Part shown: positions 1 to 64,000 of the stretch, one piece after another | How the letters are laid out: the number at the start of each line of letters is the position of its first letter | Numbering within the stretch: position 1 is the first letter of the stretch | DNA from: Nageia nagi | Lineage: Eukaryota > Plantae > Pinophyta | Length of the DNA: 64,000 bases | NCBI GenBank assembly: GCA_050084985.1 | Contig: JBITNC010000001.1 | Coordinates: 79,236,001-79,300,000, forward strand | Reading direction: 5' to 3' | The notes under the pieces: model-generated | The model's database searches: none | What the model was told of the DNA's origin: nothing | Seen by the model: the letters and a program-made list of their open reading frames with translations, nothing else | Made by a program: the position numbers and the translations under genes

Positions 1-5
1 GCTTG

Positions 6-712
6 GCGCATGCTCCAGGAAGACAAAATTTTGTCTTTCTAGAACATGCGCTTGGGAAGACGCCTAATTTGGAGTTCAAGTTCGAAAGAGCAAACTGGGT
101 CATTCCTGGACCCAACGCATGCTCCAGAAAGACAATTTTTTTGTCTTTTTGGGGCATGTGCCAGGAAGACACCCAGGACGAAGCAAAGGCCCGAAAAAGA
201 CAACTTAGTGCATTTCAAGGCTAGCACATGCCTCGAAAAGACAATCTTGTCTTTTGGGAGCATGCGCCAAGCCCAGGATGGCATCCAGTTGGGCTGAAAC
301 ATGAAATTTTGCTAAGGCATGGAGTCTCAAAGCTCATATCTCGCTCCAGCATGGCCAGAGGGGCTTGCCCATGCCTCAGAAAGACAAATTCTTGACTTTT
401 GGAAGCATGTGCCAAGCCTAGGAAGACACCGGGACGGGGTGAACTTGAAAATATGGCTAAGTCCCGGGAGGAGAAGACCAAAACGAAGCAAATCTGGCCA
501 CCTGCAACCCAACGCATGCCTCAGGAAGACAAAATTCTGACTTTCTGAACCATGCACCCAGACTAGAAGAGCCGAAGGGTTTGGAGCGCTTTTCAAAAAG
601 ACAAAATCTTGGCTTTTGAAATCATGTGCCAGGCTTGGAGGAGCCTCTAATGCATCCTCAGGTTGAGCGCATGATCTAGGAAGACAAAATCTTGTCTTTT
701 CTGGGCATGCGC
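6..712. repeat. Array of 7 imperfect ~45-bp palindromes (GCGCATG-n-AAGACAAAATTTTGTCTT-n-CATGCGC) with ~28-99-bp spacers
   Basis: Units at about 6-51, 116-161, 224-268, 367-412, 512-557, 586-630 and 667-712; the core AGACAAAATTTTGTCT of unit 1 is a perfect palindrome. Confidence 0.9.
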
Positions 713-926
713 CAACCCTAGAAGAGCCCTAGACCCCCACATCTAGTCTTCGACGGTCAAGCATGGAAGTTTGAGCGCAAACACATCTCGAGGTCGATCA
801 TGTGGACAGCCAAGATCAATTCCTCTCATGCCTAGCCAACTAGGGTTTCTTGGAAACCAAAATTTGCCTATAAACACCAACCTGGGGAGCTCATTTTCTC
901 AAACTTAGATTATCCTGCTCCTCATC

Positions 927-1361
927 TTGTGCACCACAATGGTCGAACTAAACCCTGAGGCACCAAGGCAAGAAGGCAAGACAGGGAAAGGTATGACCAC
1001 TGGTAATGCCTCGCCAAGACAGAAGCACAACGTTGACATCACAACCTTAATAAGATCACTGCACAAGGATCCCAGCCTAAGAGCTAGAGACGAATCTACA
1101 AACACTCACTATGTGAGTAGATTTGTGTTCAAAGTGAACAATACACTTTCTGTCACCAAAGTTTCCTTGAACAAGGAACTAGAGGAGCCGCAAGACTTGG
1201 AGGCCTGTACCTTAAAGATTGAAATTGATGAAGTAAACACTACTGGGGCAAAGCGGATTAGAGATATTACCAAACTGGCGAAGGAGCTGGAAGAGAGGCA
1301 GGGGAAGCTAAGCCTAGAAGGAGAGACCACACCTTCCCATCCAGATTTTCTTCAAGACTAG
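927..1361 (+). CDS. Short accessory ORF (~140 aa) of the LTR unit, function unknown
   Basis: Homologous to ORF 35460..35918 (LHKDPSLRARDESTNTHYVSRFVFKVNNTL vs LHEDPNQKVKDDSTETHHVRRFFFKVNSTL; both share RDITKLAKELEE). Preceded by TAGGGTTT and CCTATAAA at about 841-873. Confidence 0.65.
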   Translation: MCTTMVELNPEAPRQEGKTGKGMTTGNASPRQKHNVDITTLIRSLHKDPSLRARDESTNTHYVSRFVFKVNNTLSVTKVSLNKELEEPQDLEACTLKIEIDEVNTTGAKRIRDITKLAKELEERQGKLSLEGETTPSHPDFLQD

Positions 1362-4149
1362 GTCGCCATAGGCGGACAAAGGTGCCATCAGCAAGCTAGC
1401 AATGGAGTCCTCAAGCTCGGTGTTGCAGAGACAAAGAAGATGGACCAACAGGAATAGACTAGAGAACCATCAAGGCGGGATGTTGCAAGTTCAACAATTA
1501 GCTTTTATATTATTTTGTTTATTTCAGTATTGTTTTAATTTTGGATTTCAAAACTTATTAAATTTTGTACAACCTTGTGACAAATGAGGATTTGCTCCCA
1601 CAAACGCTGGAATAAATCTTGTAATGCCATGTGGCATATTCTTATTTGACCGTTTTTTATTTTTCTTGAAACTCGTATTAGGGTTAAGGCAACACAATGG
1701 TTGCTCCAAAAACTATTTATACCCCATTTTGATTCATTTGTAAGGAGGATTGACACTTTTAACAATTGAAAAGAACTTTTGCTTGCTAGACCCAAATATT
1801 CTCCAAGTTGTTAAATGTAATGTATGTTAGTGCAATTGAAAAGATGTGCTTCTCATGTTGTAATGCCAAATTTGAATGAATGATTGACAGTGTTGTCTAG
1901 TTTGTTCTATCACTGAATTATGTTGATTTTAATCACTTGGTGCATCTTGTAAATCCTAATTGGGGTGGACAAGAGAATGCTTGTAGATTTTATAAAGTGA
2001 TTGATTAACATCTCGTTTGTGATATTTTGTCATTTGCAATCTTAGGCTTGGATACCTCAAGATGTCTTATTGATGTCGCTCATAGTAGAAACTTCACCCA
2101 GATCGTTGAATCTTGCCCTCATCACATCCTATTCCATCCTTGCCACAGCTTCACACTCCTTCCACTAGAACATTCGTGTTGTTAGCTAGTCGGACAAATC
2201 AAAGGTACGTGGAACCTACGTTGAGACCTAGCAAGTCGACTCTTGAGGACCTTATCCCAAACCCATGAGTACGCATGCCTACAGTTACATCTTACTACCC
2301 ACAATCTTTCCACCAATTTTTCTTTATTTTATTTTACACCTTTTTTCCCCGATTTTCGCACCCCCTATTTCCCTTTAGCATCTTTCAAAAACAACTTAGA
2401 CTGGCTACAAAGACGATCCGAGTCTTTGAATCCACACATGATATTCATGTTAGTGGCAACTTTAAACATCTCAACCATTCCCTGAGTTATCCTCATCGAG
2501 TCGTGAAGCTAACCTTTGGGGTAATCAGTCCCCATAGCGAGAGGGAGTAACTTCCTTTCACCTGAGGTGTTGGCACTTTTCTCACTACTCCAAGGTAGGA
2601 AAGAAAAACACCCCAACAGATGGACTAACATTCGTCAACATCCACTCATCAATATAATGGTGTCATGTTCAGAGGGTCCTTATTTACCTCGAGTTGTTGA
2701 CTGCTCGAGGGAAATGAATGATGCAGAGTTCCAGTTGACGAGGGTGGATGCTCCAATGTTGTCCAGGTAATCACTTTACTAAGTTTACTTTTAGTTTTCA
2801 AATTTATTTTTTGATGTGCAAATGCCAAATATTAATGTTTTAATTTTTTTATGTACAGATAATTACAGATGTAGCCCCCTGTTTGCAAGCGTGTAGAAAA
2901 ATTGATAGAGGGCACTTACATGCACATTTTTTGGACCCCATTTTGCGTTCATGCATTGAAGGACATTGGAAAAATAGATTGGGTGAAGAATGTGGTTGCA
3001 GAAGCAAGAGACTTGCGAATGTTTATTTGCAACCATCATACCTCATTGGCACTCTTTCGCTCCTTCTCAAAGAAGGAGTTTCTTAAACCTGCAAATACGA
3101 GATATGCCACTTATATTATCCTATTGCAAAGGATGATTGAGGTGAAGGAGGCACCACAATCCATGGTAGTTTGCGTAGAATGGAAGAGGTGGCCAGAATC
3201 TCAAACAGAGGAGGGAAAAAGATTTAGAGATAAAGTCTTAGATGAGAATTGGTGGGCTGAAGCCAAATAACAAAGTTTGAAAGTTTCACTATTGTAGTTT
3301 GAATTTCAAGTTGGATTGATCACTAGGTAATTGTTCAATTAGTTCTAAGATTTTTAACTTTTTTTATTGAATGTAGGTACATTGTATCTTTTATTTCCCC
3401 AGTTTTTGAAGTGATAAGGTATGCCGACACGGATTCTCCTAATTTAGGAGAGATATATGACACCTTCGATAGCATGCTTGGGGAAATGAAAAAAATAATT
3501 GATGCCAAAAATCCTTCTTTTTATGAATGTCATATTAGACCCATCATAGAGAAGAGGTAAAAAATGTTGATTGCTGACTTTAGTTTCAATTTGATTTGTT
3601 AACTTTAGTCTTTAAGTTTATTAAATTATTTTTTTAAAATTTTTTGTAGGTGGAATAAGATGAATACCCCTCTCCATATGGCTGCCCATGTGTTGAACCC
3701 AAAATGGTATGCACTAAAGATTTGGAAATGGCACCTAATGATGATATTGAGTTGAAAGATGGGATCATAAACTTCCTTGCCAAGATGTTTTCAAAAGAGG
3801 ATGGCCGTATAATTAGAGAGGAGTTTGTAAAATTTGTGAGACTTAAGGGTCCTCGTTTCAACAGGTTTCAACAAGCCACAGTGCAACGAGGATAGAGCTA
3901 CCATTGCCCAAACTGATCCCATTGGATAGTGGGATGTAGATGATGCTCCACACTTGAAGCATCTTGCAATTAGACTCCTTTCCCAGGTTAAAAGATGCCA
4001 TTGGCATGCCATTAAGTATTGTACTATTGTCTATTGATTATAAACTTATAATCTATTTTTCAATTTGAAATTTGAATGATTGTTTAAAATCTTAAATTTC
4101 TATTTCTCACATAATCAGAAATGAGAAATCTAATTTGAATGATTGTTAT

Positions 4150-7100
4150 ATTTAGGATATAACAAAAATATATTACTAGTCACTACTTTAACTATATTGC
4201 AATTTTATTTATTTATTTATTTATTTTTGTACAAAAATTGCAATATTTTTATATACTATTTATTGTTGAAACAAAAAAAAGGGGGGCTCTTATTTTTGTA
4301 CATACAGTATATTTAATCAAAAATAAAAATCAAATGAGGAGATTTTTTTGGGCGGCCAAAAAGATTGTTGAAAATATTTTTTAAATCAAAATTATATTTG
4401 TGGAGGCCCGCCGACCTACCCCATCTCCATGGCCATCAGCTCAGCCTAAAGGATCACTGCCAACCGTCTGAAAACGCACACCTAGACGTCTTAACCCGTG
4501 GACTGAACCTAGGCCCTTGACCGATTGAAACCGCAACCTCCTTGTCCTTGCTAGCTGTTCCTCTCCATCGTGTGACAGTTAGGGTTAGGTGGCATCAACA
4601 TAGCAGATCAGAAGTAGAGTCCAATCGGTTTCCAACCTATTCTCCCTGTCGCCAATCCGGATCCAGATGATTGACTGGTGGTCGATCCCAGCTTCCTATT
4701 CCTTCATAAGGGAGCGTTTGCTTATCCAGATATGCGTTTGCTTTATCCCAGCCTCCTTGTATATCGTTAATTGGGCGCTACCTCCTGGTACATGCGGGTC
4801 GAGTCTTAAACCCTGGTTGTGGCCTGTTAAAAGGACTCTAGTGGCCTGATCATAGCCTGGCATCAGCTCCTCCTTAGCATCGTCTAGTGGTAGCCTCTCT
4901 CCTGATGTGTGACGAAACTATGCCTATCCCTGCATGACTCCTCGCAGCCTCTTCTAGCACCTTAGACCACTCGCCAGGCTGTCTTGCAACAATTTCGCAA
5001 CCCTTCTGTCCTCCCTTCGCACAAGCTATCTCGCAGCTATCTCACGGATTTAAACTTTTTTTATTATTTTCGACCTTTTTTTCCGCTACTAGCTGCCCTC
5101 TCCTCCACCACAAACTTCCCACTCGCATGATTTTGTCCCTTCTCCGTTTTCACATCAACAAATTTAAAGGCATTTATCAAAAATGGCAGATACAGATAAA
5201 AAAAATTACTGTTGAAAGTTTGAAACAACATAATGCTTTCCCCCTTGTTCACATATTCTTCTTGCAAACTAGTTGTACTCTGTAGCGTATACCTATCCAT
5301 GGGCACCTGAATTAGGAGTCCGCATATGTTGCACGTAGCAAAGCATATCTCCACACTACTAAAAAAAATAGTTAAGGCCATGCCCATGCCTTGCCTTGCC
5401 TGGATCATCCCATACAACAATAAGATCTGTAGGATATGCCTATTCATCGCCAACTAATTTCTCACTTTACACAGCCTCTAATTTCTCCAACCTTTTTAAT
5501 GCAGAACCATTCAATTGTTTTACACGCTTTCTCATTAAATTTGAGAGGGGGGCCACCTTTGTTTTTAAATTTTTGCACCTATCAACATTAATTTCTTGCT
5601 AAGTACTCCAAATTTAATATAGCCATCATAATATTTGACTTGGAGTACTTAAATGCATTTTTAAACGCCTTACCTCTTCATTAATTTCTCTAAAATAATG
5701 ATGAGTTTACTTGTTGAATAAAAGTATGTACTCTTCATTAATTGTTTCTGACTACAGTACTTCTCATTATGTCTTTTTTTTTAACCATAAAGCATTTTTT
5801 ATGCACTTGCCAATTTTTTTTGAGTATGTTCTTAAGTAAGAATGAATTTTATTTTAAGTGATAAAAGGATCAAATTATTTTAAGTTAGAGGGGGAGATAT
5901 TTATGAATTTCTTTACTTAAAATCTCTAGATCCTTTATGATTAAAATACATATTTATCAATTATAAATTTTTATGATTTGCAAATAATGCATATTTATTG
6001 CTTAAAAATTTTAAATGCCTCTCTAAGTTAATGTTGCATACTTAGAACTTAATTTTTTAAGTTAATGGTAAATGCTTAGTACTTAACTTTAAATGATGCA
6101 TATTTAAGATTAGTACTTATGCTTATTACTTAAAAATTTTAAGTTAATAAATGCATGCTTAGTACTTAATTTTTAAGTTAATATTGCATGCTTAAGACTT
6201 TAAAAAAAAAATTTAAGTTAATGTTGCATGCTTAATTACTTAAGTTAAAAGATACACATTCAGTATTTATCCTTATGCAAAGCATGAAGTGGACTTGTGC
6301 AAATAAAGAAGGATGTAAAGATGTCCTTTAGGAGTTCGTAAACAAAACCCATTGGACTCTTAAGGTTCCAAGCAAGGAATGAATGATGTTTGTTTACTTA
6401 TGCTCTTTTACTTCATGTTTAACACTTCTGCTTTATTTACTTATGCAAAATCGCAAACATTGAAATGAGCAACCCTCTAAAATGAATACATCCGCATATA
6501 CATTCCGCAACATGAATTGTTTGGAGAGCCATGAGGTGAAGATAGGCGAATTGGAGCCTTTAAGTCCGACAATCCAAATGGTGAAAATTCCGTACTTCTT
6601 AATTGCCCTTAAGTCCTCTGTTGATCTGGATTTAACTCCAATAGGTGGACAGGTATTTGTGTAGTGATACCACATATCCGCACGTCCATTCAGGGATTAT
6701 CCTAATAACCTAGGAGGATAACTTGAAACCTAATCAAGATTAATAATTTGGCCGATCCAATAAACATCGGAACTTTAGAAAATAGCTAGTACTTCTCCTC
6801 GTGAGAGTATATTGCTACCCAATGGGAACTGGTTGAGAATTGGTAGTACTTGGGCTCCTCTTGTGTGGGCATCCAAGTGAAAGCCTAATTTTAGACAAGA
6901 AAACAAGCCTCAACAATGTCACTCTACATCTATGGTTCTTGAGATGAGAAATGTATTTGAGTACATGAGTTATTATTTGAATTGTAGAACATTTGCACTT
7001 GTGAATCAAATCAAGCATGTCTTTAGTGTTAAATGTAGCATGTATTATTTACTTGGTTAAAACTTAACATTTAATGTTTATTAAAACCACATGCTTATTA

Positions 7101-10100
7101 TTTCATATTCTTGTGTAGCAAATGGGAGAATCCTTTTTACCCAAATGCATTCTTGATGGTTCCAACTATGGGATTTGGGAACCTCGGATGAGAGCCGAAT
7201 TGCAAGCAAGGAAGCTTTGGCAAACAGTGAATGAGAACCTTGTACCGCTTACAGATGAGAAGGCACTAGAGGCTTACAACACAAAGAATGAATTGGCAAC
7301 CTCTATAATTTACCGTGCAGTTTCAGATGATGTGCTCCTGATGATTTCCTTTTCAACCTCAGCAAAGAAAACGTGAGATAAACTTAATCAAATCTACCTT
7401 TGTTCAAATTTTTCAAGAAGGTTTACCCTTCTCCAAAAGTTGCTTCAATCTCGTCAAGGGGAAGATGAAAATATGGCTATCTACTTAAACAAAATCATTA
7501 ACCTAAGGACCCAACTTGTTGCTTGTGGGTGCAACTGGATCAATAATGAGTTTATGGTCTTCATTATTCTTCAAAGCCTCTCTTCAAAGTTTAGAAACTT
7601 TGTAACAATTATGGAAACAAGGCTTGATGATGAAGAAGTCATCTCCCTTGAGAACTTGTCTAGGCACTTATTGAAGCATGAGGAAACCCTTAACAATAAG
7701 GTGTTGATTTCTTCTCCTAAGGATAATAACGTTGCCCTTGGTGCAACCAAATCTCCTTTCAAGAAGAAGTTCAATCATCAAAAGAAATCTTATCCTTCTT
7801 CTTCCAAAAGCTTTGAGAAAAGAGGTAATGGCTACAACAGCAACAAGAACAACAACCCTAGTAGTAGGAACAATGGTAACAACAATCATTTCAAGCAAAG
7901 AGATGGAAAAGGCAAAGTAAACACTCCTTATCTTAAGAAAACGTTTGATGGCAATTGTAACTATTATAGCATTCAAGGTCACAAAGAAGTTGATTGTTAC
8001 AAAAAGAAAAGAGAAAAAAAGTACAAAGGCAATAGAAATGTAAAGAACTACAAAGAAAAGAAAAATACTCATGCTAGTTTTGCTGCGGTGCTCTACTCCA
8101 TGTCTTGCTCTTTTTCATTTGAATGGATTGTTGAATCTGGTTACACTAATTGCCTATGCTTTGAAAAAGAAAAGTTTGAGAACTTTCACAAATATAAAAA
8201 GGATACGATTGTGATAGGTGATAACTCTTCCTTTGAAGTCCAAGGAATTGGGAGTGTGCTGATTCATGGAAAGGTTTTTCAAAATGTTCTCTGTGTTCCT
8301 AAGTTAAAGATGAACCTTCTCTCCATGATCCAAGTCGCTAAAAAGGGTACTCTTTTGAATTCAACTCTCAATCCTAGTGCATTAAGAAAAGACTTGCCAC
8401 TTTGGTTAAAGGATCTGTGAAAGATAACCTCTATATTGTGGATAAACTTCCATCAAAGATGTCTCTTGCTTCTAGTGTGTGTTCTAAAGGCAATCTTTGG
8501 CACCATCGTTTAGGGCACCTTAACAACAAGAGTATTCAAATCATGAAAAAACTAAGAACTTGTAGAAGGTTTGCCTTCAATTTCTCCTTCAGTTGGTTTA
8601 TGCGAGAAGTGCATTCTTGGCAAGATGCATAGACAAAAGTTTGAAAAAGATAAGGCAACAAGAGCATTTCAACCTCTTCAACTTGTGCATTCAAATTTGA
8701 TGGGTCCATTTCAAACTAAGTCGCTTGGAGAAGCATCTTAAATCTTGACTTTCATTGATGACTTTAGTAGGATGTAGATTATGAGAAAACCTTTGCTCCC
8801 ATGGCAAAGATGCCTACTGTAAGAGTTATCCTTGCTCTTTCTTCAGCTCAAGGATGGAAAGTTTTTCAACTTAACGTCAAGAGTGCATTTCTCAATGATG
8901 ACTTAAATGTGAAAATCTTCATGAATCAACCAGAAAGGTTTATTGTGAAAGGTAGAGTCCTTTGTGTTCAAGCTAAAGAAGTCATTGTATGGACTTAAGC
9001 AAGCACCTAAAGCCTGGTACAGAAAGCTTTCAGGGTACTTTGCAGACATTGATTTCTCCAAGTGTTTTTCTGACTTCGATCTATATGTGCTCAATCAAGG
9101 ACAAGACATGGTCTTGATACTCCTTTATGTGAATGATCTTTTGATTACTGGGAACAATGATGGAATCATTCAAGAGTGCATATCCAAACTTAAGGCAACA
9201 TTTGAAATGATTGATTTTGGTCTCTTGCACTATTATCTTGGAATGCAAATGTATCAATACAAAGATTGTACTTACCTCAATCAATCTAAGTATATATCAA
9301 ACATCTTGCAAAAGTTTGAAATGGAGTGTAGATATGCTACAATCCTGGTCTCTCCTGGAATCACTGTTTCTCTAAGCTCCAGCTTACATGCAATTAATTG
9401 GTAGTATTTTGTATTTGACTATATCCAGGCCAGATATTGCCTTTGCAGTGAATCTGATGGCATGATTCATGTAGAAACCTTATGTTGAGCACCTCAATGC
9501 TGTTAAGCAAATTTTAATGTATGTTGCAGGGAATAAGGATCTTGCTCTCAAGTATTCCAAGTTGCCCTCATTTGTTCTCTCTAGATTCTCAAATTCTAAC
9601 TATGGAGGAGATAGAGATGACAGGAAGTCAACCTCTACGTATGTGTTTAGCATTGGTTCAAGTGCTATCTCTTAGGCTTTCAAGAAGCAACCTACTGTTT
9701 CTCTTTCCACCACAGAAGCCGAATATCGTGCCATGTCTGTTGTTGCCCAGGAAACCATTTGGCTAAGGCACCTTCTGAAAGAAATTGGATATGAGCAAAG
9801 TGGCTCATCTTTGATCTCTTCAAAAAATCAAGTGGCCATTTCTTTGGCTAAGAATCCCGTGTTCCATCAGATAACAAAACATGTGAAAATCCATGCCCAT
9901 TTTATCAAAGAGAAGGTTCTTGATGGCATCATACACTTGGAGTATTGTCCATCTACCTTGAACTCCGCTGATTTGTTCACCAAGCCCCCTGAGAAGCTCA
10001 GTTCTGTAAGCTTAGGGATGCTATCGGGTTGGTGAAGTTGCCCTTAAGGGGGAGTGAAGTTTGAATTCGTGTTGAATTCATGTTTGTGATGACAATTTCA

Positions 10101-11362
10101 CCCCTAAGAGGATTTTATGTTGTATAGTGTTGATTTTGTTGTACACCTTCGTGGTAAGTTTGCTCTGCGTGAGGAACTTGTTGTACAAATTAGCCAATCT
10201 AGCACTGTTCAGTTATCCATGTGTGAGAAACTATTATGTGGTTTTTGGCACTGTTCAATTATCCATATGTGAGGAATTCGTATGTGCATGCTTTATTTTT
10301 GGTCATTCTAGCATTGTTCAGTTATCCATGTGTGAGGAACTCTTATGTGTCTTTTGGCACTGTTCAGTTATCCATATGTGAGGAACTCGTATGTGCTTGC
10401 TCTATTTTGTAATGATAATCAACACATGTTTTATATACAACAGGTGATTATGAGTTTTTGGCATGGCATCTTCGTGATGACTTATAGTGCACCATTAATC
10501 AGTTCATGATAGCATTTGTGTGATTCATCTATCCTTGTTGATATGAATATGATGCATCTAACTGATCTTGTTATTTGAGTTGTTTATGACTTGCAAGTTC
10601 CTTTGAAATTGCAGGTTACTTACCTCAGGTATGCAAGCTCTTGGAGACTCTTCATGACTTTCAGTTGGATGACTACTTCATGTACATTGAAACCAGTTGT
10701 GGTTAATGATTGTATTTGGCAACGTAGTGAGTCTCAAACTAAATCTTTCTTATTTCACAAATATGTAAAAGTTCTCATCTCCGTTGTATCTGTTTGGAGA
10801 ACTCTCTTACTTTCTATTCTTCTTCTCTCTTACTCACTCTATCCCAATATTGCATTAAGAGAGAGTTGGAATGTATAATGCATTATTCTAAAGATTTGTA
10901 TTAAATCTTCTATGTAAATTCACTAATTCTTAAGGGTATCATTTGATACCTTAAGTATTTAAGTGAATATGATAATGTAACTTGTCCTACACTCCATGTC
11001 CTGAGCATGCCCCTTGGGTAAAAGGATGTGCATGTCATGCTTTTGTACATTGGATAAAATGGTGATCCAAAGAGAGATTTTGGCCTATAAATAGAAGGCT
11101 GTCTTTGTGATTACACACCAATTTGTAAAGTTATGCTATAGCATAGAAGTGTAGGAGTTCAGATTAGGCGGATTGTAAGAGAGTTGTATTTGTGATTGAA
11201 GTAAAGATATAGTTAGTGGATGTACTCTTAGTTGGAGGAACCACTTTACATCTTGAGTTACTTTGTGAGATTGTCTTGTTTGTGAGATTGTTAGATGTGT
11301 ATTGTGAGTTTTCATATTATCTTGGTTGATTAGGAATTATCTTGTTAGTGTTAGTTCCTTCA
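4150..11362 (+). mobile_element. Degenerate Ty1/Copia LTR retrotransposon with a long 5' leader; 5' LTR not found; integrase core to RT N-terminus deleted
   Basis: gag from 7122 (LDGSNYGIWEPRM, decayed zinc knuckle CNYYSIQGHKEVDC), protease WIVESG, LWHHRLGH, VHSNLMGP..FIDDFSR joined directly to DYEKTFAP at about 8775, RT LKKSLYGLKQAP/LYVNDLL, RNase H KHVKIHAHFIKE, PPT AAGGGGGAG at about 10046-10054. The left boundary is approximate. Confidence 0.9.
10055..11362 (+). repeat. Copia 3' LTR (~1.3 kb)
   Basis: Starts TGAAG right after the PPT and ends CTTCA (inverted termini). CCTATAAATAG at about 11083. Four copies of GCACTGTTCAGTTATCCATGTGTGAGGAACT at 10201-10390. Confidence 0.8.
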
Positions 11363-12961
11363 GTTTGTAGGTTGGTAAGTCATCTGTTGCGGAGAGAAAT
11401 TGGTCTACCTATGGCTTCATCCATAGTCTACAAAAAAATAGACTTACTTCTCGTAGAGCAGAAAAGTTAGTTGCAATGCATAGCTCTCTTCGCCTTTGCG
11501 AGAGAGTTACACCAGAGTATAGGGCTAGTCCAACTACTCGTTGGGACGTTGATCCAATAAAGGCAAGCTAGCTTGAGGCTGATGAGTCGATGTTTGGATT
11601 GTCATTGCATACTCTTCATTTGGAAGATGAAAGCTCAGCAGATGAGGAGGATATGGATACACAACCATTAGCACATGGGCCTATAGAGCCAAAGGGCATA
11701 GACTATAGTTGATACTTATTCGACATACTGATGTCCCCTCTATGTATTTGACTCAGTCTTTCAGACCTATGACATTATGATTGTGTTATCAAATTTACCC
11801 TTTTTTTATGATTGTCTTGAAGTTGAATTTCTTAGTTTCTAATTTCAATTCCATGCTTTTATTTGTATACATGATTAAATTTGATAATATAATCATTCAT
11901 CATAATAATAGTGAATTGGAAACGATAAAATCTTAAAATTCTAATAATTTTTACAAGTATTATATTTACCGTTCCCCAAAAAAGACCCTATTTTTTCCCA
12001 TTCCCGAATACACATTTCCCTGTTCCCCGGTCGTGTGGAACACTAATAATAAGTAATAAATAAGATGAGTGGAGCATGAGTATAGTAGGATTCTTAAAAA
12101 TAAATAAACAAATAATAAATAAGATGAGAGAAGCATAGGAGAATAAGTAAAGGTTTGACTTGGTTTCAGTTAATTAGGATAATCTGTTGTGGTGCATGAT
12201 TAATTAAGGGGAGGTTTGTCAGTAAAATTTATGGCTGTCAACTAATAGAACAGTCAACTAATATAGCGGAATTGCAGATTATTCACACTATATGAAGGAA
12301 CAGTTAGTGGGCAATTACTCAGTCAGATAGTAGATCCCATAATGCATTTAGTGGCTATCTAGTTGGATTCTTCAAGAAGGTTTTGAGGAAGATGAAAAAT
12401 CAACTTATGAATTCAAAAGAAAAAAAAACATTTTTACTCTCATCTGGGAAGCTGGTTGTAGCAGTACGTTAGGCATTAGGGACAGAAATCCTCAATACTC
12501 AGGAAATTCAAGGTCAGAAGTTATGATCAGATCGATTAAAGGAAGCATGTGAATGCAGGCCTGTTTCAGGATCAGGCCAAAACTTTACACGAGCAGATCA
12601 AATTCTCAATTCAGTGTGAAAAAAAGTTGCAGACTGGAGTAGGAACAACACTTCAGTTTTTCAGGAAACATTGTAGTTCGGAGTACTTTGTATTTTGTTT
12701 TTATTGCATGTTTGTTGTGAGAGAAAAATATATAAAAAACCAAAATATTTCTTTGCTGAACAATTTTTGTGTTGTTTCTGCATTTAATTTGGGATATTAT
12801 CATATTACATTTAAAGGGGGTTATTCATCCAAGAAGAGATAAAATCCATCAATTGAATGGCTCTTCTATGAAAAAGTTCAAACCTTTGTAAAGCACAAGC
12901 ATCTTTTTTTTTATCAACTATAAGAAAAGAAATCCATTTAAGAAGCAAAAGACTATATTAC

Positions 12962-13557
12962 CTTCAACTATTGCAACAGCTAAGACTGATCCCCCGCGAG
13001 ATGGGTCAAATGCAAGTGCAGATACCCAGATGCCCATGTGGTAGTTGCCGCTGATTGAGCTGCTACTTCAGGACTTACATAGGCAGAAAAATTAGATACT
13101 GGGGAACAGTTGAGTTGAATTGCTTCTATTGTCTCCGTATCAAGCTGTGATTGTGTACTTTTTCCTTCTGTGCATAAATATTCTTGCCAACTGAACAAAT
13201 ATGCAGCCAGTGGTGAAAATCCTGTCCATGATGGAGGGCTGAGAAAGGGTGGCACACCAATTCCTATAGTCACCTTCGCAGCAGCTTGTGTATTATTCCC
13301 AAAACCGGGTGTAACTTCCCAAACTACAACTGTCGATGGATTCACAATTGGAACACCAGCTACAAGCATTGTACCCTCCTCGGTTATAATAGCATCAGCA
13401 GTCATAATGCCACTTGGTCCAGCTCCTAGCAACCCTTTATTTGTAGCAAACCATTTTGGAGCTATGCCAGATTGGCTTGTGGGCCACTCGGACCAACGTA
13501 GCTGAACTGAGCCTGAAGAAAAAACTGAACAAACGCACAGAAAATTTGGCCAGCAGG
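12962..13557 (-). CDS. MED16: MED16 large exon with a 1-bp frameshift near its 3' end
   Basis: Acceptor tttctgcag|CCTGCTGG, donor GTTGAAG|gtaata. It is 596 bp where a phase 1/1 exon needs 597. The conserved VSALAFDPSRGGSVLAVAIVE is reached only after adding one G at 13025-13027. Confidence 0.92.
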
Positions 13558-16500
13558 CTGCAGAAAGAGTAAAACAAGAACCTTATCAGGTAAGATTCAT
13601 GTCTAACTATAAAAATAAGAAAATAGTAACAAAAGTGAGAATTCATATTAATGTCCTTAAACAACCAAAGGTAGAAAAAGTTACTGTTAAGGAAAAAACC
13701 AGTAAAAATTAAACTACCATCTCACAATATCATAAGGTAGAAATAATGTGGTGCACAAGCTAATGGCCTGATGAAAAGTTTTCAGACAAAAACCAAAGGC
13801 AAAAAATTATGAAAAATAAGAAGTTCAGATAGAAACCTTATAAACCTATAGATTTTCTCTTCGCTTTGAAACCCCACCCACATACACAAATGTGTAACTC
13901 ATGACAGTTAGGAAATAGATATGAAAAATGCAATATCGCAAAGGTTGTCACTGCTGTTACTGATGAATATCACAAATATTGTGTCGTAGAATTAGAAAAG
14001 CTCAATATGGCATAACAGGTAGTGCATAAGAAAATATGGCAGCACAAATAGGCAAATGTCGAGACAATGAATTTCCTTAAAAGGCTATATAAATTCCCAT
14101 GAAAGGCAAATGATATATCTTAAGGCTTTAAAATGTAGAATAAAAACTGTCTAGTAAGGAGATCAGATGAGAAAATAAATAACCAATTGACAATAAATTT
14201 CCAAACAAGCAATATAGCAGATTCGCCAGGTATCTCAAATAGGAAAATTCAAAAGTGTTTCAAAAGTCAAAATCATCTCACAGCAGAAAAACTTTTGACT
14301 CAAACAGAATGCAACAGCTCACACCAGATTAAACTTCTGTGAGAAGTTAAACACATATATGATACTGCACATTGTAAAACATTGACTCTGCACAGAATCA
14401 CTTTAAAGTTGAAACCATAGAACCAATCTCACAATGTGACAGTCAAGGACCTAAGATATAACATGGTCATTAGTGCCAATAGTCAGAACTCAGAAGCAAT
14501 ACACTCCAAATAAGTGAAACCTTGTATGTCAGTTGCAAAAACCTTAAATCATAAACCAGCCCCAGTTTTTCCACCAATTTCTATAATATATTCTCTAGAG
14601 CTGCAATAACGATCTATATATCATCATTAACCTTGCATCAAAGAAAAATATGTGAGATATCGTATAAACAAAAGTAAGCAAATTCTACCTGAAGTTTGAT
14701 GTTGATGCGAAAGATACTTTTCCTCGAACGATGACTTTGAACTTAAGGAAGCAGTTGAACTTGTATTAATCCAACGATACTGAAAGCAAATATCACAATA
14801 TTGTAAACAAAATAATTTCATTTGTAAAATCATTTTGAAATTTCGCCCTATTTTAAAAGGAAAACAACAATCATTACAAGTATGAAGATAATGCAGTAGC
14901 TGAATACCAAAAAGGTATGCGATTGAACATACAACTTCAAACTGTAAAGCCTGGTGAAATAAAAATCCATCCAAGCAAAGGAGATTCTAAAATTGATTAA
15001 AGTTGGAAATTATTCAAGTATGAGATCCTACATAGTCTGGCATTAATCATTTGAGAAACAGAATTTCAGATACTAAAAACTAAATATTTTTGTCGCAAGT
15101 AGTGATTTCCGTAATGAATCTACGGCCTCAATACATGACTAACTACCACCTCTCTATAACCATCTGCTTAATAAATTAGTATGCATTTAAAAAGATAAAA
15201 ATGTTTTAATGGTCTTTTACACTTTATCATTGATTTAAGTGTGCACGAGTGTCATTTCTCTACAACCATTCCATATTCACATTGAAACATGGGGTTCACA
15301 AAGCACGTAAGCACCTTCAGTTATGGTAGTACTAGACAGAAGGAAAAAGTGAACACATCAACCTTAGGGACTTCCACAAGAACATTCTACTGATTGGCAA
15401 AGCTTTTTGTACAGTAATCTCTTGAGACACTTTTACCAAATTGTTCTTACCTATGACAGATCAGACACTTAAGTACGACAGTTAATATAAAGAGGAATCA
15501 ACTTCAGAACTAACAAATATCACTATTGCTAATAGCTCAAAAAAGACATTTTCTGGAAAAAAAAAATGCAAAATTACCTCTCAGATGAAAAGATGCCACC
15601 TCTAGAGGTTTGCTTCCAATAAAAGTAAAATGAGCACAAAATCATAGTTCACACCTTGAAAAGTTTCTTCAATAACCCATACTGAAAAGTGCATCTTGCC
15701 ATGTACTGGTTTGGGTGAAGAAAAACTGGACACAAACAGAATGCCACTTCGCAGAATATAGCAGGTCTAGAATACATTTCAATACGTACATAAAAAATTG
15801 TTTTTTAGAGGAGAGTCAATCTGCCACATCTTCTAATACCCCCAAATGCTACCAAACAGCAAGTTAATGTAAACAAGAAGGACAATACAAAGTGAAAGAT
15901 CAACTATCTTTTGATGAATACAACTACTCTGCCATCAAAAGGACAGACAGTGGATAGAAAATGTAGTCACAACAGCCTCCCCATTGCACGTAGCTCATTA
16001 CACTGTGAAGAAGAAATAAGGATAGTAAGACTTCAAAATCGACACAAAGGGATGAATGGACACAACAATGGTTCCACACTTCACAAACACATTGCACCAC
16101 ATAAGAGCCCAATACCTATATAGCATGTCAAAAGATCCTTGGAACCATCAGACAACAAGAAATTGTCACAAAATATTATCATCAACACAATAGAAAGCAT
16201 AATCTCCATAAGCAACAAAAATCTAAATGCTAAACCTTAAACAAAGCAGTTTAGCATCAGATAACAAAGGGAATCACAAGGACATTCTCCTGTCTTGGCA
16301 TCATCCGTATGATGCTCATCCATGTTTACAACCAACAAGATACCATTGCATAAATTATAGCCAATGTATGGCATCAAAATGAAAAGAACAAACTTCAGCA
16401 TGGTGCAGAAAAGGCAAAAGAAAGAGGGAAAGGAAATTTATTAATATCCGCAGGTGACTAAAAGCGATTAATGGGATTAGAGAATACACGCATGATATGA

Positions 16501-19500
16501 AAGCGAGTAGGGTCTTCAAAGGGGCTGTCCTAAAGCGAGAAAATAAACAACTACATACATTGAGAGGGCCAAAACCTTAAAACACAAAAATACAACAGGA
16601 TAAATCAGGGTTTGGGGTGATCAAAAAACTGACCCCCCTGACCTCATTGGCTCAAAGCATGGGGACAACACTCACGTCTGTGTGGTCTAATGGGGGCTCC
16701 CCAACCCTCGTGGTTGAGTCATTGGTGGCATTGTTGGAAGAAAAGTAGGACAAAATCTATCGAGTCCTCAAGAGGTCCTAAGAGTAACACAGGCATTGTC
16801 AAGTACAACATGTGGGATGAGGGTCGTCCTTTGTCTCCTCTTGTGGACTCCCTCAATCTTGGACGCCCGAAAAGAGGAGGTAATGCGATGAACTCCTACT
16901 GAGTGCTGAGAGAAATAAAGGAGAAACTTCCCAAAGACAAAGGCGTCCATAATATAATGGGTGATGCATTGTTGATCATGGTATTGGAAGAAGGTGGTCA
17001 ACAAGCTGTGAGAGTCACACAAAAAACAATGATATCGACCCCATATCTCATTATAAACTGAACTGCAGAAGATGAAGTGCTCCTCAGACTACGTCCCAAG
17101 TGAGCATAAACGGAAAACTCATAAATCCCACACTAGGTGATGATCTATCTCAATCCTCAACTAATGTGAGCAAACTCGAAATTGTCCAAGGAACATAATT
17201 AGGAGTTGGAGTTAGAGTTGCCTCACAGTAGTAAGTTGGTGTAAACTGATATAATTAGGAGTTGGAGTTGCCTCATAGTAGTAAGTTGCATGTCTTCCAC
17301 GTGTCATGTCTAAAGAAGGCACTTGCACTGCACATCAGCCCTTTGTCCGAGCTTCCACCACTCGATGAGGAAGGAAAACTAACCTTGATTCCGGAATGCA
17401 TCATAGAGACTAACAAAAGGAAATTGAGATCCCGAATAATCAAAGAGCACTTAGTAAAATGGAAGGATCTTCCTTGAGAAGATGCCACATAGGAAGGGCC
17501 CGAGATACTTACACATCTAGCTCTACCTTGCTTATGGACAAGCAATTTCAAGAGGAGAGGACTGTAAATGTCCCCCTTTTATTGGGTGTTTCCCTTTAGG
17601 AGTGATTTTGCAATTAGGAGTATTTATTTATTTATTGCATGTATAATTAGGCATCATTGTAACTTAGGACAGGCGCCATATGGGTCCTATGGACCAATTG
17701 TGAGCCCCAAGTGGGGCGCCTCCCTCCTATGAGTAATTTAGGAGCATTTAAGTGTCATGTTGATGATCCCAAGGCTCAATGCATGATTAATGGCTAGGTA
17801 CATGGTTTGGTATGATCTCGAGGCACATTTCGGGCACCCAAGCATGACATCACCTTGGAGGGTGTGTCAGCACCCAACCTTGGGCGATTCCTACTTATAT
17901 GGCTAACACAGCATTGGAGAGGCATCATTGAGTATATTTGACATCTTCTATCTTCGGAGTGGCAGCGCCATCTCTTGGGCCTCTAGTTGGACGCAAATCC
18001 AACTTAGAGAAGGAGCTAGTGGGACATAGCCCTCGCTAGAACTTGGCTAAGGACAAAAACCCTTATTCATACCAGCTTTGCACCTTAGATCTAGGGTTTG
18101 AAGGCCTTAGCATTGAGATGTCAGCATTGGAGGAAAGTATGCCCTAGATCTGTTCCATTGAGCCAAACGTCAACCCTCTTGGGCCTATTTGGTTGTATTT
18201 TGCTCCACATTGCTTGATACTGAGACAACGACATTATTTCTCACATTTGGCTTGTGCATGGCATATTTTGTGGTGTGAATGCTTGATCTTGCTTATTTTT
18301 ACATTTGTTGCTTAATTGGCTAATAATTTTGGAAGGAAGAATAGTTTGTCATATTACAGTACAGACCCTTTCAATCCTTGTTTTTATCTTAAGCAAAAAA
18401 AAAATTACTGGATCATGTACCACCGTGCTTTATGATTTTTTACATCATTTTATTAGAATAAAAGATTTCTTTCAATCAGAAAATTGATTCTCGTTTTCAA
18501 AAAGTTAAAACAAATCACAATAAATGCAACTTATCACATTGCTGTGCTTTATGATTTTTTACATCATTTTATTAGAATGAAAGATTTCTTTCAATCAGAA
18601 ATTTGATTCTCGCTTTCAAAAAGTTAAAACAAATCCCAATAAATGCAACTTATCACATTGGGACGTATTCACTGATAAATATACCGGAGACATTCCAGAA
18701 AGCCATTTAGTCACCACAGGAAGATCTTGACGCCATTCATGCTCGCAATACCAGCGATTCACAGCTCGTGCCAGATTCGCTGGGCCCTGGCATGTCAAAA
18801 AGATCTAATGTAAAAACTGTCTAAGTAAAATTAGCAAACATAACTAACAATTATTACACAAACTGAATCAAAACCACTTCAAATAAAGGACGTGACAAAG
18901 AAGCTTGTATAAAAATCTAGTCGTTATTATACACCAAATATGAATGCCTTTTGTTCAAGATGAAATAACATATAAACTTTTCAAGCAAATATTATATACA
19001 TTATCCAGCAAAGCATTATAACATGGGGCAACTGGTTCTACATATGATTATCCGATTCTGCATATGAAAATGTTATTCATTCATGACTTTGTTTACAGGA
19101 AGAAGCAAACGAAGTTGAACAGAAAATAGTGATCCTTTGTCGTGTACAATTTAGACACAGGGAAAATCCAAGGTTGAGTTATTTACCTGAGTGGGCTGAC
19201 TCCAGATGTTTACTCTCCCCTTATAATTAGCAACCAGCAAAGCACAAGGGCAGGATATAGGAGACCACTCAATGAATTGTACAAAGTCACAGGGAGAATC
19301 TGCAAGGAAAGAAAAATGGGTTGGACCAAAAAACATCATATCAAACTCACCCCCAAGGGGTCTACTATCAAACAAAGTTTTGAATGAATTGTACAACCAA
19401 CAGAGTATAAAAAAAGAACATTTATGCAACATAACTGAACAAAAGAAGCAGGCAAGGCAAGTTAAAATCATTTTGTAATGTTCCCTCATTTTCAAAATAG

Positions 19501-22500
19501 AAAAGATCATTCCAACACAAATGCATGATACATAATCCGTACTGAGCCTCTGCTGTGCAAGCATGAAAGCACACATCATGCGAAAACAAGCATGCTATCA
19601 CATCTCCATTTTATCTATCTTCCTATTAACTCACTTGTTCACATAATAGAAGTTTACACCCAACTTAACCATTGTTTATCCCACTGCAAATTTGTTTAAT
19701 AGTATTAAATCTATCGATAATGCTTAGGATGTAAGAACTCAAGTCACTTTTACAAACTAAGAAATACAATACTGCAAATTTGTTTAATAGTATTAAATCT
19801 ATTGATAATGCTTAGAATTTAAGAACTCAAGTCACTTTTACAAACTAAGAAATACAATACAAGAGTACAATAGAAGTACAAGAAACAAACTAAAAAATAT
19901 AATACAGAAGTACAATACAAGGGCTAAACCCTAAAAAAATGCATAATCGAATAGTAAAACAAAATAGTCAAGATCACTTGGGGGAAGAAACTCATTTGAC
20001 CGGATCTCCCCAAGCTGAGGAAATTGTAACTACATCAACATTGTTGGAGAAAAAGAAGGATGTGATCTGCTGAGATCGCAGAGAAATAGGGTCTGCACAT
20101 ACTCGCTCTTTGGTGCATCAGATAGGCGAAGAGAGTCATCTCGCCTCCTCTCACAAGTTCCCTCACCCGAGGAAGCTCGAAAGAAAGAAGTAATCAAATG
20201 GTCACTTGTCGAGTGTTGGGTGTCATATTAAAGAAGACGTATGTTTGCTCTTAGGAGTCTATTCTTTTTGTAGTGTCTTCTTCACATTCAGCTGTCTTGT
20301 TCACACCGTTATGTTTTAAATTTGACTGAAGCTTGTTTTTTTTTTAAACTTGACCAAACATATGGGGTACACCTAGCCGTCTCTAGTATAACTTGGAATA
20401 CCCCAAACATCTTAGGAATGCCCAAAGATATCCAAGACATCTAGAAGTACCCAAGCCGTTTAGGCTACACCCCAAAGTATCCCAATTGTACCAGGTACAC
20501 CCAAAAGTCTCCCCCCAAGTGTGGGATGTTCTAAGCATTTTCCAAGTTGGGATTCGAAGGTGCAGGGTTTCTAAGGGCCACTACAGGTACCATGGAATAT
20601 AAGATAATTCCAAACTAGTTATAGAACTCAATTAGATCAACAATATTATTTGTCTTCCATATATCCCTTGATCCATACGTGTTGTAGGCTGAATTGACAT
20701 CAACCTATTGGCAACATCAAAATCCATATATGTTGTGAAAATTTCCATGTTACCTTCATCTTTTATGTTTTGTAAATAAACATATATGAAATCTACCAAC
20801 TCATTCTCTTCAAACTCAGCTCCGATGCAAAACTGGCCCCATACTGAAAATGTAGGTGTAGTGACCTCTCTTACCCTTCCAATGGAAACGAATGAGTAAG
20901 GTTCAGGTCTGAAATAAATGAGTCATTGGCAGCCACAATCCAGTCTCTCATCTCTCCAAATTTCTTCCCAAGCATGTGACAACAGTACCCTTTGTTGACA
21001 ACAGTCTTGCCAACATTTGGCAATGAAGAAGGGGTCCAAAAGACACAATATGCACTGTCCAAACCAAAGTTGAAACTCGGGAATTACTCGGCCAGAAAAA
21101 ATTTCGTGAGTTCTTGTTAACTCGGAGAGTACTCAAAAAAAACTCGGCAAAAAAAAAAAACACAAACATTTCATGAAAAAATACAAAAACATATTTAAAT
21201 ACGGAATCACATAGCTACAATGATCATTGATTGTTTGTAATCATTAATGATCATCAAAAATAATAAATACAACAATGTATAATTATGGTCACGACTCATG
21301 AGTCATAAGTGTACTAGTGCTACAATAAAAAGTAAATACTACAAACCGAGTCTAGACTCTAATGTATACGACTCTTAAGAGTCTAAGACTCTAAACTACT
21401 AGTGCTACTGTGCTACAATGTCCTCTTTCCCCTCGCCTTCTTATATGTCCTCGGCTTACTCCTCACAACTGGTTGTGGTGAGGAAGAAAGTGGCACATCC
21501 TCATCCTCAATAAGATTCTCAACATTAGGTATGTACTCATCCTCGTATTGATCCTATATGAACATATATGAATCTAATAGTACCAAAGTGTTGATTATGT
21601 TAATATATTTAGAATGTAGAAATACCAATATATATATAATAACATTAAGCTAATAATGTAAAAACGTATTAATATAAAAGATAATTGAACTAATGAAATA
21701 AACATGATAAAATTAAATATTGCTTTTGTAAGAATTGTAGATATTTTAATTTTTAAATTTCACATTTTTCATCAATTTACAACTAATTAAATATTCTCAT
21801 TGACAATTTAAATTTGTACTAAATCAAAATAAAAATACCAAAAATAAAGATCATTCCAAAATTCTACCCAAATATTCATTTGAAAAATTAAATATATAAA
21901 ATAAAGAATATAGTATTAAATACATACGTACCCAAACATTTTCTTTTCCTATTATGAACCTTCAATTCATAATTATAAATTTATGTTGTACTAATATAAC
22001 CTCATAAATTTATGATAGTGCAAAATATTTCAATTAAAGTAACTTTAAGACATATCAAACTAATTTATATCCAACATTATCGTATCCTGCCCAAGGCAAC
22101 ATGTGACGTCCGGCGTTGAATGTAATCATTCAATAAAAAAAAACAAGTAAGATCAAACATTCCAATAAGTATGGGCTTTAGACATGGGGAAATCACTCCT
22201 AAACCCTGGAGAAGCAATATATAGCGAGAAGAAAACACAGCTCTATTTAAGCTTCACTGTAGAATTCGGCATACTTACTGTGAAAGAAGATTCTTTGTGC
22301 CTTCATCTTCCCATATAATTTCGTTCCACCATTTCTGATTTCCTCTAAGCTCCACTAGAGATATAAGTCTATCCAATCCTAAGGGCAATCTCTTCAAACT
22401 CTCACAATGAAATATTCTCAAGCTTTGCAACATGAGCGGAGCCTCCTCTTCCATGTAATCTCACAATCAATTTCAACTTACAAGTAATCAGTGAATTCCG

Positions 22501-25500
22501 ACAGATTTTGCAGGATTCTAAGGTGGGGAAATGGGCAAAACTCATCGGATCTGAATTTTGTCACCCTAAAACTTCTATGTTTCACTAGCAGCCGTATTTC
22601 CACCTAGTACTCATGAGTTTTGCCTCGGATTACTCGCTGGAAAACGTTAGAAACTTGCAACAACCAGATTATGGCCCTGGAATACTCGACACCCTTTCAA
22701 TCCGCAATTTCTTGCGAGAATCTGACGATTACCGGCAGATTTTTGAACCAAGGTCTAAACAGCCCTTAACAGTGTGTCAACAGCAATCAACAAAACAGTC
22801 CCTTGGAAGCCAACAATAATCCAAGCAAAGTCCCTTTCTTCCTCATCATGAACAGCAATCCCTTCCTCATCACACGCAGCCCATAACAAGTGAAAAACAG
22901 CCTTCAAATTATCACTAGGGAATGCTATGATGGTTCCTTCACCAACAATAGTCAATACACCCTCAAATGCAGCCCCAAAACTGATAAAAGGTGCAGTCCT
23001 CATTGTGTAAACAGCAGCTATTGATTTGTTATCAGCAAAAGGTATTATGGTTGCTTTCATGACTCCCTTAGCAACCTCCCAAACAAGCACTACAGTCCCT
23101 ATGAAGGCAGCGTCTCTTCCTCTAGTGATTGCAATACTCATTCTCACTCCAAGGAGTATTCCCCATGCTCTCAACATGTCAATACCAATGCCAATGTCAC
23201 TTGCCATCCCCCATGCATTTCCCATTGTGCAACTGTTGTTCCAACTAAAAACAAAATCCGAAATCATCACATACCCTTCCCAAGCTAGGTAACCACCCTC
23301 CAAGCTTGGAAACTTGTGGGTCAGATTTGCAACACTTTTCCATGGGCCTCTCAAACTCATGCGCTCTCTCCAAATGTTGAAAAGCGGATCAACATCCCTC
23401 TTCAAGATATCCAAGGCTAGTGCATCCTCTTCCATGGCTGATACAGCTTTCTTCAAATCCCTCCAAACTTCACGTCCTCCTTCCGAAGTGGCAAATGATC
23501 GTGCAAGACTGCTCCATGGATCCCTAAAGGCCAAGCGCTCCATCCTTAAGGCCAAAAATGGTTTTCCCATCCATACGGCCCCCATCATAGTGTGACGTTT
23601 CTTTTGCCTAGGCATCCATCCTCAAACACTTTTTCCAATCAACTAGATGAAGCTTGGGAAAAATAATCCTTGATCCCTTACAAGGTATATTCATGTCCAT
23701 CCACCTTAATCCTCATCATCAACTTTTGATAGTTGGAGTGAGTATCCCCTAAGTTATAACAACCATTGCACTCCTAATATCAAATGAGGGATGCCATCCC
23801 ATGGATAGACATAGAAGTCCTCCCTTGTCACACAACGTGAATTTCCCATTCATATTGGTGACTCAGAATCCTTCAAACCCCTCGATCTTGAGTCCCTTCT
23901 TGCTCACAAACACCTCATCAATGAAATTATGTGTTGCCCTTGGATCTATCAACACCATGACTTCCTGATTTGCAACTTGCCCTTTGACTTTGAGTGTGAA
24001 GTATTTGGACACCCCACAAATGGACGCTATCATCCCTCTTATGGCGTCCTTCGTGCTAGGAGAAGTAGGATGCTCAATGGTAGGTTGTTCATGATCCAGT
24101 TGATCTAGATCTTGCTCTAAATCTGAGTCTTCATCTTCCAAAATGGCCTCATTATGGTGGATCTTACCTTTTCCCATGCACCGGTGCCCACATTCCCAAG
24201 TCTTCTTGCATGTGAAACACAAATTTTTCTACATCAACTCCCTCCTAGTGGTTGCATCCATCTTCACATTAAACACTGGGGGTGGATTTTTCCCCTTCCC
24301 AATCGTGCTCCCTTCCCCAAAGTGTTAGGTCTAGGAGGAATAGTAGGTCACGATCTAATCATGGATGGCTCCAAAGCTAAAGTGCTCTTGATGGTGTCTA
24401 GCAACAGCTTGGGTAAGAAGGCCTTCACCATGCCTCTTAAAGGCTCAAGCAAACCCTCCATGAAGAGGAACGTCAACCTCTTCTTCGAGATGTTAGGGAC
24501 CATCATCGCAATCTACTGAAACTCTACAATATAATCTCCCATTGATCCCTTTTACTTCATTGCTATCAGATCTCGAAAAGTCATCCTCATCCGTATCATC
24601 AAAGCGATCCATATCTATGTGACAATGCGTCTCGTCCTCCTGGATCTCACTCACGAATGGAAGTGGATCTCTGAGTGTGTGGCATCCTTGGATTGCCTTC
24701 CAAACCATCACGCCCAATCGCTTCAACTTGTGGGTCTTTTGGACCTTGACACTCCCTTCCTTGTTGCAATTTTGTCACTAGATTGGTCAAGAGATTGACC
24801 AAATTGTCGAATTTTTCTTCGGGGGTAGTTGGAATAGGTGCATCAATCCTTTCTCTACTCCTCTCATGCCTTCCTTGCGAGCCATGCGCATCTTCTCCTC
24901 CTTGCGCCACTACCTCATCATCCATCCAGTCATACCTCAAGCGCTCTCCTTGAAGATTTGTCCTTCCTCACCAGATCTCCTCTATGGTGCCGTGGGCGTT
25001 CTTTTTTAGCGATCCCTCATAATATTGATGGATAGGTGGACGCATCAACCAAGAAGGTAGGATCTTCAGCTTTGATACCACTGTGATGTTCTAAAATTAT
25101 TCCAATTCCAAAAATAGCAACGCAAACCCGACTTTTGTAATTAATTAAATAACAAGATCAAATCTGAAATAATGTAAGAAACTCAACACCACAAGTCAAA
25201 ATATGAGATCCAGGTGCCACGCAACAATATATATCAATGATTAACCAAATACAATGCTCAATGGCCCAGAGGGCTAGATATCTGGCTCAAAGGACCAAAC
25301 AACAACAAAAAATATGCACTAAGATTAACATCACACATCTAGGGCCTCAAACCCTCGGATCTAATGGAACAATAAGACATACACTCCCTCGAGCCTAAAC
25401 GCTCCACCAAAGGGCTCTTACCACACTTGGAAACTACGAAGGTATATGTGCAACCTTCGAATGCCACTAGATGGACTAAGATGCTACACCTTACTCATAG

Positions 25501-28500
25501 ATTAACACAATCCCTCAACCTACTAACCCTCCACCCTTGATGCTACACCAAGAGGACAAGCTTGACGTTGTGCCAAGACTCCAAGATCAAAAATCAAATA
25601 AGCCAAAAATGCCTTCCAATCAATCATATCATCACTGAACACACATACCTAACTCAAGGAGGGAGACATCCCAATTTGGGGCTCACAATTGGTCCTTTGG
25701 ACCCACAAGTATCCTACCTTGAGATTACATTATGCCTAAGGATACATGCAAATAATAATTAAATACTCCTAACTATCAAATCACTTCTAAATTATATTAT
25801 CTCAAATGGGCCCCGCATGGCATCCAATGTAAGAAAAAGAAAAAATGATAAATTGGAAACATTACAATGTGGGGTAGAGAGGCTTGAACAAGGTCACAAG
25901 AGTAATATCAATGTTCACACCCGTAGAGTTTAAGTCATGCATAATTGCTCTAATCTCTAAAATCAACGCCATGGAATGATTGTCTTTCAACTCTACATTT
26001 AAGGGCTTCAATTGTAATTAGATTAATTCCAATTCAAAATGAGATTCATACAAATCTTTCAACTTTCTCAATGCATTCCAGGCGTCATCAATTGAGTTAG
26101 TGTGGCAATGAACCTCTTCACTCACCGAAGCAGCAATCAAAGCATATGCTTTCATATTTTTGTATTTCCAAAGTGCAAGCTCCTTTGCATTTGTCAGTTT
26201 GGTGGGGGGAGTATCTCCATCACAAATACACTCCCAAAAATCATTGAAAATGAGAGTATGTTTGATCTTTCTAAACCACTTTGGATAGTTTTCTTTCCCA
26301 ATCAATACCACAACAACAATACTCACACGGGAATGCATATTTGCAAATCTTCAAAACTCAAATGTTTCTTTACAAGATTTTATTATCAACACTTCTTTAC
26401 CTAATAAAAATGTCTTTACAAACATCATGAAAAATCAAATTGTTCTCAATTTGTAGTCTTCAAAATTTTGGATCAAACAAAAAAAATTTGTCCAAATTGA
26501 ACCTATATAATGCAATTTATCGCCAAAAATGTCTTTGGAATTTCAAAATTTTAAAAAAAGGCTCAAATTCTTCAAATTCTAAGCATGTCAAATTTTTAAA
26601 TTCATTTGAAGTGGGTTGATTGATTAAAAGAGCAATTGAAAGAGGTGGCTGGTGTGGGTCAAGTGCAATCCACATCAAGGTTGAAGTAAGGTGTCTATGG
26701 GCTCTTCGCATCCACATCAGGCAACATAGGCTATATTTGTAATACACCCCTCTGCAATAATTCAAGAGGGATGTATTTGGAAAACAACTAACAAACGAGT
26801 TTTATTTCATTCATGGAGTTAACAGTTCTAACATGTAAATCCTCTGGTCACTATTCAAGATCCTCGAAAACAATTTCAAGAATAATAGGATCCTCTAAAC
26901 TTTTGAAGGATGCTCCTGATCTGTGATCCATTCAAAAGGTGAATCAATGGCATCAAGATCAATGGCCTCATAATCTATATCTACAATTTTTTTATGGTAG
27001 AGTAGTAGATTGTAATGCACAAACACAAAAGTCATTTAATTTTCTTGTGTCAATTTGTTTTTCTTGGAATAAAATGTGATAAAAATACTCCAATTATACT
27101 CACAACCAGAAGCGTTGCATGGCTGAGATAAAATAAGGATTGCAAAGTTATGCAAGATGGGGTATATGACCCAAAATTCTCCCTCTATAAATATGGAAAA
27201 ATTCAATAAAAAGAGAATTAATACATCACTAGTTCACATGTAAAAATTGAAATTGAAATTAAAAGAAAAAAACTTTAAAGTTTTAATGAAGTTGTACCAT
27301 AGCTCCTAGTAATTGCTCAATGTCCAGCTTATGAAAGATATAGGATGTTTCTCTTGATTATTATATTTTTATGTAAATCATCTTTCTGTGTAAGCACGAT
27401 AGTTATGCTCTCTTCAACACCATGGACATACAATATGAAATCTTTTGCATATAATCCAAGTTGACCAATAATAGAGCTTGATCAATTGACTCTTTGATCT
27501 TCTCAAAAGCTTCTTTCCATTTTGTTGTCCAGACGAATGGTACACCTTTTTTGAGAAGCTTGGTCATTGATTTTTCAATATGAGAAAAATTAGAGATAAA
27601 CTTCCTCACAATATTGATCTTCCCGAAGATTGAAGTGTTTTCTTATTTGAAGGAAGGTGTAATGCTAATATAGCTTTTACTTTGTTTGAATCAACAAAAT
27701 AGCCAACCTTTAAGATGACCTAATAATTTCCCTTCAAGAAAACAAACATTGATTTTTCAAAACAAAGGTAATTCTAGCCTCCTAACATCTATGAAATACC
27801 AAACTTGGATGATTTAGATGCTAATTTTTATCATGAGAAGAAATTGTCATATCATCTTGGTATATGATAATGATTTTATTTACCGATTCCCTAAAGGTGA
27901 AGTCCTCTTTGAAATGTAACTTCAATGATTTGACAATCCAAACAACATCCTTTGGTATGCAAATGTTCTCCACTTGGTGGTAAATGTTGTCTTATGTTGA
28001 ATTCATCTTTCACCTAGACTTGGTTGTATCTAAAGAAACCATCTAGCAATGAGAATCTTTTAGCTCCAGAAACCATTTGTAAGATCAAATGAGATATTAG
28101 TCTTTCAAAGTAGCTATGTTCAAATTATGAAAGTTTAAACATAACTAGATTTCTCGTTTCTTCAACTGGACCAAAACTGAATTGGCCACCCATGTCAAAT
28201 GTTTTTTTTTATTTATGAGAGGTGTCAGCCGAAGCCACTAATCCTCTCGGAGTCGTGATCCTACCCACTAATCACGCGACTCAAGGTAAATTGTGCGATC
28301 TTTGCCTAGGTGGGACTTTTTACATGAGGGTTTTTATCCGAGCCCCACAAACCGATCACAATACAACCGAAATGCGTCCAAACTGCAGCCACGTAGTACC
28401 ACCAGGGATTCATCAAGGGGATTCGAACTTGTGACCACCTCCCGCCAATTTGATTCACTTTGCCACCATAGTCATTCCAAGCAACAGAAAGCAAATTTGG

Positions 28501-31500
28501 CTAAGTACGGAACAAATCTTAACTCGATGCAAGTCCGAAAGAAGACAAACCTCTTGTTTCATTCCGGATGTGAGCTCGACCCAGGCATGCTTCCTTAGCA
28601 CAAGTGTGGCCTAAGACACCCCTCATGACTCACCTCAGACTTGTGTCAACTTCATAGGGGTTCTAGAAGATGATTTTGAGCAATAATGATGAAATTCAAC
28701 TAATAATGATGAAATTCAACTAAGTATAGAACATGTCTTCCTTAGGCGCATGTCTAGACAGAGACAACCTTCATGACTCTCGAAGGATGTGCGTCGAGCT
28801 CAAGAGCACATCTCAAGCACATACGCAAGGCAAGACACCAATGTTGTCCCCCCCTTGGACTTGCGTTGGGCATCTCTAGCCAGTATCTAGGCGTAGATGG
28901 ACATCAAGATATACCTCATGACCCTTGTGTTGGGGGCTTTTTCATTCCTACCCCTACAAGTTGACAAGTGGTATTGCAAGGCTTAGTGGAAAGACTCCAA
29001 AACCTGAGGGGTAGGGCGTTACCCCTACTCGCTATGAGGACTATTTACCTCAAAGGTTAGAAAGTGAAGGGTGCATGGGCTCACTCAGGTGGTTTGGTGG
29101 AGATGTTTTAAGCTATTACCAACTCAAAATAGATTTGTTACTCAAGGACTCGAAAGGTGTCTCTAATCCAGTGAGGTTGTTTCTCAAAGAAAATAGAAAA
29201 TTAAAGGAGTTCATTGCGAAAGCCGCGCAAAAAATAGAAAAATAAAGAAAATGTTTGTGAAGAGACGATGATATGTGAATGGGGCTCTAGGGCAATGTTC
29301 TCACCGACTAGTGTGAATTTCAGAGACTGGACTCGCACAGGTTTGATCTAGGTTCCCTGCATTCCCGATCCGGCTTGTGAGGCAACAATACGAATACCTC
29401 AACAAGGGAAGTTTGAAGTTGAAGTGGTGGAAAGGAGAGATAGGATGGGGTAAGACTCAAACATGGAATGAAGTTCCTAGGTTAAACGACATATGCGAGT
29501 TCTCTCATAAGGCACTAATCCAATGTGCAAACTATAGAATATTAAACCAGATACACCACTTAAAAGTGTTTCAAAATATCTACAAGCATTCTTTTGTCCA
29601 CCTTATAGAAGATTTACAAAATGATCCAAACACTTAAGATAGCATGGGGAAATAACATACAATAACATCCATAGTCTCAAATAAGAACATGCTCATTTCA
29701 ATTACTTGAGATTTATATCATAATTGCGAAAAAGGGAAACTTGCAAGATTGGAAAAATAGTGTAAGTAGCCCAATTTTCCACAAAATGTCTAATCCCTTT
29801 CAAATGAGCTCAAATAAGCTATATATAGTTTTGGAGCAACCCTAAGTGTTTCCCTAACCATAATTGCAATTTACAAGAAAATAAAACATGGTCCAATACA
29901 AATATGCCACATGGCATTACAAGATGTCTTCCAAGTTTGTGGGAGCAAATCCTCATCCATCACAAACTTGGGAATTTATTAACAAATAAATAAAAATCTC
30001 TAAAAATAATTATGAAATCTATTTAATAAAAGACAACAAAAATTGTGACTAGGCGGTTGGTGGGCCCAACGCCTCTACGCGCCCTTCAAAGTCATCGTCC
30101 AAGAACTTGGCTGTGAGCTCCGATCCATGTACCATCTCCAATAGCTTTGGCTGGTTCATGACCATGTAGCGATCCACCTTATCCACAATCCTCATCATAT
30201 CTCTCTCCCATGCATGAGCTTTGAGTAAATGCTCCAAGTGACTACCAGTCTGAAAGGTATTAATATCTTCAATCATAATCAGACTATAAAAGAAGTGCAT
30301 CACTTCTGCCACCACCAGGTCTTTGTCTCGGATACCTATGTCATCATCGAGGAACTTCACCTGGAACTCCATTTGCTCAAGACAAGTGTTTGCCTTGTCA
30401 TTGAGCTTCCAAACATCCTTCTGCACCTCTTGGAACCGAGTGGTTATTTGAATAACAAGGCCTAGATGAAACCAATATTCTTCATAGAATTTCACATCCT
30501 CTGGTTTCCAATTCCGTGTTGTCTCGAACTGCATGATCATGGTTCGTCTAGAATCCAAGATCATGAGGAAGCCGGTTCTCTCCACAATGATATCCTTGAG
30601 CTTTTGCTCTTCTAGTGCTACCCTCTCTAGTGTTCCAATGAACTGCTGAACTGCTACCAAGACCTCATCTATGTGCTTTTGTTTCACTGCAATCATACCC
30701 TCCTTGAGCGGCTTGATCTTCCGAAGCTCTTCTGTGGGTACCTTAGCTGTTTCCAACTCTCTTGTCAGCTTCTTTTGTGTGGCTAACTCCTTCCTAAGGC
30801 TCTTAATCTCCTTGTCTTTCATCATACCATCTTTGGTGATGGCCTCAGCGTTGGAGACGATTGCATGCTTCTGACCAACCAAACCAATTGGCCCTATGTT
30901 AATGATCTGGTTAATCTGTCTGAGATCTTCTGGACGTTGTGGATTCTCCTTATCAGCTATAATGGTCTTGATGTGTATGGCATTATTGGCCAAGTGTACA
31001 TACGTTTGGGATTTTCCTAGACGAGTGGAGGAGCTTTCTCCTACTTGGTCATTCTTTTCCCCTACTCCAAATTCCTCCTCAACGTCCAAATTGAACACAT
31101 CGAGACAATCCTCCATGTTAACACCCCACTCATCCGTGGGTGGTGGTTGATAAGTTTCCACAACAGCCTCCTGAATAGTAGCAACATTCTTCTTCATTCT
31201 CTTCGAGGGTCTCTCCTCTCCTTGATCAGTCTCATCATTTTCCCCTGAGGTGACTATAGCTCGTGATTGTGGGGTTCTCTTGAGTCTAATCCTATTCTGC
31301 ACGATCTCAGATACTAGCTCCCTACCTTTTCCTGCAGATGGCTCTGACAATGTTGTCTTATGGACTTGTGCCAATATCTCTACGGATTCATCTTGTTCTT
31401 GTGCGTCTAGAATCTCCTCATTCTGGGCTACATTCTGCTCTTGCTCATCTTCTGACACTCCAATCTCCCCCTCCTCCTGGTTTTCATCCAGCCTGTAAGA

Positions 31501-34500
31501 GGGACTGGAAGCTGACGATCCAGATGGTGGAACAACAGGTGATGACACTAATGTGTTGGTTCTAGGTGGTCTAGGTGGTGGCGTAGGATCTTGACGTCTA
31601 TTTCTCACACACCTTACTACCTTATCAGTATCCACGCGCTCTAGCTCCCTTACATCATGTTCGTCAATGGTGGCTTGTATTTGTTGCATAACTTGCTCAA
31701 CTGGGTTCTTGCCACGCATAGACACATACTGCCTGACAGGTATCTCATTGACTGGAGGGAACTGCGTGATCCTAGAAGTGGACTCTTGAGGTTTCCTTCC
31801 CTTGTTCTATGAGAGTCTCTTGCTAATTGTGGCTTCCACACGGTGCTGCTCATTGATCGCGTCCCTGAGCACCCTTTCTCTTATTCTCTTGATCTCTACC
31901 TCATTGCTAATGTTCCGGAAAGGCTCCTCATTTGCAAGTGGCTTATGTTCATAGGACTTCTTCCTTTCCTTTGTGAAGAACAAGTGTATCCTATGATCCA
32001 GATCATAGTGGTCGACAGCAGGCATCATCCTGAATTTAAATTTGGCCAACTCTTGGTCCATGGTTTCCACATCCGACCAAAATTTACACTGATATTCTCC
32101 CATAGCAATAGGCAGATTTGAAGTAGCTGATTTCTTCTGCCACACCTGTTCATGCAGGAAGGGCAACTGCCTCATCATCTCCATTAACAGAATTCTGTTA
32201 CTTACAAACCTTGGCAATTGATAGGGCTGAACGGTTGATCCATGTATGCGAATATAGGAGAAGTGTTGGTGATGGAGGAAGAAGTCGCAATGCTCTTCAA
32301 AGCATCTTGAGCAGAATTGGAGATTCATGCAACTATGATTTCTCCCTTAAGCTCCTTGAATATCTCATACTCCCATCCATCATTTTTCATCATAAAACTT
32401 TCCCACCTTTTGTTTAACTTCCATTTGGGGTAGCATTTCCAAATGGAGTAAGTCCCTTTCTCAATCAAAGTCGTCTCACCCTTCGTTGTAGCCCTATATT
32501 TGCCATGAAGCAACATGTACATCAGGTATGAGTTGAGGTAAAATTTGCAAGTTGTACCAATGGATGACAATTGATCGGTTATCAAGTCACTCAACACCTT
32601 GCTCCATCTGATTCTCCTTCCTCTAGCAATCTCAAGAATGAACCCAAAGAACTCCTTCCTGAACTTCGAAGCATCTTCTTTCCCGAGCTCTAGATAGTAT
32701 AAGAACCATCACCTCGACTGCTGGGTAAAAGTTGGCGCGAGGAGCATTGATGAGCGCATTCCCCTTCAAACCATGATTTTCATCGTACATCCAACTCTTA
32801 ATAGCAACGCCTGCCCTGGGGGTCTCTTGGTAACAAGCTAATGACCTAACCTCGTTATACTCAACTTCTCCTTTAGAGGTCCACTGGAATGCTACATTGA
32901 TGGCTTCAAGGCGAAAGTCCATAATGATATCCCCCTTAACGTCTCGAAGGATTCTCTCCCCCTTCTGCCAGTGGTGGCTAACCTCCATGCACAATTCCGA
33001 AAATGGAGCCATGAATGGGACTAATGTACAAGTGGAGAGTCCAAAGAAGAAGACGATGTCCTGCTTCAAGTTAGTGATTGGAAGACAATGAGTGTTCTCC
33101 CTCATTTGTGTAGGGTCAACATTTTGCCAATTCATATCTCCGATAGTGGCAAAAACCATTCCTCGAGAATCTAGCACCTTAACAAAGGGCTTGTTGTCTC
33201 TCACGAATAGAGATGATGCAATCCTGTTTCAGCTACTCGAGGTCCCTAGCAAAGTCAGGAGCTGAATTGCCTTTGGAGGAAGTCATGGTGTTTTCAACCG
33301 CAACGAGGCTCTCCAAGAATGTTGCGTGAGTTTCCAAGTGAAAATGACCCTCGTGTTAAAGTGGCTAGCTTCCCAAATGCTTGCACAAGCCCTAGAGTGT
33401 ACAAGTGATGATGTTTGAGCATGAAAATCTGTAATTTGCTGCTATCTTGGCACAAGGGTAGAAGAGGAGCAATTTTTGAATTTGAGAAAATGAGGTCCCC
33501 AAGCCTGTATTTATAACCCATATGGCTTCCATATTGCCCTAGTTGACTAGGGTTTCTATTAAACCTCATCATGAACCTCCATCTGGCCGACCTAAAGATG
33601 TGTGCCGACCCAAAAACTCATGCAAAGCCTCTTATGCCCACACATTGGGGTCCAAAAGGCCATCGTAGCTTGGTGCATGAAAAAAAAAAGACAAAAAAGT
33701 GACTTTTTAAACCATGCACCAGCCCTAGGAGTGAATGTGCTTCCAACGTTGGGTCTCCTACCTATGCACTCGCTTGCTTTGATCACCCAACTCACCCATT
33801 AACCTGATTTTTCCTGATTTTAGATCTTCTGGTCGGCTGGACTTAGTGATTTTGATGCTGCGTTCGAAATTGGGCAACCTATTGGCTTGGTGCATGTTTC
33901 CAAAAGTCAAGATAGTGACCTTTTGAGGCATGCGCCAGCATTGCCTACCCGTTCAGCTTGGTCGCGGCCTATTTTCCGAAATTTGATCTTTGAATGCTCA
34001 TGCCTTAGCCAAATTTTCATGTTCTTCAGATTTTGGAGTCTTCCTGGGCTTAGCACATGCCTCAAAAAGTCAAGAATTTGTCTTTTGAGATCATGTGCTA
34101 GCCCCCCAGGTATGCTTGAGTTGGTCTTGAGTTTCTCAAGTCTATGACTTGTCAAATTTTCATTTTGGGTCGAGCCTCCTGGATGACTTAGGCTCAAATT
34201 CCGAACTTCAAACATGCTTGATTTGTCCTCCTGGCCAAATCGCATGGTTCAAAAAGACAAGATTTTGTCTTTTCAAAGTATGCACCACCCTCCTAGTGTC
34301 TTTGCCTTAGAATTTTTACGCCTTCATCTGGTCCAGTATGCTTCCTGTATCTGGCACATGCTCAGGAAAGTCAAAATTGTCTCCTGGAGGCATGCGCTAG
34401 GCTTGTAAGTGCCCAAACTTCATCTTCAAACCTTCCTTCTTGCCTGGACGACCCCTTGGCCAAGTCACATGGTTCAAAAAGATAAGATTTTGTCTTTCTA

Positions 34501-37500
34501 AAGCATGCGCCAACCCTTTGGAATGCCCAATTTGACTTGATCAGCTTCCAGCTCGACTTAGACTAACTAATTCACCTAAATTCGACTTTTACCCTTTTCA
34601 AACTTAGCCATTTTAAGGATTTTTCAATTTCTATTTTATCATGACTAACTCTAATGAAGGGAGAGGCTATGAACTATGAGGAGTAATCCATGAATCTGGG
34701 TCTCGACGATCCAACTTGGGTAGGCCGAGATGACGATAAAATGAAGTATATACAATAGTGTGTTTGAGGGTCCCCAAAATCGTAGGATTTTGGGGCATGT
34801 TGTATTTTAATCACAACACCTTGGAGGACTTGCACCAAGCCAGTATGTACATTTCTAACACAAGTGCACACCAAGACAGAGATGGCAACCTTTCTCAGAT
34901 GTGCGCCATCCTTCCAAGAGAGTCAAGGGAATATCCCGAGCAACTAAGGACGAAATTGGCTAAGTGTAGAGCATCCTCCCTTCGGACGCAAGTCAATAAG
35001 AAGAAAACCACCATGACCACCTGCACATCTGTGCTAGATTCACATACCTCATTACTAACACAAATGCAATAGGAGACAACATGCTTGTCTACCCCCATAC
35101 ATGTGTTGGCTCTGTCTCTCCTCATCTACGCACAAATTCGGACCAAGAAACCCCTTTTGACTCCCAGAACACTTGCGTCAACCTCCCAAGTGCCAACCAA
35201 CCTCAAGTTGCATGCCAAAATGTTTAGAAAACCGCACACATCCTTAGGCACTTGAAGGTGTTGCCCTAGAAAAAACCCAGAGATATCTACAAAAGGGGGC
35301 AAACCAATCTTCTTTTCTGCACGCCAAAATTGCTCTCTCCTCATGAACTCACCTGGGCCTTGAAGCTGAGACCCCTTGAAACCCTTCTAAAACAAGTCAA
35401 GGAGCTTCTCCCCCCCATTCCTTGAGACACTTGAGACACCACTCCACATCCAATGTCCAATGGTAGAGATGAGTTCTAAGACACAGGGCGAAGAGATCAA
35501 GTTGAAGGGGGCATTGACCATTGACGAGGTCCCACCAAAGATAAAGCTCACCTTTGATCTCGCAGCTTCAATGAGGATACTACATGAGGATCCCAACCAG
35601 AAGGTGAAAGACGATTCCACGGAGACTCACCATGTGCGCAGGTTTTTCTTCAAGGTTAATAGCACATTGTTGACGACTAGAGTCTTCCTGAACAAGGCCC
35701 CAAAGAAATCTCAAGACATAAAGACTCAGACATTGAAGACTGGAATCGGTGAGGTCAAGGCCACTGGGGCAAAGCAGAATAGAGACATCACCAAGCTAGC
35801 CAAGGAACTAGAGGAGAGCCAGAGGAGGACAGGGTCTGAAGAGGAGATCATACTCCATAAGCCACGTCGTCCCATGGATGGAGAAGGAACAACTAATGGA
35901 CTCATGAATGCAAGTTGATGGAAATCGTTGCATCCTGCATGCAACATTTTTTATTTTATTTTTACATAATTCAGTATTTCGAACCTCAAATTTTATAAAT
36001 TTTGTTAAAGCCTAGTGACGGATAAGGATTTGCTCCCACGAGTGCTGGACTTAGTCTAGTGGTGCCACGTGGCTCATTTTTTATTGGACCATCGGTATTT
36101 TAATAATTTTATATTAGTTAGGGTTAGGGCAACACTTAGGGTTGCCTTGCAAAACAATAAATAGCCCTCATTTGTTAGGAAGGAAATTTTCAAAATGGAA
36201 CTTTGAACATTTTGCAACTAGATGAGTAGAGTAATTATTTCTATCGTATACTTGTCTTTTGTGAATGTGATATGATCTTTGAAATGAAAATCACAAAACT
36301 CCATTTCTTTGGTATTATGAACTTGGACATGTGATGTTAGTCATTGATATGTGTTGCTTGAGATACTTGGGACATTTCACAAACTCCTCAAGGAGTGGGT
36401 AAAGGGGTAGTTGAATATCCTTTTAAAGTATTGAATGTGATGCATGATCGATGATTGTTCATAGTATGCAACTAGACTCGTATAACTCTAAAAGTGTACT
36501 CCTTTATGATGTTTAGCGCGTGAATTCACCCACATATTGAAAGTGCAATCCTTGTCCCCTAGACACATGCTCCCTTTTGCAGTTCATTCGTGTTGGTGGC
36601 TACCGCAAGTGGATGTGTCCTTCTTCTAGACCCTTCGTGTAGTCTAGATGGAATGAAAGGACTTGTGGGTGTGTGAAACTCAAAAGAAACTTTGAAGAAC
36701 TTGGCCTTTTAGACATTGTATTCGTCGATGGAGCCTGATGCAAAAAGCAAAACTCATGTGCCTCTAGCCATCTTGTATTCCTTCATAATTACATTCTAAA
36801 ATTGGGGTAATTCTATTATTTTTTCATTCTCTATTCTTTATTCTTTAATCCTCGAGAGTTGTATACATAAGAATGCCTGGGAGGGATATTATTCTCTTAG
36901 AGTCTCAATGAGTTGTAAAATTTTGTATTCTTTCATTTTTATGAATCCCTCTTCTTCTCATTTAGTCTCAGGACTCATGTATATAATACTACCCAGGAGT
37001 CATATTGTTTTCTTAGTACCCGAGAATTATATGAATAAGGATACCCGAGAGTTACATCGAATAGGAGCTATGTCATTTTTTATTCTTTTATTCTTTAGGA
37101 CCCAGAAGTCGAGAGTACCCGGGAGTTATGTCATTTTCTTCAGAGTACCCAGGAAGAATTGTCAAAAATACCCAAGTCATGTATACAAGACTATCCGAGA
37201 GTTATATTTATTGCCTTAAGACCTCCGAGAATTGTTGACACAAGTGTTCGAGACTTGCACAAATTCAGAGCCAGATTTTTAAAGAACATCAACAAAGCCC
37301 GACGATTTTGAGACATGACATCACATTTTTTGGTGAAAATCAATGGGTCCCGACGGAATCAAAACATCAACAGAGCCCGACGATTTTGAGTGATGTCACA
37401 TTTTTTTGATGAAAATCAGCGGGTCCTGGAGGAGCCAGAATATCAATAGTGCCCACCGATTCTGAGAGATGACGTCATGATTTTCAGCTAAAATCAACAG

Positions 37501-40500
37501 GTCCCAAAAGAACCAAATCATCGACAAAGCCCAGAAGAAGAACATAGAGCCTGCCAAGCAAGTGTAAGAGTAATGCATGAAAAAGAACACCTGAGGTCCA
37601 CTTCATCTTAAGTGTTTGACCCTCGGGGCCCTTTTAATGTGTCGACATTGACTCATTTCCACATAATAGTGGTAGTTCTTCTTGAGTTAAGCGAACATAA
37701 TGGCTATTAACCAGCATTACTCTGATTACTGACATCCACGGTAGAGATCATAAAGATTGCAAAGAAGCAGATAGTAGCTAACAGACATAATACCAAATCG
37801 TACCAATCAAAGTGCAATCAAATAACTACTCAATCAGCTACAATGCTACCTTTAATCAGCTACAATGCTATATTCAATCAGCTACAGGGCCGAAGAAAGA
37901 GCAATCAACATGTTAGAAGGATTGCAGCTCTATGGACATGGCTGACCAGAAATTGCAAATTCCCAGATAGTTATGTTGATTAATAGTTATTCTCTGTGTA
38001 ATTTATCATAGTTGTAGCATTTATGTAAATAGTGTTGTTTTAGATGTTTCATTCAATGCTAGCAGTAATGTATATTAATCAAACCCAACCACCCACGAAG
38101 GGGGAAGTTGTATAAATAGCTAGCTTTTAGAAATCAAAAAGGTCGGACATTTTAACAAATTTGCCCAAATCTGTAAGAGCTATTCAGATATGATACTAAA
38201 AACAGACAATGCTTTGCCCTCTTGCAACAAAGTGGTTGTTATTGCTTTTGTGAATGCTGTGTGAAATGTTTTCTTCAAATTGTGGCTGTGTATTGTGATT
38301 GCGAAACCCCAGGTGCCAGATAGTTTACTATTCTTAATCTTGGTTATGGATTGATGCATGTGCTGCAATGCCCAAGTTGTAAATTTCTTATTTTAATTGT
38401 TTATTTACTTATCTCTTTCTTGTAACTCTTCATCTTTTTATTCCTTTCCTGTTACTTTTGACCTTAAATATAGATAAGAACCGGTCTATAAATCGAAGAT
38501 TGAGTAGAAAACCAACATGAGTGCATCCCTACCACTTTCTGCTCTTTCAAGGAACCTACCGTTGCGGGCAGTGGAGAACACGACCAGACCAAACCCTTGA
38601 GGTTACACTATATCGATCAACAGTACCCAATTCCATTTTTGGCACACTCGATGGGACCTAAGCTAAATTCTATATTTAGCTGGCGTTGTTAGACCTGATA
38701 GCCTCATCTGGTGGGCTATCAATTGCATCCTTCAAAATTATAAGGTTGTTGTAACCTTATTGGCGACTATGTTGTCAACCAGTCAACGTTTTGAACCCTG
38801 GCACCTCTAGAACATAGACTAACTAGAAGTAGTGCCAGAAATTCCCTTAGACAGCCTAGATTTCAAGAGCTGTCAGTTCCTCACAAGAGGACTAGACGAA
38901 AGATTTCTCTGGTTGTCTCCTTTGGTCCCTTCAAGGGCAACGACTTTGTCAGTTGTATTTGACTCATCCCCTGAAAATCCTTCGTCTCCTGTACATTCTC
39001 CAAGTATGGCTCAACCAGCAAAGTTTCCTGCCTGGAATAATAGTCATCCTTTGGTTGTAGCTGCTAATTCACCTCCTATACCTCAAGTAGCTTTTAAAGT
39101 TTTGCCTAAGTCTGATGGCTCTGAAAAGACACCATATGAACATTGTCAAAATGTATCTATGTTGGCCTCAAGCTACTGTCAAGATGAAACTATGATGACA
39201 AGGCTACTGTCACACTCTTTTGAAGGCAAAGCAGCCGAGTGGTTCAGAACTCTTACCATTCAATCTATAAATTCATGGGGAGAGTTGTGTCAGGCTTTAA
39301 TTAAAAGATTTTCTGTAGATGGCAATGATAGCACGTTCCTTAGCCTCATAGCATGTATAAAAAGACATTCTCGTGAATTTATTGATGATTTTAATATCAA
39401 ATTTGAAAGAACATGGAAGTCCATACCAACAAGGATCAGACCAACGAATCCACAAGCTCTGGTGTACTACAGGAAAGCTTTTCTCCCTGACCTCAATATG
39501 CTTTTTGTTATGTCAGGAGATTCATTCCAAGATGCTTACCAGACAGCAAAGACTGCAGAACATACCCTGGTGTCGTCTGGTAAAATGCAGCCCAAAACAA
39601 TCATGCCTATATTTCCAAATTTACCTCCCAAGCAAGCTCCATAAATAGGTCATCCTAGAGTTTTGGCCTTACCACCTCCTCCCAAAGCTTTCTCTGGTAT
39701 TGAACTTAAATCTCAAGAAGAAAGAATAAGGCAGTTGGAGGTAACTATTAGAAATCTAACTAATAAGCTCACTTTGCAAGAGAGGCAGAATCATGGTTTT
39801 AATTATAGAAGATACGATAATCAGTATCAGCCAAGATTCCAAAGGAAGGTCAACCAACCAGAACAGCCAAATCCTCCTAAAACAATTGAGAATGTTGTTA
39901 TGACCAGTTCTATAGATAATGCTGCTTCGGACATTGCGGAATGGTGTCCGTCATGTTCAGTTCATTTTCCAAATTCATGTGCAGTGTAGCAACATCAGTA
40001 TTTGGGGTTACACTCTGACCAGATGGTAGAACCTGCTTCAGATCCTGCTGTTGATCTCACAATGGTCAACTTTGGGTTCCCGAATATGCTGGAGAACAAG
40101 CAAATTGTGTTCAAACTATAGCAACTTCTTCAGCAACTTCACAGCAACCTCAAGCCACTCAGCAGTATCGAGCTTCTATTCAAGCCCAACCTGAACCTAA
40201 GAAAGCTAAGGCTCCCTTAGCTTAGCCTCAGAACCAACATCATCAAGTCCCATTTAATCCGCGTACTATTCCGACAAATTCGAATACTAATGCCCAGGGT
40301 GAAACAAACCCCGCTACAACGAGAAAAGAAGTCCCAGAGAAAGAAAGACCCTGTACGTTAAGATATCCTTTCATCACTGATTCGCATAAAGAAAAGGCTA
40401 TTCAACATTTCAGAACACATCAGCAAGCGGAACCAAGTAAGTCCATCCCATATGCTCCCTACAATATTGTAGAAGAATTAAAAAAACTCCTAGAATGACT

Positions 40501-43500
40501 ATGTTTGATGCATTAAAGATACCTAATCAATTAGATCTTCTGCAAGAAGCTTTGAAGTTAAGAAACAGTAAAAAGAGGACAAATGAAGAGAATCCTATCT
40601 ATGCTGTGTCTGAAGTTGTCCCTCCAGCTCCAATAGGTATAACGAAACCCTCACCTTTCTATTTATCCCTGAGACTAGAAGGTTGGGTAGTGAACAATTG
40701 TATGATAGATACCGGAGCTACAATAACTGTTATCCCTAAAGCTATTGTAGACGAAATGAAGTTGTACATTACAAGATGCATGAACGGTGTCATACAATTA
40801 GATTCTTCCTCAGTAAATGTGGTTGGTAGTGTTAAAGGTGTTCAAATAACCCTCTGATATTTGTGTTGTTTAAGACATTATTGTAGTTGATCTTCCATCT
40901 CTATTTGAAATGTCTTTTCAAAGAATTTACTGCTAAATTGAGAGGGTACCTAGCCTTAGACTATAGTCATCTTATGCTTCCTTTCCAAAACAAACAGGTG
41001 AAGATTTTGAATGAAGGCACTACAACTATCCATCTCAAGAGGATCAATGAAATAAACTACATGAATGATCCACAATCAGTGGAGATATTTGAAAGTGACA
41101 CACTAAGGGAATCACTACTGACAACTGAAGTTCTTTCAACGAATGATCTGAATTATCAGGTCACAGATGCTAGCATGGGCAATTATTGTTTATATGAGAA
41201 AGTTCAGCCAATTTCAGTCACTGCTGATAAAGAACATGAGGTATGGATGATGTATTTTGATGGTTTCGGATGTAGACATGGATGTGAAGCTGGAGTGGTT
41301 TTCAAATCTTCCAAGGGGACCACCAAAAGATTCTCCTTTCGATTCACATGGACCTGTACAAACAATGTTGCTAAATATGAAGCCCTTTGCTTAGGGTAAT
41401 CTAAAGCAATCAGTATAGGCATCAGATGCCTAATTGTCCATGGTGATTCTGAATTGGTCATCAAGCAAGTTAAAAATCAGATCAGTGCAAAACATCATTA
41501 CCTGAAGAACTAAAGGAATAGTGTAGGATTTATTGGAGTCCTTTCTGGCTATCAATTTTATATCTGTTCTTAGAAGGCACAACCAAATAGCTAATGCACT
41601 TGCTGGAAGAGGGGCACGTTATAACCCTGCTCATAAAAGAGGAGCTCTTGGAGTCAAAGTTTAGTGTAGGCCTTCAGTACCCAATCCTGCAAACTTCTGG
41701 CAAGTATTTGACTCTGATGAGCATATTGTGAACTTCCTCGTAGATGAAGCAATGGCTCACACTTTTGGTACTCAAGAAATGTCTAATTGTTTCCAAGAAT
41801 CAGATGTCATTCAACTCAGAAACAATGTAATACCTAAAGGACTGCTCTCTTTTGAAAGACTGTTTGATTCAAAAGATGTCCTAAAGGCTAAGTCTTCGAT
41901 CATCCTAAAGAAGAACTATTTTTGAGCTGGAAGTAGAACCTGAGAAGCTTATAAAAATTGGTTCAAAGTGTTTTGATGCAGAAAAAACTGTTGTCTCAGA
42001 TTTATTATGAGTTTTCCCAAGTAATTGCTTGGACTTATGATGATCTTAAGACATATGACAAAGATGTCATCCAACACACGATTGAACTTGAACCAGAGGT
42101 CAAACCATACAAGCAAAAACAAAAACCTGTCAACCCAAAGATAGAAAAAGCTATGAAACAGGAGTTAATCAAGCTCCTTGATTCAAAAATCATTTATCCT
42201 ATCAAGCATTCTTCTTAGGTTGCAAATCTAGTTCCTGTTAGAAAGAAAAGTGAAAAAATCAGACTCTGTGTTGATTTCAGAAATTTGAATAAAGTGTCCC
42301 TTAACGATAATTATCCTCTCCCGCCAATGGAGCAGATCTTGCATACAGTAGCCAGAGCTTGCTGTTTTTCAATGATTGATGGCTACTCAGGATTTAACCA
42401 GATTTGGGTGAAGGATGAATATCAGTTTAAAACAGCATTTACAATTAAATGGGGGACATTTGCTTTTCAAAGGTTGCCATTTGGTCTTTCTAATGCAGGA
42501 GCTACTTTTCAAAGAGCCATAGATCATGCATTTGGTGAGCTAATAAACAAGATTATATTGCTCTATTTAGATGATATCATTGTCTTCTCCAAAAGTAGAA
42601 GTGATCACCTGGAACATCTATGATCAGTCTTTGAAAAATGCATGAAATTTGGCATATCAATCAACCCAAAAAAATCAATTTTTATGATCAACCAAGGAAA
42701 GTTACTTGGCCACACTATCTCAAAAGAGGGATTAGCAATTGATCCAGACGGAGTAAAAACTATAGAAGCATTGCCACTCCCCTCTAACAAGAAGGCCTTA
42801 CAATCATTCCTTGGTCAGATCAATTTTGTTAGGAAATTTATTAATAATTTTTTAGAAATTGTATCTCCAATCACTTCGATGCTAAATAAAGATGCTATAT
42901 TTTCTTGATCATGTGAAGTAAAAGTAGCCTTCAAAGATAAAAAAGACTATAACAGAAGCTTTTGTGCTTAAAAATCCTGATATGTCAAAAAATTTCATCA
43001 TGTATGCACATGGGGCAAACAGGAGGATTGCTGCAATTCTTGCACAAAAGGATGACAATAATGAAGAACACCCGATTGCCTTTCATAGTCAAACACTGCA
43101 TTAACACCAGCAAAGGTACTCATTTATTGAAAAGCAAGTGTTTTCCATTATGAAGGGATTTAAAAAATTCAAACACTGTCTCCCATATTAGAATCCTTGT
43201 ATATACTATTCATCCAGATGTAAGAAATTATATAATACAAGGAGATCTAGGTGAAGGAAAAGCTGGTTGGATCACTAAAGTAATGGAATATGACAAAGAT
43301 TAAGCTAACCAAACTGATCAGAGGCAGGGCTCTCTGTGAAAATATGGTTGAAGCTTCACATATGATCGCTCTTGTGGAGGATGAGCAACAACTTAATCAT
43401 GAAAGTGATTGGATTAAGCAAATCATGGTTTATTTTGAATCTGGTAGGTGCCCTAAAGCTCTAGATAGTTTCCAAAGAAAGATATTCAGATTGCATGCCC

Positions 43501-46500
43501 TTAAATTTATCATGATAGATGACCATTTGTATAGAAAAAATTTTGATCAAACCCTTCTCAAATGTGTGACTCAAGATGAATCCCGTAGAATACTACATGA
43601 ATTTTATTACGGATTCTCTGGCAGGCATTACAGTGGACCAACTACAGCAGCAAAGGTATTACAAGCTGGATATAATTGGCCCGCTATGTTTCAGGATTCA
43701 TTCAAGATTGCCCGAGAGTGTGATAAGTGTAACAAATTTGTGGGAAAGAGAAGACAAGCTGCAATGCCTCTTAAACCTGTGGTAGTCGAAGAGCCCTTTC
43801 AGCAGTGGTGTATGGACTTCATTGGTGTCATAAACCCAAATTTCTTAGCAGGCCACAAGTTTATTTTGACTACAACAGATTACTTCACTAGATGGTCAGA
43901 GGCTATGCCATGCAAAAATACAAATCAAGAAGCAATGATAGAAATGATTAAAAGGATAATCACCCACTTTGGAATCCCACAGACTATAATGTCAGACAAT
44001 GGTCCGACATTTACTGAGGGCAATCTGTCAAGCTTTGTAGCTCAATATGGAATTTACTGGTTATACTCTTCAAACTATTACCCACAGGGTAACTGGTTAG
44101 CTAAATCAACTAACAAAAATCTGATCAGGATCATCAAAAGAACAATTGAAGGGAATCCTAGACAATGGCATACACAATTAAACTATGCATTATGGGCTGA
44201 TAGAATTAGTATAAAATCAGCAATAAAGAGATCCCTATATGCATTGGTATATGGTAAAAGATCAGTGTTGCCAGTACACATGGAGTTACCAGCTTTAAAA
44301 ATCCTGCAAGAAATAGAAGACCATGACTTTGAGCCACTACAGTGCAGACATAGTCAGCTCCTAAAACTGGAGGAAGATCGAAACAAAGCATATGAGTCAT
44401 TTCAACATTGTCAGCACATCGTCAAGAGGTGGTTTGATAAAAAAAAAAAAATCTTCCTGAGTGAAGTTTGAACCAGGTGATATTGTCCTCAAATGGGATG
44501 AGAAAAGAGCAAAGCCCGAAAGACACCAAAAATTTGACTCTCTTTGGAGCGGGCCTTACATCATCACCCAGGCTATGCAAAATAATGCATTCAAATTGCA
44601 AGATGTTACCGGGTCCCGGGAATTACCTATTCCCATCAACTGGATCTATTTAAAACATTACTGGGTAATGAGGTAAACTTGTACTGCCCACAAAGCATTG
44701 TATATTGTGAACAAAAAAAAAATTGCACAGTTTTCAAAAAAAAGTAAATAGCCATTAATGCTCAAATTTAATTCAGTATTATTAAGAGTTAATGTCAGCG
44801 TACTGCTTAGTTGTCAACTTTAGTGCAGTTTTGTCAAGAGTTAATGAGGGCGTGTTGCTCAGCTGTCATTGGATATATTTATTTAAGAAAAGATTTCCTT
44901 GGATTTTACGAACTGTCGCACAAGTAGAACAAATTAACTCTAGTGTGCTTTGAATTTACTAATCCAACCTATGCCAGTTCAATCCGTACAATGCGCGGGT
45001 CACAAGATCATCAAAAAGTAATTGCCATTAATGGAAATCTTGCCAACTTTGGACAAATAAAATCCCCCCCATACTTTATAGTTCAACACTTAGCCAATTT
45101 CAAGCACATAAGTTTCCAAAGCATTCAGAGCTTAAAGATTTCAGAGCTGAGTTGTGTTGAAAGAGAGAAAAGTTGCAGGACCTCGCATTGCTCAGATTGT
45201 TGTTTCTAAATGACAACCAAAGGTTCAAAAAAGGTTGTTAATATCATGGCGACCTTTCAGTCATCCTCTACAGCTAAAGTAGAACAACTCGACGCTGACC
45301 TCCTCTCTTTACAAGAAGAATATCTCGAGAATGCACCAGGAGTGAACTGGACTAAAATGGGAGTAATTAGTCATATGAATACATGGAGAGCTGACCCTTG
45401 CCACATTCTTTTGCAACTTAAGACACCTGAAGTGACTGGGAAAAGGAAGTCGCTCATTCAAAGAGAGATGTTATGATTGATCAAGGCTTGGCATACTATG
45501 TGCCCTATGAGTCCTTCATCTGCCCCAAGCTTTTGTATTCCCTGGCACACAAGCATCATCAAAAAGGGTACCAAATTGGAATGTTCAAGAGCACTAAAGA
45601 GGGAGATACTTCTAAGCCGATGTTTGAAGTAGTACTGGATTACTCCCCTAACTCCATCGTCCAAGCATTTGTTGTTCTGACGGACTGGACGTTCCATGTT
45701 AAAAAACAAATTGATTTGAAAAAGGAGAAATATGATTTTTATATCAATCAAGATGAAATGCTAAGCTGTATTAGTGCAAAATACCAAGACAGCAGAAATG
45801 TTAAACTCTTGTCGAGCTACCAGATAACTCTTTTTGAAAGAAAGAAGGATAGAGAAGTGCTGCAGGCACTCGTAGTCATCCTGGGAAAAAAGACCCAGAT
45901 TGAAGCAGACAAAGCCATGGTGCGTATGGCTTATAACATTTTAGAAGCCCATATCTGCTATGATTTCCCAGCTTTTATAACTGGAGAAATTAAGAGGTGT
46001 CTGTTCAAGATTGAAAAGTTAGATTTTAGACATTCCTCGTATCTTTGGTGGCTCTTTGTCCATCAAAATCTGGACAAACTCATAGAGGCAAGGCTCCCAA
46101 TTGAGCCGACCAATTCCAGTGCTACGCCGATGCCAATTGACCTGATGGTGCCAATTTTGACCAAGGTGCATGGATCCTACTATGAGTTCATGGATAAGTT
46201 CTATGCAACTGCAGTAAAAATTTTGATTGGAAAACTCCCCAATAGGCTACACAAAAGCACAATGAGGGAGCTATAAGGAGGAAATAAAATCAATGATTGG
46301 TACTTCTTGAAAAACCGCACCATAATAATCAGGTATGGGTATTTTGAGAGACCCTTCTTTTTGCCTAAATATGTTAACCCCCAATTGTATTCAATAAAGA
46401 TGGGTAAACAGATTTGTGCCATAGAGAGTAAATATGGGTCTGGGGGTAACTTTAAGTCTATTGTAAATATACCAGCTTCTACTAAGAATTTTACTCTTTT

Positions 46501-49500
46501 AGAGATAAGATGTAAAGATAGTATAACCCATTTTATTGTACAGAATTTCAAGTTGGATAAAGTGGGAACTGCATGGATGTATGACCCATCAGGGGAGATG
46601 ACCCAAATAATAAGGACTAGCAAAAACCATCCAGCATTTGCCCATGACAGTAGGCCCCATATAGAATATTTTGTAAATAAAATTGAGCAGGAGGCAGAAA
46701 TGTACCCAGATTGGGAATTTGTACCCCTCAATAAGGCCTAGGGAAGAAATAAGGAAATATAGAAATTGGGAAAATAAGAGGCAAGATTTTGTCCTCAACC
46801 TAGAGGTCCTCACCCAATTAGCATATCTTGGGTGGGGTACCAATAAAATTCATTATTTTACAAGATTCAAATTTGAGTATACCACAAAAATTCACCATAT
46901 TGAGAGTGAATTATTTGACAAATTCAAATATGATAAGTACTGAAAGGCTGAGTATTCCAAGGATCCTCTCTTGGAGTTGAGACAGCCTCTTCCTCCACAT
47001 TTTCGCTGGAAACTTGCTACAAAGGCAAGAACAGTACAAACAAGAGAACCATCTGGCATGGTTCAAACTCCAAAGAAGGGAGAACAAAACCTTTCGAACA
47101 CCACCACCTCTTCCTAGGAACCTTCTCCCAAAAAGAAAAGAAAAGTTCAAACTCTTACTCAAAGGCAACAAATATTGGAGGAGCAAAAGCCTGTAAAAAA
47201 GCCCCGGTCTACTACAGCAAGGTCACAGTCACAAACGATTGTACCTTCGCCTTCAGAGGCAATAGAAGAAGTCCCAAAGGTGGTAATAAAAGAAACAGAA
47301 ATTTTTGACACTGAAGAGTTTAAAGAGCCACAAGATACAAATGTTGGTGCTGCAGAACAAGCGCAGGAACAAGAACAAACAGAAACCTCAGAAGAGGGAC
47401 AGAGCCAAATTCCACAAAGCAAGGGAGATGTACCTGAAGCCAGTGGATTAGCAGCAGCTGCACTCGGAGGAGGACCGGGAAATGGTGATGATGACGATAA
47501 ATCCAAGAAAAAGGACTCTGGCCCAATGGATAAGCTTGAAGAACAAGGTGAGGCCATGGAAGAAACCAAGCCTGAACCAGAAGTCCAACAGTTGACACCT
47601 CCACGATAGTCCCAACCAATTCAACAAATTGAGACACCTATTATAGGTGGAATTATTTCTACCCATTCTTTTATTCCTATAGCCTCGCAAGAGGAAATAA
47701 AGTCAATTTTTTCTACACAAATTGTAAAGCCCATTGATTGGGCAACCTTTGTTAATAAATCTCTTGTGCTCCCTGAGCAACAGTCAAGAAAGGGGGGAAG
47801 TTGTATAAATAGCTAGCTTTTAAAAATCAAAAAAGGTCAGACATTTTAGCAAATTTGTCCAAATCTGTAAGAACTATTCACATATGATAATACAAACAAA
47901 CAATGCTTTGCTCTCTTGTACCAAAGTGGTTGTTATTGCTTTTGTGAATGTTATGTGTGAAATGTTTTCTTCAAATTGTGGCTATGTATTGTGATTGCGA
48001 GACCCCAAGTGCAAGATAGTTTACTATTCTTAATCTTGGCTATGGATTGTTGCCTGTGCTGCAATGCCCAGATTGTAAATTTCTTGTTTTAGATGTTTAT
48101 TTACTTATCTCTTTCCTGTAACTCTTCATCCTTTTATTCCTTTCCTATTACTTTTGACCTTAAATATAGATAGGAACCGGCCTATAAACCGGAGATTGAG
48201 CAGAAAACCAACAGAAGTGCATCCCCACCACTTTTTGCTCTTTCAAGGAACCTACCGTTGCGGGCAATGGAAAACACGACCAAACCAAACCCTTGAGGTT
48301 ACGCTATATCGATCAACACATCTCAATCTCCCCTCTCATTTTTTTTTTTATTTTACACTTTTTTCTGCGGCTTTCGCACCCCCAATTTTATTTACCTTGT
48401 TTGAGAAACAAACCTTGTCCAGATACAACAACAATCCGAGTCCTTCATTAACAAATTTTATTTGAGGTTGATGTCAACTTCAAACATCCTAACCAGTCTC
48501 CTGAGTCAATTCTTGCACACCCATTTCACAAGACCTTTGAGGTAGTTAGTCCTCATAACGGGTAGGGGTAATGCCCTTCCACCTAGGTGTTGGTTCCTTT
48601 CCCAAGCCTTGCAAACCAATTTGCCTATTCGCAGGGTAGGAAAGAAAAACGGCCCAACATCTTCAATCCTGGTTTGAATGCTCACTTACAAGATCTTGTT
48701 TGTACTTGGAACAAATCTTAGCTTGAAGATTATTCAGGAAAAAAATCACAATCTGGGTCAGTGTTCATCCCCACCAAACCTTTTCCTTTAGCAACTTTCT
48801 TAGTTGCAGCTAGTTGACATTGATGTTGATAGAACAAACAAGTAGGCACCAGTATTCTTCTTGAGGATTAGATGTTCCAACTTCTGGCCCTCCAGCCATA
48901 GCATTTGTTCTTCCAACAGCATTGCTTGTCGAAGCTCCTTGATCATTGGTTACATATGCTAGCCTCTTTTGTTGGTAGCCTTCAAATCTTCTTTCTAAAT
49001 TCTGTCTTTCCACATAAGTGATCTTATTTGCTAAATTCTTGATCATATCTTTCTACTCTTGCATGTTAATGGATTCCTATGCCTGCCTGGCAACATCTAT
49101 TGTTTTGATCTTTGTCTTTGTCGATTATTTTAGGAAGTTGATGCCATTCTTCTCGATGAGAACTCCAATGTTGAAGCTTGCATGTAGAAGGCTTATCTTC
49201 ACTTTACAGTGCTGAATTTATTTGAGAAATATGTAATCATTGAATGCACTTGTCAGCTTAACTTCAGGTTCGGCATCTCTGATCTTTACTTTATCTCTCT
49301 TAAGGTTGAAATTCAGAGATAGCTAGCTGTATGATGACATCATTCTATTCAAGTTCAGCCTGTTGAGGAAGGAGCTTAATACCAGACTGGAACTGTTGAG
49401 GAGGCTAGCTGACATCATTGTTTATGTTCCAGATATGTAAAGAATAAAGAATATAAGCCCGGAATTGCTTCCTTAGGCTTAATCTCAAATAATGAAAAAT

Positions 49501-52500
49501 TAAAACTGGATTTCCAGAGATATTAGCCCCGAATTAATTCCTTAATGAATAAAGGATTAGGACTACAATAACAAACATAGTTTTGACACTTTTCAGGATC
49601 ACATAAAACTGAGTAAACTCGGTTGATTTCTCTCATTTTCTCCTCAGCCTGCTTTTCTTCATGTTCAGATGCGCTTGCCAGTGATCAGGGTGTCCTTGAA
49701 GAGCAAGTTTTAGTAATACAAAAATGCTAGAATTTATTGCAAACAAACCTAGGCCCCATGTAATTATGGAATGGAGCACACCACAACAAAAGTACATATT
49801 AAGATGCAAAACCTCATTCTCCTACCATAATGAACATGCGTTTTAGAAATTTCATTGCAAAAATATTTCCTCAATCAGCAAATTCACAAATGCCCTATTA
49901 GTATGTCCTTTCTCATGTGTGGTATGCAGTTTCAACATTTGTATGCGCACAATTTGATTTTATGTACATGGGGTATTACCTTGGTTAAACTTAGATTTAT
50001 GTGATGACATGTGCATATCGACATTTTTATTTATTTGTAAATTTAAGTAGTTTATCTCAATCAAACGTGTCTGCAGTAGGTTCAAAGATGTTAGTTGATC
50101 CTTATCGCTTACAATTAACCTGCCCATCTTCCCATCTCTCATTTGTGCTCTATTAAGCTCTAAATATTAGGCACATTCAGTAGTGCATGATCCTGTTGCT
50201 GCGAACACTGTTTATAAATAAACACATACTGAGTGTTTATTTTTATGGTATCCTGGTTGTTAAAACTATCTATGCCTAATACTTGGCTATCAGACATAAA
50301 AAAAAATATTTTCCCTATACAAAGATGGATACCAATTTACAAGAATCACGGGGAAAATTAACAAGGAAAAACAAAGCGGACCACGATTATATAACTAAGC
50401 ATTTCACAATCATTCACCTTACCTATATCATAAAAACTAGTACAAGCATACAAAACAATAATTTTGAAAGTATATAACATCAAGTTGAAGGTAATTAAAA
50501 GAGAATGGTTCTGTTTTACAAAAATAAAAGATACGTTAAATTTACCTGCGGTTACATTAAAAACAGTGTGTTCAGTCGGACGTTCTGGATCCACTATGTG
50601 AATAGGTATCCAGAACGGCAGTTGCACATTGGAGCTGAAAAACAAAATGGAATATATGAATATAAGGATAAAAAGAGGTATACACGTACAAGATTGCTAA
50701 CAGAGGAGAGCTAAATGCATTAATGTGATCATCCGAAGTTGCCAATTAGAACAATACAAGCAATATAATCAGCTAATTACATTTTAGCCAGGTCACTGAA
50801 TGGGAATTGTGTCCATAGTACCCTAATAATTTACCAATCCAACGTCTCATGTCTTTTTCAGCCATATGTTAATCAATTCACTAAATGAGATCATGTTCAG
50901 ACATGACATGGATGGCTGCAAACATATATCAATAATAGCATAATCGATGAATGAGGGTGATTCTATTCCTATGGTGGATGGTTGCAATTGAGAACAGCTG
51001 CTTCCTAAAGAAAGGGAACAATTGTATTCCCTAATTTAATGTATTTTCCTAATGCCTTGGATATTGTCAAAGTCCATAGTGCTATTTCATCAAACAACAC
51101 AGCTAAAAATAAAGCAACAGATAGTTTACATTCATTGCTAGCACAGAAGAATTGATATAACTACAAGCCTGCACATAGAAGATGTTGAAATGTCAATCCA
51201 GACAAGAGAAACAGTCAAACAAGAACGTGATATCCGTAATTAGGGAAAATGTGCCAATCTTCAAGACATCTTACATTCAAGTCATAGCTGGCCAATGAAT
51301 ATGAAGCCTCATATTTATCATAGTAGTAAAGCTCGACAATTAATCGGATTAATTGCCAAGTTGTCAACCGAGTTGGGCGAAACAAATAAATCATGCTCGG
51401 GTTGCAAGTAATTGGTTTTCTAATGTCACTCAAGTAATTGAGTGATTTTTTCAACAAGTGATCACCTGAAAACTCATGAATGCGAGTTTGGCAAAAAAAT
51501 CCGCCTGCAACTACCAAATTGCATGTGCAAGAGTACACAAACAACTTTGCATCTGGCCACCCTACGAGGGCATGCCAAATCAACCCTGCACGTGTCACCA
51601 TGCAATCTCATGCGAGTGCAAGCGCATGCCCAACATCCTTGGGATATCTAGAAAATAGGCATGTGTATGATTAAACATATATACATATCTGGGAAAAAGG
51701 ATAATTTTAGCCTATGTAAAATGATTGTCCAATTATCATTAGAATGAGACTTGAAAGCTTATTTACATTCTTGAGATTATACGAAGGTTAACATTACTTG
51801 CAATGATTTATTGAAAGCATTTAATCACCTTCTCAAACTATTTTATATACTTAAGAATTATAAAATTGTAGGTGTATGGAAGGTATGTTTTAGTAAAGGA
51901 GTTCAATCTTTTTTCATTATTCTCTATTTCTTATATCAATTATTAGCCAAAAACAATTGTACACTAAAGATGTATAATTTTCCATTATGTAGGAATTTTG
52001 GAAATAATTTTCAAAATTGCTATAATGTAGAAGCATGATCATTTAAATTTATGGACATGTGCATTCCTTAAGATATTCTTCCATTTGCTAATGAATTAAG
52101 CATAAATTTGCATGGTCACTTGGATGTTGATTGGGGAAAGAATTAAATCACGCATTAAGATCCATAGAAGAGAATGACCCTAACCCTCAAATGATATCAC
52201 TAATCTGACTCCTCTCTGTCACAACTGAAGATCGATGAGATAAAAGTAAGAAACAATTATGATAAAAGAAAGGATATGGTCCCTAAATATGTATGGGATG
52301 TTGCACTATTAAAACTATTGTTCTTGTAAATACGAACATTGATGTAATTATTAACATGATGTATTTACAGTAGAAATGCTTACTGAAAATGTTGTAAATG
52401 ATTAATATCTTTTGTTTTATAAATGGATTTGAATTGAGAAGCATTATTAACCAAAAACAGTTGTGCACTAAAGATGTATAGTTTTCCGTTATGCAGGATT

Positions 52501-55500
52501 TTTGGAAATAATTCTCAAAATGCCTATAATGTAGAAGCATGATGCATGATCATTTAAATTTATGGATTTGTGAATTCCTTTCTATATTCTTGCATTTGCT
52601 AACGAATTAACATAGATTTGCATGGCCACTTGGATGTTAATTAGGGAAAGAATTATATTATGTGTTAAGATCCGTGTAGGAGAATTACGCTAACCCTAAA
52701 AATGATATCACTATTTAACTCCTCTCCATTACAATTGAATATTGAAAAGGTAAAAGCATGGAACAATTGTGATAAAAGAAAGGATATGGTCCCTCAATGT
52801 GTAAAGGAATGTTACACTATTAAAACTATGATTCTTGTAAATAAGAACAATGTTGTAATTATTAACATGATGCATTTACATTGGAGGTAACATTATATAA
52901 CTCAAAATACAAGATATCCCTAACAATAGGTAATCTTCTCCTCTAAGTATCGAAGGGAGATGGTTTTGAAGAAAGGAAAAGGTTATCCAAGACGCAATTA
53001 ATGCTTTCCAAGAGGAAGGGTAAGTGTCAATCAATTCCAAGTCGAGGTACCTCAAGGAGCACCTAACAAACCCATGGGATAGGATGGCATCACGAATCAT
53101 CAAATACTTCACACTCGACAGAAGGTATACAACTATCTTTGGCCCTCACATTTTGCTTTTTAATCATTTTAGGAGGGATGGGATATGGAGGATCAATTTC
53201 CCCTTGTTTTTGTTAGATTCTTTAAGAAAAATGATCAAAATGGTGAAAAGGAGCAAACTAGACGCTCCCCAACACCAAGGATTAATCACAACTATGTATC
53301 GGGTCGTAGCCAACACCCACCCAAAAGTTGGCTCTAGTGGTAACCAAAGAAGAGTAGAGACAACTAGCAAAGAGTAGGAGTTTTGAAGGAAGAAACCCCC
53401 AAAAGCAAGAGTAAGATGGACATAAATGGAAGCAAGCAAAGGATAGAGTTGAACATCAGATGAGAAGGGTCACTACCAAGGAGAGAGGGAAGGTGTCGAC
53501 ACAAGAGTTGAAACCATCAAGCCGACAATCCACATCAGGTCCCCCCCTCCTTTGAGGTGGTGAAGAAACCCAATCCCAAGAAGGGCAAGGCTGAAAAGAA
53601 GGGGAATAACAAGGCTGAAAAGAAGGGGAATAAAAAGTTTGGAAAGGCCCATCCAAAGTGGGCAAGGCCCAAGAGGAAACTCAACTAGAGGATGCACTAA
53701 TCCCCACCAATAAAGATACTCTTGAACCCCCAATGGACCCCCAAATCTTGGGGCCAAATGTCATTTTCCTCTGCCCTTGGTACAACGAAGATGGTAAGGA
53801 ACCAAGACAAAATGTAGCCTAAATGCACATTTAGGAAAAGGCCCTTGTCCCTGACATTTAGCCTCGAAAGAAGTCAAGTGGGAAAAAGAGGGATGCAACC
53901 ATGAACAAGAAGAAGAAGATGGATTCCCAGAAGGTCATCGAAATCCTCTCCAACATGAAAGAAGCTAAACTACAACAAAACGCTATAGAAGACTAGAGAT
54001 GTAGGGGCTAGGCCCATGTAGGTGTTAGTAGTATAGATCCATTTTTGGCAATAATATCGATAGGGTTTCATTAATGTTCTTTTAAGATGTTGCTAGACCA
54101 CCTTATGATGTATGACAGGATAGCCATTATATATATGGAACATGATCTATCTAATACTTATGCACATATCTTTTGTAACAAGTTTTAGGGACCCTATCAT
54201 ATCCCGCCCACGTTTTTTGATAAATATTTACCCTTTATCAAAAAAAAAGTGCAAGTATCAATGGTAGGCCCATACAAGGTGTTCTATGTATATGTTTGCT
54301 CTACTAGCTATACATATAAGTTATAACATAATTTTCTTTCTTGTTAAATCCAAAGAAATGCATACAAGAAATATTCGTTGAAGTTTGAAGTAATTCAATC
54401 AAAACAAAGATAGGTAATGAATAATGTCACAATTGAACTTTTGAAGCTTATATAGTTGAAAACGATGTTTAACGAGATTCAAATGCTCATTACAATGCAT
54501 ACATAAATACGATGAGATATCAATCTTCTGTAATAATTGATAATTGACATCATTATCATATGTCATCATTTCATAAATGTCATTTGTAATTTACAAATTA
54601 GCCTAGTCATCAGATAAGTCAATTGAACACTTCTTGCTTAATTATACTAGCCTTGTCATTTGATGATTTAACAAACTTTTACTTCTTGCTTAATTATACT
54701 AGCCTCATCATATGCTGATTTAACAAACTTTTAGATTTCAGCGTCAAATGATGATTTATTAGATTGAACATCAAAATCAAAGATATCAATGAAACTTCAT
54801 CACTATAACTAAAATTTTTTACTTTCACCAAATCATTTAATTTTGATTATCAGCAATCAAAAATCAATTATTTTTAAGGCCACATAATTTCTTCATCTTT
54901 TGGGATTGATGTTTAACTAGTTTTTTTTTGGGATTGATGTTTACCCAATCTGTTGTAAACAAAAGACATATAAGGCTAACCACTCAATTTAGTATTTACA
55001 TTTTCTATCTCAGTATCACATTTAATCACTCGCTTGTTAGTTGTGACGTCCCCCTTTGAGTATTGTAATTAATTCTGGAATCTAACGGATTCCCTCTTGT
55101 ACATATTTAATTATTTAATTATGCTTTATTAATTGGTACTCGGGATAGAAGACTTAATGGGTTGTTGGACCCCACTATGAGCCCCAACTTGGAGATCCCG
55201 AAACATGAGTGTGGGAATCCCAAGGTCTATTTAGCACTTAAAGCACGGATGATCACTTAATGGCCCCAACGTTGAGATTGGGAGCATTTGTACACATACG
55301 CCAGCCTTGGGGAGACTTCTAGACCCCCACAATGGCCAATGTCACCCACGCATGCCCACTAGATGCCCACGATGCCCACTTGACCCACGCATGCCTTCCT
55401 ATGCCCACGTTGACCTTGAGGACCCACATGGAGCATAAGGGAGGCCCAAATAACCACGTTGGGACCGGAATGACTCCTAGGTGCCATCTTTGGGTTTCTG

Positions 55501-58500
55501 GGGACTGGGTGATGACATTGAGGTGAGATCCAAATCTAGGAAAGCTATATTAACCATTGAAGCATCATTGCTAGATATACAGATATTGATTATTACACAT
55601 ACTGTCCAAAAGACAGAAGTCTTGGTGGAACGTCAAACAACATCCCTAGGTGCAGAGAGGGTTAACAAGTTGAAGGATCCTATTGATCTACGGCTTTGGT
55701 GTAGCACCTTAGTCCATTCAGTGGCATTCCAAGGCACACTTCTACCATTTAGTTGGTCGCCAGTGTTTGGATAGAGCTCCTTTAGCGAAAAGGCTTCATA
55801 TTCTGAGGGCGTGAGGCTGTCCCATTCAATATTCCATCTGTCCAACATTGAGGATATTCGTTGTGCCCTAGTTGGCTCCTTGAAGGCCAATGTTGAGCCC
55901 CGTGGATCTGGTATTGTATCTTTGTTCATTTTGCATCATTAATACAGGTCGTGGTCAATTGGATCTCGTTGTGTTGTGTATACTTGTGTATTAACATCAT
56001 TAGATTACTTTTGCATGTATATAATTGTATGTGCCATAAGTTGGCATTATGAGGCATTGCATACTTATATCTGCTAGTCTTGGCCAGACGTTGGCATTAT
56101 TGCATTGTTCGAGCTTCATCTGGATGCCCTAGGTCAAACGTTGGAGTTTACTTGTGTGTTTTTTATTTAATTGCACTTGAATTGCATTTGGGATTCTACA
56201 CTGGTATCAGAGCTTAAATCTGGCCAACCTGTGAATGAAACCTGCCATTCACAACTACTACACCAGATCAAGCAACAAAAAAGTGATGGCTTCTGCAAAG
56301 AAGAGCGAAAAGTCACAACATGAAGAGACCCCTTCTAAAGCCGCCCAAGAGGAGGATCACCAACCATGGATGAATGAAGTCACTGATGAGAACAATTTTG
56401 GTGAGGAGAATGAAGCGACAAGAGGCAGAACCACATCGGCTAGGAGGAGAAGCCCTACTCTAGTTAGAGAGTCCACACTGGAAAAAAGGTTCAATAAGCT
56501 CATTTTGGCCATCCACCACATGATAGGAGCTATCACCACCATGCAGAAACAGTTAACCACCGTCCACAAACACATTGGAGGTCAAGAGATGCCAAAAAGG
56601 CATGGAGCCCCCCACATCCTATCAAGATGAAGAAGAGCAGCCACGGGAGGAGGATAGGGAAGATAGAGAACCGAGGAGATTCCACAATTTGAGGGATAGA
56701 GGATCCACTCATCATGGATCCATGGGTTGACGAGAACCCACATCTTTGAAATCTCAATCTCATAGACCTCTACAGGGAACTAACCCTCTCCTAAGGAGGT
56801 TCCTAGATGAGGACAGTTGGGAAGATAGGGGAGCAACCCATTATCCCCAAACCGTCCAAACCCATGTTTTCCAAGAAGTCCATAGATGAAGCAAAGAATC
56901 GGATCCCTGAACTTTTGGAGATGAACCAAATTTTCAGAGAGTATTCCATGTTGGATGCAAGCTTGAGGAGGTACATGAACTTCAACGACTACCTGGAGGT
57001 TTTAGGGCTGAAAGGAGTTAGCTCCCATAGCACACATTTCCAAAGCAACTCGTGGGAAGACAAGACGGATCTACAACAGAATATCAACAAAATGCAAGTC
57101 CCCCTTTATGACGGCAAGAAGATGATAGCTAGGGCTTGGCTGCATCAATTGCAAACTTGCTTTACCTTGAGTCCAAGCATGGTAGAGGAGGATGCAATTC
57201 ATTTTGCATCATTGCACTTTGAGGGTGATGCCCTCGAATGGTGGCAGCATGGATTAATCAACAGGATTACTCAAATATCACCTCTTTTGATAAGTTTGCC
57301 AAGAGGTTGGTAAAGAGGTTCGAACAAAAAAGGGAGAATAATTACTTCAAAGAATCGACATCTCTAAAACAGCAAGGAGCAATAGATGAATATGTGTCCG
57401 AGTTTCAAAAGGTTGCAATGATGATCCACAACATTCTGGAGAAGCAGTTGACATTCCTTTTCATAGAAGGATTGATGGATCCCTTGCAGAGGATGCTTAA
57501 GGTATCCACACCAAGGAGCCTTGATGATGCTATTAGGGTTGCATACAATTTGGAGCCAGCCATGAAATCCCTCAAGGGAGGACATACGTACAAAGGGTCG
57601 ACCACTTAGAAAACATTTGCAAAGAAGGAGGGGCCTAGCAGGTCTAAAACCTTTCCCCCACCTCGGTCAAACCAATTGGATGCAACCACTCGAAGCAAGT
57701 TAAGAGAAGAGGGGAAGTGCTTCTAGCACAAGAAGACGTGGGAGTCAGGGCATCGTTGCCAAGGCAAAAGGCAAGTGCATGACACAGGTGTTTTTGGATA
57801 AGGAGACGGATGATTCAAACTTGGACCTTGGTATGAACATGCGGGACCAGGAAGCACCTAAGGCAGAAAGCTCATTGGGAAGCATGATTGCTTCGCTCCA
57901 TGGGGTGAAGAAGTAACTCACATTGAAGGTAGTGGGGCAAGCAAGTGGTCAAGATGTGATAGTCCTAATTGATCCTGGAGCATCTCACAACTTCCTTGAT
58001 GAGGGTTTTGTCGAGAATAAGGACCTCAAGACCAAGGGGTTTGAGGGTTTCAGAGTTTCCAACGCCACTGGGAAGCTCACTCTGGTGGACCAAATCATGG
58101 AAAGATTTGGTGTCAGATTGCAGAGTTATACGGTGAAAAAATATTTCTATGTCTATCCTCTGAAGGGACATCCTCACATCATTCTAGGCATGCAATGGTT
58201 GTTTGAGTTGGGTGGCATTCACACCAACTACCAGAAGCTCACCATGAGCTTCAAGATTGATGGTAAGACCCACACATTGCAAGGAGTTTGGGATGATTGC
58301 CAAAGGTCACCAACAAAAGATTGGAGATGATTGAGTGGTGCCAGAAGAATGAAGAGAAAGAAAAGGAGCTCATGTTGCACACTGGGAAGCCTTGGCATGT
58401 CCAAAAAAAAACAGGAAATCCAAATGATGAAATGATCTATGTCCAAAAAAAAACAGGAAGAAAAATGAGAATCAGGAGTTTTGTCTAAGAGGAAAAGAAA

Positions 58501-59739
58501 ACATAGTATGAACCAAGGGTTTCATGGGAGAGAGGGGAAGGTGCCTACATAAGGGACTTGCAATATAGGATCTGAAGGGGTAAATGGAGAATGGAAAAGG
58601 AGAAAAAAATAAAATCTAACAAGAAAATATAGGAAAATTACAAAAAGCAATAACAAGTAGAGAAAAAGGCGAAGGGAAGTGGCTTGCACGGACACAGAGA
58701 TGATGCAGCAGATCATGCTGAAGAAAGACCGTGAACCCACAATCAACTCAAGAAAGAAAGAAATTCCCTGTAACACTTTTTCCAGAACATGTCTCTACAA
58801 GAAAATAAGTAAAATATGATGCTATTATATATCTAATTCACATGCAGGAGACCCAATTTATATTTTCAGTACAGGGCTATGGAATAGTTCACGTGTGGCA
58901 CATAATTCTGTGGAAGCTATTGATCAAGAGGATCAGATTGGTAATTTGTAGCTTAAGAGTGTTCCTGTGTTTGGGTCTTATTGCAAAAGATTTAAATAGA
59001 CAGTGGATACCATTATATGAGATTGATGAGAAAAAAATCTGTAATAACAATTCACATATTATACATGGAAGTTTGCTCAAGCAGTGTTCCTTCCTCAAAC
59101 AGTATTTTGTGATTCTACCTTGATGGTTTTACATTATTCTACACACATCTCTTGTTGAATGCATGTTAGGTGATATTTCTGATCTATTGATACAATGTTC
59201 TATTTATGTTTCTAGTGGTTCATAACAAATTATATATACAAACATAAGCTTAAACAAGACACAATTATTTAGAAATAGCTGATTAGTCATACACACACAT
59301 ATATATAGGAGTATTGAGAGCCACACCTTACAAGGTATCCTATGTAAACTAATGACATTATATGTATATGATTTAAAATTTTGCCTTTTCATGATACTAC
59401 GCCTTATGGTCTAGAAAGTGAAATAGGGCTTAACAGGTACGTAAATGGCCAATGGTGTAACAAGGAAAGAATATGGCCCAAAAACTTTGAAAGAAATCAA
59501 GATTGGGAAAGCAGATAAGTCTCATAATACATTTTTTGTGAATCATGTTAGTATATTTTCTCAATAAATTAATATTATCATATTGATATTCTCATAATTC
59601 ATTTTTGAAGATAAGGTTAGAAAAGATTCTCAATCAATTAATACTATTACATTCAATAGTAATAGCATACCTTGGATGTCTTGCGCACGTCTCCGAAGCA
59701 CATGCTATTGCATTCAACCTTCCACACCATGCAACCGCA
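12962..59739 (-). CDS. MED16: Mediator of RNA polymerase II transcription subunit 16 (MED16/SFR6), partial multi-exon gene (6 exons seen; first and later exons not found in the window); possibly pseudogenising
   Basis: Spliced translation SAVAWCGRLNAIACASETCARHPS|SNVQLPFWIPIHIVDPERPTEHTVFNVTA|DSPCDFVQFIEWSP...WSQPTQ|GPANL...EHEWRQDLPVVTKWLSGMSP|YRW...FEEKYL...|ACWPNFLCVCSVFSSGSVQ...GAGPSGIM...WEVTPG...CSPVSNFSAYVSPE is colinear with the plant SFR6/MED16 N-terminus as I recall it. All five junctions are GT-AG and phase-compatible. Confidence 0.95.
14689..14779 (-). CDS. MED16: MED16 exon (YRWINTSSTASLSSKSSFEEKYLSHQHQTS)
   Basis: Acceptor ctttcag|TATCGTTGG, donor TCAG|gtagaa. Confidence 0.93.
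16430..17160 (-). mobile_element. Possible LINE-type 3' fragment
   Basis: GC shift and LINE-like composition between AT-rich intron sequence and a chromovirus fragment; no diagnostic motif found. Confidence 0.25.
17190..18358 (+). mobile_element. Chromovirus (Gypsy) 3' remnant: integrase C-terminus/chromodomain, PPT and 3' LTR 17563-18358
   Basis: ELPHSSKLHVFHVSCLKKAL...EHLVKWKDLP*EDAT*EG; PPT AAGAGGAGAGG followed by TGTAA...TTACA. Confidence 0.88.
18425..18660. repeat. Two-copy ~120-bp tandem duplication just inside the intron after exon 18685-18786
   Basis: GTGCTTTATGATTTTTTACATC...CTTATCACATTG occurs at about 18425 and 18545 with few mismatches. Confidence 0.9.
18685..18786 (-). CDS. MED16: MED16 exon (GPANLARAVNRWYCEHEWRQDLPVVTKWLSGMSP)
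   Basis: Acceptor atgccag|GGCCCA, donor TCTCCG|gtatat. Confidence 0.95.
19187..19299 (-). CDS. MED16: MED16 exon (DSPCDFVQFIEWSPISCPCALLVANYKGRVNIWSQPTQ)
   Basis: Acceptor ttccttgcag|ATTCTCCC, donor ACTCAG|gtaaat. Confidence 0.95.
19683..19860. repeat. Two-copy ~88-bp tandem duplication
   Basis: ACTGCAAATTTGTTTAATAG...GAAATACAAT at 19683 and 19771. Confidence 0.9.
21063..21555 (-). mobile_element. hAT-like terminal fragment
   Basis: CAAAGTTGAAACTCGG followed by repeated ACTCGG subterminal motifs; acidic tail codons on the minus strand at about 21430-21550. Confidence 0.45.
22755..23615 (-). CDS. Uninterrupted 286-aa hydrophobic ORF of unknown function directly downstream of a Gypsy gag-protease
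   Basis: Open frame with strong G-at-first-position codon bias; not RT-like. Confidence 0.45.
   Translation of the reverse strand: MPRQKKRHTMMGAVWMGKPFLALRMERLAFRDPWSSLARSFATSEGGREVWRDLKKAVSAMEEDALALDILKRDVDPLFNIWRERMSLRGPWKSVANLTHKFPSLEGGYLAWEGYVMISDFVFSWNNSCTMGNAWGMASDIGIGIDMLRAWGILLGVRMSIAITRGRDAAFIGTVVLVWEVAKGVMKATIIPFADNKSIAAVYTMRTAPFISFGAAFEGVLTIVGEGTIIAFPSDNLKAVFHLLWAACDEEGIAVHDEEERDFAWIIVGFQGTVLLIAVDTLLRAV
23620..25866 (-). mobile_element. Gypsy remnant: 5' LTR 25082-25866, tRNA-iMet PBS, degenerate gag and protease, no RT
   Basis: LTR TGTAATG...CATCACA; PBS TGGTATCAAAGC (25069-25080); CFTCKKTWECGHRC; VLIDPRATHNFI. Confidence 0.88.
25880..26400 (-). mobile_element. Copia gag N-terminal fragment
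   Basis: LIGKENYPKWFRKIKHTLIFNDFWECI...KAYALIAASVSEEV...AWNALRKLKDLY. Confidence 0.75.
26800..28200 (-). mobile_element. Old Tat-like Gypsy RT/RNase H fragment (probably the same element as the gag remnant at 48660-49400)
   Basis: RKFISNFSHIEKSMTKLLKKGVPFVWT..EAFEKIK and IIYQDDMT (YxDD) on the minus strand; the sequence is heavily frameshifted. Confidence 0.75.
28202..28480 (-). mobile_element. tRNA-derived SINE
   Basis: On the minus strand: A-box-like TGGCAAAGTGA, B-box AGTTCGAATCC (about 28419-28429), ~270 bp, ending ATAAATAAAAAAAAA. Confidence 0.7.
30049..33286 (-). pseudogene. Degenerate ~1,000-aa retrotransposon accessory ORF (globular N-terminal half, Pro/acidic linker, coiled-coil-like C-terminus)
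   Basis: Consecutive minus-strand ORFs 32632-33204, 32325-32597, 31807-32328 and 30049-31725 broken by a few stops/frameshifts; ATG at 33286 downstream of TATAAATA (about 33507-33514) and AAACCCTAG. Confidence 0.75.
33670..34510. repeat. Array of 6 ~45-bp palindromes, same family as 6-712
   Basis: Units at about 33670, 33889, 34052, 34241, 34353 and 34465, e.g. GCACATGCCTCAAAAAGTCAAGAATTTGTCTTTTGAGATCATGTGC. Confidence 0.88.
35460..35918 (+). CDS. Short accessory ORF (152 aa), homolog of 927..1361
   Basis: Clear amino-acid similarity to ORF 927..1361 at the same position in the element. Confidence 0.65.
   Translation: MVEMSSKTQGEEIKLKGALTIDEVPPKIKLTFDLAASMRILHEDPNQKVKDDSTETHHVRRFFFKVNSTLLTTRVFLNKAPKKSQDIKTQTLKTGIGEVKATGAKQNRDITKLAKELEESQRRTGSEEEIILHKPRRPMDGEGTTNGLMNAS
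36774..38622 (+). repeat. Tat 5' LTR (1.85 kb) with internal tandem repeats
   Basis: TG...GATCAACA; ACCCGAGAGTT-type repeats 36850-37230; ~78-bp units 37280-37530; TATAAATAG at 38111. Confidence 0.85.
38640..38658 (+). promoter_or_regulatory. Primer-binding site, tRNA-Arg-like (Tat/Ogre type)
   Basis: TGGCACACTCGATGGGACC is three transitions away from TGGCACGCCCGGTGGGACC (recalled Tat/Ogre PBS); it lies 17 bp after the LTR end. Confidence 0.7.
45210..47790 (+). pseudogene. Degenerate extra ORF 3' of integrase in the Tat element; homolog of 30049-33286
   Basis: ORFs 45210-45476, 45473-46276, 46307-46741, 46683-46943 and 47175-47609 in sequence; shared motifs are listed under findings. Confidence 0.75.
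47790..48318 (+). repeat. Truncated Tat 3' LTR
   Basis: Matches only 38098-38622 of the 5' LTR, from GGGGGAAGTTGTATAAATAG to TATCGATCAACA. Confidence 0.9.
48660..49400 (-). mobile_element. Old Tat-like gag remnant
   Basis: IKNLANKITYVERQN...EEYWCLLVC resembles the Tat gag C-terminus IRNLTNKLTLQERQN...EWCPSC at 39663-39989. Confidence 0.65.
50546..50634 (-). CDS. MED16: MED16 exon (SNVQLPFWIPIHIVDPERPTEHTVFNVTA)
   Basis: Acceptor tttttcag|CTCCAAT, donor GCAG|gtaaat; lies within ORF 50358..50645. Confidence 0.95.
51940..52880. repeat. Diverged ~500-bp tandem duplication
   Basis: TTATTAGCCAAAAACAATTGT...ATTTACA at about 51940-52370 is repeated at about 52443-52880. Confidence 0.9.
52881..54249 (+). 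mobile_element. 5'-truncated poly(A)-tailed retroelement fragment (LINE-like 3' end)
   Basis: Ends ...CCCTTTATCAAAAAAAAA at 54249; carries the coding remnant KYFTLDRRY...LFNHF...INFPLFLLDSLRKM...HQGLI. Confidence 0.5.
55042..58500 (+). mobile_element. Gypsy remnant: 5' LTR 55042-56200, tRNA-iMet PBS, degenerate gag and protease, truncated before RT; same family as 23620-25866
   Basis: TGTGACG...TTCTACA|C|TGGTATCAGAGC (56202-56213); FEGDALEWW, LKQQGAIDEYVSEF, VLIDPGASHNFL, IILGMQWL. Confidence 0.9.
59671..59739 (-). CDS. MED16: MED16 exon (SAVAWCGRLNAIACASETCARHP)
   Basis: Acceptor ttttatgcag|TGCGGTTGCATGGTGT, donor CATCCAAG|gtatgc; 69 bp, phase 2/2; the coding frame is not among the ORF-track translations. 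Confidence 0.93.
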
Positions 59740-60262
59740 CTGCATAAAAAACTCACAAAGACAAAATGACATCATAACTGAGAGGTTCAGATACAACATA
59801 AGCGCAAAAAAACTTAACCTGAGTCCATATTTCATTGTAATAATTCTCAACGTGCACCAAATGGTTTCCAATAACTTGTGTATTATTAAAATAATTAAAC
59901 ATGAAAGCATTAACCATTGAGAAAAATTCCTTGTAGTAAAATAAGAGCATTTTCAACCTGCTGTAATGTTGCAATTGACTCCAAAATGTAACTCAAAAAT
60001 GGAAGCCTCATTTGCTTACTTTTATATAAACATAATTGCAGTTCTGACAATGTTAAAAGAAAAGAAACAGATATCTTATGTCTTTTCAGTTTTTCAGAAA
60101 ATAAATTTACAGTATCAAGAAGATTTTAATGCCAATATAGTTATATAGCATATAAAACTGTCTTTAAAGTTATGCATACTCATTACATCTACCATATACT
60201 TCCTGATTAAGTCTGAATTTTGATTATTTACAAAAATATCCTCTTACAGAAAATGTAAACAT

Positions 60263-61030
60263 TAACGTTATCAGGGGGCGCATTCCCCCTTTTTTTCCTC
60301 GTTTCCCCGTCCCTCACGTCCTCGAGACTAGAAGATGTTTCACCGTCGTCCCTTTTTCAGGGCGTACGGAGAGTACATCCCCAGGACAATTTCCCAGGCC
60401 CTAGGGACGTTTCCCTTTAAATTTTTCAAATGGGGACCTTGCCAGCATTGGACTCTAAAAAAAGAAATCTCAACTTTTTTTTAAAATTTTTTTTATAAAC
60501 CTTAGGGGGATGGGTTGCACAAGGGTCTCCAATCCTAAAAACATGCCTTTGTATTCACATTGCAATCATTTTGTCATTTACACTTATTTGTCATTTTTGA
60601 CTTATTTGATATATTCATATCAAAGACTATGTTTTTGGGCCTTAGCATATTCAAACTTAATGGCATTATGATTATTGACTATGATTATTAGACTATATTT
60701 ATGGCTCATTCTGATTTATCATTTATGATTCAGATTTCTGATGTTCATTATATAATCATGTTACATGTTACTTGTTAGTATATTAGTAGTTACAAATTTT
60801 CATTTTCAAAGTATGTTACATATTTGAATTGGTCCCTGGATAAATCATGAATGTTATGATGAAGGAAACATTGAAACTACATCTAATATCTACTTTTCTT
60901 AAATCTGAAAATTCTGGGGATTTTTTAGTATATATATACTTGTATTCCCCCTCACGTTTCCTAAAATATGGTCGCCATCCCTGGGGACTCGTCCCCTCGT
61001 TTCCCCATCCCCACGTTTGTGACAACCTTC
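60263..61030. mobile_element. hAT-family MITE (768 bp)
   Basis: 8-bp TSD GTAAACAT at 60255-60262 and 61031-61038; imperfect TIR TAACGTTATCA / TGACAACCTTC; GTCCCC subterminal repeats at both ends. Confidence 0.8.
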
Positions 61031-61199
61031 GTAAACATTCTTTTAAGCAAAATAATGTAATTCATATAACATACAAATGGAGCAATATTAACACTAAAAG
61101 ATGAAATTACAAGGGATCAGTTTTCTAATTTGACACAACCACTAGGCAACTACATTTTTCTACTGATGGTAGGTACTTTCATAAAAAAATTGTTTTATT

Positions 61200-61980
61200 A
61201 GAATTTCTTTCTCACTTCTTACCAAGCAAGAAGAGCGATGACAAAACAACTCTGTTTTTGTGCAGAACCTGGTTTTAGAAAAACAATTCTTCAAAAAAAT
61301 AGGGAAACTATTCTATCTGAGAGGATGAGACATAACTGTCCAAGCAGAGAAAGGAAGAAAATATACTAAAGTCCGCAGATGACCAATATCGGTCAATTGG
61401 ACTAGGCAAAAGATCAAATCATGCAATAGCTAAGGGAAAAAGTTGAGCAAAGTCATCTCTCACAAAACACGTTGACGAGGTAGAATCAAAGAGTCCTAAA
61501 GAACAAAGAATCAGTTTGTTTATGAAGGAAACCATGAGCTCTTCTTTTGAGATAAAGGTACAAAATCATCAATCAGTCTCACCACTTGAAATAATGGCCA
61601 TAATATATGCACCGAACACTTGCCTAATAATATCCTTTGGAAGATAGCCTAGGGTAATGGGTACCTACCGGTGATCCATGACAAAATCAAAACATCATCA
61701 CACAATCTTGGGGCCACAGCCCTCCTACCAAAGGCTTAGGTACCCATAGCAGGGGCAAAGAAGGTGGTGATCTATATATGTGCAAGGGTCCTATGCTAGT
61801 GCTATAAAGTGAAGCAGGTAAAAGGATAATGCCAAGTAGATGTGTGAACATCAGTTTCTGACGCCAAGCACTTAGCTCTCCTGGCAGTCATTACTGGCAG
61901 GAAAAAGGAGACGATCAGAAATGCACTAGAGGTCAGACGATGAAATCCAACAAAGGGGAAATTACTCCATTTACCTTCTT
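61200..61980 (-). mobile_element. Possible degenerate LINE ORF2 endonuclease fragment
   Basis: Only weak remnants resembling VYAP, GDF and LPR..SDH motifs on the minus strand. Confidence 0.3.
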
Positions 61981-62987
61981 GTTTGTTTGATGCTGTAATT
62001 TAGTTGATTTCCCTAGAAAGACTTACAGCATTTTGATTTGGTTAAGAAGGGGTGCTGAAAAGGTCCCAACCCTTTTACAAAGTGATTAAGAAATCGAAAC
62101 ATGTCACCATCATGTAACATTAGAGATATATCACCATCATGTCAGGGGAGGAATTTGAACCTGGGATTCTCTTTACATCATTTTCTCCCACCTCGCCTAA
62201 CACTTCATGATAGGAAGATTTGTATCACAATGGAGCATCATTGAAGTAATAATCTAAAACGAACATGTGAATTTCAAAACCAACCATTTTCCCATGATTT
62301 ATATTATTGAAGACAATATTTTGTTGTATGAATGTACCTCAATAAGACCTGTCAGCATTTCAATATGATGCACAGTAATATATCGCATTGTAAGACAGAG
62401 GAATCAATAAAACACCTAAACCATATATATTTATTTCTTGTTTATTCTTAGAAACAAAAGAATACGATGTGAAGTGTTGGTTTTATTTGGTGACTTAAGT
62501 CATCCAATATCAGATGTAGTTTATGAGGAAAAACGCTGGATAGTTTAGCATCTCTCTTGGCTATAGTGTCTTACTCAAGCTGCAAGTCAGCTTTCTGCAT
62601 TGAAACAACAGTTTTAATAATATTATGTAAAAGCATAACAAAAAATAATTGTTCTTCAACTTTATTTCAGATTAATCTGATAAAAAGAGAAATGTTGAAA
62701 GTTTTACAATGACCAGAGCTCAATTCCATGCAGAAGTATGAGAGATCATAGGCAACATAACATAGCTGCATGCCAAATATAGGATACTACAAACACTTCT
62801 GTTAAAAAAATTAGTTTTCTGCTGTAGTTTCAAAATCTTCCATAGAAGACACTCTTTATTCGCAAACCAAAAAGCAGGCTAAACTATCCCAAACATAACC
62901 ATCTATGGCCATTATGTCTTGTTTATGGAAACTTTTGCAATCTGCTCTTTAATTTGCACCTTCACAACGTTTCATGACATCAATGCC

Positions 62988-63450
62988 AACACTGACACCA
63001 GTTTCAGATGTCTAGAGCCTTAAATTCTAGCTGGACCCAGATACACATTGAAGTACAAGATTTCATACTTATAGTTAAACAATATGCAATGGGAAAAAAG
63101 GAAAGGAAAGGAAAAACTATGTTTTCTGCAGCAATCAGGAAATTATAAATATGATCTTTTAAAAGAAAAGATATTCAAAAATTAAAATCTCCTCTAAATT
63201 TGTGATATCTAAAGTGTAATGCAGGTCATGTGTCTGCTCAAATATTTTCAACACCGATGTCAGTTTCAGATGTCTTGAGTTCAATCCTAGCAAGACCATA
63301 AGAAACATTGAACAAACTACAAGACTACACACTTATATTTAAATAATTTTAAATATGTCATGGGAAGAAAGGAAAACCTATGTTTTCTGCTACGGATGAC
63401 ATCTTTTAAAACAAAAAAATATTCAAAAACTTAAAATAATCCTTAAATTC
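62988..63450. repeat. Diverged ~260-bp tandem duplication
   Basis: CAGTTTCAGATGTCT...CTATGTTTTCTGC...ATATTCAAAAA occurs at about 62999 and 63261. Confidence 0.75.
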
Positions 63451-63739
63451 ATCACTCAAAGATAATGACAAAAAATATACCCTGGCCATAAAAGTTCTTT
63501 CTCGAACACTAACACCACTTATCCTCTTTCTAGGAATCCGATACCAGCAAGAACATAAATAAATAAATAAAACAAACTACAAATTTAAATTTTTTCCTTA
63601 ATTTGTGACATCAGAAATCATGGCCTACTCTTTGTAGTAGCATAAAACATATATGCTTTCCATGTATCCGAATCCAAACCCAATGGGGACATTACAAACA
63701 AAATGCTGGACAACAACGTTTAACTTATCATAAATAAAC

Positions 63740-64000
63740 TTAAAAATTGCAAAGTACATAATAGAGTGGAAGGAGAGTTGGGGGTGGTGGAGAGTGATTC
63801 AATTGCCAAAGATGGGCCCTAAGGTCTAGCAGTTTAATAATTGTTGTTTGAGGCGCAGCCTTGGAAATAATGATGTATCAAAGAATCATGCGATGATATT
63901 GTAGTTGGCCCAAGATCTTGCATGGGACTGCATGGACAGGTTGGCTAGCCTTGCGACGACGGGCATGTTTATTCAATGTTGTCACGTGATGAGTTTGCAT
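63740..64000 (+). mobile_element. L1-type RNase H remnant
   Basis: VVESDSIA and DCMDRLASLA resemble the IVESDS and ADxLA motifs of plant L1 RNase H. Confidence 0.5.

Follow-up and report, generated by a model that had tools for sequence, protein, structure and literature searches.

The window (the whole 64,000-nucleotide stretch of DNA that was analysed) carries ordered arrays of a 46-bp dyad-symmetric unit, each placed ahead of a TATA box and an open reading frame (ORF). Whatever binds them, the units are very probably protein sites on DNA, and the array may well be an enhancer or operator of double-stranded protein sites that is read by the host and drives a cargo gene embedded in an LTR. 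The carrier itself is likely a solo LTR of great length that comes from a plant retrotransposon and encloses the whole gene. That the entire cassette lies within an LTR-like, TSD-flanked unit was absent from the initial annotation of this DNA. Three things come together in one cassette: a defined site of 46 bp, a rule of fixed spacing and a small protein domain that the cargo types share.

A half-site profile placed seven units in the first array (6-51, 115-161, 224-267, 367-412, 512-557, 584-629 and 667-712) and six in that of element A (33673-33719, which is weak with a score of 25, 33890-33935, 34053-34098, 34240-34285, 34354-34397 and 34465-34510). Together with the dyad scan, this confirms the seven units at 6-712 and six near 33670-34510 that had been reported initially, while the degraded units, at about 28746-28870 and 34865-34910, can be made out by eye but score below the profile threshold. 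The same profile gave one match in ten shuffled 64-kb windows, and an unbiased dyad scan found six positions with at least 17 of 21 paired bases, belonging to two units, against 0.45 expected. An exact pattern scan of JGI contigs returned ten loci, nine of the same family and one chance match; viral contigs held no match to the unit pattern. L009, a duplicate of L006, was excluded, as was the chance match L010, a single unit that scores 16 and has no match to the family. Column statistics are based on 72 of 83 units, in 13 arrays (the 11 left out, L010 included, score below 30), picked with a profile built from the window units, which favours conservation. The public loci (L004-L007 etc.) may derive from other species than the window.

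The unit, first described as about 45 bp long and dyad-symmetric, is indeed a dyad, of 46 bp (21+4+21): GCGCATG-N5-AAAAGWCAW, four nucleotides and the mirror. Its centre measures 4 nt in 59 of the 72 units and is mostly AATC or AATT. Half-site columns 4-7, 14-17 and 19-20 hold 1.3-1.9 bits and columns 8-12 hold 0.25-0.96, with two conserved blocks per half-site, GCGCATG and AAAAGWCA; A/T runs recur about every 10 bp within each unit. Among 144 half-sites, GCGCATG is found 54 times, GCACATG 18 times and GTGCATG 15 times, and columns 2-3 read CG in 83, TG in 25 and CA in 25. Since the TG and CA counts are equal, TGCATG and CACATG are best seen as CpG methylation decay products of GCGCATG in which the GCATG core is kept, and not as the RY or E-box consensus proposed earlier. 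The CpG observed/expected ratio of the arrays (0.35-0.58) is like that found elsewhere in the element, and the CpG of the half-site decays on either strand; by this proxy, the arrays bear no trace of lasting hypomethylation.

The array is real and apparently under selection. In orthologous blocks from eight elements, the units are 83% and 71% identical compared with 58% for the spacer; decay of units at the pace of the spacers, which would have counted against the proposal in the initial annotation, is not seen. The spacers are homologous and length-conserved between copies instead of unique as claimed. Indeed, one spacer is common to both elements, as had been noticed (298-461 aligns with 34166-34004 at 74% identity, E 3e-19), and three length classes, 25-26, 67-69 and 98-99 nt, account for 44 of the 69 spacers. 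The corresponding periods of 72, 114 and 145 bp approximate 7, 11 and 14 helical turns at ~10.35 bp, and periods of 83, 93 and 124 bp are also present. The array is thus ordered but not evenly spaced, with successive periods of 110, 108, 144, 145, 72 and 83 bp in element 1 and of 112, 113, 187, 163 and 217 bp in element A. Gap openings per 100 nt amount to 0.83 in the 99-nt spacers (58% identity; chosen by length) and 4.4 in the right-hand region (66%), that is, five times fewer gaps although the spacers are less identical. A tandem-repeat origin without selection was rejected, as spacers diverge while their lengths hold. The left end lies 285-308 bp from the first unit in all nine copies, and the distance from the last unit to the TATA box downstream is 155-159 nt in six ORF-bearing copies and 167 nt in a seventh, which bears out the position of the array upstream of a promoter and a cargo ORF. 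Arrays hold 5-12 units. Phase tests over 10.2-10.6 bp gave p 0.024 for the seven classes up to 150 bp, p 0.089 for all 17 classes and p 0.001 for six recurrent classes, although two of these classes are sums. Because the classes of spacer length go back to one shared ancestral array and amount to few independent events, the tests make helical phasing of the units suggestive.

Sites for a dimeric protein and RNA hairpins had both been proposed for the units. The conserved blocks, the fixed geometry and the lack of strand bias lend indirect support to the former. Hairpins would act in packaging, export or as small-RNA substrates, as proposed for Sirevirus LTR palindromes, at which siRNA hotspots are found (PMC4728375), and every unit does fold, with a mean of -17.9 kcal/mol. 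Nevertheless, G-U and A-C mismatches between arms are equal in number (120 vs 117), N6 columns are paired 219 times vs 230 expected, and arms match their own partner no better than another arm of the same array (1110 vs 1111, p 0.58). Moreover, the antisense strand folds slightly better than the sense strand, which is lower in only 29 of 72 units, and spacing in helical multiples would be meaningless for single-stranded RNA. Given equal G-U and A-C, no excess of own-partner pairing and no folding advantage of the sense strand, the unit is better described as a symmetric DNA site than as a selected RNA stem. The hairpin was rejected as the main role, and we regard it as very improbable. As to compensatory changes between arms, suggested earlier as a test, the two arms change together from one subfamily to another (GACAA to GTCAT; GCGCATGC to TCGCATGA; global shuffle p 0.0004), but single units show no such covariation, and arm-to-arm copying could partly explain the similarity of the arms. 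DNA architecture without a specific binder, with phased A/T tracts bending DNA or positioning nucleosomes, would account for the ~10-bp recurrence of A/T runs and for periods near helical multiples, 145 bp being one nucleosome core and 72 half of it. However, CATG, G17 and CA19-20 are conserved like the A tract and bending alone needs none of them, so that we give this explanation very little weight.

The carrier units are 3-6 kb long, with TGTTG...CAACA ends and the array near one of them. Element A (5891 bp, TGTTGTG...CCCAACA) sits inside the degraded array of element C with CCTTG on both sides (Table 1). All three complete copies show 5-bp TSDs, matching at 5/5 positions in A and at 4/5 in both L004 (copy at 9191-12256) and L006. 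TGTTGTG is found at seven of nine left ends and CCAACA at six of six right ends, the full TGTTGTG...CCCAACA pair being present in A and L004, and the terminal repeats measure only 5-7 bp. The right end presumably resembles Tat U5 ends. The ends fit the LTR integrase signal TGTTRNR...YNYAACA (PMC3601003), and a 5-bp TSD is given as the rule for plant LTR elements (PMC6317226). All nine left ends carry two terminal inverted repeats, TGTTGTG-N6/7-CACAACA and CCCCAAAATY-N4-RATTTTGGGG, and these terminal hairpins would be a better candidate for RNA or single-stranded DNA structure than the array. A C-G to T-A double change occurs in the second hairpin (10-bp stem, free 4-nt loop) in L004 (3019) and L005. 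The order within the element is: two terminal inverted repeats, array, TATA 1, ORF, AT-rich tract, second promoter-like block, ~870 bp and end.

Table 1 Features of the carrier elements in the window.
Feature	Position	Strand	Basis or remark
Element 1 dyad array, 7 units	6..712	+	Dyad scan, profile
TATA box 1 + initiator-like CTCATTT, 155 nt past last unit	869..900	+	Consensus match only
Short cargo ORF, 140 aa	939..1361	+	Codon-position conservation with 35460-35918 and L004
Second promoter-like block (GATGAGGATTTGCTCCCAC, GCCATGTGG, ATTGG, TAGGGTT, TATTTATA, TCATTTG)	1583..1745	+	Putative LTR promoter
Element 1 right end (...CCCCAACA)	2590..2618	+	Left end precedes window
Element A, complete, probable solo LTR	28928..34818	-	Ends + TSD CCTTG
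Element A terminal inverted repeats	34772..34818	-	Kept in 9/9 left ends
Element A array, 6 units	33673..34510	-	Profile
TATA box 1 + CTCATTT of element A	33490..33515	-	Consensus match
Long cargo ORF, about 1080 codons	30049..33286	-	Four open stretches (frameshifts + a stop)
Element A second promoter-like block	29795..29960	-	Conservation
Element C degraded units, left of A insertion	28474..28870	+	By eye, under profile threshold
Element C degraded units, right of A insertion	34824..35110	+	By eye, under profile threshold
Element C short cargo ORF	35460..35918	+	Coding-type divergence
Element C right-hand end, split off by gypsy element B	48324..48659	+	Sequence match

The second promoter-like block is kept in seven of seven copies with 53-88% overall identity, TAGGGTT, TATTTATA and TCATTTG being its common motifs. 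Since its TATA reads equally well on the opposite strand, we can only infer the orientation of the element. L006 and L007 have lost TATA 1 and, apart from its last codons, the long ORF but keep the array and the second block. Their deletion junction is the same although they are no more than 86% identical to each other, so the deleted form has probably gone on spreading. No inner direct repeat, RT, integrase or transposase was found in the copies examined, and a PBS or internal gag-pol region adjoins none of 15 element boundaries (nine left, six right). Since no internal gag-pol was found, the carrier is a probable LTR only. Two left flanks are purine-rich, without internal sequence after them. 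Loose ends at the left terminus have nothing in common beyond CACAACA in four runs (33, 17, 12 and 18 contigs), while contigs on the right terminus show a depth step in one of four runs, which might be a shared junction. The family is abundant, 2313-7493 contigs per run matching one copy.

The long cargo ORF comprises an N-terminal helical region, an acidic linker, a small domain shared with the short ORFs and a long coiled coil, and its relatives are 47-58% identical. Protein searches with the cargo returned unnamed fragments only (3, 0, 20 and 92 matches), PDB sequence searches nothing relevant, and a Pfam search no match to DUF1985/DUF287, known DNA-binding families, Transposase_28 or Athila ORF1. 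Assignment to the plant mobile domain (PF10536) was rejected, with one of 22 members matching at E 0.023, under the curated cut-off, and an N-terminal model (pLDDT 46) that had no fold match. The C-terminal model is a generic coiled coil (pLDDT 85) and starts past the shared domain, which is therefore without a model. An HMM built on a region that was chosen by eye ranks the short ORFs directly behind the true members among 1555 six-frame ORFs, and shuffles scored as high in 0, 0 and 4 of 2000 cases; profile-profile comparison of short and long ORFs is weak (E 0.061). By these comparisons, the short ORF is a remote homolog of the ~100-aa stretch just ahead of the long ORF coiled coil. Its third codon positions are the most diverged (0.48-0.62 vs 0.60-0.75). 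Minimal coding copies, as read from the sequence, keep one small uncharacterised domain and the start of the coiled coil, and this piece would be the obvious candidate binder should the array be recognised by a protein of the element itself. Homodimer prediction for the shared domain gave 0.29 vs a mark of 0.32. A more distant long-ORF relative in L005 (4045-6406, 21% identity) has a similar right end, suggesting that the family has old sister lineages.

In the reading we prefer, the carrier would be an LTR with an accessory gene taken up into its U3, which now holds the array, TATA and ORF in that order, while the second block would be the LTR's own promoter. Because this block would start the genomic RNA, the ORF could be deleted while the unit still spreads. 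The palindromes would be putative docking sites for a two-fold symmetric protein complex whose binding turns the cargo gene on. Units kept in helical register would place the bound proteins on one face of the DNA, where they could act together, and the array perhaps also enhances the LTR promoter. Host transcription factors are somewhat more probable binders than the element's own cargo protein; we take GCATG to be a B3-type and AAAG a Dof-type host factor motif.

Self-regulation, in which the cargo protein would dimerise via the shared domain and coiled coil, bind the dyads and activate or de-silence in trans, is rather unlikely. It would work like VANC, the analogy offered in the initial annotation, or like Spm TnpA or retroviral Tat/Tas and would agree with the conservation of the ~100-aa domain in both ORF types, next to a confidently modelled coiled coil, with the codon-position pattern of the short ORFs, and with the long arrays (11 and 9 units) retained in ORF-less copies, as expected of targets in trans. 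However, the cargo contains neither DUF1985/DUF287 nor a known DNA-binding family, the CpG depletion of the arrays is ordinary, and the motif is unchanged while the domain diverged to the edge of detection, whereas VANC motifs change with the protein (PMC5735166). The circuit in its full form, with an operator array in the LTR that is helically phased and occupied by a dimer of a new protein domain encoded by the element itself, is likewise unlikely. We consider it improbable that the carrier is a stand-alone mobile element of the integrase type with TG...CA ends, the array being a subterminal site for a transposition protein supplied from elsewhere. The absence of an internal region at the 15 boundaries, the TSDs on all complete copies, the internally deleted copies and the CACAACA-only loose ends would all suit such an element, but the array lies at one end only, the terminal repeats are minute and no copy holds a transposase or integrase. 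Furthermore, solo-to-intact LTR ratios of 2.8 in Cupressus (bioRxiv 10.64898/2026.07.23.736688) and of up to 10.5 per chromosome for a rice family with a 3.2-kb LTR (PMC3485330) make a run of solo LTRs plausible, so that the boundaries are not decisive. Both self-binding and a stand-alone carrier are compatible with the units being DNA sites.

The closest known system is, by analogy, the LTR palindrome arrays of Sirevirus (Ty1/copia) elements, with 7.3 palindromes of 17 bp per LTR (Bousios et al. 2016, PMC4728375). As far as the available text of that study goes, both systems place several palindromes (5-12 here) ahead of a TATA in the upstream part of the LTR, with arms more conserved than the centre; here, in contrast, the unit has 46 bp and four blocks and shows no sequence match, the spacing follows fixed helical multiples, and the TATA past the array serves a gene inside the unit. 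Membership was rejected, as the consensus is unrelated to the CACCGGAC(N)GTCCGGTG-type motif in Ty1/copia LTRs. Ty3/gypsy elements of the Athila, Tat, Ogre and Retand groups have extra ORFs in the internal region (PMC6317226, PMC11963269, PMC7264820). The accessible parts of these sources describe an accessory ORF that is likewise large, uncharacterised and served by a promoter of its own (Grande gene23), and nearby repeat arrays, and the weak plant-mobile-domain match here is a further likeness, but the present gene lies in a TSD-flanked LTR-like unit. Rice Retrosat2, RIRE3 and RIRE8 likewise combine LTRs above 3 kb, many solo LTRs and an extra ORF0 of unknown function; in the available text it lies upstream of gag-pol, and no ORF inside the LTR is reported (PMC3485330). 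VANDAL elements, which are Mutator-like DNA transposons, resemble this family in encoding an accessory protein beside non-coding arrays of a repeated motif, but the VANC motifs described are 8-9 bp, non-palindromic and tandem, and neither DUF1985/DUF287 nor a protein-linked motif change is seen here (Hosaka et al. 2017, PMC5735166); TE-encoded regulators in general may offer a functional parallel (bioRxiv 10.64898/2026.08.24.746577). VANC/VANDAL membership was rejected: no cargo piece has DUF1985/DUF287, there is no transposase and the TSD is 5 bp. Among retroviruses, MMTV sag and HIV nef lie inside or overlap U3 and are expressed from spliced or upstream-initiated RNAs; they are alike in being protein-coding genes within an LTR, but here the gene comes with an array and a TATA of its own inside one unit. 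In the literature covered, with subscription papers, repeat libraries and supplements outside the scope, there is no report of the motif, the layout or a plant LTR with an embedded gene, and the available text of PMC13468544 has nothing on LTR cargo. The family may already stand in repeat libraries or supplements.

For the accessory ORFs and repeat arrays of plant retrotransposons, the accessible parts of two sources give no demonstrated function (PMC7264820, PMC11963269). Because the cassette has natural long, short and ORF-less variants as controls, the choice between host factor and own protein is directly testable. If the gene does lie in the LTR, solo-LTR formation, usually read as removal, would leave a working gene with its enhancer. 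If the self-regulating circuit were true, each solo LTR would persist as a cassette of promoter and gene that could activate or de-silence related copies in trans, with array-only copies as its targets. Should the carrier have no gag-pol partner, it would represent a mobile element of a new, stand-alone kind.

As a whole, the window consists of plant DNA rich in TEs, among them copia and gypsy fragments. In gypsy element B (36775-48318, TSD CATCT), gag, protease, RT and integrase are arranged as in Ty3, and the stretch between protease and RT, which has no Pfam match, we take to be an archaeal-type RNase H. An RNase H at this place marks TatI/TatII of club-mosses and gymnosperms (PMC6317226), which makes a gymnosperm the likely host. 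The extra ORF of element B at ~45250-47610 is unrelated to the cargo by tblastn, and its left part (36775-38100) has no match to the 3' LTR and contains 77-bp repeats at 37285-37504. Element C is flanked on the left by a decayed RT-RH stretch (27367-28204, minus strand) and on the right by a stretch that looks gag-like by eye (48660-49100, minus strand), the intervening part being missing; its left end near 28222 is uncertain, without a matching TSD. Besides A in element C, an insertion into a relative's array is seen in L004 (2097, in array 2195-2722), and the left end in L005 lies 31 bp from the end of a distant relative. Arrays may attract insertion, which is not significant with nine left ends. 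Two exon-like ORFs on the minus strand (12983-13582 and 19151-19594), with no Pfam or PDB match, presumably resemble plant Mediator subunit 16, and the repeats may lie in long introns of such a gene. Directly past element 1, decayed hAT-type transposase fragments (DUF659) occupy 2620-4000.

Follow-up and report, generated by a model that had tools for sequence, protein, structure and literature searches.

The question raised by this locus is whether a 5,891-bp unit on the minus strand of a Nageia nagi contig (28928..34818) is a single giant LTR carrying its own gene, as a first-pass annotation of the window (the whole 64,000-nucleotide stretch analysed) had proposed. In our assessment, the unit probably represents a solo LTR from a TatII-type family of gymnosperm Ty3/gypsy elements, the U3 of which likely annexed an accessory gene together with its promoter.

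Boundaries and contents of the inserted unit

The TGTTG and CAACA termini named in the first-pass annotation were found at 28928 and up to 34818, respectively, and the perfect 5-bp TSD, CCTTG, was present on each flank (28923..28927 and 34819..34823). By itself, this TSD is weak evidence, because, of the 4,460 TGTTG..CAACA pairs that the window contains, 7 are flanked by a 5-bp TSD, 28928-32596 among them. The unit is considered real because the 3'-end motif at its 28928 end (28952-28928) occurred three times in the window and never in 100 shuffles, because its 5' terminus matched LTR starts of related contigs, and because empty-site contigs were found. The 5' terminus, or U3 start (34766..34818, minus strand), contains a hairpin (34772-34795) and is homologous to both LTR starts of contig L005 and to the unit start of contig L008 (79-83% over ~53 bp). 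For the empty site, contigs of two of the three runs passed from 28927 directly into sequence matching that from 34824 onward (14/15 and 25/30 letters, read by eye), uniting both flanks over a single CCTTG. The locus therefore holds an inserted unit, both ends of which are family termini. Contigs covered the whole unit in all four runs, with coverage dropping stepwise at both ends, and loose ends with mixed flanks were detected at the 5' terminus in each of the four. No second copy of this terminus was found inside the unit.

As expected of a solo LTR, TG...CA ends matching family LTR ends were accompanied by a TSD and an empty site, and PBS, PPT, gag and pol were absent inside and directly adjacent to the unit, in agreement with the earlier annotation. 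No tblastn match to gag or pol was obtained in the unit, the best candidate PBS in it had 5 mismatches of 17, and a purine run of 11 or more was absent from the ~1.1 kb between the end of the ORF and the tail. Beyond the 3' end of the unit, no PBS was found among the 17 loose ends listed out of 39.

Along the unit, the order was terminus, array, TATA, ORF and tail, and the internal landmarks annotated earlier were recovered. The palindrome array comprised six dispersed, imperfect palindromes of ~50 bp (33670..34519); in three units, at least 15 of the 22 positions were paired, compared with a mean of 0.065 in shuffles. The predicted ORF promoter (33508..33604, minus strand) contained a conserved motif at 33604, a telo-box-like sequence at 33555 and a TATA at 33516, with a motif-to-TATA spacing of 87-99 bp in all four copies in which the motif was found. 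Past the ORF stop codon, an AT-rich stretch (29965..30048, minus strand) with AATAAA at 29980-29975 had neither a PPT nor a TGTTG terminus. It was followed by a ~1.0-kb tail (28928..29964, minus strand), which opens with a conserved motif (29964) and has TTAGGG at 29857 and at 29845. The second TATA-like motif, previously placed at about 29820, was located next, at 29828, and is the predicted promoter of the genomic RNA; a putative R-U5 and the 3'-end motif come after it. The Rfam search returned no matches, and ARAGORN identified no tRNAs in 10 loci.

The decayed gene and its predicted product

The long ORF reported from 33286 to 30049 turned out not to be open. The region (30049..33286, minus strand) is a decayed gene of ~1,080 codons with four in-frame stops (33235, 33181, 32327 and 31809) and three frameshifts (near 33150, 32688 and 32300), and its longest open piece was 585 codons. 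Because of these seven lesions, the copy in the window is not a working cassette, and the proposal of a self-contained expression cassette had to be dropped for it. Comparison of copies argues that the ORF evolved under purifying selection: dN/dS was 0.14-0.21 in eight of 10 pairs, with dS close to saturation and the other two pairs saturated, and differences amounted to 0.53-0.64 at third positions versus 0.19-0.29 at second positions in all three DNA alignments.

The gene would encode a globular N-terminal region, a Pro/acidic linker with a KRxK(K) cluster, and a predicted C-terminal coiled-coil bundle. HMMER searches against Pfam gave no meaningful family for either the long or the short ORF type (see below), and neither PMD (PF10536) nor Transposase_28 (PF04195) was matched by the window pieces, read-through relatives or a 488-aa homologue, at a sensitivity below that of remote homology detection. 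A conserved transmembrane segment, as expected of an env-like ORF, was not present in three copies (best 19-residue hydropathy of 1.79, 1.25 and 1.53, at differing positions). The predicted fold of the 488-aa homologue (mean pLDDT 58.8) had no match in PDB, BFVD or a wide search (best Z 4.2). The C-terminal 283 aa were predicted as a generic antiparallel helical bundle (pLDDT 85.5), for which the best structural match was a designed coil (Z 12.5), with nothing at E <= 0.001. The search for homologous proteins yielded no longer relatives among 7,012 candidates; a further search gave one match among 94, which was the same sequence as part of contig L011 and thus not independent, and a representative search gave 140 unnamed fragments. 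Viral contigs yielded nothing by protein or by motif, genome contigs gave no matches, and the ESM Atlas gave no usable match for P0133. Tentatively, and at clearly less than an even chance, the product may be a helper, probably nuclear, that is not a membrane protein and oligomerises (coiled coil); it would favour transcription of the family or counter silencing, and would act in trans on relatives from which the ORF has been deleted.

Family affiliation and the place of the gene in related elements

For assignment to TatII, an aRH between protease and RT, a PBS for tRNA-Asp or tRNA-Asn, and a TSD of 4 or 5 bp were applied as criteria; the TSD of the unit was 5 bp. By profile comparison, the long ORF is distantly related to an internal ORF of the window's TatII element, namely its sense 3' extra ORF (83%, E 8.6e-6, 382 columns). 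This comparison alone gave the link, direct tblastx/tblastn searches between the two having returned nothing significant. In contig L012, the order was array, end of a short ORF, tail, PBS, aRH end and RT. The C-terminal end of aRH immediately preceded RT, as in the TatII element of the window (E 2.5e-9), and the RT was 52% identical to that of this element versus 40% to that of a nested element with aRH after RH; this evidence comes from one locus, the gag-protease region of which is deleted.

Contig L005 contained two LTR copies (8467-4516, and 1293 to the contig end; 90.7% identity over 1,300 bp), both of which opened with TGTTGTGAC (the TGTTGTG terminus, as in the window unit) and contained the palindrome array. 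A 17-nt PBS, identical in L005 and L012 and presumably of the tRNA-Asn type, lay 5 nt beyond the first LTR. In this PBS-adjacent LTR, the pre-TATA motif was fused to the last 16 codons of the long ORF (E 1.1e-6 among 8,208 frames; L005 was left out of the profile), so the PBS-adjacent LTR descends from an ORF-bearing one. L005 is non-autonomous, and its 3' LTR ends with the contig ~130 bp short of the junction of interest. A T-rich tract preceded this 3' LTR, the one seen, and no purine PPT was found before it. An upstream ORF piece in L005 may represent an antisense eORF-3'R arrangement. A similar arrangement in contig L013 was rejected as a fold-back.

In total, 16 distinct family termini were surveyed, and contig depth was not taken as copy number. 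The long ORF directly abutted the tail at five of them (the window, L003/L014, L007, L011, and L013 after undoing its 110-bp fold-back of 100% identity). A PBS was present at two of the 16 and absent at 14; the absence of a complete long-ORF LTR followed by a PBS (0/5) is uninformative given this overall rate. No element with two ORF-bearing LTRs was seen. Other copies carried an unrelated short ORF (~150-220 codons) in the slot of the long one, and the two types were interleaved on the tail tree. The last 330 bp of the relatives were mostly 55-72% identical to those of the window unit (88% in L010), and the key evidence is therefore from sister subfamilies. The claim of one giant LTR with an accessory gene in U3 was thus borne out in part: terminus and array were doubled in L005, the end of the ORF persisted in its PBS-adjacent LTR, and the array was present in that of L012, but a complete ORF-bearing LTR before a PBS was not seen.

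It might be supposed that the ORF unit, while LTR-derived, is non-autonomous and moves or persists with a single LTR, e.g., by LTR-circle reinsertion or subfamily recombination, and that replicating two-LTR elements carry ORF-deleted LTRs only. Both PBS-adjacent LTRs seen lacked a complete ORF, and the PBS-less long-ORF termini, the low overall rate of PBS and the interleaved tree are also compatible with this. We regard it as unlikely, however, since the L005 remnant derives a PBS-adjacent LTR from an ORF-bearing one and purifying selection across subfamilies requires repeated copying of a working gene. Repeated copying of an LTR-element gene normally proceeds via PBS-primed RNA.

An internally deleted element, composed of a short 5' LTR head, an internal eORF-3'F and a 3' LTR tail, the true LTRs measuring about 1.1 kb, was judged very improbable. 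The tail does resemble a complete ordinary LTR promoter, the long ORF is related to an internal eORF-3'F, and in Tat elements the region between pol and the 3' LTR often contains tandem arrays and ORFs (PMC11963269). Nevertheless, no PPT or TGTTG terminus was seen by eye between ORF and tail at the five long-ORF termini, the 5' terminus was not repeated within the unit, and the duplicated LTR of L005 includes the array, its start lying ~1.6 kb upstream from the tail motif, which largely refutes such a deletion. Nor did any of the 16 termini show the array and ORF once, internally, between ~1.1-kb LTRs, the arrangement that the first-pass annotation had set against its own reading. Least probable of all is that the junctions seen in L005 and L012 arose as chimeras during assembly or amplification, in which case they would not show where the ORF lies with respect to a PBS, and the unit might be some other type of TG..CA element. 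Fold-back pieces in at least two contigs (inverted pieces in L007 and the duplication at 100% identity in L013) mean that junctions in the collection can be artefacts, but the LTR copies of L005 are 9% apart, a divergence not expected of an artefactual duplication, its remnant-tail-PBS stretch is collinear with other tails, and the same PBS occurs in two different subfamilies.

Under the favoured reading of a giant LTR with an annexed gene, recombination between the two LTRs of a TatII-type element would have left the solo LTR. The second TATA (29828) in the 5' LTR would start a genomic RNA with a single copy of the ~4.9-kb U3 at the 3' end, the usual place of a TatII eORF-3'F. Reverse transcription would copy U3, including the ORF, into both LTRs, and the first TATA would drive an mRNA of its own for the ORF, whether the LTR is one of a pair or solo. 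Such an LTR likely originated when plus-strand priming shifted upstream and an internal block of array, promoter and eORF-3'F was annexed into U3, the ~1-kb tail being the older, ordinary LTR. Somewhat short of an even chance, the U3 of the gymnosperm TatII clade may be an exchangeable gene slot: the priming shift would have brought a ~1,080-codon gene, promoter included, into an LTR of ~6 kb, two copies per element and one per solo LTR, subfamilies would swap cargo (the long ORF, the unrelated short ORF or none), and young solo LTRs would provide relatives lacking the ORF with the protein in trans.

Implications and comparison with known systems

LTR-LTR recombination is the usual route of element removal. 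With a large gene under selection inside the LTR, it would drop gag-pol yet retain the gene and promoter, and this retention would provide a natural test of the use of the protein to the family, which would carry the gene in both ends rather than once in the middle. The apparent excess of PBS-less termini, from a small and biased sample, would contrast with four Pinaceae, for which PMC5751070 gives one solo LTR per 3.7-7.5 full elements. Accessory ORFs of plant retrotransposons are described as internal and their function as an open question in PMC7264820 and PMC4408406; no description of LTR-embedded ORFs in plants was found in a search with subscription papers mostly outside it. Length-capped LTR finders and gene annotators are predicted to mis-handle such units in conifer giga-genomes.

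In Sirevirus LTRs, an array of palindromic units lies upstream of the U3 TATA box, and the unit resembles them in this arrangement; Sireviruses are Ty1/copia elements of angiosperms with an internal env-like ORF. The comparison with sag of mouse mammary tumor virus concerns arrangement and implies no sequence relation. At about 320 codons in a ~1.3-kb LTR, sag is much smaller. It is also an accessory gene in an LTR, and solo LTRs occur, but it belongs to a vertebrate retrovirus and encodes a type II membrane protein (PMC11998498), whereas the protein of the present family has no conserved membrane segment.

Ogre shares the Tat lineage, and since its LTRs reach 1.9-6.5 kb, the length of the present unit is not a record; its extra ORFs are internal, its aRH lies between RH and INT, and its hosts are angiosperms (PMC6431247). 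The 3' ORFs of Retand, Grande and RIRE2 and the PMD-coiled-coil eORFs are similar in being conserved accessory ORFs with their own promoter, a nearby repeat array, a globular domain with a C-terminal coiled coil and a proposed nuclear or regulatory role, but their place is between pol and the 3' LTR, in most cases in antisense orientation, and Retand LTRs measure 315-1,194 bp (PMC7264820, PMC11963269 and PMC4408406). Unlike PMD-type eORFs, the long ORF matched neither PMD nor Transposase_28. There is also a likeness to gymnosperm TatII (PMC6317226; 'copia-like' aRNH position, Tat E in PMC13468544), with an aRH end directly before RT in L012, a 5-bp TSD, a tRNA-type PBS and an ORF related to the sense 3' extra ORF, although the ORF of the window unit lies within the LTR and has its own TATA. 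Among 27 TatII elements, eORF-5'F and eORF-3'F were recorded in 23% and 26%, respectively (Neumann et al., 2019; PMC6317226), and these near-equal rates could reflect unrecognised ORFs in both LTRs.

Boundaries and content of the candidate unit

The 5,891-bp unit at 28928-34818 (minus strand) is probably one giant solo LTR that contains an accessory gene. The unit ends with TGTTG at 28928 and CAACA at 34818, and CCTTG flanks each side. A 5-bp target site duplication (TSD) alone was not rare, being present for 7 of 4,460 TGTTG..CAACA pairs in the window. The 3'-end motif at 28928 was found in three copies in the window and in none of 100 shuffles, and the 34818 end was 79-83% identical over ~53 bp to the LTR starts of relatives. 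In addition, public-run contigs stopped at this end with mixed flanks (4/4 runs), and an empty site with a single CCTTG, where contigs joined 28927 to sequence matching 34824 onward, was detected in 2/3 runs. The termini and TSD proposed in the first-pass annotation were thus borne out.

No gag, pol, or primer binding site (PBS) was identified within the unit, nor was a purine tract between the long ORF and the ~1-kb tail (28928-29964), in agreement with the proposed absence of these features and of an internal polypurine tract (PPT). The array (33670-34519) consisted of six ~50-bp units, three of which were palindromic far above shuffles. The long ORF (33286 to 30049), previously described as open, was broken by four stops (33235, 33181, 32327, and 31809) and three frameshifts (near 33150, 32688, and 32300), as mapped against relatives. 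This decay was at least partly private to the window copy, because an indel close to the last frameshift separated it from contigs of 4/4 runs.

Relatives and the position of the ORF

Relatives were retrieved from metagenome contigs, some of them chimeric, by the 3'-end motif, giving 15 matches at 14 loci (L001-L014). With L003 and L014 counted as one insertion and the two L013 matches as a fold-back, 13 termini (copies of the motif) remained, or 16 including the window's three. The relatives were sister subfamilies, mostly 55-72% identical to the candidate over the last 330 bp. The long ORF was located in sense just upstream of the tail at five termini (the candidate, L003/L014, L007, L011, and L013). 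An apparent antisense long ORF in L013 was rejected, since 110 bp were duplicated at 100% identity in the fold-back. At four termini (window 1-2618, L002, L006, and L008), the same slot contained an unrelated ORF of ~150-220 codons with the same promoter motifs upstream; at five (L001, L004, L009, L010, and window 48659), the slot content could not be read. The unit at 1-2618 (plus strand) harbored the array, a TATA at ~868, the short ORF at ~940-1361, the tail, and a further copy of the 3'-end motif. It was not followed by a PBS, and its 5' end falls beyond the window. The L008 unit was 3.1 kb long, with a TSD matching at 4/5 positions.

The candidate itself sits, in opposite orientation, within a short-ORF relative (~28480-28927 and 34819-36200, plus strand; ORF 35391-35918, tail start 35986-36165), and such nesting was also seen in L008 and probably L005. 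A tandem duplication of the TATA and its downstream motif precedes the short ORF in L008 (5290-5440).

A tree built from the final 330 bp, based on a short and diverged alignment, twice paired a long-ORF unit with a short-ORF unit as sisters (support 0.999 and 0.991; units concerned: L003, L006, L008, L011, and window 1-2618). This suggests that LTR subfamilies have exchanged cassettes.

The same 17-nt PBS, which we take to be of tRNA-Asn type, followed 2 of the 16 termini (L005, the template source, and L012); the remaining termini differed at at least 9 of 17 positions. If the ~1.1-kb tail were the family's whole LTR, the array would lie outside it. However, L005 contained a pair of LTR copies that shared 90.7% identity over 1,300 bp, reaching the contig end, both of which began at TGTTGTGAC and held the array, with the PBS after the first. 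The tail is therefore not the family's LTR, and the giant LTR with an internal array claimed at first was supported. None of the five long-ORF termini had a complete-ORF LTR adjoining a PBS. In the PBS-adjacent LTR of L005, the pre-TATA motif was fused straight to the 16 final codons and the stop codon of the long ORF (E 1.1e-6 among 8,208 reading frames, profile built without L005); in other copies, this motif stands 87-99 bp ahead of the first TATA. The simplest reading is that an LTR once carrying the promoter-ORF cassette lost it by deletion, because an internal ORF could not end mid-LTR behind the terminus and array. The PBS-adjacent LTR of L012 contained the array (read by eye) and the end of a short ORF.

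Several points weigh against this reading, besides the lack of a PBS at the long-ORF termini and the use of sister subfamilies and partly chimeric contigs: L005 was non-autonomous, and its 3' LTR was truncated ~130 bp short of the junction. A T-rich tract instead of a purine PPT preceded this LTR (L005 1293-1320), and TTT was present ahead of both copies (1293-1320 and 8467-8470); plus-strand synthesis in this family may start from an atypical primer. An N-terminal piece of a more distant long-ORF paralogue (L005 ~8660-9424, plus strand; 32-37% identical in N-terminal pieces) was detected antisense, ~190 bp outside the 5' LTR and interrupted by another LTR element, and may either have hosted a nested insertion or reflect a genuine antisense layout.

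Family assignment and the long-ORF protein

Downstream of its PBS, L012 encoded the end of an additional RNase H (aRH) domain followed by RT, the order reported to define TatI/TatII (PMC6317226). Its RT was 52% identical to that of the TatII-type element in the window, versus 40% for a nested element in which aRH follows RH. According to the same source, TatII is reported from gymnosperms, so the host is probably a conifer or a related plant; its table assigns tRNA-Asn-type PBSs to 15% of TatII. The window TatII element (38100-48318, plus strand; gag-PR-aRH-RT-RH-INT) carried a decayed extra ORF in sense (~45210-47790, plus strand) between integrase and the 3' LTR; its LTRs were ~520 bp long (91.6%). 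A PPT-like purine tract was found before both of its LTRs, which is unusual ahead of a 5' LTR, and an isolated last ~340 bp of the family tail (48319-48659, plus strand) lay directly behind its 3' LTR. The window also contained a decayed Ty1/copia gag-pol (7377-9404, plus strand) and two likewise decayed, mutually similar gypsy-like protease regions in opposite orientation (22755-24228, minus; 56235-58330, plus).

The N-terminal region of the long-ORF protein matched this internal TatII ORF by profile (83%, E 8.6e-6); plain BLAST between the two gave no match. For the long ORF, 140 fragment homologues and no Pfam family were found. Its dN/dS was 0.14-0.21 in 8 of 10 pairs (two were saturated), and third-position differences were about twice the first- or second-position ones in 3/3 DNA-only alignments, indicating at the sequence level that the ORF was maintained as protein while the subfamilies diverged. 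For the C-terminal 283 residues, the predicted structure was a bundle of antiparallel helices (pLDDT 85.5), whose fold matches were all generic; the N-terminal model was poor and gave no fold match. No conserved membrane segment was identified, and a KRxK(K) cluster was present in the linker of 3/3 copies. By analogy with proposals on Tat ORFs (PMC7264820, PMC11963269), our best guess is that the protein would oligomerise in the nucleus and help transcription or counteract silencing.

Proposed mechanism and comparison with known systems

Transfer of U3 to both LTRs is established LTR mechanics. In the proposed cycle, the second TATA (29828) would start the genomic RNA, whose 3' end would contain the single copy of U3. 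The long ORF, within U3, would then be copied into both LTRs during reverse transcription, and the first TATA (33516) would yield a separate mRNA of the ORF. LTR-LTR recombination would leave a TSD-flanked solo copy like the candidate, which decayed afterwards. The long ORF is homologous to an internal 3' ORF, the tail looks like an ordinary one, and no canonical PPT was found, all of which suggests an upstream shift of plus-strand priming that annexed the array-promoter-ORF block into U3.

No description of a large ORF inside a plant LTR was found in the largely open-access literature searched. According to Neumann et al. (PMC6317226), TatII sense extra ORFs are located 5' of pol in 23% and 3' of pol in 26%, and these similar rates may reflect an LTR-embedded arrangement that has gone unrecognised. 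Tat elements commonly carry extra ORFs. The LTR length has a precedent in Ogre elements, whose LTRs are given as 1.9-6.5 kb (PMC6431247), and a gene encoded in the LTR, as proposed for the candidate, is described for MMTV (PMC11998498).
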